Source of the DNA: Hyphomicrobiaceae bacterium
Lineage (GTDB): Bacteria; Pseudomonadota; Alphaproteobacteria; Rhizobiales; Hyphomicrobiaceae
NCBI GenBank assembly: GCA_035440865.1
Contig: DAORNH010000002.1
Span: forward strand, 1-54,537
Length of the DNA: 54,537 bases
Direction of reading: 5' to 3'
Part shown: piece after piece, positions 1 through 54,537 of the stretch
Layout of the letters: each line of letters starts with the position of its first letter
Numbering within the stretch: position 1 is the stretch's first letter
Translations under genes and position numbers: made by a program
Notes under the pieces: model-generated
The model's database searches: none
The model's input: only the letters and a program-made list of their open reading frames with translations
What the model was told of the DNA's origin: nothing

Positions 1-214
1 CGAGGCGGCCTGCTCTGTCCCACGTATAGTCATAGTCCAGCCCACCCGGCAGACCACTGGCAAAGCGTATGTCCTGAGACACCACCGCCCCGAACTGGTC
101 ATAAGTGAACGCCACCGTTGACACATTGCCCCCCGCGCCAGAACCGGCAGCCCCCGTGCCCCCGCATCCGCGCCATAGCGCGGAGAGGCGAGATTGGTGA
201 CCGGAGATCAGTAG
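1..214 (-). CDS. RHS/YD-repeat protein fragment. It continues past the left edge, has no credible start codon, and is absent from the ORF track.
   Basis: Reverse-strand translation of 2-130 gives GNVSTVAFTYDQFGAVVSQDIRFASGLPGGLDYDYTWDRAGRL, which is consecutive YD-repeat motifs. The frame stays open back to the stop of the upstream gene. Confidence 0.6.
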
Positions 215-224
215 AGTCTTCCAT

Positions 225-689
225 TCAGGGCATTTGCTCCAAGAGCAACCGCCCGCAGGGTTTTTCCGGAAGCTTTAAGTATTGGCTAAGCATGAAGCTG
301 GCAATTTCGACACCATTCTCGCTGGCCTTCTTTAGCCAGAACAATCCCCGCCTATTCAACTCAGTATCTAACTCTTCGCAATAAATGACACCGATTGCTG
401 ACATGGCGCCGGCCTCACCATTCTCAGCCGAAATCAATATCCATTTTTTTGCCATTTCAGTGTTGAACATGCAGAGATAGTAGTGATTGGCTACAGCCGC
501 GCTTGCCATGATGTCACCGCTGAGCCCATTAGGGATTGCGGCCTCCAACGCCTCTGCTGAAAGACAAAAGCGCGCATTCATGCCAGCTTGTTCTTCGGGA
601 GCCTTCTGCTCTGGCACGTCTGCAAATGCGCACACAAGAGATGAAGCCCAAAGCAGTGCTGAAAGAAACGTCTGTCCACACATTTTCAT
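225..689 (-). CDS. Secreted Sel1-like repeat protein, putative immunity protein for rhs cassette 1
   Basis: Start chosen at MKMCGQTFLSALLWASSLVCAFA (signal-peptide-like), 10 nt after the cassette 1 stop. SLR-like repeats are visible (AKKWILISAENGEAGAMSAIGVIY, GLFWLKKASENG). The gene is AT-richer than its surroundings. Confidence 0.6.
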   Translation of the reverse strand: MKMCGQTFLSALLWASSLVCAFADVPEQKAPEEQAGMNARFCLSAEALEAAIPNGLSGDIMASAAVANHYYLCMFNTEMAKKWILISAENGEAGAMSAIGVIYCEELDTELNRRGLFWLKKASENGVEIASFMLSQYLKLPEKPCGRLLLEQMP

Positions 690-699
690 TTTGATCTCC

Positions 700-1833
700 T
701 CAGCGTGGATAGTAGATTCGCCATTCTCCACCCGGATCCAGCCAGAAATTGCCATTTTCGTAGTTGAGGTGCACAAGACTCGTTGCCGCTACCACGGGAT
801 GCCCTGATGCATCTGCAAGGGCTTGAGCATATTCAAGCCCGGTCGGAGTAGTTCCACCGCCGTAGCAGCTCAGGAGCCGAATTGTCTGGCCGGGTTTGAG
901 ATTCGCCAACGCTGCCGAGTAGTGATAGTTGACTTCCAAGTACGGCAGCAAGCTCTCGGGGCTGATCGGCGTTTGCGTACCAAAGTTTGCGCGCGAGTCA
1001 ACTATCCCGCCGCTTATGACACCGTGCCCGGCAATGACAAACTCATCCTGTGGGAACAATGCCTTGCTCGCGCCGTTCGTTAAACCCGTACCTCCAATGT
1101 CCATTATTACATCAGCACCACGCTTGTAGTTGCTCCCAACTGGCGCATATATCTCGCCCGATGTTACAGACGTGCTGGAAATATTCGCAGCGGGACCCGC
1201 AAGCAATCCTCTGTCTAGAGTCCCTGTCGCCGCTTGCTCCACCTTACCACTCCCACCGCCGAACCCTGCTGAGCTTGCGAGGCCGATCGCACTTCGGATG
1301 ATGCCGAACACGCGGCCCGCGCCGGGATATGCATCTTCCAGCGCCATCGTAATTGCGGTGTCGATGGCATAGTTGATGGCATAATTGACCAGCAATCCCG
1401 CAAACGCGCTGGCTGACAGTTCGCCCGCCGCCAGCTGGAGCAGGGGCACGATGAACTGGAAGAATCCCCCGCTCGGATCCGTCCCCGCCATGGGGTTGCC
1501 CATGCCGTAGGTATAGAGATTGAGCGATTGCTTGTAGCCGACCGGGTCCACCTGCATGAACCGGCCGATGAGCGGCATGTAGGTGCGGGCGCGGGCATAA
1601 TAGATGCCGATCTCGCGGTCATATTGATGGCCGGTATAGCCGAAGATGGTGGGGATGGAGCCCGTGGTCACCCCATAGGGCGAGTATTTCGCCTGGCCGG
1701 TGATCGCGCCATCATTGCTGGCCGTGGCGATGATGGAGCCAAGGCGATCCGCGTGCAGGAAGGTTTTGGCACCCGTGGCGCGCTCCACCACCAGGAAGGG
1801 CCTGGAGCGAACCTTAGAGAGCGACCGCTTCAC
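700..1833 (-). CDS. Orphan rhs C-terminal cassette 1: RHS core end plus a variable toxin domain. It is 5'-truncated and frame-disrupted upstream.
   Basis: Contains GYTGHQYDREIGIYYARARTYMPLIGRFMQVDPVGYKQSLNLYTYGMGNPMAGTDPSGG, the RHS core terminus with the PxxxxDPxG motif, followed by a unique ~255-aa C-terminus. DNA homology to the other cassettes continues to ~1921 but is broken by a non-homologous segment at ~1802-1848. Confidence 0.85.
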   Translation of the reverse strand: MKRSLSKVRSRPFLVVERATGAKTFLHADRLGSIIATASNDGAITGQAKYSPYGVTTGSIPTIFGYTGHQYDREIGIYYARARTYMPLIGRFMQVDPVGYKQSLNLYTYGMGNPMAGTDPSGGFFQFIVPLLQLAAGELSASAFAGLLVNYAINYAIDTAITMALEDAYPGAGRVFGIIRSAIGLASSAGFGGGSGKVEQAATGTLDRGLLAGPAANISSTSVTSGEIYAPVGSNYKRGADVIMDIGGTGLTNGASKALFPQDEFVIAGHGVISGGIVDSRANFGTQTPISPESLLPYLEVNYHYSAALANLKPGQTIRLLSCYGGGTTPTGLEYAQALADASGHPVVAATSLVHLNYENGNFWLDPGGEWRIYYPR

Positions 1834-1921
1834 TCAATAATCGCGCCGGGCGCATAGATGAACCGCCGAAGCAGGGCAGAAACATCCCACAGGCCCGAAA
1901 ACTCCGCGACCGTGTTCTCGC
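1465..1921. repeat. rhs core-end homology block, copy 1 (interrupted at ~1802-1848)
   Basis: Long near-identical DNA stretches shared with 3186-3606 and 4931-5353, for example ggcatgtaggtgcgggcgcgggcataatagatgccgatctcgcggtcatattgatggccggtatagccgaagat. Confidence 0.85.
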
Positions 1922-1929
1922 CCGCGAAA

Positions 1930-2451
1930 CTATTCAATAGTCAAACTCGGGAAAACCAGCATAGCCTCATCATCGACGCATGCATTGGCATACAGGATAA
2001 CGCTCAAGCGCAGTTTGCCGTCCGCAGGATTCCACCAAGCGCCGCCAAACTTCCCAAAACTCACATACGGCAGGCCCTCCCGAGTCTCAACCTCGCCGAT
2101 CAGGGTTATCGTCAGTTTGCCTTCGACTCGCGTAAGGGAATAGTCTGGGAAGGTCATTCGGTCGGCGCTCAAGACGCGATTGTATACCTCCCATCCAAAA
2201 TAGGATTTCATATCGCGGTTGCTGACATCAAGATTTTCAAGGAGATACGCTTCATCGAGATCAAATGGGGCGTTCTTTATTTCGAGAACAACCTCCATTT
2301 TGTCACCACTTGTATAATTTCCCGTTTTCAAGACTAAGCTCGAACCTTCTAGACCAGTAATCGCTGGGCATTCTTGTCTGCAACCGGCTGCCAACACAGT
2401 CGCGAGCACGACGAATGCCAGACTGCGGACCCTCCTTTGTGTACCGATCAT
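1930..2451 (-). CDS. Lipoprotein, putative immunity protein for rhs cassette 2
   Basis: Lipobox LAAGC follows a signal sequence. The start overlaps the cassette 2 stop (4-nt overlap). AT-richer composition. Confidence 0.6.
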   Translation of the reverse strand: MIGTQRRVRSLAFVVLATVLAAGCRQECPAITGLEGSSLVLKTGNYTSGDKMEVVLEIKNAPFDLDEAYLLENLDVSNRDMKSYFGWEVYNRVLSADRMTFPDYSLTRVEGKLTITLIGEVETREGLPYVSFGKFGGAWWNPADGKLRLSVILYANACVDDEAMLVFPSLTIE

Positions 2452-3812
2452 CGGTAACCTCCGCTACAAATGACACTGCCGTTGCCGCAAAGAATGGCTG
2501 CCTTCCAGCGCGGGTACACCTCAATGCCGGTCAGATCAAGGTAGTCAACGATCTTGGCTCCAGGGCCTGTGAACACGTCCCATTTGTAAGTCAGGTCCGC
2601 CCATGCACCCACCCTGTTTGAGAAAATGTCTTCTGCCATGAAAGCGGAATCCAGTTGTTGCTGAAGTTGATCGAGCTCGATTGCTCCCATCATCAATTCG
2701 CTCGATGGGCCAGCTCCAAACGCCTCATATGCCGAGACAGCGTGTTGAAGATCGAACCATCCTTCAGAAGTGAGTGTGTAGCGGGAGTCGCGTGGCACCC
2801 GGAGTCCTGCCATCAGGCTGATGTCTTCAGTGTAGGATGACTCATCGGCAGCCTTGTCTATCACTGATGCCAAATTCTGAGGTTCGACGTATGAACTTAG
2901 TCGGCTGCCTTCAGTGAGGTATGGTACGATTGCAGCGGCGCCCGCTTTAACGGCACCGCCTGCAAATTCTACCACCTTTCCCGGCCCCGACCCTGCAAAC
3001 ACCGACTGGCCAAGGCCATAGATAGACAAGGCCGTGCCGACGGCGGTTCCCGCTCCGGGAGAGAGATAGTCAAGGCCGCGCAGTAGCCCTTCGGTCAGCA
3101 CAGTTTCGATCAGCGTGCTGACAAACGCACTTGCGCTGATCTCGCCTAACAAGAACTGTGCGAACGGGATGATCAGTCCGATGAACGCTCCACTGGGATC
3201 GGTGTGGGCGACGGGATTTCCGAGGCCATAGGTATAGAGATTGAGCGACTGCTTGTAGCCAACGGGGTCCACCTGCATGAACCGGCCCAGCATCGGCATG
3301 TAGGTGCGGGCGCGGGCATAATAGATGCCGATCTCGCGGTCATATTGATGGCCGGTATAGCCGAAGATCGTGGGGATCGATCCGGCAGTCACCCCATAAG
3401 GCGAGTATTTCGCCTGGCCGGTGATCGCGCCATCATTGCTGGCGGTGGCGATGATGGAGCCAAGGCGATCCGCATGCAGAAAGGTCTTTGCACCTGTGGC
3501 GCGTTCCACCACCAGGAAGGGCGTCGAGGCCCCCGGCGCATAGATGAACCGCCGCAGCAGGGCCGAGACATCCCATAGGCCCGAGAACTCCGCGACCGTG
3601 TTCTCGCCATCCGCGAAGAAGAAGCTGGTGCGCGTGCCCGCCGGGCCGCTGATCGTCAGCCGGTCGCGCCTGCCCGCCGGGTCATAACCCATGGTGGCGG
3701 AACCGTTCATGCCCAGCCCAATCTTCGGAAGAGGGGCCGCCCAGACCACCGCCGAGGTCATGCGGAAAATGTCAGGTGATTGCCGTTCTTGTACAGCTTT
3801 TGTTCGCACCAC
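2448..3812 (-). CDS. Orphan rhs C-terminal cassette 2: a few YD repeats, the core end and a variable toxin domain
   Basis: GYDPAGRRDRLT YD repeat, then the same core end (...RFMQVDPVGYKQSLNLYTYGLGNPVAHTDPSGA), then a unique C-terminus. Confidence 0.85.
   Translation of the reverse strand: MVRTKAVQERQSPDIFRMTSAVVWAAPLPKIGLGMNGSATMGYDPAGRRDRLTISGPAGTRTSFFFADGENTVAEFSGLWDVSALLRRFIYAPGASTPFLVVERATGAKTFLHADRLGSIIATASNDGAITGQAKYSPYGVTAGSIPTIFGYTGHQYDREIGIYYARARTYMPMLGRFMQVDPVGYKQSLNLYTYGLGNPVAHTDPSGAFIGLIIPFAQFLLGEISASAFVSTLIETVLTEGLLRGLDYLSPGAGTAVGTALSIYGLGQSVFAGSGPGKVVEFAGGAVKAGAAAIVPYLTEGSRLSSYVEPQNLASVIDKAADESSYTEDISLMAGLRVPRDSRYTLTSEGWFDLQHAVSAYEAFGAGPSSELMMGAIELDQLQQQLDSAFMAEDIFSNRVGAWADLTYKWDVFTGPGAKIVDYLDLTGIEVYPRWKAAILCGNGSVICSGGYR
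3186..3606. repeat. rhs core-end homology block, copy 2
   Basis: Same shared DNA as copies 1 and 3. Here the RHS coding sequence continues upstream. Confidence 0.85.
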
Positions 3813-3824
3813 CCCGGAGCCCTA

Positions 3825-4139
3825 TCAATATTTCATAAAGGTAAAAATAACCGCTATCATGACCAACACAAGAGATAATATAAATATCACTCTGAACACG
3901 TAAATACTTATAAGAATAAAACCATCAGTTTCTCTGATTATTTTTCTCGAAAGCAAAATGAACCGATAAACTCGAAGCGAACCCGACCAATTGTAAACAA
4001 AATATCTACCGAGGCTGCGCTCCTGTCGGAACTCAGGATGAACAATCCAAATGATGAGGTCTACAAAGAAACCAAATACCATTGTTCCACAAAGTAAAGC
4101 AACAGACCACACAACAGAATCGAATTCCATTTTATTCAT
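3825..4139 (-). CDS. Small multi-pass membrane protein, putative immunity protein for rhs cassette 3
   Basis: 104 aa with hydrophobic helices (VVWSVALLCGTMVFGFFVDLIIWIV; ILSLVLVMIAVIFTF). Clearly AT-rich. Lies directly downstream of cassette 3. Confidence 0.55.
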   Translation of the reverse strand: MNKMEFDSVVWSVALLCGTMVFGFFVDLIIWIVHPEFRQERSLGRYFVYNWSGSLRVYRFILLSRKIIRETDGFILISIYVFRVIFILSLVLVMIAVIFTFMKY

Positions 4140-4147
4140 CCTCCATA

Positions 4148-5371
4148 TTACTTAAAGACGTTCTTTTTATACACGCCGAGAAAAGTACTATAACCAGCCG
4201 TTGGTCCGTCAACGCTCAGCGAGATGTAGTATGCTGAAGTGTCGGGATTGTAGTAAAATGTCCCGGTGAACGAAACGGGCAGGATCGGGTGAATTTGGCC
4301 AGTGACCGTGGCAGCAAGCCCCCAACCAGAAGGGTCGCGCCTCTGTGCCTCGAAAAGTGTAATTGAGCCTGCAAAGTCTGGCTTCGCGGACGCGCCAGCA
4401 CCAATGCCCAGTCCATAGTCTGTCGTCCCATCGCTGTTAACTTGCAAGGTCAAAGCGCCGTAATAGCCTACTGTTCCGGACACGCTGGCATTTTCTGCTA
4501 GACTGTCGAGAGCGTCATCGATGGTGCAGGAGATAAAGCACCGCCTCATTTCGGCATGATCACGCTGGACGATATTTTCTAAGTACCAGTCGTCAGGATC
4601 GAGTGGGTCATGCTTTGGCGTCTGGAATCCGTAGCCTAGGCCGACTCCATCGCCAACACCGAAATGGCCAGACAGCCCACCCCCATTGACCGGGCCCCCA
4701 TGGGCTGCGTTCTTTATTGCTCCCGCGCCACCTCCAAACCCGGGCGAGGTGATGAATCCGACCACGGTTCGCACGATGCCCAGCACCTGGCCTGCGCCGG
4801 GTATCAGCATGTCGAGCCCGCGTGTGACGAGTTCGCCAATCGCGATCTCGGCAATGGTACTCAGGAACGCGGTTGCTGTCAGCTCGCCAATGGCAAATTG
4901 GATCGCCGCAATGCCCAACCCGATGAAGAACCCCCCGCTCGGATCCGTCCCCGCCATGGGGTTGCCCATGCCATAGGTATAGAGGTTGAGCGACTGCTTG
5001 TAGCCAACGGGGTCCACCTGCATGAAGCGGCCGATGAGCGGCATGTAGGTGCGGGCGCGGGCATAATAGATGCCGATCTCGCGGTCATATTGATGGCCGG
5101 TATAGCCGAAGATGGTGGGGATGGAGCCCGTGGTCACCCCATAGGGCGAGTATTTCGCCTGGCCGGTGATCGCGCCGTTGGCGTTCGCAGTGGCGATGAT
5201 GGAGCCAAGCCGATCCGCATGCAGGAAGGTTTTGGCGCCCGTTGCGCGTTCAACCACCAGGAAGGGTGTGGAAGCGCCCGGCGCATAGATGAACCGTCGC
5301 AACAGCGCACTGGCATCCCACAGGCCGGAGAATTCGGCCACGGTGTTTTCGCTACAAGCGCGGCCAGGCAA
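4148..5371 (-). CDS. Orphan rhs C-terminal cassette 3: core end plus a variable toxin domain, 5'-truncated
   Basis: ENTVAEFSGLWDASALLRRFIYAPG...DPSGG is shared with cassettes 1 and 2. The C-terminus is unique and Gly-rich/beta-rich. The first 7 codons are unrelated to RHS. Confidence 0.85.
   Translation of the reverse strand: MPGRACSENTVAEFSGLWDASALLRRFIYAPGASTPFLVVERATGAKTFLHADRLGSIIATANANGAITGQAKYSPYGVTTGSIPTIFGYTGHQYDREIGIYYARARTYMPLIGRFMQVDPVGYKQSLNLYTYGMGNPMAGTDPSGGFFIGLGIAAIQFAIGELTATAFLSTIAEIAIGELVTRGLDMLIPGAGQVLGIVRTVVGFITSPGFGGGAGAIKNAAHGGPVNGGGLSGHFGVGDGVGLGYGFQTPKHDPLDPDDWYLENIVQRDHAEMRRCFISCTIDDALDSLAENASVSGTVGYYGALTLQVNSDGTTDYGLGIGAGASAKPDFAGSITLFEAQRRDPSGWGLAATVTGQIHPILPVSFTGTFYYNPDTSAYYISLSVDGPTAGYSTFLGVYKKNVFK
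4931..5353. repeat. rhs core-end homology block, copy 3
   Basis: Same shared DNA. Homology stops at the same codon (G-ENTV) as in copy 1. Confidence 0.85.
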
Positions 5372-5639
5372 AGTGCGAAGCGGTTCGCCGTCCGGCCGCG
5401 CGTTCTCAGCCTGAGATACAAGCTGAGTTGGGTGCCGGTATGGACACTCAGAAAATGGCGGAGCCGGAGTCCGAAATAGGATGATTCATCAGCATACGTC
5501 CTAGTTTCAATTCGTTCGGGAATGTAGTAAAAGACTGGCATTCGCGGTGGGTGCCGGTTTCTGCGTGTACGCAGCCGTTTCCCTGAATCCGCGCCCGATA
5601 ATGGGACCAGAATGTGGGCCCGAAAGGTGACGGACAATT

Positions 5640-6899
5640 ATGGCGCGTGCCTTGAACAAGCTGAGTGCCCGGGCAGTTGCTACCCTTCGCACGCCGGGCC
5701 GTCATGGCGATGGCGGCGGCCTCTATCTGGCCATCTCGGCCGATGGCACGCGGCGGCGCTGGGTGTTTCTGTACACGCTGAGAGGCCAGCGGCGGGAAAT
5801 GGGTCTGGGTGCAGTGGCGGACGTGTCCCTCGCAGAGGCCCGCGAGAAGGCGATGGAAGCCCGCCGGATAGTCAAGGCAGGCACGGACCCCATCGCGGCC
5901 CGGGAGGCCACCAAGGCCGCCACGCGGGCGACTGAGGCCGCTGAGAGAGCAATCGTTACCTTTGGGGCCTTTGCAGACGCCTATGTGGATCGGATGAGCC
6001 CGGCTTGGCGGAACGAAACCCACCGGGAGCAGTGGCGCACGACCTTGCGCGTTCACGCCGCAGTGCTGCGGGACATGCCGATTGACGGGGTGGATACCGA
6101 TGCCGTCTTGCGGGTGCTGGAGCCTATCTGGAACCGTATCCCCGAAACCGCTGCCCGCTTGCGCGGGCGGATCGAGAATGTGCTTGATGCAGCCAAGGTG
6201 CGGGGTCTGCGCACTGGCGAAAACCCGGCACGGTGGCGCGGGCACCTGCGCAACATCCTGCCAAAGCGCCAGCGCTTGACGCGTGGCCACCATGCAGCCA
6301 TGCCCTTCGCTCAAGTGCCATCCTTCCTGAGTGCCCTGCGTGCCCGGCAGTCAACCGCCGCACGCGCACTGGAGTTCTGCATTTTGACGGCGGCCCGTAC
6401 GGGCGAGGTCTTGGGGGCGCAATGGGATGAATTTGACCTTGATGCGGCTATCTGGACGGTTCCGGCCACGCGCATGAAGGCCCAGCGCGAGCACCGGGTG
6501 CCGCTTTGTGCGCGGGCGGTGGTAGTCATCCGCGAGATGGCGTTGGCCAGAATGGGCGCGCACGTCTTTCCGGGCCATCGCGCGTCTGGCCTGTCCAACA
6601 TGGCGATGGCTAAAGCGCTGGAAGCAAGTGGACAAGGTGCCTTCACCGTGCACGGCTTCCGGAGCAGCTTCCGAGACTGGGCTGCCGAGGCCACCAGCTT
6701 TCCCAGCGACATTTGCGAAATGGCACTTGCGCACACGATTGGCAACAAGGTGGAAGCAGCCTATCGGCGGGGTGATCTCTTCAATCGCCGCCGCGAATTG
6801 ATGGAGGCATGGGGCCGCTATTGCGCGGATGCTGAGCGCGGCGTGATTCGGCTGGTCGACTTGCCGAAAGACGCATTGCGCAATAAAATTGCGAGCTAA
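5640..6899 (+). CDS. int: Tyrosine recombinase/integrase, P4-like with an N-terminal Arm DNA-binding domain
   Basis: N-terminus LSARAVATLRTPGRHGDGGGLYLAISADGTRRRWVFLY (DUF4102-type). C-terminal catalytic region HGFRSSFRDWAAE...LAHTIGNKVEAAYRRGD. Confidence 0.92.
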   Translation: MARALNKLSARAVATLRTPGRHGDGGGLYLAISADGTRRRWVFLYTLRGQRREMGLGAVADVSLAEAREKAMEARRIVKAGTDPIAAREATKAATRATEAAERAIVTFGAFADAYVDRMSPAWRNETHREQWRTTLRVHAAVLRDMPIDGVDTDAVLRVLEPIWNRIPETAARLRGRIENVLDAAKVRGLRTGENPARWRGHLRNILPKRQRLTRGHHAAMPFAQVPSFLSALRARQSTAARALEFCILTAARTGEVLGAQWDEFDLDAAIWTVPATRMKAQREHRVPLCARAVVVIREMALARMGAHVFPGHRASGLSNMAMAKALEASGQGAFTVHGFRSSFRDWAAEATSFPSDICEMALAHTIGNKVEAAYRRGDLFNRRRELMEAWGRYCADAERGVIRLVDLPKDALRNKIAS

Positions 6900-7081
6900 G
6901 TCTGACGCGTGCCCATCATCGGGCATCAAGAGCTTGCTGGCAAAAACCGCATGATCCCCCAACCCTGCCAATTTTACGGGCGCGGGGAAAAGGCTGCTCC
7001 TCACGCTTGCAAATTTCAGCTGCTCGCACTCTTTCTGGGTCGCGCGTGTACCGCCGCGCACACACATGGAGAGGCAGACGA

Positions 7082-7990
7082 ATGGGCAGCACCAACGGGC
7101 GCGAAACATATCGCCGCGCAAAGAAGCGGCAAAAGTCACTCTCACCTGACCATATCATTGGAACAGTGGGCGCATACTGGGAAGGCGAGACCCACAACTT
7201 CACCAAAGAGGACTTTGCGGAGCTGCATCGGCTGGCTAAGCGGGCGGGGTCAAAGGCGACGCTGGAAGAAGTCCACGACCGGGCAACCCAAGTTGCAGGC
7301 GAAGTGCATGAGGTGCTGCACAATCTGACAGGTGTCATGCCAGCGAGCGAGCGGGCGAAGAGTGCATCGCTGATCCACTCGGCAATTGGCCAGATTGAAC
7401 GGGCGCTGGGCTACTATCAATGGGATGAGGATGCGCTATGGCGAACGAACGGTGCGGGCGGTTCAATCGCTATGCTGGAGCGATTGGCAAGCCATGCCTT
7501 TGTGCAGACCAACAAACTGGACCGGGAAGACGCGCAAAATTTGCGAAAAGATGAAACCGCAATCTCACGGAGGCTGCGGGCGCTGCAAATCGGAGTGCCC
7601 TATAAGGGCGAGTTGCCACCACCGCGACATTGGCGGGGAATTGCGATTGACAGCGCCATCAACACTCTTCCGGTGCGCCTCAGAGTCCTTCGCCTCGCAT
7701 GTGAGAGTTTCCTGCAAGCCCCGCCTGCAAAACGCCCGCGCGTCAAGACACTCCGGCTGGGCGATAGATTCATCCGCTCTGCCAGTGACGCATGGCGAGA
7801 ATTGACCGGCAAGCGGACGCGTTACATCAATCTCGAATTTGCAATGGTGCTCGCCCGGGGAATTGGAATGTCCGTGAGCAAAGATGCTCTCAGAGGCCTG
7901 ATTTACCGGGAAGCAAAGCGGCTTGCTGGGCCTGTTGGCAACAAAATCCCGATCCCGGCCATCACCGCAGCAGCAAACCGGCAAGTTTGA
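7082..7990 (+). CDS. Hypothetical protein, paralog A of a tandem pair
   Basis: Start taken at the internal ATG (MGSTNGRETYRR). Shares collinear motifs with the next gene (W..E.H.F..DFAE.H; LP..L.VL.LAC..); no family recognised. Confidence 0.55.
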   Translation: MGSTNGRETYRRAKKRQKSLSPDHIIGTVGAYWEGETHNFTKEDFAELHRLAKRAGSKATLEEVHDRATQVAGEVHEVLHNLTGVMPASERAKSASLIHSAIGQIERALGYYQWDEDALWRTNGAGGSIAMLERLASHAFVQTNKLDREDAQNLRKDETAISRRLRALQIGVPYKGELPPPRHWRGIAIDSAINTLPVRLRVLRLACESFLQAPPAKRPRVKTLRLGDRFIRSASDAWRELTGKRTRYINLEFAMVLARGIGMSVSKDALRGLIYREAKRLAGPVGNKIPIPAITAAANRQV

Positions 7991-7994
7991 CTCA

Positions 7995-8903
7995 ATGCCG
8001 CTGCGATCAAGAAAGCCGCCACGGTACAAAAGGCCAACCCGCCTGGAGCGGATTCGGTCGGTACAAGACAGGCCCGAAGGACCCGCCGGGCGACTTTGGA
8101 ATGATGAAAAGCACTTGTTCAATGAAGCCGACTTCGCAGAATTTCATGCGATTGCGCAAGGCGGAGGGCGAGATATGTCCCTCCGACGCGTAAGGCAGAT
8201 CGTGACCCGGGCGGCGATCAATTTCTACGATGACCGGATTCTGGGTGCCGACAAGATGACACCTGGCGAAAAAGTAAGGCATGTCGAAGCGATACGCCGC
8301 GCTGTCAGAGAACTTGAGGGCCGGATTGGCATAGAGGTGATTCCTGAAGGCGAGAAAGTCGCCTCTGGAAGCCGCTCCCAGATTCTCGGTGAGCTGACCA
8401 TCGAAGCTCAGAAATTGGAGCGTTCTTTGGATTTGGGGTGGTTGGCCCGAATTGACAAGAGCACGCTCCAGATCGCGAGGACCCTTCGGTCCATCGCCGA
8501 GCGCCTTTGCCGGAAGTCGCCACTCGACGTCCCCGGACACAACCCGCGCAGCGGCAAGCTGTATGACATCATGGCATTGTTGCCGACATATCTTTGCGTG
8601 CTGTCACTTGCCTGTGACGCATGGCTTCTGAACCCGCCTGAGAAGCAGCCAAAGCGCGCACTTGGTTCGGTGAATAGGACTTTCCTCCATGCCGCAAATG
8701 GGGCGTACCAGCAAATCACGGGCTTAAGTCTCAGCCGCTCCCGCCAATCCATTGCTTTTGCTCGCAGAATGGCCGGCGGGATGGGCTTTGATATTACAGA
8801 TCCTGCCCTCCGAAGCCTTCTGTCCCGCAACCAAGCCGGGACGACCAAGGGCTACCAAGTCCGCCGCCGTGCTCAAACTGCCAAAAAAACAGTTCCAGTT
8901 TGA
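7995..8903 (+). CDS. Hypothetical protein, paralog B of a tandem pair
   Basis: Starts at MPLRSRKPPRY, 5 nt after the paralog A stop. Same length class (~302 aa) and the same motif order as paralog A. Confidence 0.55.
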   Translation: MPLRSRKPPRYKRPTRLERIRSVQDRPEGPAGRLWNDEKHLFNEADFAEFHAIAQGGGRDMSLRRVRQIVTRAAINFYDDRILGADKMTPGEKVRHVEAIRRAVRELEGRIGIEVIPEGEKVASGSRSQILGELTIEAQKLERSLDLGWLARIDKSTLQIARTLRSIAERLCRKSPLDVPGHNPRSGKLYDIMALLPTYLCVLSLACDAWLLNPPEKQPKRALGSVNRTFLHAANGAYQQITGLSLSRSRQSIAFARRMAGGMGFDITDPALRSLLSRNQAGTTKGYQVRRRAQTAKKTVPV

Positions 8904-8979
8904 GCCAAGACAAACAGCGCGGCCATCGGCAACCTTCTGCACATCAGCCGGTTCGTCGGCGATTCAGGAGAGACACGAC

Positions 8980-9186
8980 ATGACCAATTCGGACATTTCA
9001 GCTGCGAAGGATCGCGAGGCCTACTCGATTGCGGAAGCCGCAAAGTTATGGGGGATCGGCCGCACAAGCCTTTACCGCGCCATGTCTGAAGGCCGTTTGC
9101 GCACCCTGAAAATCGGTGCGCGGCGCCTTGTACGGCGAGGCGATTTAGAGGCGTTCATGGAAGCGCATGCAACGCCCACTCCCTAA
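8980..9186 (+). CDS. AlpA/excisionase-family helix-turn-helix DNA-binding protein
   Basis: 68 aa. YSIAEAAKLWGIGRTSLYRAMSEGRLRTLKIGARRLVRRGDLEAFME is a typical MerR-superfamily Xis/AlpA HTH. Confidence 0.8.
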   Translation: MTNSDISAAKDREAYSIAEAAKLWGIGRTSLYRAMSEGRLRTLKIGARRLVRRGDLEAFMEAHATPTP

Positions 9187-9267
9187 GCCAAGAAGGCGGA
9201 GCGGCATCTATCGCGCCTGAAAATTACAGCGAAATTCAGGCATCAATTTTCATGGTCGAAGGCGCCA

Positions 9268-9825
9268 ATGGCTGGCAGACACAATGCAACCGGCCGCAGC
9301 ACAGGCGGCATGACCGCGCGCGACCGGAAAATCCATGGTCCGCCAAAAGGCAGCCCCTGGGTTTGGCTCCCCACAGAACTGCTGAATCATCTGGCCTGGC
9401 GCAGCCTTTCGCTCAATGCCCGGAAGATCATCGACTTCCTCTTGATCGAGCACAGACACCACGGAGGCCGGGAGAATGGCAATCTCGCCGCACCTTACAA
9501 CCAGCTTGAGAGATTTGGGGTCAGCCGCCGGCTCATCAGGGCGAGCTTCCTTGAGCTTGAGGCCGCCGGACTTGTGCGGATGACAAGACAAGGCGGCAAA
9601 TACGCCGGCGGACGTGAGACCTCAACCTATCGCCTCACATTTTATGCCGCGCATGACAACGTCTCGCCAACCAGCGAGTGGCGGCGATCCGATGGGGCCA
9701 AAGTGAAGGCGGCAAGAAAGGACGCGGCCGAGAACAAGAGCCGGGCATCCGAAAACCGGCGCGGGCGGCGCGCCAATCCCGATTTGGAGTGCACCATGGT
9801 GAACCTTGAGAGTGCACCTTCGTGA
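9268..9825 (+). CDS. Hypothetical winged-helix-like protein, island regulatory or replication-associated
   Basis: LSLNARKIIDFLLIEHRHHGGRENGNLAAPYNQLERFGVSRRLIRASFLELEAAGLVRM resembles a wHTH. Its 3' end carries the repeated palindromic 17-mers. Confidence 0.5.
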   Translation: MAGRHNATGRSTGGMTARDRKIHGPPKGSPWVWLPTELLNHLAWRSLSLNARKIIDFLLIEHRHHGGRENGNLAAPYNQLERFGVSRRLIRASFLELEAAGLVRMTRQGGKYAGGRETSTYRLTFYAAHDNVSPTSEWRRSDGAKVKAARKDAAENKSRASENRRGRRANPDLECTMVNLESAPS

Positions 9826-9904
9826 ACATTGAAGCCGTTGTACGCCGAACCCGGCGTTCGCCACCATCCGCCCGCCGCCGCCTGAAAAGTGCACCATCGT
9901 GAAC
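9788..9904. repeat. Three copies of the near-palindromic 17-mer AGTGCACCWTSGTGAAC (iteron- or operator-like)
   Basis: Copies at 9788-9804 (agtgcaccatggtgaac), 9811-9827 (agtgcaccttcgtgaac) and 9888-9904 (agtgcaccatcgtgaac). Confidence 0.8.
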
Positions 9905-9915
9905 AGCAGTATATA

Positions 9916-9944
9916 CTCTGGTCCTATCACTTGCGTGACCAGAG
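9916..9944. terminator. Hairpin between convergent genes, possibly a bidirectional terminator
   Basis: ctctggtc-N13-gaccagag is a perfect 8-bp stem. No clear U-tract. Confidence 0.3.
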
Positions 9945-10026
9945 CGTCTCCAAACTGGAGTAGGAGATGCAGTGATCTCTTGTCAGTAGCGTCTGCGATT
10001 GATCGACTGCCCGCTCAACCGCATAC

Positions 10027-13000
10027 TCAGTTTAGCCAACTTGCCGAGAGCGCTTCCGCTTGCCGAAGAACCGTTTGCACCGCTGCGTCCTGAAGATCGG
10101 GCGGGTAGCCGTGCTTGCGCAGAATCCGCTTCACCAGCACGCGCATTCGCGCCCTGGCACTTTCCCGGTGTGACCAATCCACTGAAACGCTGCCCTTGAG
10201 GCTGACGAGGAGTTCGTGTGCGATCACCTTAAGGGAATCGTTGCCCATCAGTTCGACGGCGCTCTCGCTTTCGGCCAGGGCATCATAGAAAGCGATTTCG
10301 TCCTGCGACAGGCCTTCATCTTCACCGCGCTTGCGGGCGGCGCGGACTTCCTTTGCGAGGTCGATGAGTTCCTGCAGCACCTCGACGGTGCTGATCGCGT
10401 TCGTGTGGTAGCGGGCAATGGCGGCTTCGAGGCGCTCGGAAAAGCGCTTGGTCTCGACCACATTCGTTCTGCTGCGGGAACGGATTTCATCGTTCAACAG
10501 CTTCCGCAACGCCTCAAGCGCGAGGTTTTTCTTTTCGAGCTGTTGAACCTCGACGAGGAACTCGTCCGACAGGATTGATATATCCGGCGTCGTGATGCCC
10601 GCGGCAGCGAGAATGTCCAAGATCTCGGTTGAAACGACTGCCCGATCCAGGATCTGCTGGATTGCGAACTCCCGATCCGCACTGCTCTTTCCTGAGCCTT
10701 CTGCCGATTTCACGAGGGCGGCACGAACCGTCTGGAAGAATCCTACTTCATCGCGAATGTCGCGGGCCTCATCGCTTGCGGATGCCAGGGCGAATGCCTT
10801 GGAAAGCGCCAGCACTGCATCCAGGTATCGACGATTTTCGCGGCGCTTGCCGTCCTCGCTGGTTTCCTTGGCCGCGGCGTCGTGCTGGCGACCAAGTATC
10901 CATTCGATCGCTTCGGCGAGCACGACCAGGCGCTGATGCGGCGTACCAGCCAAGCCTCGCGCATAATCGAAGCCGTGGTACATTGCCGACACGACCTCGT
11001 ACTTCTCAAGCAGCACGGCAACCGCTTCGGCCTTATCGATCCCCGCCTGCCGCTGATCGGAACCGGAATACTGGCCGAGCGCGTTCTTGAGGTTCTGGGC
11101 GATGCCGATGTAGTCGACGACGAGGCCGGCAGGTTTGTCGCGGAAGACCCGGTTCACCCGGGCGATGGCCTGCATCAGCCCGTGGCCCTTCATGGGCTTG
11201 TCGACATACATCGTATGCATCGACGGCGCGTCGAAGCCGGTCAGCCACATGTCACGGACGATCACGAGCTTCAGCGCATCGTTCGGGTCTTTGGCGCGCT
11301 TGGCCAAGAGATCGCGCCTGGCCTTGGTTCCGATATGCGGTTGCCAACTCGGCGGATCGGCAGCCGAACCGGTCATCACAACCTTGACTTCACCCGCTGC
11401 GTCGTCGTCGTTGTGCCAATCGGGCCGAAGCGCGATGATCAGGTCATAGAGCGCCACGCAGATACGACGGCTCATGCAGACCACCATCGCCTTGCCGTCC
11501 ATCGCGGCAACCCGGTCCTCGAAGTGCCGCACCAGATCGGCGGCAACCATCGCCAGCCGCTTCCGAGATCCGACCAACGCCTCTATGGTCGCCCACTTGC
11601 GCTTGATCTTCTCCTGTTCGGTGACCGCCTCGTCTTCGGTCAACTCCGCAATCTCGGCATCGATCTTTGGCTTCTCCTCGTCGGGAAGCTCGATGCGCGC
11701 AAGGCGGCTCTCGTAGTAGATCGGGACCGTGGCGCCATCTTCCACCGCCCGGCTGATGTCGTAAACATCGATGTATTCGCCAAACACTGCCGGGGTATTC
11801 ACGTCGTCCTGTTCGATCGGCGTTCCGGTGAACCCTATGAAGGAGGCATTTGGAAGGGCATCGCGCAGATACTTTGCAAAGCCGTAGGCGATCTCGCCGG
11901 TCTTCTGTTCGATCCGCGCCTTGAAACCATATTGGCTTCGATGGGCTTCGTCGGCGATCACGACAATGTTCCGGCGATCCGACAACATGGGATAGGTCGC
12001 CTCGCCGGCTGCCGGCGAGAACTTCTGAATGGTGGTGAAAATCACTCCGCCGGAGGCACGGCTGAGTGTCGATTGCAGATCCTCCCGGCTGTCCGCCTGA
12101 ATGGGCGTTTGCCGGATCAGATCGCGGCACATCGAAAACGTGCCGAACAGCTGATCGTCGAGATCGTTGCGGTCCGTGATCACGATGATCGTCGGGTTCT
12201 CCATCGCCGGGTGCCGTACCAGCTGGCCGGCGTAGAACGCCATCAGCAGGCTCTTGCCAGACCCTTGCGTATGCCAGATCACCCCGATGCGCTTATCCCC
12301 TCGGGGATAGTCCGTGACGCCGGGAAGCCCATAGGCTGCCGGCTCCTCATGAAAGCCTGCCATACGATGCGCGCTCGCGGACGTACCGGCATTCATGGCA
12401 AGGGCGCGCACGGTTGATTCCACGGCGCGACGCACGGCATGGAACTGGTGATACCCCGCGATGATCTTCGCAAGGCCGGTGCCCGTTTCGCCGAACACCG
12501 TGAAATCGCGCAGCAGATCGAGCAGGCGGCGGCGATCAAAAATCCCTTCAATCAGGACGTCGAGTTCCGGCTGGCCCTTGGCGGCAATGACCTTGCCGTC
12601 CGTGGTGCGCCAGGGCATGAAGCGCTCCCGATCGGCGGTCAGCGAGCCGACGCGTGCCGTCATGCCGTCCGAGATCACAAGAACGGCGTTCGTCCGGAAG
12701 AGCGAGGGGATTTGCGCCTTGTAGGTCTGAAGCTGGTTGTGGGCGCCGGCGAGCGTCGCGGTCTCGCCGCCCGGCGCTTTCAGTTCGATCACGCCAAGCG
12801 GCAGCCCGTTGATGAAAACAACGATATCCGGCCGCCGGTTGACGCTGCCCTCAATCACCGTGAACTGGCCGGTCGCCTGCCAGTCGTTTACGGCAAGATC
12901 GTCGAAATCGATCAGGCGGACCTTGTCACCCCGGATCGTCCCGTCATCGCTATAGAACTCGACATCGACGCCCTCAACCATCAGCTTGTGCAAGCGACGG

Positions 13001-13257
13001 TTCTCTTCGACGAGCGACGGCATTTCGGTGGCAAGCACCTTCCGTAGCGCATCACTACGCGCCTCAGCCGGGATCGCGGGGTTCAGCCTTTCGATGGCCG
13101 CTGTCAGGCGCTTGAGGAGAACGACATCGGCATAGGCCTCTCGCTCGGGCGCCTTGCCATCCGGGCCGATCTCGGCGTCGGTCGCGAGTGCGTAGCCGAG
13201 GCCACCGAGATGATCGAGGACCACCTTTTCAATGGCTGCTTCTGAAAGATATGCCAT
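10027..13257 (-). CDS. hsdR: Type I restriction enzyme R subunit
   Basis: 1076 aa. N-terminal nuclease region ([13 protein letters not shown]), helicase motifs ([19 protein letters not shown]), long helical C-terminus. GGAGGA Shine-Dalgarno upstream. Confidence 0.93.
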
Positions 13258-13305
13258 CAGGCGATCCTCCCAATGGTTCCGAGTTTGACGAAGACGGCAA
13301 TCCGC

Positions 13306-14331
13306 CTAATCATGAAAGCCTCCTTCCATGAGCGAGATAAGCAGATCTTCGATCGCCTGGTCATGGTCTTCGGGCGGATACCAAATCGGATGAATGTCCG
13401 CCTGGCCAAGCTCGTTCCGCCTGGCTTCACGGTCCATACCTTCGCTCAGCGGTAAGAAAGCGTAGTGGCGAGGCGTCTCTACGACGGCGTCCTGTTTTAT
13501 TTCACGGAGCGCATAAACCGTTCGATCCACCGACAGACTACATCCGAGAAAGAGCAAGCTTGTATTGGCAATCAGCAGCTTGAAAAGCTCTCGATAGTTG
13601 CCGCCGTCTCCATAGCAGGCTGTGTATTCCCCGCCGGTGAGAACGCGGCCTTGAGCGCTATCTGCTTCACCATGAAGCCGGAGAAGGCAATGAGGTTCAT
13701 CCGCAAGCCTTCGCGGTGCCTCATTCAGTCGAGTCCCAGAGAACTCGCCCTTCAGGCGGCAATCGGAAGCTTCATAGACGCGGTTCAGGACATAGTCGAA
13801 GTTCGTTGTCAGGCAACCACGTTTGAAGATCAGCGGAAGCAGTTGTACCGGTCCCCTCAAGGCCTTCACGCGTGAGCCGAACGCATTTTGAACCGCCTCG
13901 GCAAAGACATCTGGTCCCATACGATCAAGCACCAGCTGAGCCGCTTCTTCGTATCGATATGCCGCCAGGTGGGCGCGAACGTCGTCGGCAATAGCGGGAT
14001 AGTCTGCGGTCAATCCTGCTAGAAACGCGCCCCATAAAGGAAAGCCTGTCGGCCGCGAAAGGCCCGCCCCGACAAACGGGATAACGCTTTGTCGTTTGAG
14101 CTGCGTGTGCAGCCGGTTGAACCGATCAAGGCAATTGAACCGCTCAAGGAACTCGCGCGCGCGATCCATGGCGTTCTGTTTCTGGCTTGCAACCCAGTCC
14201 AGAAAATGCGCCTCGTAGTCGAGCGGCGCCATCGTCTTAAGGACATCGGCGGGAGGCCATTCAAAGGTCCGGACGGTGACTAGGCCCTCATCGTTGAGCT
14301 CTTCGACGAAGCGCTGACGGAAATACTCCAC
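13306..14331 (-). CDS. SIR2-like (SIR2_2-type) domain protein embedded in the R-M operon
   Basis: Motifs VIPFVGAGLSRPTGFPLW, CLTTNFDYVL, LLRLHGE and SLLFLGCSLSVD appear in SIR2_2 order. GTG start with a GGAGGTG Shine-Dalgarno. 12 nt after the hsdS stop and 48 nt before hsdR. Confidence 0.75.
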   Translation of the reverse strand: MEYFRQRFVEELNDEGLVTVRTFEWPPADVLKTMAPLDYEAHFLDWVASQKQNAMDRAREFLERFNCLDRFNRLHTQLKRQSVIPFVGAGLSRPTGFPLWGAFLAGLTADYPAIADDVRAHLAAYRYEEAAQLVLDRMGPDVFAEAVQNAFGSRVKALRGPVQLLPLIFKRGCLTTNFDYVLNRVYEASDCRLKGEFSGTRLNEAPRRLADEPHCLLRLHGEADSAQGRVLTGGEYTACYGDGGNYRELFKLLIANTSLLFLGCSLSVDRTVYALREIKQDAVVETPRHYAFLPLSEGMDREARRNELGQADIHPIWYPPEDHDQAIEDLLISLMEGGFHD

Positions 14332-14343
14332 GCCGCACCTCCG

Positions 14344-15559
14344 TTAAGCCGATAAGGCCGCGTCACCGACGCGAACTTCGCCCGACATGAGCTTCGGAAG
14401 CAGGAACTCGCGCGTGGTGGCGAGGGTGCGGTTTTCCTTGTCGTTGGCGACGATCCTATCAAACAGGGGCTTGGCCGTCTCGTCGAATGACCGAAGGAGT
14501 TCGAGTGCCGGGACGGTCACTTCGATCGGTCGGAAGTTTGCTTTGCTGATTTCCTGAAAGGTCGATCCATTGGCGTTCTGATGGACCGTCTCCATGTTGG
14601 CTTGCGTCCATTGCCAGACGAAGACGTTGGACAAGCGCTTGTTGCAGATCATCGCGATGAAGCCCTGATTGACCGCAACCGGAATCTGGGCGATCGCCAT
14701 GTAGCCGATCGGGGCACGCGATGAGAGAAGCACCGTTCCGGCAGGCAGCAAGCCAGAGCCAATCTGGGACAGGCCAGCTTCGGTGATCTGCCGTTCCGTG
14801 CTGAGCAGCACCGGAGTGCTCAACGACGAGAGGTCTTTCGGAGTCGCCCAAGCGACGTCGCCGCCCCAGAAGGAAGGCTCTTTCGTGCTCGGCGTTGAGC
14901 CGCCGAGAACTTCGACTTCTTGGCCGATCGTGGAAGTGATCCACCCCTCCGGCTTGCCTTCATCGTCGAGGCGGTCGGGGAAAAGGGACCAGATGTCCGG
15001 GGCGAGGTAGGGCGCGCGGCCCTCAATCTTCGCGCGGGTCGGGCCGAAGTCGACGAACCAATCCTTGAAGATCGCCCGCGCCATCGCCTCCAGCGTCTCG
15101 TTCATCCGCCGGTTCAGCTCGATCTTGTCATCAAGCGCACCGAGCACGGAGGCGATAGCTTCTTGCACGAGTGGGGACGCCCATGCGATGCGGTGTCCTA
15201 TCAGATCACGGCGAGTTATCTGAGGCTGTGCCGAACCAGTAACAACCGAATACGGCGGGGAATTAAGTAACGAATAAAACAAAAAGCGGTTGCTGCCTGC
15301 CCGTGGCAGAATAGCCATGGCGTTGTTCGAAACCCAAAGCGGACCTTTTGCCCACAAAACCATACCGCTGTTTGAACCGCGGCATGTCACGAGAGGTACG
15401 CCCTCAGGGTACATTGGCGCAGAAGTCCAGCCAATGATCCCATTCGCCCCGTGAACCGGAATAGGAAAATCGGCAGACGCTTGCTCCGCCATCTCCTCTT
15501 TTGAGAGATATCGACCTTGTTGAATCTCAACAATTTCAGAAAGTGCCGTCGGAACGATC

Positions 15560-15567
<8 letters not shown>
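14344..15567 (-). CDS. hsdS: Type I R-M specificity subunit
   Basis: Two target-recognition halves separated by a conserved helical spacer ([30 protein letters not shown]) and a C-terminal [12 protein letters not shown]. The ATG start overlaps the hsdM stop by 8 nt. Confidence 0.9.
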
Positions 15568-17374
<1,807 letters not shown>

Positions 17375-17570
17375 TCCATCCCTCGATAAGCCTATCGCTG
17401 CGTACTATCATTGCGGGGATTATCCGGGTCCGATTGTCCCGCGACTATCCCCGATTTGTGGAAAACCTCAAGAAGCGGTGTCGGGCCAAGATGGGAACTG
17501 TCGTGTGTGACCAGCCAGAGCCACCTCGCTCTCACCCGCATTATTGAGAATGGAGACCAGGTGGCCTGAT

Positions 17571-20500
17571 TCATTCGAGGACAGTGTAAACTTGGCTCGG
17601 CATTTTGTCGCCGCAAAGAGTTTTCTCGCGTTTCGCCTTCCAAGCCTTTGCGCGATGTTTCAGCTTGCTGTGGATACTGGGCTCGAACCATCCTATCGCT
17701 GCGCCACTACGCGGAACCGAGGTTTTCCACAATCCGACTCGCGCATCGACAATCTTGAGAAACAGGATGCTGAACGCCCAGAACTCTTCGGGAGAATTGG
17801 TGGCGCACATCTTTTCGAACCAGTGCCGCGCCCAGCGGTTTCGATCATATGCGAAGCGCGCCGCCTTCGCCGCGTTACCGATCAGACCTTTGGCGTCCGC
17901 ATATCGGTCCAGCAACGCTTCGGATGTGGTTGATTCCATGCCGAAGCCGATCACCATGAGAGCCCGTGCATTGGCAGCAGGTTCAGGGCGTTCCAAATTC
18001 TTGCGCGCGTACTGTTCAAGGAACGCTGCCTCCCCGGCCATTAGGGCCGCCAGCACCTCTTGCGCCAACTGATGGTCATTCGCCGCGCGATCCAGCCGCT
18101 GCGCCCGCAGCTCATCCAGCGCGCCGCCATCGGCACTCTCCCAGATGCAGATGGCCTCAAGCGACACGCCCGAGAGGCCGGACACCAGGCTGACGAAAGC
18201 CCGCCTGCCTGAGAGGCGGTCGAACAGTTTGCGGGCGAGCGTCAGGTCGTGGCGGGAAACCGACCTTGCCAGCATCAAGGCGAAGTTCTGGACGTGCATG
18301 AGCTTGCGATCGTCCAGGCCAAGGAGCTGTCCGACCAATGCGGCGCAATGATCCGGCGATGTCGAAACGCACGCATCGACCGCTTCAAAGCCCACGTCCT
18401 CCAGGATGAGCCGCGCCTTTTCATTCGTTAGCGCCGTCTCAAACCGATTGTACGCCTCCCACCCCTGGCGCTGGCGCGCTTCAAAGTCTTCCGGCGTTTC
18501 AGACAGGCGCTTGAAGAATGCCTCGGGGCCTAAGACTTCATCGGGCTCCGCCAACGACAGGAGCGGCGGGATCGGACGGCCTGCCATCTCCATGTCCTGC
18601 TCAACAGAAGGCGGCAAGAACGGCAGTTCAATATCAATCGCCTTTGCGGCTGCTGCGGTGAGGCGCGCGGCAATTGCCGCGTGGCACTCCGCTCCGAGCA
18701 CCTCCGCCGCGACGCTGCAGAGGCGCGGGGTAGTCCTGTCCAACGCCTCATCGGCGCTGATCATCCCTTGCTCGGCCGCATTGATGACAATGAGCGAGCC
18801 ATACCAAATCTCGAAGTGGTTCTTCCGAGGATCGAGCAAGGCGGCGCTCCATCCGGTAGCTATCACCCTTTCGATCAGATCGCGGTCTTTCAAGTGCGCG
18901 ATAATGTCCATTGCTTCCGCGCGCACTGACGATCGCTCATTCTCCGCGAACTGCCCGACGAGAGTCCGGCTGCGCGGGGTCAGAATCGTGCCGGAGCACC
19001 GCGCGAACAACAGCGCGACAAGTGCCCTGTTGTGCTCGGCCGACTGCATTGCTTGATTCAGCGACCATTCCAGCTTCTCGGGCATCGCCGGCTTCAGCAC
19101 TTCGGCCAGCTTGAGCAAGGGTGGGCCGTGAGACGGCAATGCGGCCAGGTGGTCGAGCTGCCGATCGCCACCCAGGTGGGGGAATGCGATCTGGATGGCA
19201 TATTGCGAAGCGATCCAGTTATCGTGGGAGTCCTTGGATTCTGGCTCGCGCGGCGAACTAAGCGTATTTGCGATTTCAACGAGCTTGCCAACCGTCTCGG
19301 AATCCAGCGCTGCGCAATGCGGCTCCAGCAAAGTGATACCTCGCATGAGCTCCGCTGATTCGCGGGCGACGATTGATCGTGCGATTTTGCGCTGGGCCTC
19401 GATCGCCACTTCCGGCGCGAACCGGACCAGCCCCGGAAGCGCGTCCCTCACAAAGTGATCCTCCTCGCCCATAGAGGCGTGGCGTGCCACTTCTTCAGCA
19501 TCGACTTGCGAGTATTTATCGGCGGTCACATCGAGATTGTCCGGCTTTGTGGATGCAGGATCACAAGGATCGGTGGCACAGTATTTTTCGACGAGCCTCC
19601 ATCCCCCGAATTTCTCCCGATCCTTGGTAAGCGCCTCGATGAGCTGCTCTGCGCGCCCGGCGTCCTCGACGGTGCTGATGCCCCGCAAGATCGCCACCAG
19701 CGCCCATTGGCCCGTCTGCGATGTATCCTTCTGCGCCAGGAAATCCGACGCCTCAAGGAGCAGCTTCCGCGTCTCCTGCCAGTCACGGCGGTTGTAACGG
19801 ATCAGCGCGAGATACTCGTCGTATGGCGCCCGGAAGCTTGAATTGAGGGCACGCGAAAAACTGCACGCGACAAGCTGCTCGGCAAAGCCCGCCAGCGGCA
19901 TCCCGGCCAGCATCTCGAAGGCATCCTGATGGAGCAGCGAAGGATCGTAACCCTTGCACTGAAGCATGTTCCTTTCGAGGAACACTCGTTCCGCCGCGGA
20001 CAGCTCCGCCATTTTCCGCGCGAGCGCTTGGATCTCCTCCTCCGTGTCCTTGGCGACCTTATCATCGCTGTCGTGGCCGGGGGTGCTCATCACGCCGATT
20101 TTCGGATCGAGGGAATAGGAGCGGAGCCAGTTCGACACATGCTTGCTGATGATCGCCCAGCATTCCGGTTTGTGTCGGCACTTACGCAGGGCCGCCGAAA
20201 GCCAGTCCTTGTTGGCTGCATAGCGGGAGTTCGCCGCCGAGAGATCGAACAGCGCCAACATCGCCGCATCCGTCGCGTTGCGCGCGACGGCGACAAACGC
20301 CGGGTAGTTCTGCGCGTCGACATTCTGGAGACGCAGGAAACCGCAAATGAGAGCGCGCCTGATCGCCAGTGAGCATTGCTCATCGATGCTGGACACCATG
20401 ACGCCGGAGAAAACCGCATCGGCGGTCTTGTCGAGGGCAGCGATCGGCTCAATCAGCTCGTCCAGCGCATCGGCCACATCGCGCCCGTTGCGCTCGGCCT

Positions 20501-22259
20501 TCTGCAGCGCCTTGATGATCGAGAGGCCGAGCGCCAGCGAAAGCCCGCCATCGGCAAGAGCATATAGAGTGGAATCCTCCGGGAGCGGCCGGAAGAAATG
20601 CTCTGCTGTGACGGCGAGAAGGTCGGCGCTCAGGGCGTGTCCGCCTTTGCCGTCGGCGCGGTCGAAGATCAACCGGTCTTCGCGCTGTTGCTGCTTCACT
20701 CGGTCGATTATGTCCTGGGCGTGTTGCGCCAGCCGCTTTGAGAATTGATCCGGCGGCTCCGCAGCGTTCCCGTCGTGCGCGCCGACGCGGATATGCTCGA
20801 AGAGCAGTCTTTCCACGCTCAGCTCGTCGAAGTTCTTAACCTCGACCTTGTCCAGCAGGTCGAAAGCGATCCCCAGAATGCGTGGGTTGCGGAGCCGCGT
20901 GAGCACCGCCGGTTTAATCTTGCTCGCGTCGATGCCTTTGGCCACGAGAATCTCTTTCAGTTCCCGCTCCGTCCATTCCGGTACGCGTACGGTGGCGATC
21001 TTGGAATGCACCGCAGAGCGTATGCGCTCGTCAAAATAGCTCTCGCGCGAAGTTATGGTGAGAGTACCGCCTAGCTGCTCAACGACCATGGCGGCGTCAT
21101 CAAGCCATCGCGGCCAGTCAAATCCAGGCTGCTGGTTGAGACCGTCGACACACAAGATGAAGCGGGGCGATGCCTCGTTTGCCTGCTCCTTCCATCGCGC
21201 GAGCCGCCTTTCCCAGCGTTTGCGGGGGATTTCCGTGTCGCTGTCGTCAGTCTGCTGGATCAGCTTCGAGGTCAGAAAGGGCGTGAGGCTCCCGTACGCC
21301 GCAACCGGCTTGAGGTCGGTCGCCGGGATCACGACCAGCAGCGGGCGGACGCCAAGTTCAAGCCAGCTCTGCGCAAGCAGCCATGATTTTCCGCTTCCTT
21401 CTCCTCCGACGAGCGCCACGATCTTGCGCGAGGGGGCCGCCGACAGATGCTGATGAACTTGCTCCACGATGGCGGAACGTTGCCGAAGCGAGAGCGCTCC
21501 TTCCGCGTTCGGTGCGAGAACCTGGCCGAAGGCTGCCTTGGCGCGCCGCCGATCCGCGAAAACAGCCTCAAGCCACTTTGCATTGGCGCTCCTCGCATTG
21601 GCCTGTCCAAGCGAGGATTCCTGAAGCTTCTGGACAAGAGCATCAGCGCTTGCGCGAAACGTTTCCGCTCTCTGGATTGCGGCGAGCGCCGCTTCCGCCC
21701 TCTCAACGCATTCAACTTCATTGAGGTGTTTCCTAAGAAACACGGAGGTTTCTTCGCTCGCGAGAGCGCAAGCGGCGGCCAGCGGCGGAATGGCGGAAGC
21801 GCTTGGCCAGTCCAGCACAAGTATGCCAATGCCGTTCTTGGCGGCGGCGGTATGCATTGGGTCGAGCAATTGCGTGCTTGCCTCGACCGTGGCGCCGAAA
21901 ACCCACACGTCAGGCGGCGCGCCGCTGCCGATCAACCGCGTAATCTTTGTCAGAACCTCGTTATCGTTGATCTTTTTATTGTAAAGCTTGCCCTCAAAGG
22001 AGATGTGATTGCTCGCAGTAGAGGATGTCGCGCCGTCTTTCCCATTCTGCAGGCCGGATTTGGCCAAACGAAAATCCTGCCCGGACGCTTTACTCAAAAC
22101 GCACGCGAGAAGGCCCTCAAAACCCGCTGGTCCCGCAGGTTCAAGGCTGAGCAACGCATCGCGCAGGTGGCCCACGTGCTTCGAAAGAAGATGGTTGCGG
22201 GCTTCCGTCCCCTTTGCTGAACCGTCCGTGTCAGGAGCGTCGCTCTTGTTGCTGGTCAT
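17571..22259 (-). CDS. Giant defence-type protein with an N-terminal PD-(D/E)xK (Mrr-like) nuclease, a P-loop STAND-like NTPase and a ~1100-aa helical C-terminal region (Avs-like architecture)
   Basis: FEGLLACVLSKASGQDF...NGKDG...ISFEGKLY matches the D...ExK pattern. Walker A is VALVGGEGSGKSWLL and Walker B is RFILCVDGLNQ. Start set at the ATG for MTSNKSDAPD. The ORF track extends it to 22415. Confidence 0.7.
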   Translation of the reverse strand: MTSNKSDAPDTDGSAKGTEARNHLLSKHVGHLRDALLSLEPAGPAGFEGLLACVLSKASGQDFRLAKSGLQNGKDGATSSTASNHISFEGKLYNKKINDNEVLTKITRLIGSGAPPDVWVFGATVEASTQLLDPMHTAAAKNGIGILVLDWPSASAIPPLAAACALASEETSVFLRKHLNEVECVERAEAALAAIQRAETFRASADALVQKLQESSLGQANARSANAKWLEAVFADRRRAKAAFGQVLAPNAEGALSLRQRSAIVEQVHQHLSAAPSRKIVALVGGEGSGKSWLLAQSWLELGVRPLLVVIPATDLKPVAAYGSLTPFLTSKLIQQTDDSDTEIPRKRWERRLARWKEQANEASPRFILCVDGLNQQPGFDWPRWLDDAAMVVEQLGGTLTITSRESYFDERIRSAVHSKIATVRVPEWTERELKEILVAKGIDASKIKPAVLTRLRNPRILGIAFDLLDKVEVKNFDELSVERLLFEHIRVGAHDGNAAEPPDQFSKRLAQHAQDIIDRVKQQQREDRLIFDRADGKGGHALSADLLAVTAEHFFRPLPEDSTLYALADGGLSLALGLSIIKALQKAERNGRDVADALDELIEPIAALDKTADAVFSGVMVSSIDEQCSLAIRRALICGFLRLQNVDAQNYPAFVAVARNATDAAMLALFDLSAANSRYAANKDWLSAALRKCRHKPECWAIISKHVSNWLRSYSLDPKIGVMSTPGHDSDDKVAKDTEEEIQALARKMAELSAAERVFLERNMLQCKGYDPSLLHQDAFEMLAGMPLAGFAEQLVACSFSRALNSSFRAPYDEYLALIRYNRRDWQETRKLLLEASDFLAQKDTSQTGQWALVAILRGISTVEDAGRAEQLIEALTKDREKFGGWRLVEKYCATDPCDPASTKPDNLDVTADKYSQVDAEEVARHASMGEEDHFVRDALPGLVRFAPEVAIEAQRKIARSIVARESAELMRGITLLEPHCAALDSETVGKLVEIANTLSSPREPESKDSHDNWIASQYAIQIAFPHLGGDRQLDHLAALPSHGPPLLKLAEVLKPAMPEKLEWSLNQAMQSAEHNRALVALLFARCSGTILTPRSRTLVGQFAENERSSVRAEAMDIIAHLKDRDLIERVIATGWSAALLDPRKNHFEIWYGSLIVINAAEQGMISADEALDRTTPRLCSVAAEVLGAECHAAIAARLTAAAAKAIDIELPFLPPSVEQDMEMAGRPIPPLLSLAEPDEVLGPEAFFKRLSETPEDFEARQRQGWEAYNRFETALTNEKARLILEDVGFEAVDACVSTSPDHCAALVGQLLGLDDRKLMHVQNFALMLARSVSRHDLTLARKLFDRLSGRRAFVSLVSGLSGVSLEAICIWESADGGALDELRAQRLDRAANDHQLAQEVLAALMAGEAAFLEQYARKNLERPEPAANARALMVIGFGMESTTSEALLDRYADAKGLIGNAAKAARFAYDRNRWARHWFEKMCATNSPEEFWAFSILFLKIVDARVGLWKTSVPRSGAAIGWFEPSIHSKLKHRAKAWKAKREKTLCGDKMPSQVYTVLE

Positions 22260-22918
22260 TAGGCATCTCAACCTGAATCTATTGACGGAAGCGGAAGTCT
22301 CACTGGAGTAGACAAACTTCGGCGCGGTATTTCGAGCGTGAGCCGCGCCGCGTGGCCCAACTTGTCGAGGAAACAAATCGATAAAGGAGTTGGCCGACGT
22401 CAATCCATGCAACAATGACCGGGCAACGATTGCGTGGTGAGCAGCGATAAGGCAGTTTGGCAGTTCAAGCTATTGGGTTGATCGGCATGTGGCATGTATG
22501 CGCCAATGGGTCCGCTTTGACCAATCGCGGTTCATTCAATCTCGCGTCACTCGGTCGGCTTTCGGATTGAATAAAAAACTTGTTCCGGCACAAGTAGGAA
22601 AGGGGAACGTGTGCGCCGCCGTGCCAACTTATGCGGAACTATTCGGGGCCACCGATTCCGATTATTGCGGGAAATCGAAAATAGAAATAGGGGCCGGAAG
22701 TGGGGCCAGGCGCGTGAAAAAGCGAAAAACTTAGTCAAATCAATGGTAGATGGCGGAGGGGATGGGTCTGATATCCAACCTTCTCTGGCGCGGCTCTACT
22801 CCGAATTGCACAGGTTCCGCAAGCTGGCTCGTGCGTAGATCCGGCAGTCGTCCCTTCACCGATTGCCCGCGGCAATCCTAATCTCGACTTATTGCGCTGA
22901 CAGGAATAGCTTGACCTT

Positions 22919-23257
22919 ATGAGCAAGCTCGTCCGCATATTCGCGTTCGTCTTTCTCGCAGCCTTCGCTGCGGGCACGGCGGCGAATGCGGCGGCTGCTA
23001 CCCAAATGTCGCTGATGATGTCCATGGCAAATATGGACGACGGCGGTATGGCGGACTGTCAGGACTGTCCCGGCGATGACGCTCAGACGTCGGCATGCGA
23101 CCAGTTCTGCGTGACCACCCTAGCCGCGATCTGCACGCCTGCAGGGACAGTCCTGCCGAATGTCACGGATGTCGTGGTGATCGGTACCGCGGCATCGCCC
23201 GGTGGTCGTGTCGGGCCGCCCGATCCCTATCCTCCCCGAACCATACACATGGGCTGA
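22919..23257 (+). CDS. Small secreted Cys/Met-rich protein, possibly metal-associated
   Basis: Signal peptide MSKLVRIFAFVFLAAFAAGTAANA, then MSLMMSMANMDDGGMADCQDCPGDD..CDQFC. First gene of the copper operon. Confidence 0.4.
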   Translation: MSKLVRIFAFVFLAAFAAGTAANAAAATQMSLMMSMANMDDGGMADCQDCPGDDAQTSACDQFCVTTLAAICTPAGTVLPNVTDVVVIGTAASPGGRVGPPDPYPPRTIHMG

Positions 23258-23350
23258 AGCGGCCGCGGCAAGATCGCTCGCAGCCGACCGTCGACGCGCC
23301 CTGGCTACGCTCCGCGCGTCACATCAGGCTATTCCACGGACGGTTGATCC

Positions 23351-24814
23351 ATGTCCTATCCACGTCTTCCGGCGCTGACGCGTCGAGCCTTCCTCGCATC
23401 AGCCGCCGTTGTCTCGGCGAGCACGATTCTTCGATCGCAAGCCCGCGCGACGAGCGTTCGGGCGTTCCACTTGCGCGCCGGATACGGTCGGGCCCAGATC
23501 GCACCCGAACCCTACGGCCAGACACCCGTCTGGTGCTATGACGGGAGCCTGCCTGGCCCGGAGATCCGCGTCCGTCAGGGAGAACGCCTGCGGATCGCGG
23601 TCGCGAACGCGTTAGACGAGGAAACGACAGTGCATTGGCACGGCGTGCGCGTCCCGAACGCCATGGACGGCGTGCCTCACCTCACTCAGGCGCCGATCGC
23701 GCCCGGCGAAGTATTCGTTTATGAGTTCGACGCAGTCGATGCGGGCACCTTCTGGTATCACCCGCACCATCGCAGCTTTGAGCAGGTCGGACGCGGTCTC
23801 TACGGCCCAATGATCGTGGAGGAAGCCGTTCCGGTCCAAGTCGACCGCGATCTCACGTGGCTGCTGTCCGACTGGCGGCTGACCAGATCGGCGGAGGTGC
23901 GGGATGATTTCGGCAACCGCCACGACATGATGCACAACGGCCGGGTGGGCAACACGGTCACGATCAACGGCCGCGTGCCAGATACCTTTCCTGTGCGCAA
24001 GGGAGAGCGCATTCGCCTGCGCCTGATCAACGCCGCCAACGCACGGATCTTCGGTCTCGATTTCGGGAGCCATGAGCCCGTCGTCATTGCGCTCGACGGA
24101 CAGCCGGTCGAGCCGCATGCGCCGGAAGGTCGGCTGGTGGTCCTCGGACCCGCCATGCGCGCTGACGTCATCCTCGACATGACCGCTGATGCAGGAAGCC
24201 AGGTTTCCGTGGTGGATCGTTTCTACGAGGGGCTGGAGTACCGTCTGGTTGATCTTGCCTACGAGAAGCAGCCGCTGAGGGACACGGCACCAGACTGGCC
24301 GCTCGCCCTCCCGCCAAACCCGCTGCCGGAGCCAGAGCTCGCGACGGCCGCCCGTCACGAGGTCACCTTCAACGGCGGCATGATGGGAGCCATGGTCATG
24401 CAGGAGATGGGCGGCAGCATGGGAGAGGCCGCGCCGGGAGGCATGATGGGCGGGATGGGCTCGATGATGAACATGATGCATTCCGGCGGCATCTGGTTCG
24501 TCAACGGCGTGGCGGCGGAAGGTCACATCATGGACCCGATACTGACGCTGGCGCGGGATAAAAGCCATGTCATCGCGATGACGAACGCGACGGCCTGGCA
24601 TCACCCGATCCACCTGCACGGCCATTCCTTCCGGGTGATCTCCCGGAACGGCAAGCCGACCCGCCACCGCGAATGGCAGGACACGGTGCTCATGTCACCT
24701 CGAGAGCGCGTCGAGATCGCTTTCGTCGCCGACAATGTGGGCGACTGGATGCTCCACTGCCACGTTCTCGAACATCAGGCCGCAGGAATGATGGGTGTCT
24801 TCCGCGTCGCCTGA
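23351..24814 (+). CDS. Multicopper oxidase (CopA/PcoA-type) with a Tat signal and a Met-rich insert
   Basis: Twin-arginine leader LTRRAFLASAAV. Copper ligand motifs HWHG, WYHPH, HPIHLHGH and HCHVLEHQAAGMM. Met-rich loop MMGAMVMQEMGGSMGEAAPGGMMGGMGSMMNMMH. Confidence 0.92.
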   Translation: MSYPRLPALTRRAFLASAAVVSASTILRSQARATSVRAFHLRAGYGRAQIAPEPYGQTPVWCYDGSLPGPEIRVRQGERLRIAVANALDEETTVHWHGVRVPNAMDGVPHLTQAPIAPGEVFVYEFDAVDAGTFWYHPHHRSFEQVGRGLYGPMIVEEAVPVQVDRDLTWLLSDWRLTRSAEVRDDFGNRHDMMHNGRVGNTVTINGRVPDTFPVRKGERIRLRLINAANARIFGLDFGSHEPVVIALDGQPVEPHAPEGRLVVLGPAMRADVILDMTADAGSQVSVVDRFYEGLEYRLVDLAYEKQPLRDTAPDWPLALPPNPLPEPELATAARHEVTFNGGMMGAMVMQEMGGSMGEAAPGGMMGGMGSMMNMMHSGGIWFVNGVAAEGHIMDPILTLARDKSHVIAMTNATAWHHPIHLHGHSFRVISRNGKPTRHREWQDTVLMSPRERVEIAFVADNVGDWMLHCHVLEHQAAGMMGVFRVA

Positions 24815-24840
24815 CCAATTATCTCGAAAGGAGAACCGAA

Positions 24841-25281
24841 ATGCGAACAATACTGAGCGCCGTCGCTCTTGCCTCCTTCGTCTGGGGCACTGCCCCGGCA
24901 TTGGCTGGTGAGAAGGATGTCACCCTTTACAAGAACCCGCAGTGTGGCTGCTGCGAGGGCTATGCCGACTACCTGCGGGACAACGGCTTCACCGTCACCA
25001 CCAAGCCCACGCACGATCTGGCCGAAATGAGCCGGCAGGCGGGCATCCCCGACGAGTTCCAAGGCTGTCACCTTTCATTCATCGATGGCTACGTCGTCAG
25101 CGGCCACGTCCCCATAGACACGGTCGAGAAACTCCTGACCGAGCGGCCCGACATCGCCGGCGTGACGCTACCCGGCATGCCGCTGGGCTCGCCCGGCATG
25201 AGCGGCGTGAAGGAGGCACCCTTCGAGATGCTGGAGATCACAACGTCCGGCACTATCGGCGGAGTCTACGCGCGCGAATAG
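24841..25281 (+). CDS. DUF411/CopG-like periplasmic metal-binding protein
   Basis: Signal peptide, then the CGCC motif (NPQCGCCEGY) and ...GCHLSFIDGYVVSGHVP, typical of DUF411. Confidence 0.75.
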   Translation: MRTILSAVALASFVWGTAPALAGEKDVTLYKNPQCGCCEGYADYLRDNGFTVTTKPTHDLAEMSRQAGIPDEFQGCHLSFIDGYVVSGHVPIDTVEKLLTERPDIAGVTLPGMPLGSPGMSGVKEAPFEMLEITTSGTIGGVYARE

Positions 25282-25312
25282 CAGGCCTGACAATCTTGAC
25301 CGGACGAACCCG

Positions 25313-25450
25313 ATGATGGACGGCGGAATGATGGACGGCATGAGCGGCATGATGCTGGGTATGGGCCTTGGATGGCTCCTGCTCATCGTCATACTCGTTC
25401 TCTCAGCCGCGGCGCTGGTGAAGTACCTCTTCTTCAGCGGCAGGAAATGA
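25313..25450 (+). CDS. 45-aa Met-rich single-pass membrane micro-protein (below the ORF-track cutoff)
   Basis: Reads MMDGGMMDGMSGMMLGMGLGWLLLIVILVLSAAALVKYLFFSGRK. Its stop overlaps the cytochrome c start (ATGA). Confidence 0.5.
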   Translation: MMDGGMMDGMSGMMLGMGLGWLLLIVILVLSAAALVKYLFFSGRK

Positions 25451-25902
25451 GAAGTACCCCGATCCTGGCGGTGATGGCCATGCTTGCGGGAGCCGCTGTG
25501 ATGGCGTGGGTCTGGCTGTTCGGAGCGGGCTCGGGCGAGGCCGCGGGGATTGCGCAGGGACGGCAACTCTATGCCGAACACTGTGCGGTCTGCCATGGCG
25601 CCAACTTGGAAGGTCAATCGGACTGGAAGAGGCCGCTTCCTTCGGGGCGCATGCCCGCCCCGCCTCACGACGCCTCCGGGCACACCTGGCATCATCCCGA
25701 TGGGGTCCTCTTCCGGATCACCAAGGAGGGTCCCGCAGCCGTGGTTGGAGACGGATACGAAAGCGACATGCCGGGATTCGGGAACATGATGAGTGACGAG
25801 GAGATCCGTGCCGTCCTGGCCTTCGTCAAGAGCACCTGGCCGGAGCGGGAGCGCGCTTATCAGACGGAGATGAGCCGGCGCGAGAAGGACGAGGCGCGTT
25901 GA
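25447..25902 (+). CDS. Membrane-anchored or periplasmic c-type cytochrome
   Basis: Haem motif CAVCHG after an N-terminal hydrophobic segment. DMPGFG (Met ligand region). Confidence 0.8.
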   Translation: MRSTPILAVMAMLAGAAVMAWVWLFGAGSGEAAGIAQGRQLYAEHCAVCHGANLEGQSDWKRPLPSGRMPAPPHDASGHTWHHPDGVLFRITKEGPAAVVGDGYESDMPGFGNMMSDEEIRAVLAFVKSTWPERERAYQTEMSRREKDEAR

Positions 25903-26134
25903 AGGTAATGCCTGTCGACGCTTGCGTCGGCGTCTTGGCGGCCGTTTTGCTGCCGGCCATCGCGTTGCACGAGCCCACCAGAGCCCGACGTCGCCGAGGA
26001 CAGAGCCGCGCGATCGCTAGAGGACTGGCGCGGCAAGCTCGTGTTTTGCTCAAGGTCTGGAGTGATCTGGTGCGCGACTTGCAGCGCGAGAATGCCAACG
26101 CTGGGGCGAACTGCCTCTCGACAATCCGATACGG

Positions 26135-26728
26135 TCAGATCCAGCGTCGCACCTCCCTTCTGTACGTCTGATATTCGGCACCGAGGTCGCCCTCCAGGAC
26201 CCGTTCCTCGATCCGGACCTGACGGTGCACAGCCGCAAGCAGCAGGAAGCTCAGGGTGAATTGGATGAGGTTAGGCAGCGCGAGAGCCAACCCGAGGAAC
26301 AGCATCACCTGACCGACGAACACAGGGTTGCGCGAGAAGGCGAACGGTCCTGTTCGTACGATGGTGCCGAGCTGCCCCGACGCTGCCCCGATCCTCCAGG
26401 ATCGGCCCATATGGATCTGAGAATAGAGCGCGAGGCCTGCTCCGGCCGAGGCGAGGGCGGCTCCGACCAGATCGCCGAAGCGGCCGTCGAGTGCGTTGTG
26501 TACCGGGGCGGCCAGTGGGTCGCCTAACACCAGCGCCGTCAGCGCGTAGAAAGCGACGCCGACGAAGGAGAGTCGGAACAGGAGCGCTGGGAGCGCCTGG
26601 CTCTCCGATCCCTTGCCGAACAGCCAAAATGATTGGCCCGACGCCCGTGCCGCACGGGCCGTCAGAATTAGGAATAGCGCCATATAGACCAGCACTATTG
26701 CAGAGCAGACGGTCTCGATCGGTGACAT
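26135..26728 (-). CDS. Isoprenylcysteine carboxyl methyltransferase (ICMT/PEMT) family membrane protein (CzcN-like class)
   Basis: Multi-TM protein with RTGPFAFSRNPVFVG and EERVLEGDLGAEYQTYRREVRRWI. Confidence 0.7.
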   Translation of the reverse strand: MSPIETVCSAIVLVYMALFLILTARAARASGQSFWLFGKGSESQALPALLFRLSFVGVAFYALTALVLGDPLAAPVHNALDGRFGDLVGAALASAGAGLALYSQIHMGRSWRIGAASGQLGTIVRTGPFAFSRNPVFVGQVMLFLGLALALPNLIQFTLSFLLLAAVHRQVRIEERVLEGDLGAEYQTYRREVRRWI

Positions 26729-26888
26729 GTTGGTCTTCAGGCCAGCCGATCAGGGATAGCTCGGGTAAATTTCGGTCGATCCGTCGCGGCGCACCAGAAG
26801 CACGTCATAGGATCGGCATCCATCATGAGCGAGGCGGCAACGGCGAGTCCGGTTGTGCGAACAAAGGACACGGCATCTTCTCCTTTGT

Positions 26889-27515
26889 TCATGCGGCCGT
26901 GTCCGCCAAGCGGCGGAGCTTCCGAAGCTGGGTTTCTCTCGGCTCGTGCAAATCGAGCGTGCCCATGAACTCGCCCTCGGCATCCATCAGGTAGACGCCA
27001 GCGGTGTGGTCCATCGTGTAGTTGCCGCCTTCCAGCGGCACTTTCTCGTAATACGCGGCGAACGCCTTCGCGGCCTGATCCGTCTGTTCCTTCGTGCCGC
27101 GCAGGGCGAGAATGCGGGTGTCGAACGAGGTCATGTAGCTTGCCAGCAGTTCCTGCGTATCGCGCTCGGGATCGACGGTGATGAACAGCGGCTTGATCTT
27201 GTCGGCATCCGGCCCGAGGTCCGCCAGCAGGCCGCTCAGCTCGAAGAGCGTCGTCGGGCAAATGTCGGGGCAATGCGTGAAGCCGAAGAAGACGAGATAG
27301 GGCTTTCCCTCCAGGTCCTCGTCGGTCAGCGTCTCGCCCCCATGCGTTGTCAGCTCGAACGGACCGCCGATCGCGGCAACGCCCGTGACCGTGCTCGAAG
27401 TGAGCGCTCCAGGCTTCTCGACGCCCGGCAGGATGCCACTGAAGGCCAACAGCACACCCCCGACGATCGCCACCGCGCCCCAGGCCGTGATGCGGATGAT
27501 CTTCAACGCTTTCAT
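26889..27515 (-). CDS. SCO1/SenC family copper chaperone / thiol-disulfide oxidoreductase
   Basis: FGFTHCPDICP (CxxxC) and the downstream YTMDHTAGVYL His. N-terminal membrane anchor. ATGA overlap with the upstream gene. Confidence 0.88.
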   Translation of the reverse strand: MKALKIIRITAWGAVAIVGGVLLAFSGILPGVEKPGALTSSTVTGVAAIGGPFELTTHGGETLTDEDLEGKPYLVFFGFTHCPDICPTTLFELSGLLADLGPDADKIKPLFITVDPERDTQELLASYMTSFDTRILALRGTKEQTDQAAKAFAAYYEKVPLEGGNYTMDHTAGVYLMDAEGEFMGTLDLHEPRETQLRKLRRLADTAA

Positions 27516-28015
27516 TGTGATACGGGCGCTCCGTGGCCTTCGTGGTTCTGAGGCGCTTCCGGCGTTGCGCCCATCGGCACAATCGCGAACTCCACCGCGA
27601 CATCGCCGGCCTTCTCGAAGGTAAGCGTTGCCGGAAAGCGCTCGCCGTCCTTCAGCGGCTTTGCCGGATCGACGAACATGATGTGGGCGGCGCCGGGCTC
27701 CAGCCTGAGGGTTTCGCCGGGCGCGATTGCAATTCCGTCTTCGGCGGGACGCATCCGCGCCACGCCGTCAGTTATTGTCGACTCGTGAATCTCCACGGCC
27801 TCGGCGGCATCCGAGGAGCCGCCGAGAAGGCGGTCGGGCTCGGTGCCGGTGTTGGTAATGGTGAGATAGCCGCCAGCGACTGGTGCTCCGGGCGGCGTCG
27901 CCCGCGCCCAGGGATGGTCAATCGCGAGTGGCCCGGCCTCGTAGTCATGAGCAAGCACACCCTGCGTTGCCGCGCTCAGTACCAGGCCGAGCGCGAGGGT
28001 CTTCACCAGTTTCAT
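27512..28015 (-). CDS. PCuAC (DUF461) periplasmic copper chaperone
   Basis: Signal peptide, IDHPWARATPPGAPVAGGYLTITNTG...AVEIHES...HIMF. ATGA overlap with the ATPase stop. Confidence 0.85.
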   Translation of the reverse strand: MKLVKTLALGLVLSAATQGVLAHDYEAGPLAIDHPWARATPPGAPVAGGYLTITNTGTEPDRLLGGSSDAAEAVEIHESTITDGVARMRPAEDGIAIAPGETLRLEPGAAHIMFVDPAKPLKDGERFPATLTFEKAGDVAVEFAIVPMGATPEAPQNHEGHGAPVSQ

Positions 28016-30219
28016 CCTGTCACTCCGATTCTTTCGTTTTTGGCTGCGCTCGCACCCCTGCCGCTCGTCGAAGCGCGATTGGCACGGAAGCGAAGGAGCC
28101 GCAGCGCATTGATCGTGACGAGCACGGTGGCGCCAGTATCGGCCAGGATCGCCATCCAGAGCGTCGTCGTGCCGGTGAGCGTCGTAACCAGGAAAACGGC
28201 CTTGAGGCCGAGCGCGAGAGCGATGTTCTGCCAGATATTGCCCAGCGTCGCACGCGACAGCTCCACCAACTCGGCCACACCCGTAACCCGGTTCTTCAGA
28301 AGCGCCGCGTCGGCTGTTTCCAACGCGACGTCGGTGCCACCGCCCATGGCGATGCCCACCGAGGCAGCTGCCAGCGCCGGCGCATCGTTAATGCCGTCCC
28401 CCACCATAGCAACGCCACCATGCGCTCTCAGCGCGCCGATCTCGGAGAGCTTGGCGTCGGGCAGCAGTTCCGTTTTGGCTTCCATTCCCAGACCGCCAGC
28501 GATTGCAGCAGCCGTGCGCGCGTTGTCGCCGGTCAGCATGACAGCCCGGACGCCGAGCTCGTTAAGGCGTGCCACGCCGGCGGCGGCATCCTCGCGCGGC
28601 TCGTCGCGCAGGGCGATGATGCCGAGGATCCTCTTGCCGCTCAGCAGCACAACGGCGGTCTTGCCTTCGAACTCCAGCGATCTCAGGCGGGCACCGATCT
28701 CTTCGGGTACCTCGGCTTGCTCAGCCGCGTAGCGCGGTGAGCCAACCGAAACGAAGCCCTCCCGAAGGCGTGCCGTTACGGCCTTGCCGGGGACCGCCAT
28801 CGCCCCGCCGAACGTCTTCGGCAGCTCCAGGCCGCGGGCCTCCGCCGCCTCGACGATGGCGGCGCCGAGCGGGTGGCTGGACCCGCTTTCGACTGCGGCG
28901 GCCTTGGCGAGGATTTCGGCATCGTCGCCCTCGAGGGCAATGACATCCGTCACGCGCGGCCGCCCGACCGTAAGCGTTCCGGTCTTGTCAAAGGCGACCG
29001 TGCGCACTTTGCCCAGCGTCTCAAGCGCGGCGCCGCCTTTCACGAGAAGCCCGCGCCGGGCACCTGCGGCCAGTCCGGAAGCGATCGCCGCCGGCGTCGA
29101 GATGACGAGCGCGCATGGACAGGCGATAAGCAGCGTCGCTAGGCCGCGATAGACCCAGGTCGACCATTCCGCCCCGAACAGCAGCGGAGGCGCGATCATG
29201 ATCAGGGCGGCAACCGCCATGGCGGCGGGTGTGTAATAGGTGCTGAACCGGTCGATGAAGCGCGCCGTCGGGGCTTTCGAGCCTTGCGCCTCCTCTACGA
29301 GATGAATGATGCGTGCAATCGTGTTGTCGGCGGCCGTCCGCGTGATCCGCACCCGCAGCACGCCATTGGCGTTGATGCTGCCGGCAAAAACGGCGCTGCC
29401 CGGCTCCTTAAGGACCGGCACCGACTCGCCCGTGACGGGCGCCTCGTCCAGCTCGGACGAGCCCTCGACAACCTCTCCATCGGAAGGCACGCGATCGCCA
29501 GGGCGGACCACGACGATATTGCCGATGGCGAGCCGTTCGACCGGAACTTCCGCAACAGTTCCATCTCGCTCCAGGCGGGCGACGCGCGGCACGAGGTTCA
29601 TCAGCGAAGCGATCCCGGAGCGCGCCCGTCCTGCGGCGACGTTCTCGAGCAGCTCGCCTACCGCGAACAGGAAGACCACGACGGCGGCCTCTGCGCCCTC
29701 GCCAATCGCGATGGCGCCGATCGCGGCAACGGACATCAGGGTTTCGATGCTGAAGGGCGTACCATGACGTGCCCCGGCGACTGCACGCCGGGCGATCGGC
29801 ACGAGGCCGAGACCCGCCGCCGCCACATAGGCCCAGTCCGCCACATCCGGCGCAATCGTCGCGACTGCGAAGGCCAGAGCAAGGAGCGCGCCGGTGCCGA
29901 GAACGAGCTGGCCTTTGCCGGTGCGCCACCAGGTCCGATCGACGGTCTCAGGTCGGTCAGGCGGGACATTTTCGTCCGCCATAGGCTCGCCGCCCACGGG
30001 GTACGGCGTGTAACCGAGCGAGCGGATGCGCTCCTCGATCACCGTGCGCGACGTGCGGTCCTCGTCCAGAACGAGCGAGAGCATCTCCAGTCCGACATTC
30101 ACATTGATGTCGCTGACGCCGGGCAGACGTTTCAGTCCGTTCTCGATTTTGAGTCCGCAGGCCCCGCAATCCATGCCTTCGACGCGGAGCTTAAGCGCAC
30201 TGGCTGGCGCAACTGCCAT
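28012..30219 (-). CDS. Heavy-metal P1B-type ATPase, ZntA/CadA-like (Zn/Cd/Pb) signature
   Basis: N-terminal HMA GMDCGAC, TM CPC (IACPCAL), DKTGTLT, GDGINDAP, and a C-terminal LADTGATVLVTINALRLL as in ZntA-type pumps. Start set at the ATG for MAVAPAS. Confidence 0.9.
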   Translation of the reverse strand: MAVAPASALKLRVEGMDCGACGLKIENGLKRLPGVSDINVNVGLEMLSLVLDEDRTSRTVIEERIRSLGYTPYPVGGEPMADENVPPDRPETVDRTWWRTGKGQLVLGTGALLALAFAVATIAPDVADWAYVAAAGLGLVPIARRAVAGARHGTPFSIETLMSVAAIGAIAIGEGAEAAVVVFLFAVGELLENVAAGRARSGIASLMNLVPRVARLERDGTVAEVPVERLAIGNIVVVRPGDRVPSDGEVVEGSSELDEAPVTGESVPVLKEPGSAVFAGSINANGVLRVRITRTAADNTIARIIHLVEEAQGSKAPTARFIDRFSTYYTPAAMAVAALIMIAPPLLFGAEWSTWVYRGLATLLIACPCALVISTPAAIASGLAAGARRGLLVKGGAALETLGKVRTVAFDKTGTLTVGRPRVTDVIALEGDDAEILAKAAAVESGSSHPLGAAIVEAAEARGLELPKTFGGAMAVPGKAVTARLREGFVSVGSPRYAAEQAEVPEEIGARLRSLEFEGKTAVVLLSGKRILGIIALRDEPREDAAAGVARLNELGVRAVMLTGDNARTAAAIAGGLGMEAKTELLPDAKLSEIGALRAHGGVAMVGDGINDAPALAAASVGIAMGGGTDVALETADAALLKNRVTGVAELVELSRATLGNIWQNIALALGLKAVFLVTTLTGTTTLWMAILADTGATVLVTINALRLLRFRANRASTSGRGASAAKNERIGVTG

Positions 30220-30251
30220 GATGTCACCTCGACTTGTTCGATGTGACATCG

Positions 30252-30282
30252 CATATAGACCCTGTAGCAACTACAGGGTCAA
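30252..30282 (-). promoter_or_regulatory. MerR-type promoter for the ATPase operon: -35 TTGACC, 19-bp spacer containing a perfect dyad, -10 TATATG
   Basis: The minus strand reads TTGACC-ctgtagttgctacagggtc-TATATG. The perfect 10-bp inverted repeat gaccctgtag-caa-ctacagggtc spans 30258-30280. Confidence 0.75.
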
Positions 30283-30283
30283 G

Positions 30284-30700
30284 ATGATGACGCGCGAAAA
30301 GTTCTCAATCGGCGATTTGGCCAAGGCGACCGACACGAAGGTAGAGACGATCCGGTATTACGAGCGCATAGGGCTCTTGCCGGAGCCAGCACGCACTAGC
30401 GGCAATTACCGGAGCTATTCGGCCGCGCATCTCGGTCGCCTCAGCTTCATTCGCCGCGCGCGCGATCTCGGCTTCTCGATCGAGCAGGTGCGCGACCTCC
30501 TCGGACTTTCCGATCAGCGCGATCGACCTTGTGAGGCTGTTGACGCGATCGCCCGGGAGCATCTCGGCGAAGTGCAGCGCAAGATCCGGGACCTTCAGGC
30601 CCTGCGCCGCGAGCTGGACAGCATTCTCAGCCAGTGCGGATGCGGCACAATCGCCGAATGCCGGATTATCGAAGCGCTGTCGCCCAACGATCATCGCTGA
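30284..30700 (+). CDS. MerR-family metal-responsive transcriptional regulator (CadR/ZntR/PbrR-like)
   Basis: FSIGDLAKATDTKVETIRYYERIGLL HTH, coiled-coil, C-terminal Cys cluster SQCGCGTIAEC. Divergent from the ATPase. Confidence 0.88.
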   Translation: MMTREKFSIGDLAKATDTKVETIRYYERIGLLPEPARTSGNYRSYSAAHLGRLSFIRRARDLGFSIEQVRDLLGLSDQRDRPCEAVDAIAREHLGEVQRKIRDLQALRRELDSILSQCGCGTIAECRIIEALSPNDHR

Positions 30701-31049
30701 GCTGAAGCCCCGCGGCAGGAGTATGGGGGGTCAGCTTACCCGGCTGATGATGAACCGGCTTTGGGGTAATGCGGGCAGCCGTGAGTAGTCGATCCGCAAA
30801 TCTTGCTCCGGCACTTGGTATCTGATCCGTCTGGTCAGAACGTCTGACGCCTGCTTCATCAGCTGGATTGTGATCCACTCGCCAGCGCAGCGGTGGTCGG
30901 CGTTGTGATCCCCGCCGCCCTGAGGAACGAAGTTGAACGGGCTGCCGTCCCAAGCACGAAATCGTTCAGGCCAAAAAGCCTCGGGTGAGTCCCACGTCCT
31001 GGCGTCGTGGTTCGTTCCGTAAAGATCCAGGATAACGCGTCGCCCGCTA

Positions 31050-32093
31050 GAGCATGATCCATTCATATGGAAGCATATCCTGAGTTGGAGAGATAGTTTG
31101 AGCATTCGGTTGGAGTGAAGTTGTTGAGCAGCGATCCGATGTGCCGCCAGGTTGCTTCGACGCTGCGCCTGTCGGCTTTGCGAAGGAGTGTCTTGAGCTT
31201 TGCGAAGACCTGCTCGATGGGATTGAGGTCCGGGCTGTAGGGCGGCAGGAAGAGCAGCTTGGCCCCGGCCCTGCGCAGGGCCGCGCGCACGGCTTTGCCT
31301 TTGTGGCTTCCCAGATTGTCGAGGATGACGATGTCGCCCGGGGTGAGCGTGGGCACAAGAATCTGCTCGACATAGGCCAGAAAGGATTGGCCATTGATGG
31401 GTCCGTCCATCACACAGGGTGCGTCGATGCGGTCCGTGCGCAAAGCGGCAAGGAAGGTCAGCGTCCGCCAGTGTCCGTGCGGCACTTTGGCGACGAGGCG
31501 CTGGCCCCGCGCGCAGCGGCCATGGGTGCGCGTCATGTTGGTCTTGGCCCACGTCTCATCAATGAAGACGAGGCGGGCGGGATCAAGTTTGCCCTGATGG
31601 CGCTTCCAGCGTTCGCGCCGCCTTGCGACGTCAGGCCTGTCCTGCTCGCTTGCGTGCAGGCTTTTTTTTGAAGGTGATCCCTTCGTCGTCCAGCAGGCGC
31701 CAGACCGAGCCATAGCTCGCCGGGATCGCACGCGCGTGGAGTTCGCCCACCAGTGCGCGCAATGTCAGGTCCGGCTTGGCTTGAAGACGCTGCAGCATCC
31801 AGTCCCGCTGCCCGGCCAGAGAGCGCGCATGGCGCGTCCCCATCGGCTTGGCGGCAACAGTGCCGGTCTGCCGCTTGCGCTGTGACCAGCGGACCACGCT
31901 GGCGACGCTGACACCAAAAATCGCCGCAACCTCGCGGCATGAGTGACCAGCTTCCACACGCCGCACCACCCGCTTGCGCAAATCCTCAGATAACGCTCGG
32001 ACCATTCATGCTGACCTCCTGCCAGTCTGCATCTTGAATCAGACTCGCAGACCCTTGGGAATCCCAATGATTCAAATCACCAGAATCATGCTC
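31050..32093 (-). mobile_element. IS630-family insertion sequence (~1.04 kb) flanked by a TA target duplication
   Basis: TA at 31048-31049 and 32094-32095. Both termini begin GAGCATGAT in inverted orientation. Encodes an IS630-type DDE transposase. Confidence 0.85.
31063..32005 (-). CDS. IS630-family transposase in two overlapping frames: orfA 31631-32005 (HTH) and orfB 31063-31731 (DDE), joined at an A8 tract
   Basis: orfA reads MVRALSEDLRKRVVRRVEAGHSCREVAAIFGVS. orfB contains FIDETWAKTNM, LDNLGSHK and LPPYSPDLNPIE. The run of 8 A (T8 at 31662-31669 on plus) sits in the overlap. orfB is +1 relative to orfA. Confidence 0.85.
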
Positions 32094-33020
32094 TAGGGAA
32101 GCGGTATCCCATCCAATCGAAATCGGATCGCACCAGCGCCGCGACAGCGGGAAAGAAAGGGTAGAAGCGCCGAACCTCCTGGACGAAGAGTTCTGGGTAA
32201 GAACCGTCGTCGCCGTCTTCGAGCTCGCTGCGGCAATCAGGATGGTGATGAAGGGCGTGGGCGACGAAGGTGATGTAGACACCGACGGCAACGATCGGTC
32301 TAATCACGTTGAGGACTTCAACAGCGGCGACGTGAGGGCTCAGCAGTTCACCGTCCAAGTCCCGATGCTTCGCAATGGTCGAAGCAGCCGATCCTTCCGG
32401 CGGGCGCATTTGTCCTGAACGGATCTGCATGACAACGTTCTCAATCCAGCGATTGGCCCGCTTGCGCGCCCAACGAGCTCGCCAGTGCTTGGGGCCGACC
32501 GAGCCCGCGGCGTCGAACAGCGCGGTGATCTCGTGCGTTCGCTGTGGCACCTGAGCCTCGGGTAGCGGCACCCCGGCCCACGCGCACGCGGCTCGGGTCA
32601 GGAGTTCGTGAAGCTCGTCGTATAAGACGATCTCGTCCTTCTGTGCCCATAGGCGAGCACGGGCCTGCCACTCCTCCGCAGTAGTTGCTATCAGTCCTTC
32701 GATCCGCTCGGGCGTCATCAGGGACATGAACATCTGCTTGCGATGTCGGTGAGCCGCGTCATCCAGCCCTTGCACACCACCTCTTCCGAGCAGCGTTTTC
32801 TGGATTCGCCCGATCATGGCGCCCTGCCGCTTAAATCGGCTTTGATCGTAGAAAAGCCGAGCCGCCTCGGGCCCCGTCATACAGATTGTCTTGCCGAGCA
32901 TAAGCCGGGTCTCGAACAGGTCAGCTCCATGGGCGCGGCACTGCTTCGAGATGAACCTGTAAGGGTCCTTGAGCAGCGCGAGCGTCGCGTCGAGCCGGTT
33001 GTCACGAGGGAGTTGCGGCA

Positions 33021-33521
33021 TCAAGGCGCCTTCATCGGACCAACATCGGGGTGCTTCTTCGGACCCTTCGCCTCGTCTCTGGGCAAGATGCTTTCGAGCA
33101 ACAGAAGGCCGACGCCGCTCACGATCGCCACATCGGCGAGATTGAAAGCCGGCCAGTGAAAGGTGGCGAGGTAGAAGTCCAGAAAGTCCGTCACGGCGCC
33201 ATGCCGCAGCCGGTCGACGAGGTTGCCGACCGCGCCCCCGGCGATGAGCCCGAGCGAAATGGCCGTCCGGCGGTAATCGGCCCGCTGCATCCAAACAATG
33301 AGCCCGGCCACAATCGCCAGCGTGAGAGCCATCAGTGCCCATGGCGAGGCGTCGCCAAACAGCCCGAAACTCACGCCCGTGTTGCGGCCGAGGACCAGGT
33401 TGAAGAAGCCGGTGACCGGGATCACCCGGGGCGGGGCCATGACGTGGTTGAGGATCAGCCACTTCGATACCTGATCCGCCGTGAAGGCAATGAATGCGAT
33501 GGGGAGCCCAAGTTTCAGCAT
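33021..33521 (-). CDS. lspA: Lipoprotein signal peptidase II
   Basis: FNLVLGRNTGVSFGLF, GGAVGNLVDRLRHGAVTDFLDF, WPAFNLADVAI. Its stop overlaps the P450 start by 1 nt. Confidence 0.9.
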   Translation of the reverse strand: MLKLGLPIAFIAFTADQVSKWLILNHVMAPPRVIPVTGFFNLVLGRNTGVSFGLFGDASPWALMALTLAIVAGLIVWMQRADYRRTAISLGLIAGGAVGNLVDRLRHGAVTDFLDFYLATFHWPAFNLADVAIVSGVGLLLLESILPRDEAKGPKKHPDVGPMKAP

Positions 33522-33545
33522 GCCTGTCCTATTCCGTTGTTGGGC

Positions 33546-34289
33546 TCAACCGATCTGGCCAAGAGCCGGGAAGGTCTGCAGGAGCCAGATCGCGAAGCTG
33601 CTCAGTTGGCCGGTAATCATCGCGATGCCCATTACTACCATTGTCCCGCCGGCAACGATCTTCAGGACGCGTCCGGTTCGCCGCATGGCCGTCATCCGCG
33701 CCATGAAACCGCGCATGAACAGGGCGGCTAGGATGAACGGCAGGCCAAGTCCGAGCGAATAGACTGCCAGGAGGGCCGTTCCGCTTCCGGCCGTGGCGTT
33801 CGCGGCCGAAAGCGCCAATATCGCACCGAGAACCGGCCCGATGCAGGGCGTCCAGCCGAAGGCGAAGGCGAGGCCCAGGAGGTAGTTTGCCCAAGGCCCG
33901 CCGCCATGACGGCCCGAATGAAATCTCACATCCCGCTCGAACCACGGCATGGGCACGAGGCCGGTCGTGAACAGGCCGAAGACAATGACGATCGCACCGC
34001 CGATCAGATTGGCCTCATAGAGGTGCGCGCGCAGAAGCCCACTTAGCGCTGTCGCGCTGGCTCCGAGGAGGACGAATACGGTAGTGAAGCCGAGCACGAA
34101 GCAGAGGCCCAAACCGAGTGTTCGAACCGTCTCCTTCAGGCCTACTGGGCCGGCAAGCCCATCCGGGCTGATGGTCCGCCCGGCGACATAGGACACATAG
34201 CCCGGCACGAGAGGCAGAACGCAAGGGGATAGGAACGAGATGACGCCCGCGGCAAAAGCCGTGGCTATACCAACGCCGGAGGGGTCCAC
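33546..34289 (-). CDS. CcdA/DsbD-family transmembrane thiol:disulfide electron transporter
   Basis: SFLSPCVLPLVPGYVSY and WTPCIGPVLGAIL motifs, six or more TM segments. GTG start with a GGAGGAGGA Shine-Dalgarno. Confidence 0.85.
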   Translation of the reverse strand: MDPSGVGIATAFAAGVISFLSPCVLPLVPGYVSYVAGRTISPDGLAGPVGLKETVRTLGLGLCFVLGFTTVFVLLGASATALSGLLRAHLYEANLIGGAIVIVFGLFTTGLVPMPWFERDVRFHSGRHGGGPWANYLLGLAFAFGWTPCIGPVLGAILALSAANATAGSGTALLAVYSLGLGLPFILAALFMRGFMARMTAMRRTGRVLKIVAGGTMVVMGIAMITGQLSSFAIWLLQTFPALGQIG

Positions 34290-34304
34290 TGCGATCCTCC
34301 TCCG

Positions 34305-35189
34305 TCAGGCCTTGGCGCCGCTCGCCGATGCGGCCTCTCGAAGATCGTTGCGGGCATCGCGGATGATCGACCACGCCGACTGCAGGAACAGCCCGGCCAC
34401 GGCAAACGCCACGATCAGATCCGGCCAGGGCGAATTCAGCGCCCATACGACGCCGGCCGCGACCACTACGGCGAGGTTGCCAATTGCGTCGTTGCGTGAA
34501 AACAGCCACACGGCGCGCATGTTGGCATCGCCCTTCCGGTGCGGCAGCAGCACCACGGCCGCGAGCACGTTGACGATCAGGGCGACGATGGCAAAACCCG
34601 CCATCAGCAGCGTTTGGGGCTCGTGCTCGACGAAGACGCGGTAGAACGTCGAGCCGATCACGCCAAAGCCGAGCAGCGCGAGAAAGATTCCCTGCAGCAG
34701 TGCCGCGCGGGCTCGCGCTGCAAGGCCCCAGCCCACGGCTATCAGCCCAAGGAACGAGATCAGACCGTCGCCGATGAAGTCGAGCGCGTCGGCCTGCAGC
34801 GCTTGCGAGCCCGCGAGGAAGCTGCCGCCGATTTCAATGACGCCGTAGCCAACGTTCAGCAGAACGACGATCCATAGGGCCCGCTTATAGGCCGGCGTGA
34901 CATGCGACAGATCTGGGATGCGGTCGTCGTCATCATCCTCGGCGGCATCGGCCGAAGCCTTGGCCGCGCCGATACGGTCGAGTTGGTAACCGAGCTCGCT
35001 CACCGCATTTTCAACGACGGGCAGTCGGGCGGCTGGATCATCGACCTCAAGCGTCATGATCTGCGAGGCGATCGACACCTTTACATCGGAGACACCGGAG
35101 ACCTTGCGCGCTGCGCCTTCGATTTTGGCGGCGCACGAGGCACAATCCATGCCCGTGACGTGATAGCGGGCCGTGGCGGGAGCAGTCAT
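34305..35189 (-). CDS. Cation diffusion facilitator (CDF) membrane domain fused to an N-terminal HMA metal-binding domain
   Basis: YHVTGMDCASCAAKIE HMA, an acidic linker (EDDDDD), then a CDF TM core (ALQADALDFIGD...). No obvious C-terminal cytoplasmic CDF domain. Confidence 0.8.
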   Translation of the reverse strand: MTAPATARYHVTGMDCASCAAKIEGAARKVSGVSDVKVSIASQIMTLEVDDPAARLPVVENAVSELGYQLDRIGAAKASADAAEDDDDDRIPDLSHVTPAYKRALWIVVLLNVGYGVIEIGGSFLAGSQALQADALDFIGDGLISFLGLIAVGWGLAARARAALLQGIFLALLGFGVIGSTFYRVFVEHEPQTLLMAGFAIVALIVNVLAAVVLLPHRKGDANMRAVWLFSRNDAIGNLAVVVAAGVVWALNSPWPDLIVAFAVAGLFLQSAWSIIRDARNDLREAASASGAKA

Positions 35190-36556
35190 GGATTCGGTCC
35201 TTTGGGCTCGAAGGGAATGATCGGGCGAACTTTGCCGCCTTGGGTTTGTTCGGGCGGCTCGTCGCCGCGCTCGATTCGGACGTGGCCGAGACCGTGTCGC
35301 TCGAGCAGTCCGCGCATATCAGCCTCGACCCGCGGCCATACGGTGTCAGGATTGCCGGAGACTTTCAGGCGCACGCGCACCGCATCGGGTGCCGTCTGCA
35401 CCACCTGGTAGAGATCGACGCCCTGCACTGGATCAAGTAGGGAGTAAAAGACCATTGGCGGCATGGTCACGGCCTGGCCGCCGCGGCCGGCGAAGCGCAC
35501 TAGTTCGGAGGCGCGCCCTTGGACTCGGATTGCCGGAAAAGGGCTGCCGCAGGGGCAGGCGTCCGGCCGCTCGACGATGCTGTCGCCGAGATCGTAGCGT
35601 AGAACGGGCTGCAGGGCGTTCGCCAGATTGCTCACCAGGACCGTGTGCGAGACATCCCCTTTGGGTACTGGCCTGTGGCTCGCATCGACGGCCTCGAATG
35701 TCGCCCAATCGGAGTTCACGTGCAGCCAACCATGAGGGCAGCTGAAGCTCAAAAACGGCACTTCCGTTGAAGCGTAGCTATTGCCCACCTTGGCGTTGAA
35801 GGCGCGCGCGATGCGCCCGTATTCTTCCGGAGCTAAGCCCTCGGCCGCAAGCGCGAGCAGCGCGGGGCGAATATGCAGCCGGCCCTGCTCCTGTTCTGTG
35901 GCGAGTAGCGCTGCAATGCTCGCGTAAGGCGCCACGAGCACGGGCTGGAAATCATTAAGGGCGGCCACGATCTCCCGGATTGGATCATGCACCGAGAGCT
36001 GCAGCAGTTTATTCTTGCGCCGACGCTTCAACGCCGCGGCGGCCACAGCCGACGCGAAATGTCCGCCCTTGGCCATCACCATCGCCATGCGCCCGGAGCC
36101 GGCGATGATCTTCACGAAATCGCCGAAGCTTAACCAGCTCGTGAGCATGCGAAAGGCGATCGACTGTGTGACCGCCATGGCCCGATCGTCATAAACGAAG
36201 ATGCCTTTGGTCCCACTCGTCCCTGAGGTGGTCGCCAGGGTGTAGCCGTGGAACTTCTCGCCGACTTTTTTCAGGTCTTCGGCGAAGGCTTGTGCGTCGG
36301 ACAACCTGATCGTCCGATCGGTTACCCAATCGTCGAATCCACTCATCAGCCACTTCTTGGTGGTGATCGGCATGTTCTCGAGCCTAACCGGCCCCTCGGG
36401 TATATCGGCATAAAGACGCCGGTAGAGGGGGGAATTGGCCCGAGCGAAAGCGACCATTGCGCCGAGTCGCTCACGTTGCCGTCGGACAATGCCTTCGGCC
36501 CCTTCCTTCCTCGCGCGGCGGTTATCGATCACGAGCCCAAGCAGGTTTTCACCCAT
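35186..36556 (-). CDS. PaaK / coenzyme F390 synthetase-like adenylate-forming enzyme
   Basis: LATTSGTSGTKGIFVY AMP-binding P-loop, ~450 aa PaaK-like length. First gene after the MerR-type promoter. ATGA overlap with the CDF gene. Confidence 0.7.
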   Translation of the reverse strand: MGENLLGLVIDNRRARKEGAEGIVRRQRERLGAMVAFARANSPLYRRLYADIPEGPVRLENMPITTKKWLMSGFDDWVTDRTIRLSDAQAFAEDLKKVGEKFHGYTLATTSGTSGTKGIFVYDDRAMAVTQSIAFRMLTSWLSFGDFVKIIAGSGRMAMVMAKGGHFASAVAAAALKRRRKNKLLQLSVHDPIREIVAALNDFQPVLVAPYASIAALLATEQEQGRLHIRPALLALAAEGLAPEEYGRIARAFNAKVGNSYASTEVPFLSFSCPHGWLHVNSDWATFEAVDASHRPVPKGDVSHTVLVSNLANALQPVLRYDLGDSIVERPDACPCGSPFPAIRVQGRASELVRFAGRGGQAVTMPPMVFYSLLDPVQGVDLYQVVQTAPDAVRVRLKVSGNPDTVWPRVEADMRGLLERHGLGHVRIERGDEPPEQTQGGKVRPIIPFEPKGPNP

Positions 36557-36612
36557 GCGAAGGCCTCCTTTCTCGATATGCCGAACGCGCCCTTGCGGTG
36601 ATATGTGCTCCG

Positions 36613-36643
36613 AATCTACAACCTGTAGCGACTACAGGAGCAA
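36613..36643 (-). promoter_or_regulatory. Second MerR-type promoter: -35 TTGCTC, 19-bp spacer with a dyad, -10 TAGATT
   Basis: The minus strand reads TTGCTC-ctgtagtcgctacaggttg-TAGATT. The dyad cctgtag-cga-ctacagg spans 36622-36638 and has the same core as the operator at 30258-30280. Confidence 0.7.
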
Positions 36644-36652
36644 GGACTAAAA

Positions 36653-37039
36653 ATGCAGATCGGGGACCTGTCGCGCGCCGCCGGCGTCAACATCGAAACC
36701 ATCCGGTATTACGAGCGGATCGGCGTGCTGCCTAGGGCGGCCCGCCAGGTGAACGGCCGGCGTACCTACTCCCAAGACGATGCGCGCCGCTTGGGCTTCA
36801 TTCGTCATGCCCGGGATCTTGGATTTGATCTGGCCGACGTGCGCACGCTTCTTGCCCTGCAGGAGCAACCCGAAGCCTCCTGCGAAGATGCAAGCCGTAT
36901 CGCCCAAGCACAGCTCGAGGCGGTCGAGAGCCGAATTGCCAGGCTCCAGAGCCTGCGCGCCGAGCTCACCCGCATGCTGACGGAATGTCAGAATGGGGTT
37001 GTCGCCCAATGTCGCGTCATTGAAGCGCTCAACGGCTAG
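36653..37039 (+). CDS. MerR-family metal-responsive transcriptional regulator
   Basis: MQIGDLSRAAGVNIETIRYYERIGVLP HTH. Cys residues at SCED and ECQNGVVAQC. Divergent from the PaaK-like operon. Confidence 0.88.
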   Translation: MQIGDLSRAAGVNIETIRYYERIGVLPRAARQVNGRRTYSQDDARRLGFIRHARDLGFDLADVRTLLALQEQPEASCEDASRIAQAQLEAVESRIARLQSLRAELTRMLTECQNGVVAQCRVIEALNG

Positions 37040-37104
37040 TAGGAGGAATCAGTAGGAGGCCCGTCTCGCTTCCGCCGCGCCTTCGCAACCTCCGCTGATC
37101 CTCA

Positions 37105-37359
37105 TCAACCCCGGCAGGCTCTCGCCTGCGTTCGCATTACTTCGTAGTCGCTCATCATGGCAACGATCGCTGATCGATCAGGCAGAAGAGCGAGTTCGTC
37201 GGCTGCTTGCATCTGAAGCTCGCGGCTGTACTCCACGACCGGCGGACAGATCGAAACGCGGAGCGGGTCAGAACCGACCGTCGCGCATGCGCTCAGCGAG
37301 GTCGTCACGATCGCGAGGGCGGCGAGCCGCCGCCTCAACCATGCGACGTTGGATTTCAT
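37105..37359 (-). CDS. Outer-membrane lipoprotein, o-spanin candidate
   Basis: Lipobox LSAC after a signal sequence, 84 aa. The 5' 92 nt overlap the preceding gene in another frame, which is Rz/Rz1-like architecture. Confidence 0.55.
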   Translation of the reverse strand: MKSNVAWLRRRLAALAIVTTSLSACATVGSDPLRVSICPPVVEYSRELQMQAADELALLPDRSAIVAMMSDYEVMRTQARACRG

Positions 37360-37525
37360 TGGCCTTCTCCGTGGCTTCTAGGCGTTCAACGAGACGACCT
37401 GCTCTCTCGCCGGAACGCCGGAGGGAGAACAGGAACAACAGGACGGCGAGGGCGAGAGCGCTGTATCGTAGGGCGGTACGCGCCCAGGGACTGCTGGTGA
37501 TCGCGCCGAACAAAGCCGTGATCAT
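37268..37525 (-). CDS. Type II membrane protein with a coiled-coil, i-spanin candidate
   Basis: 85 aa, MITALFGAITSS..ALALAVLLFLF TM, then a charged helical region. ATGA overlap with the endolysin stop. Only the last 85 codons of track ORF 37268-38113 are used. Confidence 0.5.
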   Translation of the reverse strand: MITALFGAITSSPWARTALRYSALALAVLLFLFSLRRSGERAGRLVERLEATEKANEIQRRMVEAAARRPRDRDDLAERMRDGRF

Positions 37526-38196
37526 CGCCGTCCCCGTTTCCAGTCGTCGATGCGGGCATAGATCGCGACGGCAATGCCGATAAGCGCGACTGCGATGAAC
37601 ACCCAGCGCAGCGTGTCCAGGTAAGGCAGGAGCGGCAGAATGGCTGATTGCGTCTCGGTGAGGATACTCTGCGCCACCTCGACACCCGCGGCGCCCAGCG
37701 TGGCCACGCCAGCTGCGCCGCTGCCCTTCATCGTGCGACTGTCGGCCAAGACCTCCCGCACGGGCGCCGTTTCCGCGGCGAACGCCATCGCCTGCACCGG
37801 GAAGCGTGCGCCCCATTGCCGGGCGGGACCGAGATCGATGTGCATGAAGCCCGAGCGCGGATAGTAGCCGAAGCCGAGAAAGCCAACGGCTCGGGCGGCG
37901 ACCTCGAATGCCACCGGATCGTGGTTCGCCATGGCGATGTCGAAGGCCGTGCCGTCCATGTGCTTCGAGCGCGGCGCGCCGCCGACGGCCCGGTTGTGCG
38001 CAGGACTGCGGTAGGCCGAACGGACGATAAGCGGCTTGCCGAGCCGATCGCGGAGCGCCTGGAGCTTGTCGAGCGCTCCTTCGTTGATGCGCAAAGAGCC
38101 GCTGCCGCGACACGCGATCTCCGCGGGCGAGAAATTTTTCCAGCGCCAGGCGCCCTCGGGCACGTCGCGCCAGTGGTTAAAGTAGCTCGTCGTCAT
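37522..38196 (-). CDS. Peptidase M15A (D-Ala-D-Ala carboxypeptidase-like) endolysin with a C-terminal TM segment
   Basis: SAYRSPAHNRAVGGAPRSKHMDGTAFDI...GFMHID metal-ligand pattern. C-terminus WVFIAVALIGIAVAIYA. GGAG Shine-Dalgarno before the ATG at 38196. Confidence 0.8.
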   Translation of the reverse strand: MTTSYFNHWRDVPEGAWRWKNFSPAEIACRGSGSLRINEGALDKLQALRDRLGKPLIVRSAYRSPAHNRAVGGAPRSKHMDGTAFDIAMANHDPVAFEVAARAVGFLGFGYYPRSGFMHIDLGPARQWGARFPVQAMAFAAETAPVREVLADSRTMKGSGAAGVATLGAAGVEVAQSILTETQSAILPLLPYLDTLRWVFIAVALIGIAVAIYARIDDWKRGRR

Positions 38197-38269
38197 GGGA
38201 GGTCTCCAGGCACAAAAAAGCCCGCTCCTCATCGAGGGCGGGCGCGGTCTCAGATGTCTGAGTGATGGC

Positions 38270-38560
38270 TTACGGCGACGGACCGAAGAGCTTCAGCTTG
38301 ATGGCGATGCCGGCCATCAGGGCGAGCAGGATGCCGGTGGTGATCAGCCGCACAGCGGTCTGAACTGCTGTCTGCTTCGCAAGCCGAAAGCTGGACAGCA
38401 ATGAGCGGAGATCGCGGATGTCTTCGGCCGCATCCGCTCCGTCAAGGCCGACCTCATGCAGCGCCCGCCGCGCCCCGGTTTCGGCGGCGCGCTCCAAGAG
38501 CGCCTCGAACTCGTCGCTCGGCAGGCTGACCATCCCGCCGCTTTCCCTATTCTGATCCAT
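38270..38560 (-). CDS. Small protein with a C-terminal TM helix, holin or lysis-regulator candidate
   Basis: Starts at MDQNRESGG. TM ITTGILLALMAGIAI. Position upstream of the endolysin. Confidence 0.4.
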   Translation of the reverse strand: MDQNRESGGMVSLPSDEFEALLERAAETGARRALHEVGLDGADAAEDIRDLRSLLSSFRLAKQTAVQTAVRLITTGILLALMAGIAIKLKLFGPSP

Positions 38561-38660
38561 GCGTCTGGTTTCCGTGGCAGTGGTCAGACCACCAGCGCCC
38601 CAGCGAGCGTGGCGCCGAGGTCGACCAAGGTCGCATCGGGCGTCGATGGCGCGACGATGC

Positions 38661-38864
38661 TCACAGGATATCGCCTGGCTCAAACACCGTTTTCAGGTAG
38701 ACGATCGAGGCGTAGCTCGTGGCGACGTGAAGCTTGAAGGCGGCAAGTTCATCGCGGCGGGCCTTGAGGTCGCGTTCATTCGCCGCGCGATGGCTCTGCA
38801 GAAGCCAAGACAGGCCGCCAAGAGCCGGTACCTGGATGGCCGAGACGCACCAGGTCAGATCCAT
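38661..38864 (-). CDS. Small membrane protein, holin candidate
   Basis: 67 aa from the ATG (MDLTWCVSAIQVPALGGLSWLL). Position in the lysis cassette. Confidence 0.35.
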   Translation of the reverse strand: MDLTWCVSAIQVPALGGLSWLLQSHRAANERDLKARRDELAAFKLHVATSYASIVYLKTVFEPGDIL

Positions 38865-38909
38865 TGAAAGCCCCACGCGTTCGAGGATCGGAGAGATACG
38901 CCGCCGCCG

Positions 38910-39641
38910 TTAGCCGGTAACGACGCAAACGATCGTCCCGCCACCGGCGGTCGCCGGCTTGTCAGCGACCGAGCGGATCAGCTCCGCGTAGATCTGCGCG
39001 GCGCGCCCCGTCGATGCGGTCGCGACCAGCGCCTCGGCATAGGCTTGCGCCGCCCGCGCCGGGCTCGGCGCATCAAGCAGCGCCTCTGCATAGACTTGGA
39101 CGAGATCGCCAGCTGGTGGCGTGCTCAGCACCAGTTCGGCGTCGACGATGTCGAAGTACGAATCCGTCGAGGTCCCAGTAACCCACATGCCCCCTAAGAT
39201 CAGGCGCAGCTTGCGCGTCCCGGCGGGAATCGCCGGTGTGAGGGCCCGCAATCCCCAAGCCTGAGCGCTGTCAGGGAAATTGCCGCTCGATGCCGTCGAG
39301 ATTAGCACATCCGCGACATCGAGAAACGCCACTTCGACGAATCCGATGTCGTTGCCAGCTGCGAAGTTGCTCCAGAGAACGCGGAGCGAAACCGACAGCA
39401 GCCCGGCATCGACGTCAGTCAGGCAATCCGCTGGAACCACCACATCCTGGCGCACTCGGTAGGAGCCGGCGCTGCCATTGTTGGCGACCTGCAAGTACCT
39501 GCTGCCGCCCCGAATATCGGTCGGCGGACTGGTGGTCTTGAAGACTGGGGTTCCATTGACGGTCGTCCAACCATCGCCGGGCGCAACACCGGTTTCGAAG
39601 CTCGGGTTGGTGACCGCAAGCCGCTTCGGGTAGGTCGGCAT
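38910..39641 (-). CDS. Tail fibre/receptor-binding-like protein with a jelly-roll (CBM-like) domain
   Basis: NPSFETGVAPGDGWTT...IPAGTRKLRLILGG resembles the insert in the g13-like protein. C-terminal repeats AQAYAEAL / AQIYAEL. Confidence 0.5.
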   Translation of the reverse strand: MPTYPKRLAVTNPSFETGVAPGDGWTTVNGTPVFKTTSPPTDIRGGSRYLQVANNGSAGSYRVRQDVVVPADCLTDVDAGLLSVSLRVLWSNFAAGNDIGFVEVAFLDVADVLISTASSGNFPDSAQAWGLRALTPAIPAGTRKLRLILGGMWVTGTSTDSYFDIVDAELVLSTPPAGDLVQVYAEALLDAPSPARAAQAYAEALVATASTGRAAQIYAELIRSVADKPATAGGGTIVCVVTG

Positions 39642-39647
39642 GACGGA

Positions 39648-40688
39648 TCAGGCCCCCAGTTCGATGCCGAGCTGCGCTGCGTTGATCGTCGAGCCCGCCC
39701 AGGGTCCACCACCATCCGGGTTACGGTAGACCGGATGCTGCAATGTCGAGAACTGATTGGAGAGCGCGAGCCCAGCATTCAGGTCCTCTGCAGCATTCAC
39801 ACGAATGAAGGGTTTGAGGACCCGCGCGCCAACATCGGTTCGGCGGCCTCGAACATTCACGACAAGAGCATGGGTCGTCTGGGGCTCAGCCACGGGGTCC
39901 GTCATCGTGAAGATCTCGCGAGCACCCGTCGCCGTCGCAGACAGGAAGTCGGCATCATTGGGCGCCGCCTCGTCAATCAGCGCGAAGCGGTCGGTTCCGG
40001 TCGATGGCGTCCAGCCGCCGCTTGGCTGGTCGGCGGTGGGCCGCAGAGTTTCGATCTTGAGGTCGGATGTGAGGATCGCGTTGAGGTATGACCCGGATGC
40101 ATCATGGAGAATGAAGTCGTCCCAATCCCATTCGAGTCCTGCGCCGCCACGCGGTGTGCCGATGATTACCCGATCGATGTTGGGGCCTGAGGTCCCGGAA
40201 CGCGTATCGCCAATGAGATTGAATTGCTCGACGCCATTCAAAATCAGGCGCCAGCGCCCGCCGCTGTCGGCACATTTGAAGTGCAAGGCGATCGTGTTCC
40301 ATTCGCCAAGCACGATCGAGTTCGCGGAGTTCGAGGTAAAGGCGGCCGAGGACCCCATCAATGTTCCGAACAGGGCGCCACCCGTTGTGATGCGCAAGGA
40401 AGCGCCATTGCCGAGGACATCCTCGAACCATAGGAATGGCGTGCTGGTCGTCGGATAAGATCGGGGAAAGATCGCCGCCCAGACGAACATCTCGTCGACG
40501 GCAGGGTTGGTCTTTCTCACCAGCATCCCGGTCGTCGCTGAGAACCGCACGGCTCCACCGCCAAACCGCCCGCCAGTCGGCAGAAAAGAGAGGTCGGCGG
40601 CGACCGAGAAACGGTAGCTGCCCCATTTCCCGACCGTATCGCCGATCGCGCCATAGCTGTCGAAGCCGTCACAGAATTGCAGCGCCAT
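39648..40688 (-). CDS. Hypothetical phage tail-associated protein
   Basis: Start at MALQFCDGFDSY with an AAGGATGG Shine-Dalgarno. Located between the DUF2793-like and fibre-like genes. Confidence 0.45.
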   Translation of the reverse strand: MALQFCDGFDSYGAIGDTVGKWGSYRFSVAADLSFLPTGGRFGGGAVRFSATTGMLVRKTNPAVDEMFVWAAIFPRSYPTTSTPFLWFEDVLGNGASLRITTGGALFGTLMGSSAAFTSNSANSIVLGEWNTIALHFKCADSGGRWRLILNGVEQFNLIGDTRSGTSGPNIDRVIIGTPRGGAGLEWDWDDFILHDASGSYLNAILTSDLKIETLRPTADQPSGGWTPSTGTDRFALIDEAAPNDADFLSATATGAREIFTMTDPVAEPQTTHALVVNVRGRRTDVGARVLKPFIRVNAAEDLNAGLALSNQFSTLQHPVYRNPDGGGPWAGSTINAAQLGIELGA

Positions 40689-40707
40689 AATTATCCATCC
40701 TTGTGCA

Positions 40708-41427
40708 TTAGGTTCTCGCGCCGACAAACGAGAGAGAGATGTCCGCGAGCGTCGCGTCCTGGGGCGCAGGCGCGAGCAGTTCGAGCACGTCCCCAGCTGC
40801 GAAGTTGGTGCCGCCTGCCAAAGTGAAGCTGGCGACTGCCTGACCGGCGGCGAAATCGACGGAGCCGACGTTGGTGCCGTTCTTGCGGAGCGCGAACGAC
40901 GCGAGGCTCGTCGCCCCTGTGGCTGCCCGGCCGGTACTCCCCGTCAGGCTTGTCGGAAAACTCACGCCTCTCGGGAACACGTACTGAAAGACGAGCGCAG
41001 TCGCAGCAGGCAGGCCAGGAATGAACAGCCCAAGGTCGTAAAGGCCGCCTATTGCCGAGGCCGCGAGCGAAACCAGATTGGTGCCCCGCGAGCCGACGAT
41101 CCCGAGTTCGCTTGCCCGGAGGATCACCGTGGCGCCCGCCGTTGTGGTTCGCAGCGTGGCGATCCTTGCCGTCGTGTTGTGCACGGCCAAGATTCGCTTG
41201 CCGTCCGGGACCGTGAGCGTGAAATCCGAGGCCGGCGTGCCGGTGAGGCGGATCAGGAAGTTCTCACGATAATCCGACGCTGAAACCGTCGTGTTGCCGC
41301 CGGTGCAATCGACGTCCACGGTGTCGTTCATCGCCAGATCGAGCCTGTCCAGCGCATCATTGATCGTGACCTCCTTCTGGTTTTGCGAGGCCGCGACATG
41401 GGTGATGGCGAGATTAGGCGTCGGCAT
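40708..41427 (-). CDS. DUF2793-like phage tail protein
   Basis: The N-terminus MPTPNLAITHVAASQNQKEVTINDALDRLD matches the pattern seen downstream of GTA-type host-specificity genes. Confidence 0.5.
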   Translation of the reverse strand: MPTPNLAITHVAASQNQKEVTINDALDRLDLAMNDTVDVDCTGGNTTVSASDYRENFLIRLTGTPASDFTLTVPDGKRILAVHNTTARIATLRTTTAGATVILRASELGIVGSRGTNLVSLAASAIGGLYDLGLFIPGLPAATALVFQYVFPRGVSFPTSLTGSTGRAATGATSLASFALRKNGTNVGSVDFAAGQAVASFTLAGGTNFAAGDVLELLAPAPQDATLADISLSFVGART

Positions 41428-44400
41428 TCAGGCAACCTCCACGGTGACGGCGCGCGCAAATCCTCGGCCCGCGATCGCGCTCAGCTGATAGGCGGCGACC
41501 GACAGCGACGTCGGCACGGTGCCAAAGTCGGTGAGGATGTCGGCATTGGCGTAGACGACACTCGGACTGGCGGTGACCAGCGTGCGTTTCAAGGCGCCGC
41601 CGGGGCCAGCTAGGATGTCGATCTCGTAGGCCTCGCTCGCCTCCCCAAGCGGCACCACGCCGGAGCCGTCTTTCAGCTCGCCGCCGATGCGCGTGCGCCG
41701 AACCCAGCTGAGCGTGATATTGCTCGGACTGCCGGTCTTCACGGCGCGAAGGTTCCAAGGCGCGTAGGGCTTCAGATCGCGGCCGGTATGGGCGTGGGAT
41801 ACGGTCTCGGCGTCTTCGAACAGGGTTCCGAAGCCGAGCGCTCGCCAGAGCCGGCTCAAGCCCAGATCGCCAAGCGACAGGCTCAGCGATTCGACATCGT
41901 CGGGGTCGAGAAGCACGAAGAGCTCGCCGGGTGCGTGGCCGCTGACGAAGACATCGGTGCCCCGCCGTCCTCGCAGCAGGCCACGCAAGGTATAAGAGCC
42001 ATCCGGATTGAGCGTGACGTCCCGGAACTGGATGACCTCGGGCTCGCCATTGGCCTTGAGCACCAGTGCTGCGTTCGCCCCATTGACCAGCGCCTCCTGC
42101 GAGACGCTCTCCAGGCGATCGCTGCCCGTGGTCATGAACACGGCGAGCACGTTCACTTCATCCGTTGCGAAGGGCGAGCTGGGACTGCCCAGCGCATTGG
42201 CCGTCGCGCCCCAGGCCGCTTCGCTCAAGGCCCGGCCGACCTGCGACCAGGCCGAGCCGTCGAGACTTCGGTAGAGCGAGCCGCCGGGCCAGCCGGGGCC
42301 ACCAAAGCCTCCCATCAGGTAGTAGGCGCGCGAGCCGGTCTGCCCGAGATCGTCGGTGTCGCGCAGCAAAGGCAGATCGGGAAGGATCAGCTTGCTCGCC
42401 GCCTGCGCAGCGATCACTTGGGCCGGTTTGCCGGCGCCGCTATCGGCAAGAACCGAGGAGACGTAGGTCGCGGCGGTCTCGGACACGCCCTTGATCCCGA
42501 GCAGGAAGTCGGCGCCGACATCGATGCGGGTCAGACGTGTCCTAAAACCAGAGCCGGTCGCGAACACGACATCGATTACGTCGGTCGGGTCGAGCCGTAG
42601 CCAGTCGGGTGGCAGCTGCGCCTCGTAGGAGGAGCGCTCCTCCCAGGCGCTGAACAGGGTTTTCGCGGCAATGCGCTTGGCGGTGGTGGCATCGATGGCG
42701 AGCGCCAGTTCGAGGCTCGCCTGATTGCGCGAATGCATGGTCGGCGTCGGCAAGGACGCCCGCTTCTCGCTCTGCGAGCCCTGCGCATAGTCGGCGGCGG
42801 TGTCCATGTAGACGATGCTGACCCGCTCGGGCAGCTCCACCTCTTGCGTTCGCCGCTCGCGCCAGGTTTCGGCGGTCCGATCGTCGATCGGCACGAGGAA
42901 CTGGCTGTCGATCGTCGCGACCGGCGCCCGGCCGCGTGTACGGAAACGCAGCACGTCGTCGCTTTCGGCGGCGTCGAAGAAATAGGCCTGCGCCAGCGGT
43001 TCGATCGCGCCGCGAACGGTGGTCTGCCGCCCGATCACGTAGCCGGGCACGATGTCGTCGAGTTCACCGAGATCAAGGTCGGCCAGCCCTAAGCCCGCTC
43101 GCTCGCAGAGGTCGGCAACGATACCGGAGAGTGTTTCGCCTTCACCGCCGCCGCGATTGAGAAACAGCCGGGCCCAGCCATTGGCGCCACGCACCAGATG
43201 CGTGTCGGTGATCGCGTCATAGACCTGCGCACCGGTTTCGCTAACCGCGCCCGGCCAGGTTTCGTCGGTTACGAGGGCGCCCGTCGCGGTATCGATCTGG
43301 ACGAGCCGCGTCGAGCGCATCAGCGTCCAGTGTTGACCCTGAAGGCGGCTCTGACCGAAGAATGGCCCCTCGTAGTTGATCTGGATCGGCGTCGGCGTCT
43401 TCCAGACGATCCCGGCATCGCTTCGCCATTTGACCGTGTAGATCGCGCCGGCCGACCCGCCATTCGAGATCTGCACCTGAAAGATCACGCCATCGTCGGT
43501 CGCGTCATAGGTGAGGCCGCCGGCATCGTCATAGAACGCGGTTGCCCCTGCTTGAATCTGCGAAGGCGCGAAGCTCGCGACCTTCTCGAAAGTCACGCCG
43601 AGACTAAGGCCGCTCAAGGAATCGTAGGCGGCTGCAGCGGCGACACGAATGCGATAGAGCGCAAGCCCGGTGTGGCTCGTACCGGTGCCGCTGCCGAGAA
43701 CCCAGCCCTCGCCGAAACCTTCGCCGACTGCGCCGCCGATCGCGCCACGGACGCGCGACTCATCGACCGTTTGGCCCGCGCCCCAGACATAACCCATGCC
43801 GTCGGCGCGGATCAGACCGACATCATCGAAAAGCGAACCGGTCAGGATGAAGTCCGCCCGGCCCGACGGGCCATAGGCGGAGACCATGCCCATCCATGTG
43901 GTCGCCACGAACCGCAGCGTTGAGTTCGATAGCCCGCTGCTGGTCGAGCCGAAACGACTCACCTCTTTCAGAGCATTGGGCTCGACGCGCAGGATCGGTC
44001 GGGAATTGCTCGATCCCGTCACGAGATACAGGTAGCCATCCTCGCCGCAGAAGAGCGTGCTCGGGAAGTTGTTCGGCGAAACGCTGGTGACGTCGCTCAT
44101 GCGCGCCTGGCGGTCCTCTTTCATCGTCCGCAGGCTGAAGCGCCGGATGCCCGCGTTCGAGGCGCTGACATCGCTGTCGATGAAGTAGCCGTAGCCGCGC
44201 CGCCAATCGACCGCGAGCTCGTCGATCTGATAGGAATCGAGAAGGCCGCCTTCGCCCGTGGTGATGAAATCGAGCAGTTGATAGGGCCTGCTCTCGGCGC
44301 GCCGGAAGGTGATTTCGGCGGTGATGTTCGGGATCCTGTTCCCGAAATCGGCCAAGGCCAGGTCCTCAAAAACGATCGTGCACAGACCACGGTGCGCGGG

Positions 44401-44934
44401 CGCGCGGCCGGCGCCGACATGGGTTTCGATCAAGGGATCGGGCAACTGGGTCTCTTCGCCCGCGTGAAAACGGAACCGTAGATTGGGTTTTGCGACATCC
44501 GCGCTCGATCCGGTCTTGTCGTAGATCAGCTTGCCGTCGGCCCAGATGCGCAAGACATCTTCGGCCGGCCCCTCGCCGAAGCTGAGGGCGAACGAGGCGA
44601 AGTAGGAATAGGTGACCGAGGTCTGGGTGGCACCACCGCTGCCGCCCTTACCCCCGGAACGGGTACGGGTGACGTTCTGCTGTTCGCGGATGCCGGACGA
44701 CCAGATGACATTGCCGGCCATGCGCAAGGTGCCATAGGCGATCGCGATCGGCGCACCGTAAGCCGAGGATGTGACCGTCAGGTCGCCAAGGCGCGGGCCT
44801 TCGGTCCGGACGTCCGGACCGCGACGCGGGAAGATCAGGTTGCCGACGACCGATCCGACCAGCCAGCCTGCGCTCCAGCCCACGCCGACGGCCGAGCCGA
44901 GCACGGCGCCGCCAACCGCGACAAGGATGGCCAT
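41428..44934 (-). CDS. Phage host-specificity / distal tail central fibre protein (lambda J / RcGTA g15-like)
   Basis: 1168 aa. N-terminus ...GPRLGDLTVTSSAYGAPIAIAYGTLRMAGNVIWSS...YFASFALSFGEGP is typical of this family. Follows the g12-g14-like genes. Confidence 0.85.
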   Translation of the reverse strand: MAILVAVGGAVLGSAVGVGWSAGWLVGSVVGNLIFPRRGPDVRTEGPRLGDLTVTSSAYGAPIAIAYGTLRMAGNVIWSSGIREQQNVTRTRSGGKGGSGGATQTSVTYSYFASFALSFGEGPAEDVLRIWADGKLIYDKTGSSADVAKPNLRFRFHAGEETQLPDPLIETHVGAGRAPAHRGLCTIVFEDLALADFGNRIPNITAEITFRRAESRPYQLLDFITTGEGGLLDSYQIDELAVDWRRGYGYFIDSDVSASNAGIRRFSLRTMKEDRQARMSDVTSVSPNNFPSTLFCGEDGYLYLVTGSSNSRPILRVEPNALKEVSRFGSTSSGLSNSTLRFVATTWMGMVSAYGPSGRADFILTGSLFDDVGLIRADGMGYVWGAGQTVDESRVRGAIGGAVGEGFGEGWVLGSGTGTSHTGLALYRIRVAAAAAYDSLSGLSLGVTFEKVASFAPSQIQAGATAFYDDAGGLTYDATDDGVIFQVQISNGGSAGAIYTVKWRSDAGIVWKTPTPIQINYEGPFFGQSRLQGQHWTLMRSTRLVQIDTATGALVTDETWPGAVSETGAQVYDAITDTHLVRGANGWARLFLNRGGGEGETLSGIVADLCERAGLGLADLDLGELDDIVPGYVIGRQTTVRGAIEPLAQAYFFDAAESDDVLRFRTRGRAPVATIDSQFLVPIDDRTAETWRERRTQEVELPERVSIVYMDTAADYAQGSQSEKRASLPTPTMHSRNQASLELALAIDATTAKRIAAKTLFSAWEERSSYEAQLPPDWLRLDPTDVIDVVFATGSGFRTRLTRIDVGADFLLGIKGVSETAATYVSSVLADSGAGKPAQVIAAQAASKLILPDLPLLRDTDDLGQTGSRAYYLMGGFGGPGWPGGSLYRSLDGSAWSQVGRALSEAAWGATANALGSPSSPFATDEVNVLAVFMTTGSDRLESVSQEALVNGANAALVLKANGEPEVIQFRDVTLNPDGSYTLRGLLRGRRGTDVFVSGHAPGELFVLLDPDDVESLSLSLGDLGLSRLWRALGFGTLFEDAETVSHAHTGRDLKPYAPWNLRAVKTGSPSNITLSWVRRTRIGGELKDGSGVVPLGEASEAYEIDILAGPGGALKRTLVTASPSVVYANADILTDFGTVPTSLSVAAYQLSAIAGRGFARAVTVEVA

Positions 44935-44937
44935 GGG

Positions 44938-45372
44938 CTACTCCGAAACTCCGCGAAAGCGGAAGGCGAATTTGACCTTCGCACGCCATTCGCTGGCGTA
45001 AGGCTCTTCGATCACCTGCCGTCTCAGCGCATGCGCATGAAGCAGATGAGGCGTACCGAAGCGCTCGGTCAGAAAGCCGCAATGGCAGGGATAGGCCTGG
45101 TCGGCAAAGACCAGCACGTCGCCGCCGCGCACCTCGGTGACGGCGACACTATCCATCTGGCTGCGGAAATGCTCGACGAAGCCTTGGCCTTGCGCCCGGC
45201 GGCCATAGGCCGTGCTGTCATAATCCGCCAGCCCCAGATCGCGCGCGACGAGGACGACCAGGCCGGCGCAATCGATGCCCGCACGCGTGCGCCCTTGATG
45301 CCGCCAGGGAATGCCGAGATAGGACCGCGCCTGGGCCACCAGCCGATCAGCCGTCACGGTTTCATCGTGCAT
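44938..45372 (-). CDS. NlpC/P60-family cell-wall peptidase (RcGTA g14-like)
   Basis: GIDCAGLVVLVARDLG catalytic Cys motif and a downstream His (HCGF). Confidence 0.85.
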   Translation of the reverse strand: MHDETVTADRLVAQARSYLGIPWRHQGRTRAGIDCAGLVVLVARDLGLADYDSTAYGRRAQGQGFVEHFRSQMDSVAVTEVRGGDVLVFADQAYPCHCGFLTERFGTPHLLHAHALRRQVIEEPYASEWRAKVKFAFRFRGVSE

Positions 45373-46942
45373 CGGGATAGGTCATGAGCGAGTCCTGCCC
45401 GGGCACGTAGGGCTCACCCCGGAAGTTCAGGACATTGGCAAAGCGGTCGATACAGGTGTCGAGGCGCTTGTCGCATCCGGGGTGGATTCGGAAGGCGTCG
45501 CCGACCCGGATCGCGTAGCCCATGGCGAGGAACAGCTCGAGGCGCGCGGTGCTCGCGGTCCAGGCTTTCACTTCCATCGCGCGGCCGGCGTTGTTGCCAG
45601 ACTCCCAGGTCAGCACGCCGCCGGCGAACCAGTCATCGACGGCGCGAGGTTCGTCGAGCACGACGAACATACTGGCGCGGTCGATGACATCGGCGACGAT
45701 ACCGGACCGCGTCCAGGCATCCTCCGCGATAAAGACCGCCGTGCCGTCGGTCGTCTGCGCGCCGACCGTCGTTGTGTATGCCGGCTGCGTGACCGCTGTC
45801 GTGCCCGCCGTGGTGCAACGGTAGATGCGGTTTTCGAATGCGGCGGATGTCGCAACGACCGCGGTCGTGTCCGAGAAGTGTCCTTCGATGCCGTCGAGCG
45901 CCGCGTTGCACACGGTGCCACCCAGGCGCGTGCCGTTGAAAATGACGCGCAGCTGGCGCGTCCCCGCCGGCACGGGGACATCGACGGCCTGGCGAAGCGA
46001 CCAGGACGTTCCAGCCACCTCATTACCGGTATCGAGCGGTGTCGCCAGCACGGCACCTGCGGCATCGAGACATTCGAAGCGCAGACGCCCCTGATCGACG
46101 AGATCGTTCGAGCCATTGGCCCGCCAGCCGCGCAAGGTTACGAGATAGGCGCCGCTGTCGGTCTTCGCGGGATCGATGACGTCGGTCAGATCGACCGTCT
46201 GACGCACCTCGAAACTGGCGATGCTGCCGCCTTCGAGAAAGTGCGTGCGTGTCTTGGGTCCGAGCGGGGAGCTGATCGTCTTGGCTGTCGCCGTGCCGGA
46301 GGCGACCGTCCAGCCCGAGAGACTGCCAGCATCGAAGCCCGGATTGACGAACGGGTTCCCGATCTGCGCGGGCGCGGTTGACGTCCGGACACGAACGACA
46401 TCGCCAGCGGCATAGGCAGTCGCGCGCGCGATCTCCGCCGGCAGGATCGGGACTTTGCAACGATGATCGCCGAGATCGGCGCGGCATTCGGGGCTGTAGA
46501 GCTCGCCGATGCGCTGCTGCAGCGCCTGGGTCATGCCGCGCAACTCCGTGCGGAAGGTGCCCTGCTCGGTGAGCAGGACCTCGCCGAACCAGCCCCTGCG
46601 CATCCGCAAGGGGCCTTGCGCCGGGTCCATCCAGTTGACGAGAAAGATGCGAACCTCGGCGCCGTCGAACAGCCCAGCGCGAAGTTCCTCCTCACGGATC
46701 GCCGTGCTGTCGAAGACACCTTCGACATCGAGATTGTCGACGCTGAGGCTTGCGTCATTGGCGATCGCCGTGCGCGAATAGCCGGTGCTGGCGCGATAGG
46801 TGCTGCCTTCGAAATCGATGTCCCGGTCGTGGTCGGTGAAATAGAACTCGACGCCGTCGAGACGGGTGATGCGCCAGAGGCAGGCGAGCGTCGTCACCGG
46901 CCCTGCCAAGTGGGCCGCAAGCGCCGTGGAGACGGATTTCAT
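45362..46942 (-). CDS. Distal tail protein, DUF2163 / BR0599-like (RcGTA g13-like), with a ~230-aa inserted CBM-like domain
   Basis: N-terminus MKSVSTALAAHLAGPVTTLACLWRITRLDGVEFYFTDHD. C-terminus HPGCDKRLDTCIDRFANVLNFRGEPYVPG. Track ORF 45362-47566 is an over-extension. Confidence 0.8.
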   Translation of the reverse strand: MKSVSTALAAHLAGPVTTLACLWRITRLDGVEFYFTDHDRDIDFEGSTYRASTGYSRTAIANDASLSVDNLDVEGVFDSTAIREEELRAGLFDGAEVRIFLVNWMDPAQGPLRMRRGWFGEVLLTEQGTFRTELRGMTQALQQRIGELYSPECRADLGDHRCKVPILPAEIARATAYAAGDVVRVRTSTAPAQIGNPFVNPGFDAGSLSGWTVASGTATAKTISSPLGPKTRTHFLEGGSIASFEVRQTVDLTDVIDPAKTDSGAYLVTLRGWRANGSNDLVDQGRLRFECLDAAGAVLATPLDTGNEVAGTSWSLRQAVDVPVPAGTRQLRVIFNGTRLGGTVCNAALDGIEGHFSDTTAVVATSAAFENRIYRCTTAGTTAVTQPAYTTTVGAQTTDGTAVFIAEDAWTRSGIVADVIDRASMFVVLDEPRAVDDWFAGGVLTWESGNNAGRAMEVKAWTASTARLELFLAMGYAIRVGDAFRIHPGCDKRLDTCIDRFANVLNFRGEPYVPGQDSLMTYPDAR

Positions 46943-47541
46943 GGGCGGATCTCGATGATGGGGATCTGCCCCCAGCTGCCCAGCTGATAGGTCTCGATCG
47001 TGATGTCCATCTGGTCGCTGTCGAAACGGGCCGGCACATCGAACTCGAAGTCCGCCGTCACCTGGACGCCGGAGGCCGGCGCCGCCGTGAAGGTGACGAG
47101 ACCCGTCGTGATATCGATGCTCCAGCCGGACGTGGCCTCGATGCCGTTGCGATAGAGCTTGGTGCTGCCGGCGACCAGCTTGACGATGGTGCGCTGCTCG
47201 ACCTCGGCGCCGCTCGCATAGTGCTTGACCAGCTGAAAGGTCTTGGTCGTGCCGTCGCCGACCCCGATCGCTTGCGCGAGGCCCTGGTAGTCGGTCCAGT
47301 CCTTGAAGCGGAAGCCATAGGCGCGACCCTTCCGCGCCCGAAAGAACGCAATCAAGGCTGCCACCTGGTCCCGCTTCTTCAGCCCGTGCGCCACATTCCA
47401 GCGGCCGCGCGCCTGCGCCCAATTGGCGTTGCGGCGCTCGTGGCCCGACACTGTGGTCACGACCGTCGTCGAGTAGCCGGGACCGCCCGCCGCGCCATAG
47501 GAGATGTCGGGCGGGAACTGAACCTCGTGGAACCCGGCCAT
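46939..47541 (-). CDS. Distal tail protein, DUF2460 / TIGR02217-like (RcGTA g12-like)
   Basis: MAGFHEVQFPPDISYGAAGGPGYSTTVVTTVSGHERRNANW. ATGA overlap with the next gene. Confidence 0.85.
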   Translation of the reverse strand: MAGFHEVQFPPDISYGAAGGPGYSTTVVTTVSGHERRNANWAQARGRWNVAHGLKKRDQVAALIAFFRARKGRAYGFRFKDWTDYQGLAQAIGVGDGTTKTFQLVKHYASGAEVEQRTIVKLVAGSTKLYRNGIEATSGWSIDITTGLVTFTAAPASGVQVTADFEFDVPARFDSDQMDITIETYQLGSWGQIPIIEIRP

Positions 47542-47553
47542 GATCGCCCTCCG

Positions 47554-49998
47554 TCAGAGATTGCACCGGGCCCGGTCGATGGCGCGCGCCGCCTCGGCCG
47601 CGATCTGCCCCTGCGCATAGCGAAAGCCGTTGGTGTCCGGCGTGGAGATATTCATCACCACGTTGATCGGTTGCGAAGCGCGGCTTTCCCGGCCCATGGA
47701 GCCGCCCAGGGCGCGCATCTGTTCGGGCGTCAGAACCGCCTCACCGCGCTTCAAGATGGCTGGTAGTTCGTCGGGCGCGAGGCCCGCCAGTCCGCCGGTG
47801 TGGTAGCGCGGCGCGGTCAGGAAGAGACCGGCATCCACCGAACGCGCGGGCGAGGCCGAATGGCCGATCACGCCACCTTCGTGGAAGAGGCCCGCGAAGA
47901 TCTGGCCGATGCCGCCCAGCAGATCGTCGGCGTTATCGTTCAAGAATCCTGCGAGTGGCGCGGTAATCGCCTGACGCACGGCGATCCGCGTGATGTCGGC
48001 CAGAATGCTCTCGGTCAGCGAGGAGAACTCGAACTTGCCGGTGGTCACGAAGGAAACGAGCGCGTCCTCCATGGACTGGAAGGCGAGCGTGGTTGCCTCT
48101 TCGGCCGCGCTCGCGGCGTCGGTCGAGGCATCGACATAATCCTTAAGCGCACGGCGCACGCCGTCCTGCCATTCGCGGCTCTGACGCAGGGCGCGCTCCT
48201 GCGCCTCGGCAAGGTCCTCGTTGGCCCCCGCGAGCGCCCGGTTGAAGGTCTCCTGGTCGATTGCGCCTGCGCGCAGGAGTGTATTCAGCCGCTCCAGCGT
48301 GGCGGCGTACTCTTCCGTCGGCGTTCGCGTCTGCTCGATGAGCCGGCGCCCTTCCTCGCGCAGCCGCTCTTCTTCGCGCATCGCTTTGGCGAGCTCTTCG
48401 CGAGCCTGTTTCTCGTCGTAGAGCGCGCCGGCCAGCCGCTCGACCTCCGCGCGCTGGGCGGCGGTCGCTCCCTCCGACAAGCGCGACAGCGCCTGATCGA
48501 TGGCGGCCTGCCGCTCATCGTTGAGACCTGCCACCTGGCGGCGAAAGTCCTCGATGATGCGGGCATTGGCAGCTCCGGCACGGGTTGCCGCCTCGCGCGC
48601 CGGGCGTTCGATGGCATCGATACGCCGACGCGCCAGTTCCTCGGCGCGCGCGATCGCCGCGTCGACATCGGAGGCATTGCTTCCATCGGGCAGGCGCAGC
48701 GCGGTCAAGCGCCGGCGCGTCTCCTCCAATTCCCGATTGATGCGGGCGATCCGCTCACCCGGATCCGTCGCGATCTGGTCGATCACCCGGTCGATGTCGC
48801 GGCGCTGTGTCGCCAGAAGCTCGGCCAGCCGCTCGGCCTCGGCGGCCCGGCGGCCCGCTTCGGCCTGGCGCTGCTCGGCGGCGAAGCTCTCGGCCTCGGA
48901 GCGGGCCTGCGCGATCAGATCATCGACCTGGCGCTGCAGCGCTTCGACCGTCCGACGCTGCTCCTCGATGGCGAAGCGCTGCCCGAGGAGGGGTGTGCCC
49001 GGGCCGCCAGCCTGCAGGCGGGCAAGCTCGTCCTGCGCTTCGATCAGACGTTTGTTGAGCGCGACGATCCGCGTCGCGATCGGATCGTCCTCGAACAGGC
49101 TGGCGATCCCTTCGGCGGCGTCGGCGAGCAAATTGAGCGCGCCTTCCGCCAAACCTGAAACAGCCGGCGTTTGGCCGATGGCCTCAAGCAGATTGCCCCA
49201 GGCATCGGAGAGCCGGTTGGCGGCGCCCGTAAGGCCGCCCGCCTCGGCTGCGCCCGCACCGCCGACTTGTTGTTCGAGCGCATCGAGGATGACCTTCTGC
49301 GCCTCAGCCGTCTGGCCGGTCTCGACCAGCGACTGGATGAGTTCACGCTGCGAGGCGGTGAAAGAAACACCGACCCGGCGCAGCGCCGAGATGCCCTCGA
49401 CGGGTTCCTCCAGCGCCTTGCCGAGTTGCGTCGCGGAGGATCGAAGATCCTGACCGAAAACGGCCGACAGATCCTGCGCCAGCCGGAGCGCCCGCGTGAA
49501 GGTATCGCCCGAGACCGAGCGGAAGGTCGCAAGCACGGCCGCGGCGTCCTGCACGGACTCGGCGGTCGTCAGCGTCGTGCGTTCGATTTCATCGGCGAAG
49601 GCGGCAATGGAGCGCGCGGTGAGGCCCGATGCCTGGCCGGTGGCGCGCAGCACCGCTTCGAGGCGGCGATAGGAGCGCTCAGCTTCGGCGGCCTCCTGCA
49701 ACCCCGCCGTCAAGGCGAGCCCGATGCCGGCCAAAGCCGCGCCGGCGGCGATGCCAGCCGGTCCCAGACGGGTGAGCGCGGCCCCGAGCGGACCAAGACG
49801 TCCCGTCATGGCCTCAAGCGAGCCGCGCACCTGGCCTGTCGCGCCGTCGATCGCCTGCAAGGCGCGCGAGGCGGGCCTGCTCGCGTCCTCGATGCGCTTC
49901 AGCGCGCGTTCGCCGGTCTCGCCGACATCGCGCAGCTCCGCCTTCACCTTGCCGCCGTCGATCACGGCGAGGCGGACGGAAAGATTGCGTTCAGCCAC
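47554..49998 (-). CDS. Tail tape measure protein
   Basis: 814 aa, Ala/Glu/Arg-rich helical protein with hydrophobic segments. Lies between the chaperone and distal tail genes. GTG start. Confidence 0.85.
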   Translation of the reverse strand: MAERNLSVRLAVIDGGKVKAELRDVGETGERALKRIEDASRPASRALQAIDGATGQVRGSLEAMTGRLGPLGAALTRLGPAGIAAGAALAGIGLALTAGLQEAAEAERSYRRLEAVLRATGQASGLTARSIAAFADEIERTTLTTAESVQDAAAVLATFRSVSGDTFTRALRLAQDLSAVFGQDLRSSATQLGKALEEPVEGISALRRVGVSFTASQRELIQSLVETGQTAEAQKVILDALEQQVGGAGAAEAGGLTGAANRLSDAWGNLLEAIGQTPAVSGLAEGALNLLADAAEGIASLFEDDPIATRIVALNKRLIEAQDELARLQAGGPGTPLLGQRFAIEEQRRTVEALQRQVDDLIAQARSEAESFAAEQRQAEAGRRAAEAERLAELLATQRRDIDRVIDQIATDPGERIARINRELEETRRRLTALRLPDGSNASDVDAAIARAEELARRRIDAIERPAREAATRAGAANARIIEDFRRQVAGLNDERQAAIDQALSRLSEGATAAQRAEVERLAGALYDEKQAREELAKAMREEERLREEGRRLIEQTRTPTEEYAATLERLNTLLRAGAIDQETFNRALAGANEDLAEAQERALRQSREWQDGVRRALKDYVDASTDAASAAEEATTLAFQSMEDALVSFVTTGKFEFSSLTESILADITRIAVRQAITAPLAGFLNDNADDLLGGIGQIFAGLFHEGGVIGHSASPARSVDAGLFLTAPRYHTGGLAGLAPDELPAILKRGEAVLTPEQMRALGGSMGRESRASQPINVVMNISTPDTNGFRYAQGQIAAEAARAIDRARCNL

Positions 49999-50088
49999 CT
50001 TTTTACCCGAAGATTAGCAAGTCGGAAAAGTTATGAGCAGTGCGTGCCGAAGAGGCGCACTACTCATGTCGCTTACGAAAGAAACAAA

Positions 50089-51132
50089 ATGCCTGCCCCT
50101 GAGCTGCGCATCGGAAATCGAACAGCGTATCTTCGCAAAGCGATCAGGACGCCAGATTTTCAAAGTGAAAGCGTGTTGACTCGCGACGCGTTTCAGTTTG
50201 CTGAACTATGGTTGCGCCGAAATTGCAGAGAAGCGTTGCCATTCTGGCGACAGGCAGCAAATTACTATTCCGCGTCACGAAATTTGCCTGCCGTATCTGC
50301 CCCACTCACCAGCTATTATTGCTTTCTGAACGCCACAAAAGCGCTGTTGACTGTCAAAGGTGTTGCCTTTTCGGAAAGGCACGGCGTTTCTGGCGAATTC
50401 AACCCAGCAGCCAAAAGAGTTCTTTCAAACGAGGTTGTGAAGATTCAATCGGCTGGAATAATGACAGCGCTATCCAGTTACATGGAAGAACCCGAAACCC
50501 AGAACGAACATGCGCTAACTGATCTGCTCGCAAATCTCCCCTTCATACATCGCTCCTATCGACACACATTCAAATCACAGAAGGAATTGTTCATTCCAGT
50601 GAGAAATGTGGTCTACAGGAAACACCCAACTGATGACTATGTTTGGTTCACTGCGGAAATTGTCGGAAGATTTGCCGACAAACGTAGCCTAAGAACGCTA
50701 CCGCCACGTTTTGAGGTGGATGCAGGTTATGATGATCGCTGCGTCATCCGCACGAAAAAGCGGATCAAGTGGTTTCGTCGAGGAACTCCAAAAGCATCCA
50801 AAGCTCAAGCGTTAGCACGCCTGAACACACTGCATCGCTCCGTCAGACTCGATCTGAGCTTCATTTCTGCGCCTCTAGACCTATGGTACTTACGTCGGGA
50901 GGTCAGCGGAAATTCGATCATTCGTCGCTATGGCATGACGATGATAATGGCAATAATGCACCGCCTAAGTGAACTTTCGAGGTACGACCCTAAAGGGCTA
51001 TCGGGCCACCTAGATGGACAAGCTAACTGGCTCCTGACTGAGTTCATTCAGCTCGCCCCAGCTCAATTCATCGATGAGATTATTTGCGAAATGACATCGT
51101 TGGAGTTTCGCCTTCCTGGTGTGCGACCTTAG
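50089..51132 (+). CDS. YaaC-like family protein, an AT-richer moron on the opposite strand inside the tail operon
   Basis: APLTSYYCFLNATKALLTV, ERHGVSG, EVVKIQSAGIMTAL and IMAIMHRLSELSRYDP appear in the same order as the motifs recalled from B. subtilis YaaC. Only the last 347 codons of track ORF 49171-51132 are used. Confidence 0.6.
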   Translation: MPAPELRIGNRTAYLRKAIRTPDFQSESVLTRDAFQFAELWLRRNCREALPFWRQAANYYSASRNLPAVSAPLTSYYCFLNATKALLTVKGVAFSERHGVSGEFNPAAKRVLSNEVVKIQSAGIMTALSSYMEEPETQNEHALTDLLANLPFIHRSYRHTFKSQKELFIPVRNVVYRKHPTDDYVWFTAEIVGRFADKRSLRTLPPRFEVDAGYDDRCVIRTKKRIKWFRRGTPKASKAQALARLNTLHRSVRLDLSFISAPLDLWYLRREVSGNSIIRRYGMTMIMAIMHRLSELSRYDPKGLSGHLDGQANWLLTEFIQLAPAQFIDEIICEMTSLEFRLPGVRP

Positions 51133-51147
51133 GACGGACAGGCGAAA

Positions 51148-51884
51148 TTACGTGGATTCCTGAGCCAACGAGAACCTATCATTCAAAGCCTTCACCAATC
51201 CCGCTTCCCCTGCAGGCAACAGCTCGGCGAGAGCCTGCTCGCCGTAACCAGCTGCGCGGCCCAATTGGATCGCGGCAGCGAGATCGAGACCGATCACGCC
51301 GGCGCCTTGGGGCGCCAGGCGAAGCTGTCCACTGCAGCGCGTCAGCACGTCCCAGGCCGCCCAGCCCGCGTCGCTCAGCGGCTCATGGGCAATGTAGGGA
51401 CAGCAATTGCCGTCGATGCCCGCCTCGCCGCGCGCACAGGGACGCCGGTCGCGCCGGCAGCCTTCGCAATAGGACGGCCCACCCCCGAAATGCCATTGGG
51501 CGCGGGCCGTCAGACGTTTTTTTCAGCGTCCAGCAGAAGCGCGGGTCCCAGGTAGTTCCGCTCGAAGGCTTCGGCGATCGGCCAGAGGTCGAGGAGCGCG
51601 TCGAGCCCCTCCGGCGTGACCGCGACCGGCTTTCCCTCCGTGTCGCCAACCCCCTCCCAGTCGTCGACGGCAAGCCGCGCCAGCGCCTTCACCAGCGCCG
51701 CCGTGCGCAAGCCGACGGAGGCCTCGTCGTCGATCGGCACGCCGACGTTCGCGCGCGCGGCGGCGGCGCGGGCCGCCATGACCAGCGCGGTCGAGCAGGG
51801 TCGCACATGGACGCGAACGCCATGGCCGAGATCGAGCCAGTGCGGCTCACGCTTCAAGTCCAGCCGGATCATGAGAACCCTCAC
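51148..51884 (-). CDS. Predicted -1 frameshift fusion chaperone (GT-like)
   Basis: A -1 slip on A AAA AAC joins the G frame to an open frame running to the TAA at 51148-51150. That frame includes track ORF 51148-51348, with no stops in between. Confidence 0.6.
51510..51884 (-). CDS. Tail assembly chaperone (G-like, RcGTA g10-like)
   Basis: 124 aa immediately downstream of the tail tube gene (ATGA overlap). Ends with a slippery heptamer. Confidence 0.7.
   Translation of the reverse strand: MRVLMIRLDLKREPHWLDLGHGVRVHVRPCSTALVMAARAAAARANVGVPIDDEASVGLRTAALVKALARLAVDDWEGVGDTEGKPVAVTPEGLDALLDLWPIAEAFERNYLGPALLLDAEKNV
51516..51524 (-). promoter_or_regulatory. Programmed -1 ribosomal frameshift slippery site G AAA AAA C
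   Basis: The plus strand reads gtttttttc. In the G frame the codons are gaA AAA AAC, 2 codons before the G stop. Confidence 0.6.
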
Positions 51885-53158
51885 ACGTAAGAGGCAACGT
51901 CATTCAGCAGGCGCGCGCGCAGCATGGTGCCTTGCGTCTCATCGAAGGCGGCGCGCCAGTCGAAGCTCGCCTCGACCCCGCCGGGGCCGGAGACAGCGTA
52001 TTTCGGTTTGGGAAGGAAGACGCGGAAGAGCTCGAACTTGAGTTCCCAGCCCTCCGCCATGGTAAAACCGTAGTCGACCACGACCGGATCGCCATTGGCG
52101 GCTTCCGCCACCAGCGTGGCGCCATCGAAGCGCACGGTCATGCCACCCTGGCACGAGGCGAAGGTGGGATCGGCGGCTTCGATCTTGCCGTCCTCGCGGA
52201 TGACACGCACCCGTTCCAGATTGTTGGAGAAGGTCAGGGTGCCGCCCGTGACCCCGGCCAGCGCCGAGCCGCCGCGACGGATGAAGCCGCGGCCCTGGCT
52301 GAAGCGCTTGAGCGCAAAACTGTCCGGCGTGGCGTCGATCGTCGCCGCCGCACCTTCCTCGCCCTGCGCCACCAGCTGCAGGCGCGCATTGGCCGGACCT
52401 TCCTGGCCCATCTCGAAGGTGAGGTTCTCGACGACCGTCCCCAGGTGGCGAAAGAAGACCGGGGTCACCAGCTTTGGATGGCCAACCTCGAAGGTGAAGC
52501 TCGGAATGTCGTCGGCGCCGCTGTCCCAGACATGCGCGTAACCGCCGCCCTTGAGCGTCGTTCCCGAGACGGTGCCGTTGCTCGTCGCCGATGCTGCGAG
52601 CGTGAAGGCATTGCCGGTGGGGCCCGCCGTGTCGTGCGTGATCGTGAGCGTCGTGCCGCCACTCGTGCCATAGGTCGCGGCGGACACAAGCGGCGAGGCG
52701 CTCGCGTTGAGGGCAGCGGCGGCATTGGTCAGGGTTGCGGCGAGCGTGCCGCCGATTTCGATCTGGTTGCCCGAAGGCGTACCCGAGACGAAGGTCCAGA
52801 CCACGCCATTGATCGTGATCGTGCTGGTGGCCGTCGGCTGCCCGGCAAAGGCGATGCTGCCCGAAGCCGCGACGGTCGTCGTGGTCGGATCGCCGAACAG
52901 GGCGGTCAGCCAGAACCCGGTGCCGCGCAAGTCGAGCGGGATTTCGATCTGCCCTTCATCGGTGATCAGCCCGCGATAGGGATCCTGCGCGTTGCGCCCG
53001 CGCCCGAGCAGCGGATCATCGCCCAATGGCTGGTTCGAGGAGAGATCCGTCGATTTGAAATCCAGACTGCGATAGCCGGCGAGCGGCGCCACACCGTAGC
53101 TGACCTCTCGGGCAACCTTGAGCGTGGCGTCCGCGCCGTAAGCGCGCACCTTGGCCAT
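51881..53158 (-). CDS. Major tail (tube) protein with a large internal insertion
   Basis: 425 aa, positioned directly upstream of the chaperones. The Thr/Ser/Gly/Ala-rich central segment (~aa 92-215) interrupts an otherwise tube-like sequence. Confidence 0.65.
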   Translation of the reverse strand: MAKVRAYGADATLKVAREVSYGVAPLAGYRSLDFKSTDLSSNQPLGDDPLLGRGRNAQDPYRGLITDEGQIEIPLDLRGTGFWLTALFGDPTTTTVAASGSIAFAGQPTATSTITINGVVWTFVSGTPSGNQIEIGGTLAATLTNAAAALNASASPLVSAATYGTSGGTTLTITHDTAGPTGNAFTLAASATSNGTVSGTTLKGGGYAHVWDSGADDIPSFTFEVGHPKLVTPVFFRHLGTVVENLTFEMGQEGPANARLQLVAQGEEGAAATIDATPDSFALKRFSQGRGFIRRGGSALAGVTGGTLTFSNNLERVRVIREDGKIEAADPTFASCQGGMTVRFDGATLVAEAANGDPVVVDYGFTMAEGWELKFELFRVFLPKPKYAVSGPGGVEASFDWRAAFDETQGTMLRARLLNDVASYV

Positions 53159-53185
53159 ATCGGACTCCTTGGGTAGCGGTGTTGA

Positions 53186-53617
53186 TCAGGAGGTGAGCGG
53201 ATCGCTCACCAGGTATTCGATCGTGATGGTGAGGCGGGCGCTCAGGATCGGCGCGGCGCCTTCGATCGCGAGTGCCGACACCTCTGGCGCGGAGGTATTG
53301 AGGTTCTCCGCAAGGCCGCCCATCGATGGGTCGGTTGCCAGCGCCAGGCCGATGTCGCCAAGCAGGTCATCGAGGGCGGCCTCGCCGCTGCCATCGGCCG
53401 CACGTGTCACATAGGTTTCGATCTCGATCCGGTGGCTATAGAACTCGGTGCGCGGATTGAGCGTGACGTCGGGCTCTCCCGGCTCGCCGTCGCGCAGGAT
53501 CACCAGGCCCGCCACCGGCACTTTCTCGGGCAGGGTCTCGTTTCGCCGCACGGTGGCCGAAAGCAGGGTCTGGAGCCGTTCGAACAGGGCGGACAGAATC
53601 GCCTCGCGTCGCGACAT
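53186..53617 (-). CDS. Tail terminator/completion protein candidate (DUF3168-like)
   Basis: 143 aa from MSRREAILSALFERL. Position upstream of the tube gene. Start overlaps the upstream stop. Confidence 0.45.
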   Translation of the reverse strand: MSRREAILSALFERLQTLLSATVRRNETLPEKVPVAGLVILRDGEPGEPDVTLNPRTEFYSHRIEIETYVTRAADGSGEAALDDLLGDIGLALATDPSMGGLAENLNTSAPEVSALAIEGAAPILSARLTITIEYLVSDPLTS

Positions 53618-54282
53618 CAGCGCGTGCTCCCTTCCGTCAATCGCCACTGCCGCAATACAAGTTCCGGCAATCGGCCATGCCAGCGCCGGGCGGCGCCCGC
53701 AAAATCGAGCCGTTTCTTGAACGTCACGCTCGGCACCAGCACGAAGATCGGCACCGTGCTGCGCCCGGAGAGCCGGGTGAAGGTCGAACCCTGCCGGCGC
53801 CCCTGATTGGCGACGGCGCGCCCTCGGCTGTTCAGCCGCGAATTGTCGGCGACCAGCAAGGATGGCGCGCCACGACGGTAGACGAAGCGCAGGCGCATCC
53901 CCGTTCGCCGCTCCCAGCCGCCTGGCGTGATCTTGGCGCCGCCATCGCCGTAGCGTCCCGCCGCCAGCGTCGGGATCGCCAGGAACAGCCCCGTGGTGGA
54001 GCGGATGGTCGCGCCGTCCTCGTAGATGCGCACGATTCCCGGCGCCTTGCTCCAGACGAAGCCCGCGGCGGCGACGCTGCTCTGGCCTTTTGGATAGACC
54101 TCGCCGCGCCAGGTCCGGGCGAGTTTCTCGCCAAGGCCGGCTCCGGTGATTTGCGTTCTGAGCTCGCCTTTGAGCCCATCCGTCGCTTCGCGTACCCCCA
54201 GCGTGATGGCGCGCTCCGCCCCTTTGAGCTCGGCCTCCATCAGCTGCTTCAGGCTGCCCGACAGGGCGGCGGAGAGTCTCAT
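53617..54282 (-). CDS. Phage neck / head-tail connector-region protein (family not recognised)
   Basis: 221 aa, translationally coupled on both sides within the morphogenesis operon. Confidence 0.4.
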   Translation of the reverse strand: MRLSAALSGSLKQLMEAELKGAERAITLGVREATDGLKGELRTQITGAGLGEKLARTWRGEVYPKGQSSVAAAGFVWSKAPGIVRIYEDGATIRSTTGLFLAIPTLAAGRYGDGGAKITPGGWERRTGMRLRFVYRRGAPSLLVADNSRLNSRGRAVANQGRRQGSTFTRLSGRSTVPIFVLVPSVTFKKRLDFAGAARRWHGRLPELVLRQWRLTEGSTR

Positions 54283-54537
54283 GGGGAACGTCCCTCGACC
54301 GTCCAGATCAGCCGTTCCGCGTCACGCACCGGCTCGCCCTGAACGAGCAGGATGTCGCCATCGATCTCGATCGTATCGCCGGCGGCAATGGTCGGCGCTT
54401 CGGAGACGCGCAGATCGACGAGAGCGACCGGCGTCACGAGGCGCGTGTCCCCGAACGCCGAGATCGCCTCGGGACGTCGGACGACGGCGCGGATCGCCAC
54501 GCCGGATCCGGCGCCTGCCACCCGCCAGATCGCATCG
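54279..54537 (-). CDS. Head-tail joining protein candidate, probably continuing past the right edge
   Basis: The open frame reaches the window end. ATGA coupling to the downstream gene. Confidence 0.35.
   Translation of the reverse strand, partial: DAIWRVAGAGSGVAIRAVVRRPEAISAFGDTRLVTPVALVDLRVSEAPTIAAGDTIEIDGDILLVQGEPVRDAERLIWTVEGRSP

Follow-up and report, generated by a model that had tools for sequence, protein, structure and literature searches.

A SIR2-like gene kept directly behind hsdS in type I restriction-modification operons is probably a suicide back-up to restriction

Type I restriction-modification (R-M) complexes can hold a suicide effector in check. PrrC of the E. coli prr locus (EcoprrI, type IC) is a precedent for such an HsdMS-restrained effector (PMC3632139). 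It combines an ABC-ATPase with a HEPN anticodon nuclease that cuts tRNA-Lys, and its latency, its binding to the R-M enzyme and its triggering by Stp have all been demonstrated. A further precedent is RonA (bioRxiv 10.1101/2023.04.06.535777), the 61-aa membrane toxin of the Ronin system, which is tied to hsdS and hsdM; in the proposed mechanism, HsdMS restrains it until ArdA, Ocr or Aop1 releases it (Silas et al. 2023). In Ronin, hsdR is usually absent, so that the system is a decoy.

The idea that a SIR2 protein could be coupled to R-M in a similar way is not new. In 2012, Makarova, Anantharaman, Aravind and Koonin counted Sir2, beside PrrC, as one of several toxin-like genes associated with type I R-M, and their hypothesis of immunity-suicide coupling includes both the coupling of toxins to R-M and the displacement of toxins relative to PrrC (PMC3506569). 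This was done in one sentence and a figure panel, with Sir2 taken as a nuclease or an ADP-ribosyltransferase, and without a family definition, a positional rule or an experiment. No experimental work on an hsdS-tied SIR2 gene was found in the searchable literature, and SIR2 is absent from the text and the 11 supplementary files of Payne et al. 2024 on defence genes embedded in other systems. SIR2 proteins with the NADase fold of the defence type are known from DSR2, KomC (Kongming), LmuA-SIR2 (Lamassu) and SIR2-HerA, where the effector is inactive until a sensor or a partner releases or assembles it.

Here, we analyze a SIR2-like gene in a 54,537-nt stretch of DNA (the window), for which a sequence-only reading had suggested a guard arrangement in the slot that PrrC occupies. 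The explanation we favor, with a probability of roughly 0.45, is that the gene encodes a latent NAD+-hydrolyzing effector and that this effector partners the type I R-M enzyme as an accessory, in the manner of PrrC or RonA. All four genes of the operon are carried by the minus strand, in the order hsdM-hsdS-SIR2-hsdR, and the features are the following:

15560-17374, minus strand: hsdM, methyltransferase subunit of the type I R-M enzyme, 604 aa (Pfam, PADLOC)
14344-15576, minus strand: hsdS, specificity subunit, 410 aa from a TTG start (Pfam, PADLOC)
14332-14343, minus strand: hsdS-SIR2 spacer, 12 nt, CGGAGGTGCGGC, with the ribosome-binding site GGAGGTG (direct sequence reading)
13306-14331, minus strand: SIR2-like gene, 341 aa, GTG start, predicted NAD+-consuming effector (Pfam SIR2_2, AlphaFold2, Foldseek)
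13258-13305, minus strand: SIR2-hsdR spacer, 48 nt (sequence)
10027-13257, minus strand: hsdR, restriction and translocase subunit, 1076 aa, EcoR124I-like family (Pfam, NCBIfam, PDB)

The flanking genes match the Pfam hsd families, as expected for the hsdM-hsdS-X-hsdR operon that had been read from the letters. The hsdM product matches N6_Mtase (9.3e-106), HsdM_N (3.4e-26) and the PADLOC model MTase_I (2e-209); its translation shows an NPPF motif, and the HsdM_N domain is preceded by an N-terminal extension of ca 94 aa. In hsdS, which has an in-frame ATG three codons past the TTG start, Methylase_S is matched in two stretches (4.5e-26), and PADLOC returns Specificity_I at 8.6e-88. For hsdR, the Pfam domains HSDR_N, SWI2_SNF2, T1R_D3-like and T1RH-like_C are found together with TIGR00348 (590 bits), the best PDB match is the HsdR of EcoR124I (1e-32), and the translation shows a DEAH box.

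The 341-aa reading frame with its GTG start is indeed present, and the two spacers have the lengths given for them before, 12 nt past hsdS and 48 nt ahead of hsdR. The stop codon TAA of hsdS occupies 14344-14346, the SIR2 stop codon lies at 13306-13308, and the ATG of hsdR is at 13257. Both the GGAGGTG and the GTG start of the SIR2 gene are found in the sequence, and the latter aligns with Met1 in 23 of 23 homologs. The SIR2 reading frame continues that of hsdS, the stop and the start being 15 nt apart. A scan of the operon for promoters and terminators gave nothing richer than shuffled sequence, and it speaks neither for nor against a single transcript.

The arrangement resembles that of PrrC in that the gene follows hsdS and precedes hsdR in an operon of M-S-X-R order, here with an EcoR124I-like HsdR. 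It is likewise nearly exclusive to the R-M context (for PrrC, according to Payne et al. 2024), and its product is likewise a predicted suicide effector. The proteins themselves are not homologous. The window protein is a single SIR2 Rossmann domain and a predicted NAD+ consumer, and the latency, the R-M binding and the trigger that are established for PrrC would apply to it by analogy. Membership of the PrrC family was rejected, SIR2_2 being the sole Pfam domain and a PADLOC match to PrrC being absent. Ronin was also rejected, as the window has a full-length hsdR with the expected domains and the effector is a 341-aa soluble enzyme.

We now turn to the SIR2 protein. Pfam SIR2_2 (PF13289) is matched over profile positions 4-141 of 141 with E = 2.6e-18, the score of 66.9 bits exceeding the cut-off of 24.5, and the SIR2 assignment is far beyond chance. 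A PDB profile search gives SeThsA (1.4e-16) and BcThsA (4.6e-13). The AlphaFold2 model has a pLDDT of 87.5 and a pTM of 0.86, and its best Foldseek matches are KomC, ThsA and DSR2, with E from 3e-10 to 1e-8 and TM-scores normalized to the target of 0.72-0.77. The nearest structures are the defence NADases ThsA, KomC, DSR2 and FAM118B. The protein can be divided into three parts:

14137-14331, minus strand: N-terminal module, ca aa 1-65, consisting of a helix, a beta-hairpin, a helix and a long helix (outside every SIR2 alignment)
13396-14136, minus strand: SIR2 Rossmann core, ca aa 66-312 (profile alignment, conservation)
13306-13395, minus strand: C-terminal strand and helix (aa 313-341, IHPIWYPPEDHDQAIEDLLISLMEGG) with the stop codon (conservation)

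The four motifs recognized earlier are there and in the same order, VIPFVGAGLS at residues 83-92, TTNFD at 175-179, LHG at 219-221 and LFLGCSL at 260-266. In the profile alignment with BcThsA, N112 falls on N177 and H152 on H220. All of 77 homologs agree in the residues G88, A89, G90, S92, T176, N177, D179, H220 and G221; the codons of G88-A89-G90 occupy 14062-14070, that of Asn177 13801-13803 and that of His220 13672-13674. Pfam, the PDB profiles, AlphaFold2 with Foldseek, and conservation all bear out the SIR2 fold and the two catalytic residues, Asn and His, which the sequence-only reading had recommended checking. By sequence and by model, the enzyme is of the defence-NADase type, and NAD+ hydrolysis is its predicted reaction.

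It is important to see how far this likeness to known systems goes. ThsA of Thoeris is the closest solved relative by sequence, with a fold match of E ~7e-10 and aligned catalytic Asn and His, and the PADLOC match to ThsA takes in no more than the SIR2 part, pairing residues 73-300 with positions 12-230 of a model of 478. Pfam finds no SLOG domain in the protein, which ends at residue 341, and PADLOC finds no ThsB/TIR partner or any other match among the neighboring ORFs. Thoeris was thus rejected, and activation by gcADPR is not expected. DSR1 and DSR2 are proteins of ca 1000 aa with a large C-terminal sensor, and they were rejected since the present protein has 341 aa and DSR2 aligns at residues 64-267 only. 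The operon consists of hsdM, hsdS, SIR2 and hsdR only and contains no KomB, LmuB/C or HerA gene; Lamassu and SIR2-HerA were rejected on account of the missing partner genes and of a PADLOC LmuA match that is confined to the SIR2 part. NCBIfam has no model matching the protein. PADLOC-DB 2.0 has no dedicated model either and gives only the partial LmuA and ThsA matches, so that the database would not list the family as a separate system.

A canonical sirtuin deacylase of the CobB/Sir2Tm type was rejected as well. The sequence has no CxxC pairs and hence no zinc Cys4 module, the best matches include no deacylase, and canonical sirtuins are found neither among the PDB sequence matches with E ≤ 0.01 nor among the top 50 fold matches. 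We found 418 homologs, and the same core occurs elsewhere fused to AbiJ_NTD3, TIR_2, GTP_cyclohydro2 and NB-ARC+TPR; the fusions to TIR, AbiJ_NTD3 and NB-ARC+TPR mark it as an effector module of conflict systems. Fusions to HsdS or to any other Hsd domain were absent from the architectures checked.

These results bear on a quite different role, in which the protein would be an NAD+-dependent modifier of DNA or of an Hsd subunit, acting by ADP-ribosylation or deacylation, and would tune restriction instead of killing, for example in restriction alleviation or in control during establishment. The SIR2 family does include protein ADP-ribosyltransferases and deacylases, and the tight operon coupling would fit such a role. 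Mono-ADP-ribosylation of proteins or DNA was moreover raised by Makarova et al. 2012 (PMC3506569). However, the best sequence and fold matches are all NAD+-hydrolyzing defence effectors, the zinc-binding module is absent, the core is joined to TIR and STAND-type immune modules elsewhere, and most of the loci picked by HsdM similarity (see below) do without the gene. We consider a regulatory role very unlikely.

The segments flanking the core are short, and the protein consists of nothing but the SIR2 domain, ca 65 N-terminal and ca 30 C-terminal residues. The N-terminal region had been estimated at ca 85 aa, which turns out to be too long: similarity to known SIR2 proteins begins around residues 64-75, leaving ca 65 aa. 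That it carries no recognizable motif holds also at the level of the fold. The module is modeled with pLDDT values of 84-96 (89.5 when modeled alone), and a PDB fold search with the module alone returned no match, the best E being 6.4. With nothing below E = 6, the fold gives no clue. Neither Pfam nor this fold search reveals a recognizable sensor domain in the protein, and the Hsd proteins are the sole constant neighbors that might regulate it. Only the clade of the M-S-X-R operons has this module. The C-terminal segment, on the other hand, is the most conserved part, its mean pairwise identity being 57%, where the core has 40% and the N-terminus 30%, and its motif is common to this clade and a sister clade.

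A survey of homolog neighborhoods, which had been proposed along with the guard idea, places the family overwhelmingly inside type I R-M operons. Where homologs share the N-terminal module, the gene immediately before SIR2 is hsdS at 57 of 59 loci, hsdM also precedes SIR2 at 54 of 54, and hsdR follows it at 48 of 49. These counts are inflated by shared descent, as the 59 loci were picked by similarity to the query. The loci come from Alpha-, Beta- and Gammaproteobacteria, Geobacter, Desulfurivibrionaceae, Chlorobiaceae, Hymenobacter, Clostridia, Bifidobacterium, Cyanobacteriota, Acidobacteriota, Cloacimonadota and the archaeon Methanoperedens, and identities among them fall to ca 30%. RefSeq annotation and precomputed Pfam matches agree independently with the hsd context. 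The SIR2 family with this N-terminus is thus found essentially only in a type I R-M context, and its gene is kept behind hsdS from bacteria to archaea. The junction is tight, the distance from the hsdS stop to the SIR2 start being -5 to +19 nt, with a median of 2, in 41 related loci.

The sister clade has a different, unrelated N-terminus of ca 90 aa, and its genes begin 1-4 nt past hsdS and end EcoEI-type operons of the order hsdR-hsdM-hsdS-SIR2. The constant position is therefore right after hsdS and not between hsdS and hsdR. The comparison with the PrrC slot holds for the M-S-X-R order of the window, but what is constant across the two clades is only the place directly 3' of hsdS. The N-terminal module differs between two R-M families, the EcoR124I-like and the EcoEI-type.

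This geometry also bears on the possibility that the R-M complex acts as the sensor, with SIR2 being switched on when the complex engages unmodified DNA (HsdR translocating or stalled) and the loss of NAD+ reinforcing restriction. Such a mechanism would resemble the short pAgo-SIR2 systems, or the activation of PrrC by unmodified DNA, which has been described in addition to that by Stp (Makarova et al. 2013, PMC3632139). It draws on the same context evidence, the place after hsdS and the tight junction. Restriction is also joined to programmed cell death in EcoR22I, a type III system. In the sister clade, however, the SIR2 gene adjoins hsdS while hsdR is at the other end of the operon, which points, short of exclusion, to HsdS or HsdMS rather than to the motor subunit. 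Suicide at each restriction event would furthermore be costly even where restriction succeeds. We regard this mechanism as rather unlikely.

It is important to point out that the place between hsdS and hsdR is not reserved for SIR2. As a control, we considered 80 loci picked by the similarity of their HsdM to that of the window (56-82% identity). Only one of the 80 has the SIR2 gene, which corresponds to ca 1 in 46 assessable loci (~2%), and from this near-absence it follows that the R-M system does not need it. At least 600 nt are present at the hsdS-hsdR junction in 36 of 45 control loci, the cargo there comprising Abi_C, Fic, GmrSD, Mrr and ABC-ATPase genes; altogether, the unrelated defence genes at the junction include GmrSD, Abi_2, Abi_C, Fic, PIN_12, Mrr_cat, YhcG, SLFN/AlbA_2 and ABC ATPases. 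One HsdM-picked locus (L100) has a PrrC/RloC-type AAA_13 protein in this interval, and another locus (L104) has a different, 597-aa SIR2_2 protein, also after hsdS. Defence genes of unrelated kinds gather at this junction, which is a general cargo hotspot.

Distances between SIR2 proteins correlate with those between HsdM and between HsdR proteins (Mantel r = 0.68 and 0.70, n = 45), but the correlation between HsdM and HsdR distances is much higher, 0.96. With close R-M relatives in the HsdM-picked set lacking SIR2, the Mantel correlation was downgraded as evidence of co-evolution, and shared taxonomy could account for it instead. When the N-terminus and the core were compared separately against HsdS, HsdM and HsdR, the same correlations were obtained, the N-terminus tracking the Hsd proteins no better.

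The hotspot raises the question whether SIR2 is an autonomous hitch-hiker, that is, a self-contained single-gene defence with its own phage sensing that rides there for co-transfer or co-expression, in parallel to TgvAB and the BrxU-like GmrSD genes. The variety of unrelated defence genes at the junction, the low frequency of SIR2 in the HsdM-picked loci and the 597-aa protein in L104 are all consistent with this. Embedded TgvAB also acts independently of restriction and works without HsdR activity (PMC11411939). TgvAB, BrxU/GmrSD and the embedded candidates of Payne et al. are found at the same place among the hsd genes, and in ca 20 loci genes of this kind stand beside SIR2. These families are, however, also widespread outside R-M operons and have sensing domains of their own. 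Unlike such cargo, the 341-aa family is bound to the hsd context and nearly always nearest to hsdS. Where extra cargo exists, it lies between SIR2 and hsdR (the ca 20 loci) or between hsdM and hsdS, and almost never between hsdS and SIR2 (clearly in L013 and possibly in L018). The characterized SIR2 defence effectors are all known to rely on something beyond the SIR2 domain, either a further domain or another protein. ThsA depends on its SLOG domain and DSR2 on its C-terminal sensor, while others depend on HerA, pAgo/APAZ, LmuB/C or KomB, and the names of the PDB and Foldseek entries agree with this. The present protein has neither a sensor domain nor a known partner, and we find the hitch-hiker explanation doubtful.

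Returning to the favored explanation, a latent effector partnered with the R-M enzyme, its observed basis is the SIR2 fold, the intact catalytic residues, the near-exclusive place behind hsdS in two R-M families, the tight junction and the lack of a recognizable sensor domain. The NADase activity, the binding to HsdS or HsdMS, the latency and the identity of the trigger are what we infer from it. The SIR2 gene would share a transcript with hsdS, and its translation is probably coupled to that of hsdS. The clade-specific N-terminal module may then dock the protein onto HsdS or the HsdM2S core, where it would be inactive. Once the R-M complex is put out of action or distorted by a phage or plasmid, by means of Ocr/ArdA-type DNA mimics or Stp-like peptides, SIR2 would be released or rearranged. 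The freed protein may oligomerize, as ThsA, KomC and FAM118B do, and depletion of NAD+ would abort the infection. In this way, the gene behind hsdS probably provides a suicide back-up to restriction.

Should the coupling be real, an NAD+-depleting arm would join the few systems, PrrC, Ronin, PARIS and retron Ec48, which punish phages that disable restriction. Effectors with unrelated chemistries could then be held by one and the same R-M scaffold, and the compact operon of four genes would lend itself to the study of how a SIR2 domain without a sensor is silenced and later released. The rule of the place directly after hsdS, the two R-M families and the two N-terminal modules give a testable handle on the docking surface. 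More tentatively, SIR2 might be a fourth subunit of the type I enzyme, attached to HsdS or HsdM2S by interchangeable N-terminal adaptors specific to the R-M family, one for EcoR124I-like operons and another for EcoEI-like ones, with disturbance by DNA mimics leading to NAD+ depletion. If true, a restriction enzyme would for the first time be seen to have an NADase as its guard, and this would suggest a rule by which the gene 3' of hsdS is a guard position, filled by HEPN, ABC-ATPase-nuclease and SIR2 proteins by turns.

Finally, the operon is found on an integrase-bearing island of lower G+C, and also on plasmids, which would suit an addiction module. In that case, the SIR2 toxin would be neutralized by HsdMS and would kill cells that lose or silence the operon, thereby stabilizing the island. 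The logic is the same as in the guard model, from which nothing in silico separates it, and the toxin gene is distal to the putative antitoxin genes. Decayed loci such as L039 have, on the other hand, lost all genes together, and the wide chromosomal spread suggests a benefit beyond stabilization, so that addiction as the main function appears highly improbable to us. The family occurs widely, with confirmed relatives in at least 237 stretches of a one-genome-per-species collection, and the wider SIR2 core comprises 914 clusters at 50% identity (E ≤ 1e-30).

The 341-aa open reading frame that the sequence-only reading had placed at 13306-14331 is present with its GTG start, on the minus strand, and the gene order hsdM-hsdS-SIR2-hsdR on the coding strand holds. 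The operon consists of the following genes:

15560-17374, minus strand: hsdM (Pfam, PADLOC, NCBIfam), NPPF motif present
14344-15576, minus strand: hsdS (Pfam, PADLOC, NCBIfam)
13306-14331, minus strand: SIR2 gene, GTG start, 341 aa
10027-13257, minus strand: hsdR (Pfam, PADLOC, NCBIfam), DEAH box present

The spacers of 12 and 48 nt had also been read correctly. The hsdS stop is followed by CGGAGGTGCGGC and the GTG start, the 12-nt spacer containing GGAGGTG, and 48 nt lie between the SIR2 stop and the hsdR ATG. The GTG start matches Met1 in all homologs aligned (n=23). HsdR falls in the EcoR124I-like family (TIGR00348, 590 bits; best PDB match EcoR124I HsdR, 1e-32). HsdM has a ca 94-aa extension N-terminal to its HsdM_N domain (residues 1-94; 17093-17374, minus strand) with no Pfam match; HsdM length varies widely across SIR2-linked operons, and the extension is thus not a constant feature.

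The SIR2 protein is a member of the defence-type SIR2_2 superfamily. The four motifs occur in the order first described (VIPFVGAGLS 83-92, TTNFD 175-179, LHG 219-221, LFLGCSL 260-266), and the proposed fold with its catalytic Asn and His is borne out by four lines of evidence. Pfam SIR2_2 matches with E = 2.6e-18, well over the curated cut-off. In the PDB, a profile built from 24 family members finds SeThsA (1.4e-16), BcThsA, EcThsA, FAM118B, KomC and DSR2, which are all NAD+-consuming SIR2 proteins, and this profile's alignment puts N112 and H152 of BcThsA on N177 and H220. The AlphaFold2 model (pLDDT 87.5, pTM 0.86) superposes on KomC, ThsA and DSR2 (E 3e-10 to 1e-8). Finally, G88, A89, G90, S92, T176, N177, D179, H220 and G221 are invariant in 77/77 near-full-length homologs from the collected loci. 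No canonical sirtuin deacylase is among the PDB matches and no CxxC zinc module was found in the sequence; that the protein acts as a regulator, modifying Hsd proteins or DNA, appears improbable to us. The protein can be divided as follows:

aa 1-~65: extra N-terminal module (helix, hairpin, helix, long helix; confident model)
aa ~66-312: SIR2 core
aa 313-341: C-terminal strand and helix, the most conserved segment

On average, pairs of homologs are 57% identical over aa 313-341, 40% over the core and 30% over the N-terminus. The N-terminal region, described earlier as ca 85 aa long and without a recognised motif, indeed has no PDB fold match, but its extent is ca 65 aa. No sensor domain is seen in the protein. 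The wider SIR2 core comprises 914 clusters at E <= 1e-30, and among the representatives P0185, P0262, P0235 and P0220 it is fused to AbiJ_NTD3, TIR_2, GTP_cyclohydro2 (GTP cyclohydrolase II-like) and NB-ARC+TPR (STAND-type) domains. Such fusions mark the core as an effector module of immunity. Among the architectures checked, none joins it to an Hsd domain.

Relatives of the SIR2 gene were confirmed in 237 stretches when one genome per species was scanned, and the best 80 of these were analysed by calling ORFs and searching them with the Hsd proteins of the window and then with profiles iterated from the matches. This neighbourhood survey, proposed earlier as a check, places homologs with the N-terminal module almost exclusively in type I R-M operons: of 59 loci whose upstream sequence is long enough, 57 have hsdS immediately before the SIR2 gene and all 59 have it somewhere upstream, hsdM is upstream in 54/54, and hsdR is downstream in 48/49, the exception being locus L064 (M-S-R-X). 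As the loci were picked for similarity to the query, common descent inflates these counts. The hsdS stop and SIR2 start are −5 to +19 nt apart (median 2; 41 loci), a spacing typical of translational coupling. Extra genes, where embedded, lie in the SIR2-hsdR interval (ca 20 loci) or the hsdM-hsdS interval, and almost never between hsdS and SIR2; they include GmrSD, Abi_2, PIN_12 with Fic, DUF4268, AAA_21, SLFN/AlbA_2, DUF3644, YhcG/DUF1016 and Mrr_cat. In the single clear case, L013:7664-8998, ORFs of 269 and 134 aa separate hsdS from the SIR2 gene.

Identities fall to ca 30%, and the hosts span Alpha-, Beta- and Gammaproteobacteria, Geobacter, Desulfurivibrionaceae, Chlorobiaceae, Hymenobacter, Clostridia, Bifidobacterium, Cyanobacteriota, Acidobacteriota, Cloacimonadota and the archaeon Methanoperedens. 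M-S-X-R or S-X-R, with SIR2 as X, also occurs on three viral or prophage contigs. Existing annotation independently agrees with this context: in RefSeq, plasmids of Ketogulonicigenium and Vibrio maritimus carry genes annotated as methyltransferase, S subunit, 'SIR2 family protein' and R subunit, and precomputed Pfam matches give the M-S-SIR2-R order on a metagenomic contig. The SIR2 gene after hsdS is a real feature.

The slot between hsdS and hsdR, as originally described, applies to the window's clade. A sister clade (ca 369 aa; L063, L067, L075, L076, L078, L079, L080, L086, L089) instead ends the operon, and the constant is the position directly after hsdS. Its genes start 1-4 nt past the Methylase_S gene; four loci (L063, L067, L086, L089) read hsdR-hsdM-hsdS-SIR2 with HsdR of EcoEI_R_C type, and L080 has upstream a fused R-M polypeptide, a 1161-aa ORF with ResIII/SWI2_SNF2 helicase, EcoEI_R_C and N6_Mtase matches. 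The core and C-terminal motif are common to both clades, while the sister N-terminus, conserved and ca 90 aa long with the motif PSRAFYFGDR.LY.QE, has no relation to that of the window's clade (BLASTP aligns the two from query residue 68 onward). Comparison of these loci thus gives two clades with different N-terminal modules after hsdS in two type I families, which would fit an R-M-family-specific adaptor. In an HsdM-selected operon, a third SIR2_2 protein, unrelated and 597 aa long (L104:9104-10897, plus strand), starts 9 nt past hsdS. Recruitment of SIR2 domains to this position seems to have happened more than once.

As control, 80 metagenomic loci (L091-L170) were chosen solely by similarity to the window HsdM (56-82% identity). 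Only one, L142, has the SIR2 gene, which is an occasional accessory that the R-M system can do without. At least 600 nt separate hsdS and hsdR in 36 of the 45 control loci having both genes, with 0.6-4.5 kb of varied cargo, which makes this junction a general hotspot for cargo. The commonest cargo is Abi_C (8 loci; ca 260 aa, HEPN-type); others include Fic, GmrSD, Mrr_cat, a PrrC/RloC-type AAA_13 protein and AAA_15/21 ATPases. Two large cargo proteins have no Pfam match (L160:10814-12799, 661 aa; L168:12157-14481, 774 aa). An autonomous defence gene carried in the hotspot, like TgvAB (PMC11411939), is a rather unlikely reading. SIR2 distances correlate with those of HsdM (Mantel r 0.68) and HsdR (0.70; n=45), for which shared taxonomy could be the source; the HsdM-HsdR value, 0.96, is far higher. 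The N-terminus and core do not differ in this respect.

The reading we favour, with a probability of roughly 0.45, is by analogy with PrrC (PMC3632139) and RonA (bioRxiv 10.1101/2023.04.06.535777): the SIR2 protein would dock on HsdS/HsdM2S and be kept latent there, and disabling of the R-M complex would let it loose as an NADase. Activation of the SIR2 protein by the complex engaging unmodified DNA we regard as rather unlikely, and an addiction module as very improbable. In proposed function, PrrC and Ronin are the closest likeness. Thoeris, DSR, Lamassu, SIR2-HerA, PrrC and Ronin were each tested for their defining partner or domain; since it is absent in every case, the SIR2 protein falls outside these systems.

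The association of Sir2 with type I R-M is already known from Makarova et al. 2012 (PMC3506569), who list Sir2 beside PrrC among toxin-like genes linked to these systems. The searchable literature yielded no experimental study or family definition of hsdS-linked SIR2, Payne et al. 2024 do not mention the gene in text or supplements, and PADLOC-DB 2.0 lacks a model dedicated to the family. What is added here is the family definition, the hsdS-proximal positional rule, the two-clade, two-adaptor pattern, the catalytic-residue conservation and the hotspot control.

The operon is probably on a horizontally acquired, integrated island, consistent with a G+C content of 55-61% over 1-24 kb, operon included, versus mostly 62-70% beyond, and with a P4-type tyrosine integrase gene (5640-6899, plus strand; Arm-DNA-bind_3, Phage_int_M, Phage_integrase). 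No tRNA gene was found within the window. Upstream of hsdM and on its strand is a 1614-aa Ala- and Leu-rich ORF (17571-22415, minus strand) whose end lies 196 nt from hsdM. Pfam, PADLOC and PDB sequences gave no match to this ORF, and none of the other SIR2 loci has a homolog; it may encode a large protein of the island that is so far uncharacterised. Heavy-metal genes adjoin the island, and a phage-tail or gene-transfer-agent-like cluster lies further along:

23351-24814, plus strand: multicopper oxidase
28012-30270, minus strand: P-type ATPase with HMA domain
34305-35189, minus strand: HMA-containing cation-efflux protein
41428-53158, minus strand: tail/GTA-like cluster, with Rcc01698-like/Phage-tail_3, baseplate hub (phiJL001 Gp84_N + BR0599), tape-measure and tail tube proteins

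Follow-up and report, generated by a model that had tools for sequence, protein, structure and literature searches.

What does the giant gene next to a type I restriction-modification (R-M) operon of a Hyphomicrobiaceae bacterium encode, and does it belong to that operon? The window analysed here (54,537 nucleotides of contig DAORNH010000002.1) contains this gene together with the type I R-M genes and a SIR2 gene in an integrase-bearing segment of lower GC content. The gene very probably encodes a stand-alone antiviral STAND protein of the Avs (bacterial NLR-like) kind, representing an uncharacterised family. By sequence, the protein is not a member of Avs4 or Avs2, and it has no functional link with the R-M operon.

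The gene and its domain architecture

The gene is a single open reading frame of 1562 codons plus stop on the minus strand, running from 22259 to 17571 in the translation of the window, close to the approximately 1560 aa estimated in the initial annotation. The frame is open from a TTG at 22415 to the stop codon at 17571-17573, and a protein of 1562 aa results if translation starts at the ATG at 22259. All motifs quoted in the initial annotation were recovered from the translation in the order given, and the distance from the nuclease motif to the P-loop, put at about 200 aa, measures ~195 aa. The features are, from the N-terminus to the C-terminus of the protein:

17571-22259, minus strand: complete coding sequence of a protein with Mrr-like nuclease, helical linker, STAND NTPase and alpha-solenoid sensor (open reading frame and translation, full-length homologues)
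21795-22172, minus strand: predicted Mrr-type PD-(D/E)xK nuclease, aa ~30-155 (AlphaFold model and residue conservation)
22116-22118, minus strand: predicted catalytic E48 of the nuclease domain
22035-22037, minus strand: predicted catalytic D75 of the nuclease domain
21987-21995, minus strand: predicted catalytic E89-x-K91 of the nuclease domain
21480-21794, minus strand: conserved helical linker, aa 156-260 (helices 159-244 in the AlphaFold model)
20160-21479, minus strand: STAND NTPase module, aa 261-700 (Foldseek, domain matches of relatives, motif conservation)
21384-21407, minus strand: Walker A (P-loop) GGEGSGKS, aa 285-292 (translation; G288, G290 and K291 invariant in 102 sequences)
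21132-21161, minus strand: Walker B FILCVDGLNQ, aa 367-376 (translation; D372, G373 and N375 invariant)
17574-20159, minus strand: sensor, aa 701-1562, a HEAT-like alpha-solenoid of ~45 helices with a few short beta elements (model with pLDDT 92, pTM 0.91)
19542-19601, minus strand: invariant non-helical insertion WRLVEKYCATDPCDPASTKP, aa 887-906, a long loop between sensor helices in the model

This four-part architecture is uniform in 83 of 85 loci according to domain HMMs, and models and HMMs alike describe a tripartite polypeptide with a large C-terminal sensor; such an arrangement, with a sensor of at least 400 aa, is a generic mark of Avs-type proteins. As judged from the sequences, motif conservation is far beyond chance: in more than 100 full-length homologues of 37-82% identity, E48, D75, E89 and K91 of the nuclease and G288, G290, K291, D372, G373 and N375 of the NTPase are invariant or nearly so.

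The predicted N-terminal nuclease and its exchange

The N-terminus had been assigned to the Mrr-type PD-(D/E)xK nucleases, with its motif segments at aa 47-63 (FEGLLACVLSKASGQDF), aa 73-76 (GKDG) and aa 86-93 (ISFEGKLY), and three lines of evidence agree with this assignment. In the AlphaFold model a helix (47-59) is followed by three strands (63-65, 76-78 and 86-91), a second helix (99-110) and a last strand (118-123), which is the alpha-beta-beta-beta-alpha-beta order expected of a PD-(D/E)xK core. The putative catalytic residues fall in the corresponding places: E48 is part of the first helix, D75 precedes strand 76-78, and strand 86-91 carries E89-x-K91. All sequences in an alignment of 102 share D75, E89 and K91, and 101 of them have E48. 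Finally, Mrr_cat (PF04471) gave weak, in-register Pfam matches to five of ten N-terminal domains of relatives (best 3.1e-4 and 21.3 bits, where the cut-off is 21), and the PADLOC REase model matched 5 of 31 family members. The nuclease domain of the 1562-aa protein itself gave no match to Mrr_cat in Pfam.

The region between nuclease and P-loop had been described as coiled-coil-like, which the model does not bear out; aa 156-260 instead form a helical linker bundle that is conserved throughout the family and gives a separate HMM match in all loci. A helical extension between effector and ATPase has also been described for EcAvs2 (PMC13601566). In rare family members other N-terminal domains take the place of the nuclease, and the junction is constant, at aa 220-234. 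Two Pseudomonas fluorescens copies (L073 and L077) have kept NTPase and sensor and carry an unrelated N-terminus of ~200 aa, and two further members (P0210 and P0223) combine the same two parts with a Rossmann-like N-terminus of ~470 aa. Homology to the 1562-aa protein starts at aa 220 in the comparison with L073 and at aa 234 in that with P0210, and the last ~30-45 aa of the linker (beginning near aa 220-234, ...FADRRRAKAAFGQ...) are retained together with the NTPase in proteins with an exchanged effector. The family thus displays the modular exchange of effectors on a conserved NTPase and sensor that is expected of Avs-type proteins.

The STAND NTPase

The central module, proposed to be a STAND NTPase, was recognised as such both by its fold and by the domain matches of its relatives. 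It comprises a nucleotide-binding domain, a helical domain (LRNPR, aa 456-460), a winged helix (LLFEHIR, aa 485-491, with a beta-hairpin at 556-568) and helices that follow it, and the AlphaFold models of the N-terminal part and of the sensor are confident (pLDDT 90.4 and 92.0). In a Foldseek search with aa 1-700, the best solved match was 8dgf, Avs4 bound to portal (E 1e-8, ~750-770 aligned columns covering nearly the whole query), and the structural alignment has 13% identity and a TM of only 0.35, a low value that is due to re-oriented domains. It was followed by NLRC4, NLRPs, Apaf-1 and CED-4, with E-values of 5e-7 to 2e-5 for NLRC4, NLRP and Apaf-1. These matches are of the STAND type and not to housekeeping ATPases, with which a clustering had been named as counter-evidence. 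Pfam NACHT matched 7 of 31 relatives (best 2e-7) and AAA_16 matched 15 of them, and nSTAND1 was also found; on the 1562-aa protein NACHT (PF05729) gave no match at E ≤0.01, and only NB-ARC, nSTAND5 and AAA_16 appeared, at E 0.04-0.4.

Both Walker motifs are intact within this STAND fold, as in Avs-type proteins. The P-loop GxxGxGK(S/T), the sensor-1-like R405 and the winged-helix H489 show complete or at least 93% conservation across 102 sequences. The family pattern of Walker B is hhhhDGLN(Q/E); at position 376, 72 of the 102 have Q and 30 have E. NACHT proteins usually carry an acidic pair after Walker B. Since Walker B of the 1562-aa protein continues with N-Q in place of that pair, its NTP hydrolysis may be weak or absent. 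Defence by Avs proteins in published work needs the Walker A lysine, and because of this dependence hydrolysis may also be non-essential.

The C-terminal sensor

The Leu/Ala-rich helical tail of the initial annotation is all-helical in the model, with 14% Ala and 11% Leu. The best Foldseek matches of this sensor are karyopherins, CAND1 and Pds5 (E ~3e-5, TM ~0.2), and the best 50 in the PDB are all eukaryotic HEAT solenoids, so that no Avs chain, 8dgf included, stands among these 50, which leaves room for a weaker match. Generic solenoid matches at a TM of ~0.2 carry no information on the ligand of the sensor. HEAT_2 was matched in 5 of 31 family members. In the insertion at aa 887-906, a comparison of 43 sequences shows no variation at E891, D897, P898, C899, D900 and P901, and conservation of at least 90% at W887, R888, Y893, C894 and P906.

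Family size, distribution and annotation

A search of a library of 1.84 billion proteins with the sensor as a single sequence retrieved 713 clusters at 50% identity. Homologues occur with a patchy distribution in 138 GTDB species from many phyla and are abundant in Alphaproteobacteria; 13 plasmid records carry one, and none was found in the phage genomes searched. Neither the 80 genome loci listed nor the homologues with a named source, which include Roseinatronobacter bogoriensis, Sphingopyxis indica and Vreelandella alkaliphila, contained an enterobacterial member.

The annotation libraries examined pass over this family. Neither Pfam nor PADLOC v2.0 nor NCBIfam gave a usable match to the 1562-aa protein, the lone match, to Hda, lying far below cut-off at 17 bits, and phmmer against the PDB likewise yielded nothing usable. 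A family profile built from 43 sequences retrieved noise alone from the PDB sequences at E up to 10 (de novo TIM barrels, FtsY P-loops). The names of homologues, taken for some of them from UniRef, do not go beyond "hypothetical" or "NACHT domain-containing protein". Because these libraries miss the family, inventories of defence systems in marine, soil and rhizosphere environments that build on PADLOC v2.0, Pfam or NCBIfam would omit it.

A recent survey of STAND proteins describes 589 STAND clades, 684 sensor clusters and Avs7-24; its seeds include Mrr-fused STANDs, and TPR-like helical repeats make up the majority of its sensors (Lee et al., 2026, PMC13581612). Given its size, the present family is probably contained somewhere in that set, which covers the same kind of protein. 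The survey uses a representative from Halomonas jincaotanensis (PMC13581612); a homologue search that we seeded with a Halomonas-clade copy returned no entry from this species and no named Avs.

Genomic neighbourhood and alternative explanations

The gene had been proposed to act alone, and its surroundings agree with this. When 1116 neighbouring ORFs from 82 non-redundant loci were clustered all against all, the largest family of neighbours, integrases, was present in only 6 of the 82; a conserved partner gene was therefore rejected. Homologues do lie among defence genes. Strong PADLOC matches were obtained for sampled neighbours at seven of ten other loci (type III MTase, MkoA, GajB twice, PDC-M68A, PDC-S41 and PglX), a plain count without background from ten loci of our choice with one large ORF per locus, the nearest in most. 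Gabija adjoins the homologue in locus L005, and SoFic and MkoC-like neighbours recur. In these plain counts the family shows the genomic association with defence systems that is characteristic of Avs-type proteins. Within the window itself, direct or inverted repeats of at least 13 nt that could mark island boundaries were not found between 1-7000 and 22260-23400, and an Rfam search of the whole window gave no match. Little was learned from scanning the two ends of the gene for promoters and terminators, and as these scans relied on weak consensus tools they carry little weight either way.

The immediate neighbourhood invites the idea that the protein is an accessory of the adjacent type I R-M/SIR2 operon, for example a co-transcribed nuclease acting with HsdMSR. 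As initially described, the gene has the same orientation as hsdM (15560-17374), which begins 196 bp downstream of its stop codon, and a terminator-like site was not found in the gap. The statement that it lies directly upstream of the R-M operon holds in so far as transcription proceeds from the large gene towards hsdM, which lies on its 3' side; a shared operon is not supported. Across the family the linkage dissolves: when hsdM, hsdS, SIR2, hsdR and the integrase of the window were compared by tblastn with 85 loci, an hsdM homologue was detected within 10 kb in a single locus, and homologues of hsdS, hsdR and SIR2 in none. Neighbour families are not conserved, and the systems that homologues adjoin are numerous and unrelated (Gabija, Mokosh, BREX PglX, type III MTase). 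A conserved R-M linkage is thus ruled out, the adjacency is a co-location within an island, and we regard a role as R-M accessory as highly improbable. Somewhat more can be said for a STAND-nuclease that serves in conflicts between mobile elements or in another non-phage role, such as plasmid or ICE sensing, or as an island addiction or exclusion module. Homologues are often found beside integrases, relaxases, IS66 transposases and recombinases, besides those on plasmids; the copy studied here resides in the integrase-bearing segment described above, and defence and non-defence STAND clades are interspersed (Lee et al., 2026, PMC13581612). Such surroundings cannot tell the two readings apart, however, because defence islands are themselves carried by mobile elements, while a strictly conserved nuclease effector joined to a huge sensor is the signature of an Avs-type receptor, and the common form of the family lacks an HTH or regulatory output domain. 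As every known trigger of Avs-type receptors is a phage protein (PMC13581612), we consider this explanation unlikely.

Alternatively, the protein might be a divergent but true member of Avs4 that senses the phage portal like EcAvs4. The Foldseek result for aa 1-700 speaks for this, as do an equal order of domains and an overall length that is nearly equal (1534-1541 versus 1562 aa). However, the PADLOC Avs4 model matches neither the 1562-aa protein (E ≤0.01) nor any of 31 relatives even at E ≤1, a PDB search with the family profile misses 8dgf and yields noise alone at E up to 10, the sensor has its best 50 matches elsewhere, and identity in the structural alignment is low. Distinct Avs families can moreover combine shared types of effector and NTPase with unrelated sensors (Lee et al., 2026, PMC13581612). 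Membership in Avs4 is therefore not supported, and portal sensing by descent from Avs4 appears quite improbable. Membership in Avs2 is likewise not supported: its PADLOC model gave weak matches to 2 of 31 relatives (E 0.0065) but none to the 1562-aa protein, in which the C-terminus is helical. The initial guess that parts of the protein might not fit Avs1-4 holds, in that the PADLOC Avs models miss it and its sensor is unlike solved Avs sensors among the best 50 folds.

Proposed mechanism and implications

For the stand-alone Avs-type receptor that we favour, a mechanism can be proposed by analogy with Avs2, Avs3, Avs4 and Avs7, from which trigger binding, oligomerisation, DNA degradation and a defence phenotype are all derived. 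In the uninfected cell the protein would be a monomer, held inactive by contacts of the sensor with the NTPase and nuclease domains. Upon infection the 860-aa HEAT-like solenoid would wrap around a single molecule of a conserved foreign protein, with a phage as its most likely source. Binding of this target would free the NTPase to form an NTP-bound oligomer, probably a tetramer, which would gather the N-terminal Mrr-type nuclease domains into an active assembly. The nuclease might then degrade double-stranded DNA without sequence specificity, and the cell would die or stall before phage progeny are released (abortive infection). A tripartite arrangement of sensor, ATPase and effector, target-triggered oligomerisation and activation of a nuclease have been published for proteins of the Avs kind (PMC13601566, PMC13581612).

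Avs proteins are the bacterial counterparts of the NLRs of animals and plants. To our knowledge, each Avs family so far recognises one conserved phage protein as its molecular pattern. Identifying the trigger of the present family would extend what is known of the phage proteins watched by bacteria by one receptor-ligand pair. Confident models, invariant residues and natural effector-swap variants make the family directly testable. It is tempting, though speculative, to read all observations jointly as a large, mostly non-enteric family missed by current defence annotation, in which the solenoid may recognise a conserved protein of phages or mobile elements outside the triggers of Avs1-24, and in which the WR..E.YC..DPCDP loop and a Walker B of the form DGLN(Q/E) without acidic pair may be signs of a distinct activation switch that possibly works without hydrolysis.

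Comparison with known systems

A first known system for comparison is EcAvs4, solved with the portal of phage PhiV-1 (8DGF). It likewise joins nuclease, STAND NTPase and a large alpha-helical sensor in one polypeptide of similar length, and it is the best solved match to the first 700 aa; its N-terminal nuclease is reportedly Mrr-like according to Gao and colleagues (2022). The two proteins differ in that structural-alignment identity is ~13%, a relationship at the level of sequence HMMs is absent and the EcAvs4 sensor is not among the best 50 matches of the sensor described here. Most members of Avs2 carry Mrr-like dsDNA nucleases (PMC13601566), and the present family resembles Avs2 in this common effector, in the helical linker that connects it to the NTPase, in having an alpha-helical sensor, and in a diversity of effectors with horizontal transfer. 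The C-terminal sensor of Avs2 is rich in beta-strands, however, whereas that of the 1562-aa protein is helical almost to its end. To Mrr itself the N-terminal domain is linked by E...D...ExK on elements of the same order and by the in-register, weak HMM matches of relatives, but the protein's own domain is below detection, and it is used as an effector fused to other domains, not as a methyl-dependent restriction enzyme. With NLRC4, NLRP3, Apaf-1 and CED-4 the protein has in common the fold of NTPase, helical domain and winged helix (E 5e-7 to 2e-5) as well as the receptor logic of sensor repeats attached to an oligomerising switch. In contrast to the CARD or PYD adaptors of the eukaryotic proteins, its effector is an enzyme in cis, its sensor is a HEAT-like solenoid instead of LRR or WD40 repeats, and its Walker B reads DGLN(Q/E). 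No new principle is involved: Avs2, Avs3, Avs4 and Avs7 have already established this architecture and what is likely to be its mechanism.

Gene, predicted folds and sequence-model matches

The gene is a single minus-strand open reading frame at 17571-22259 and, read from the ATG at 22259, encodes a protein of 1562 aa (the window protein); the frame is already open at an upstream TTG (22415), and its stop codon occupies 17571-17573. The motifs quoted in the initial annotation were all found in it in the order claimed, and the rest of the protein is helical and Ala/Leu-rich, as had been described for its tail.

Motifs in the translation of the window gene
aa 47-63, minus strand, FEGLLACVLSKASGQDF
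aa 73-76, minus strand, GKDG
aa 86-93, minus strand, ISFEGKLY
aa 285-292, minus strand, Walker A GGEGSGKS
aa 367-376, minus strand, Walker B FILCVDGLNQ

Two AlphaFold2 models were built, each from a 102-sequence alignment, for residues 1-700 (pLDDT 90.4, pTM 0.86) and 641-1562 (pLDDT 92.0, pTM 0.91). The modelled N-terminal domain has the element order of the PD-(D/E)xK core (alpha-beta-beta-beta-alpha-beta), with E48 in the first helix, D75 where the second strand begins and E89-x-K91 within the third strand. This agrees with the nuclease proposed earlier, as do the isolated N-terminal domains of ten relatives, for which no family but Mrr_cat recurred: five of the ten matched it in register, the best at 3.1e-4 with 21.3 bits (cut-off 21). 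The window protein's own domain lay below Mrr_cat detection. Beyond a helical linker (159-244) the model shows an alpha/beta domain containing the P-loop, then a helical domain and a winged helix that bears a beta-hairpin. In a Foldseek search of residues 1-700 against the PDB, the top match was Avs4 with the PhiV-1 portal (8dgf, E 1e-8; the 700-residue query aligned over about 750-770 columns), followed by NLRC4, NLRP2/3/7/14, Apaf-1, CED-4 and Dark. ORC/Cdc6 and other AAA+ proteins ranked below these, which upholds the assignment to STAND-type NTPases. The C-terminal half was modelled as an unbroken alpha-solenoid, and its best matches (karyopherins, CAND1, Pds5 and SF3B1; E about 3e-5 to 1e-3, TM about 0.2) point to generic HEAT/ARM similarity; no Avs chain was among the best 50.

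Pfam, PADLOC v2 and NCBIfam gave no meaningful match to the window protein, and neither phmmer nor the family profile found a PDB sequence; it is thus the predicted fold, the invariant motifs and transitive homology that support the assignment of the nuclease and of the STAND NTPase. Among 31 family members scanned, AAA_16 matched 15, NACHT 7 (best 2e-7), HEAT_2 5 (4.3e-6) and nSTAND1 2 (3.6e-6). The proposed comparison with PADLOC bore fruit in relatives only, through weak matches to the Argonaute-associated REase-TIR model (5 of 31, 4.7e-6) and the Avs2 model (2 of 31, 0.0065), while the Avs4 model matched none of the 31.

Homologue family and conservation

A protein search with the window protein returned 507 clusters, of which more than 100 were full length (about 1520-1570 aa; 37-82% identity) and carried the name "hypothetical" or, in some cases, "NACHT domain-containing protein". 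A set of 1.84 billion representatives, queried with the sensor alone (aa 701-1562), gave 713 clusters at E up to 1e-3, of which 302 had E up to 1e-30; in the top 150 of the 713 the sensor occupied the same position within proteins of about 1530 aa. When each GTDB species was represented by a single genome, 138 species contained relatives. Among the taxa are Alpha-, Beta- and Gammaproteobacteria, Desulfobacterota, Acidobacteriota, Gemmatimonadota, Bacteroidales, Pirellulaceae, a Thermotogae MAG and Candidatus Manganitrophus plasmids. Thirteen plasmid records carried family members, and a search of phage genomes yielded no phage record.

In alignments of 43 and 102 family sequences, invariant or nearly invariant residues were G46-F-E48-G, D75 and E89-x-K91-x-Y93 in the nuclease region, G285, G288, G290, K291, (S/T)292 and W293 in the P-loop region, and D372, G373, N375, R405, L456, N458, P459, R460, E488 and H489; WR..E.YC..DPCDP (aa 887-901) was also strikingly conserved. 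Walker B follows the pattern hhhhDGLN(Q/E); 72 of 102 sequences, the window protein among them, have Q at the last position. NACHT proteins usually carry an acidic pair at this position, and its lack suggests, as a hypothesis, that NTP hydrolysis may be slow or absent in the family.

Conservation within the sensor peaks at WRLVEKYCATDPCDPASTKP (aa 887-906, 19542-19601, minus strand), where D897-P-C-D-P901 is invariant. C899 (invariant) and C894 (at least 90% conserved) both lie in a non-helical loop; this stretch might bind a metal, serve as a hinge or make an autoinhibitory contact.

Effector modularity

Domain HMMs recovered the four-part architecture (nuclease, linker, STAND NTPase and sensor) in 83 of 85 loci carrying homologues. 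Two copies from Pseudomonas fluorescens (L073, 9401-10030, and L077) keep the NTPase and sensor, and their first ~200 aa are an unrelated helical region without Pfam or PADLOC match. In two homologues of 1792 aa (P0210 and P0223) the N-terminus (aa 1-470) is instead a ~470-aa Rossmann-type FAD/NAD-binding-like region with weak DAO and Pyr_redox_2 matches, an unusual candidate effector. In both variant types homology resumes at aa 220-234 (...AKWLEAVFADRRRAKAAFGQ...). Such swaps at a fixed junction follow the pattern described for Avs families, in which effectors are exchanged on a fixed chassis (PMC13601566, PMC13581612). Two further homologues (P0218 and P0121) have an extra HTH domain ahead of the nuclease.

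Genomic neighborhood

As noted initially, hsdM is co-oriented with the gene and begins 196 bp past its stop; hsdS, a SIR2_2 gene and hsdR follow. An hsdM homologue was found within 10 kb in just 1 of 85 loci, and among 1116 clustered neighbor ORFs no family exceeded 6 of 82 non-redundant loci, integrases being the largest. The gene is thus a self-contained module, and its adjacency to the R-M operon reflects co-location in an island. The neighborhoods of homologues are rich in defence and mobile-element genes, and 7 of 10 neighbor ORFs (one large ORF per locus near the gene, mostly the nearest, from loci not otherwise examined) were strong PADLOC matches, a count that describes a sample and is not a statistic.

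Defence and mobile-element genes near homologues
Gabija, loci L005, L053 and L060
Mokosh MkoA, locus L030; MkoC-like helicases at other loci
BREX PglX, locus L062
Type III methyltransferase, locus L023
PDC-S41, PDC-M68A and SoFic
Relaxases, IS66 transposases and recombinases

The window gene lies inside a 55-63% GC segment with a tyrosine integrase, adjoining copper-resistance genes whose GC is 63-67%. A comparison of 1-7000 with 22260-23400 revealed no att-like repeat of at least 13 nt.

Features of the island and its surroundings in the window
1-9825 and 22260-23050, lower-GC flank (53-60%)
5640-6899, plus strand, tyrosine integrase
700-1833, 2448-3812, 4148-5371, 7007-7990, 7923-8903, 9268-9825 and 22735-23025, seven sizeable flank ORFs without Pfam or PADLOC match
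225-776 and 1930-2451, two smaller flank ORFs without PADLOC match
23351-24814, multicopper oxidase; with DUF411, among the copper-resistance genes that begin the higher-GC side
13306-14331, minus strand, SIR2_2 protein of 341 aa, its gene inserted in the type I R-M operon after hsdS and before hsdR
50001-51000, sharp GC drop to 48.8% (flanks about 66-70%); no Rfam match, ORFs short or overlapping only

The SIR2_2 protein (Pfam 2.6e-18, PADLOC LmuA 5e-17, ThsA 1.5e-12) is a probable extra NADase-type defence effector carried within the R-M operon. Other arrangements were seen beside homologues. At L010, L022, L032, L044 and L051 the homologue directly adjoins another giant P-loop protein, about 1700 aa long (for example 4619-9745 at L044), which matches AAA_16 and, weakly, PADLOC PDC-M54A (5.5e-6); the two may form a recurrent pair of NLR-like genes. 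At L003 and L004 (3804-9943) the protein encoded immediately upstream of the homologue has 1017 aa and weakly matches family-B DNA polymerases; it lies about 2 kb from a solo Cas1 gene, a casposon-like arrangement. Five Sphingomonadales-type loci (L028, L033, L034, L076 and L085) carry a 234-aa DUF4238 protein tail-to-tail with the homologue, 45-79 bp downstream on the opposite strand; L076, labelled Arthrobacter, shares its gene layout with the Sphingomonas locus L033, a likeness suggestive of contamination or of recent transfer.

Proposed mechanism and relation to known Avs proteins

In Avs-type proteins the sensor binds one phage protein, the ATPase oligomerises upon this binding and the effector then kills the cell; SeAvs3 forms tetramers and degrades dsDNA, most Avs2 carry Mrr-like nucleases, the effector and ATPase of EcAvs2 are separated by a helical extension, and defence is lost in a Walker A mutant (PMC13601566; PMC13581612). 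Folds, motifs, modularity and context are what the present analysis observed; each dynamic step is inferred for the window protein by analogy: trigger binding by the solenoid sensor would release autoinhibition, the NTPase would oligomerise in an NTP-dependent manner, and the oligomer would assemble active Mrr-type nuclease units, whose non-specific DNA degradation would lead to abortive infection.

The significance of the family is moderate and lies chiefly in its trigger and in its invisibility to the annotation libraries tested (Pfam, PADLOC v2, NCBIfam). Given its size, it is probably within the tables of Lee et al. (2026), whose search, seeded with Mrr-fused STANDs, yielded 589 STAND clades and 684 sensor clusters (PMC13581612). 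A second homologue search gave no named relative. The N-terminal half of the window protein resembles Avs4 most, but sequence models place the protein in neither Avs4 nor Avs2, and the best 50 fold matches of its sensor include nothing Avs4-like, in line with the divergence from described Avs families that had been anticipated. We therefore regard it as a member of the Avs-type kind that is new or, at the least, uncharacterised and unannotated.
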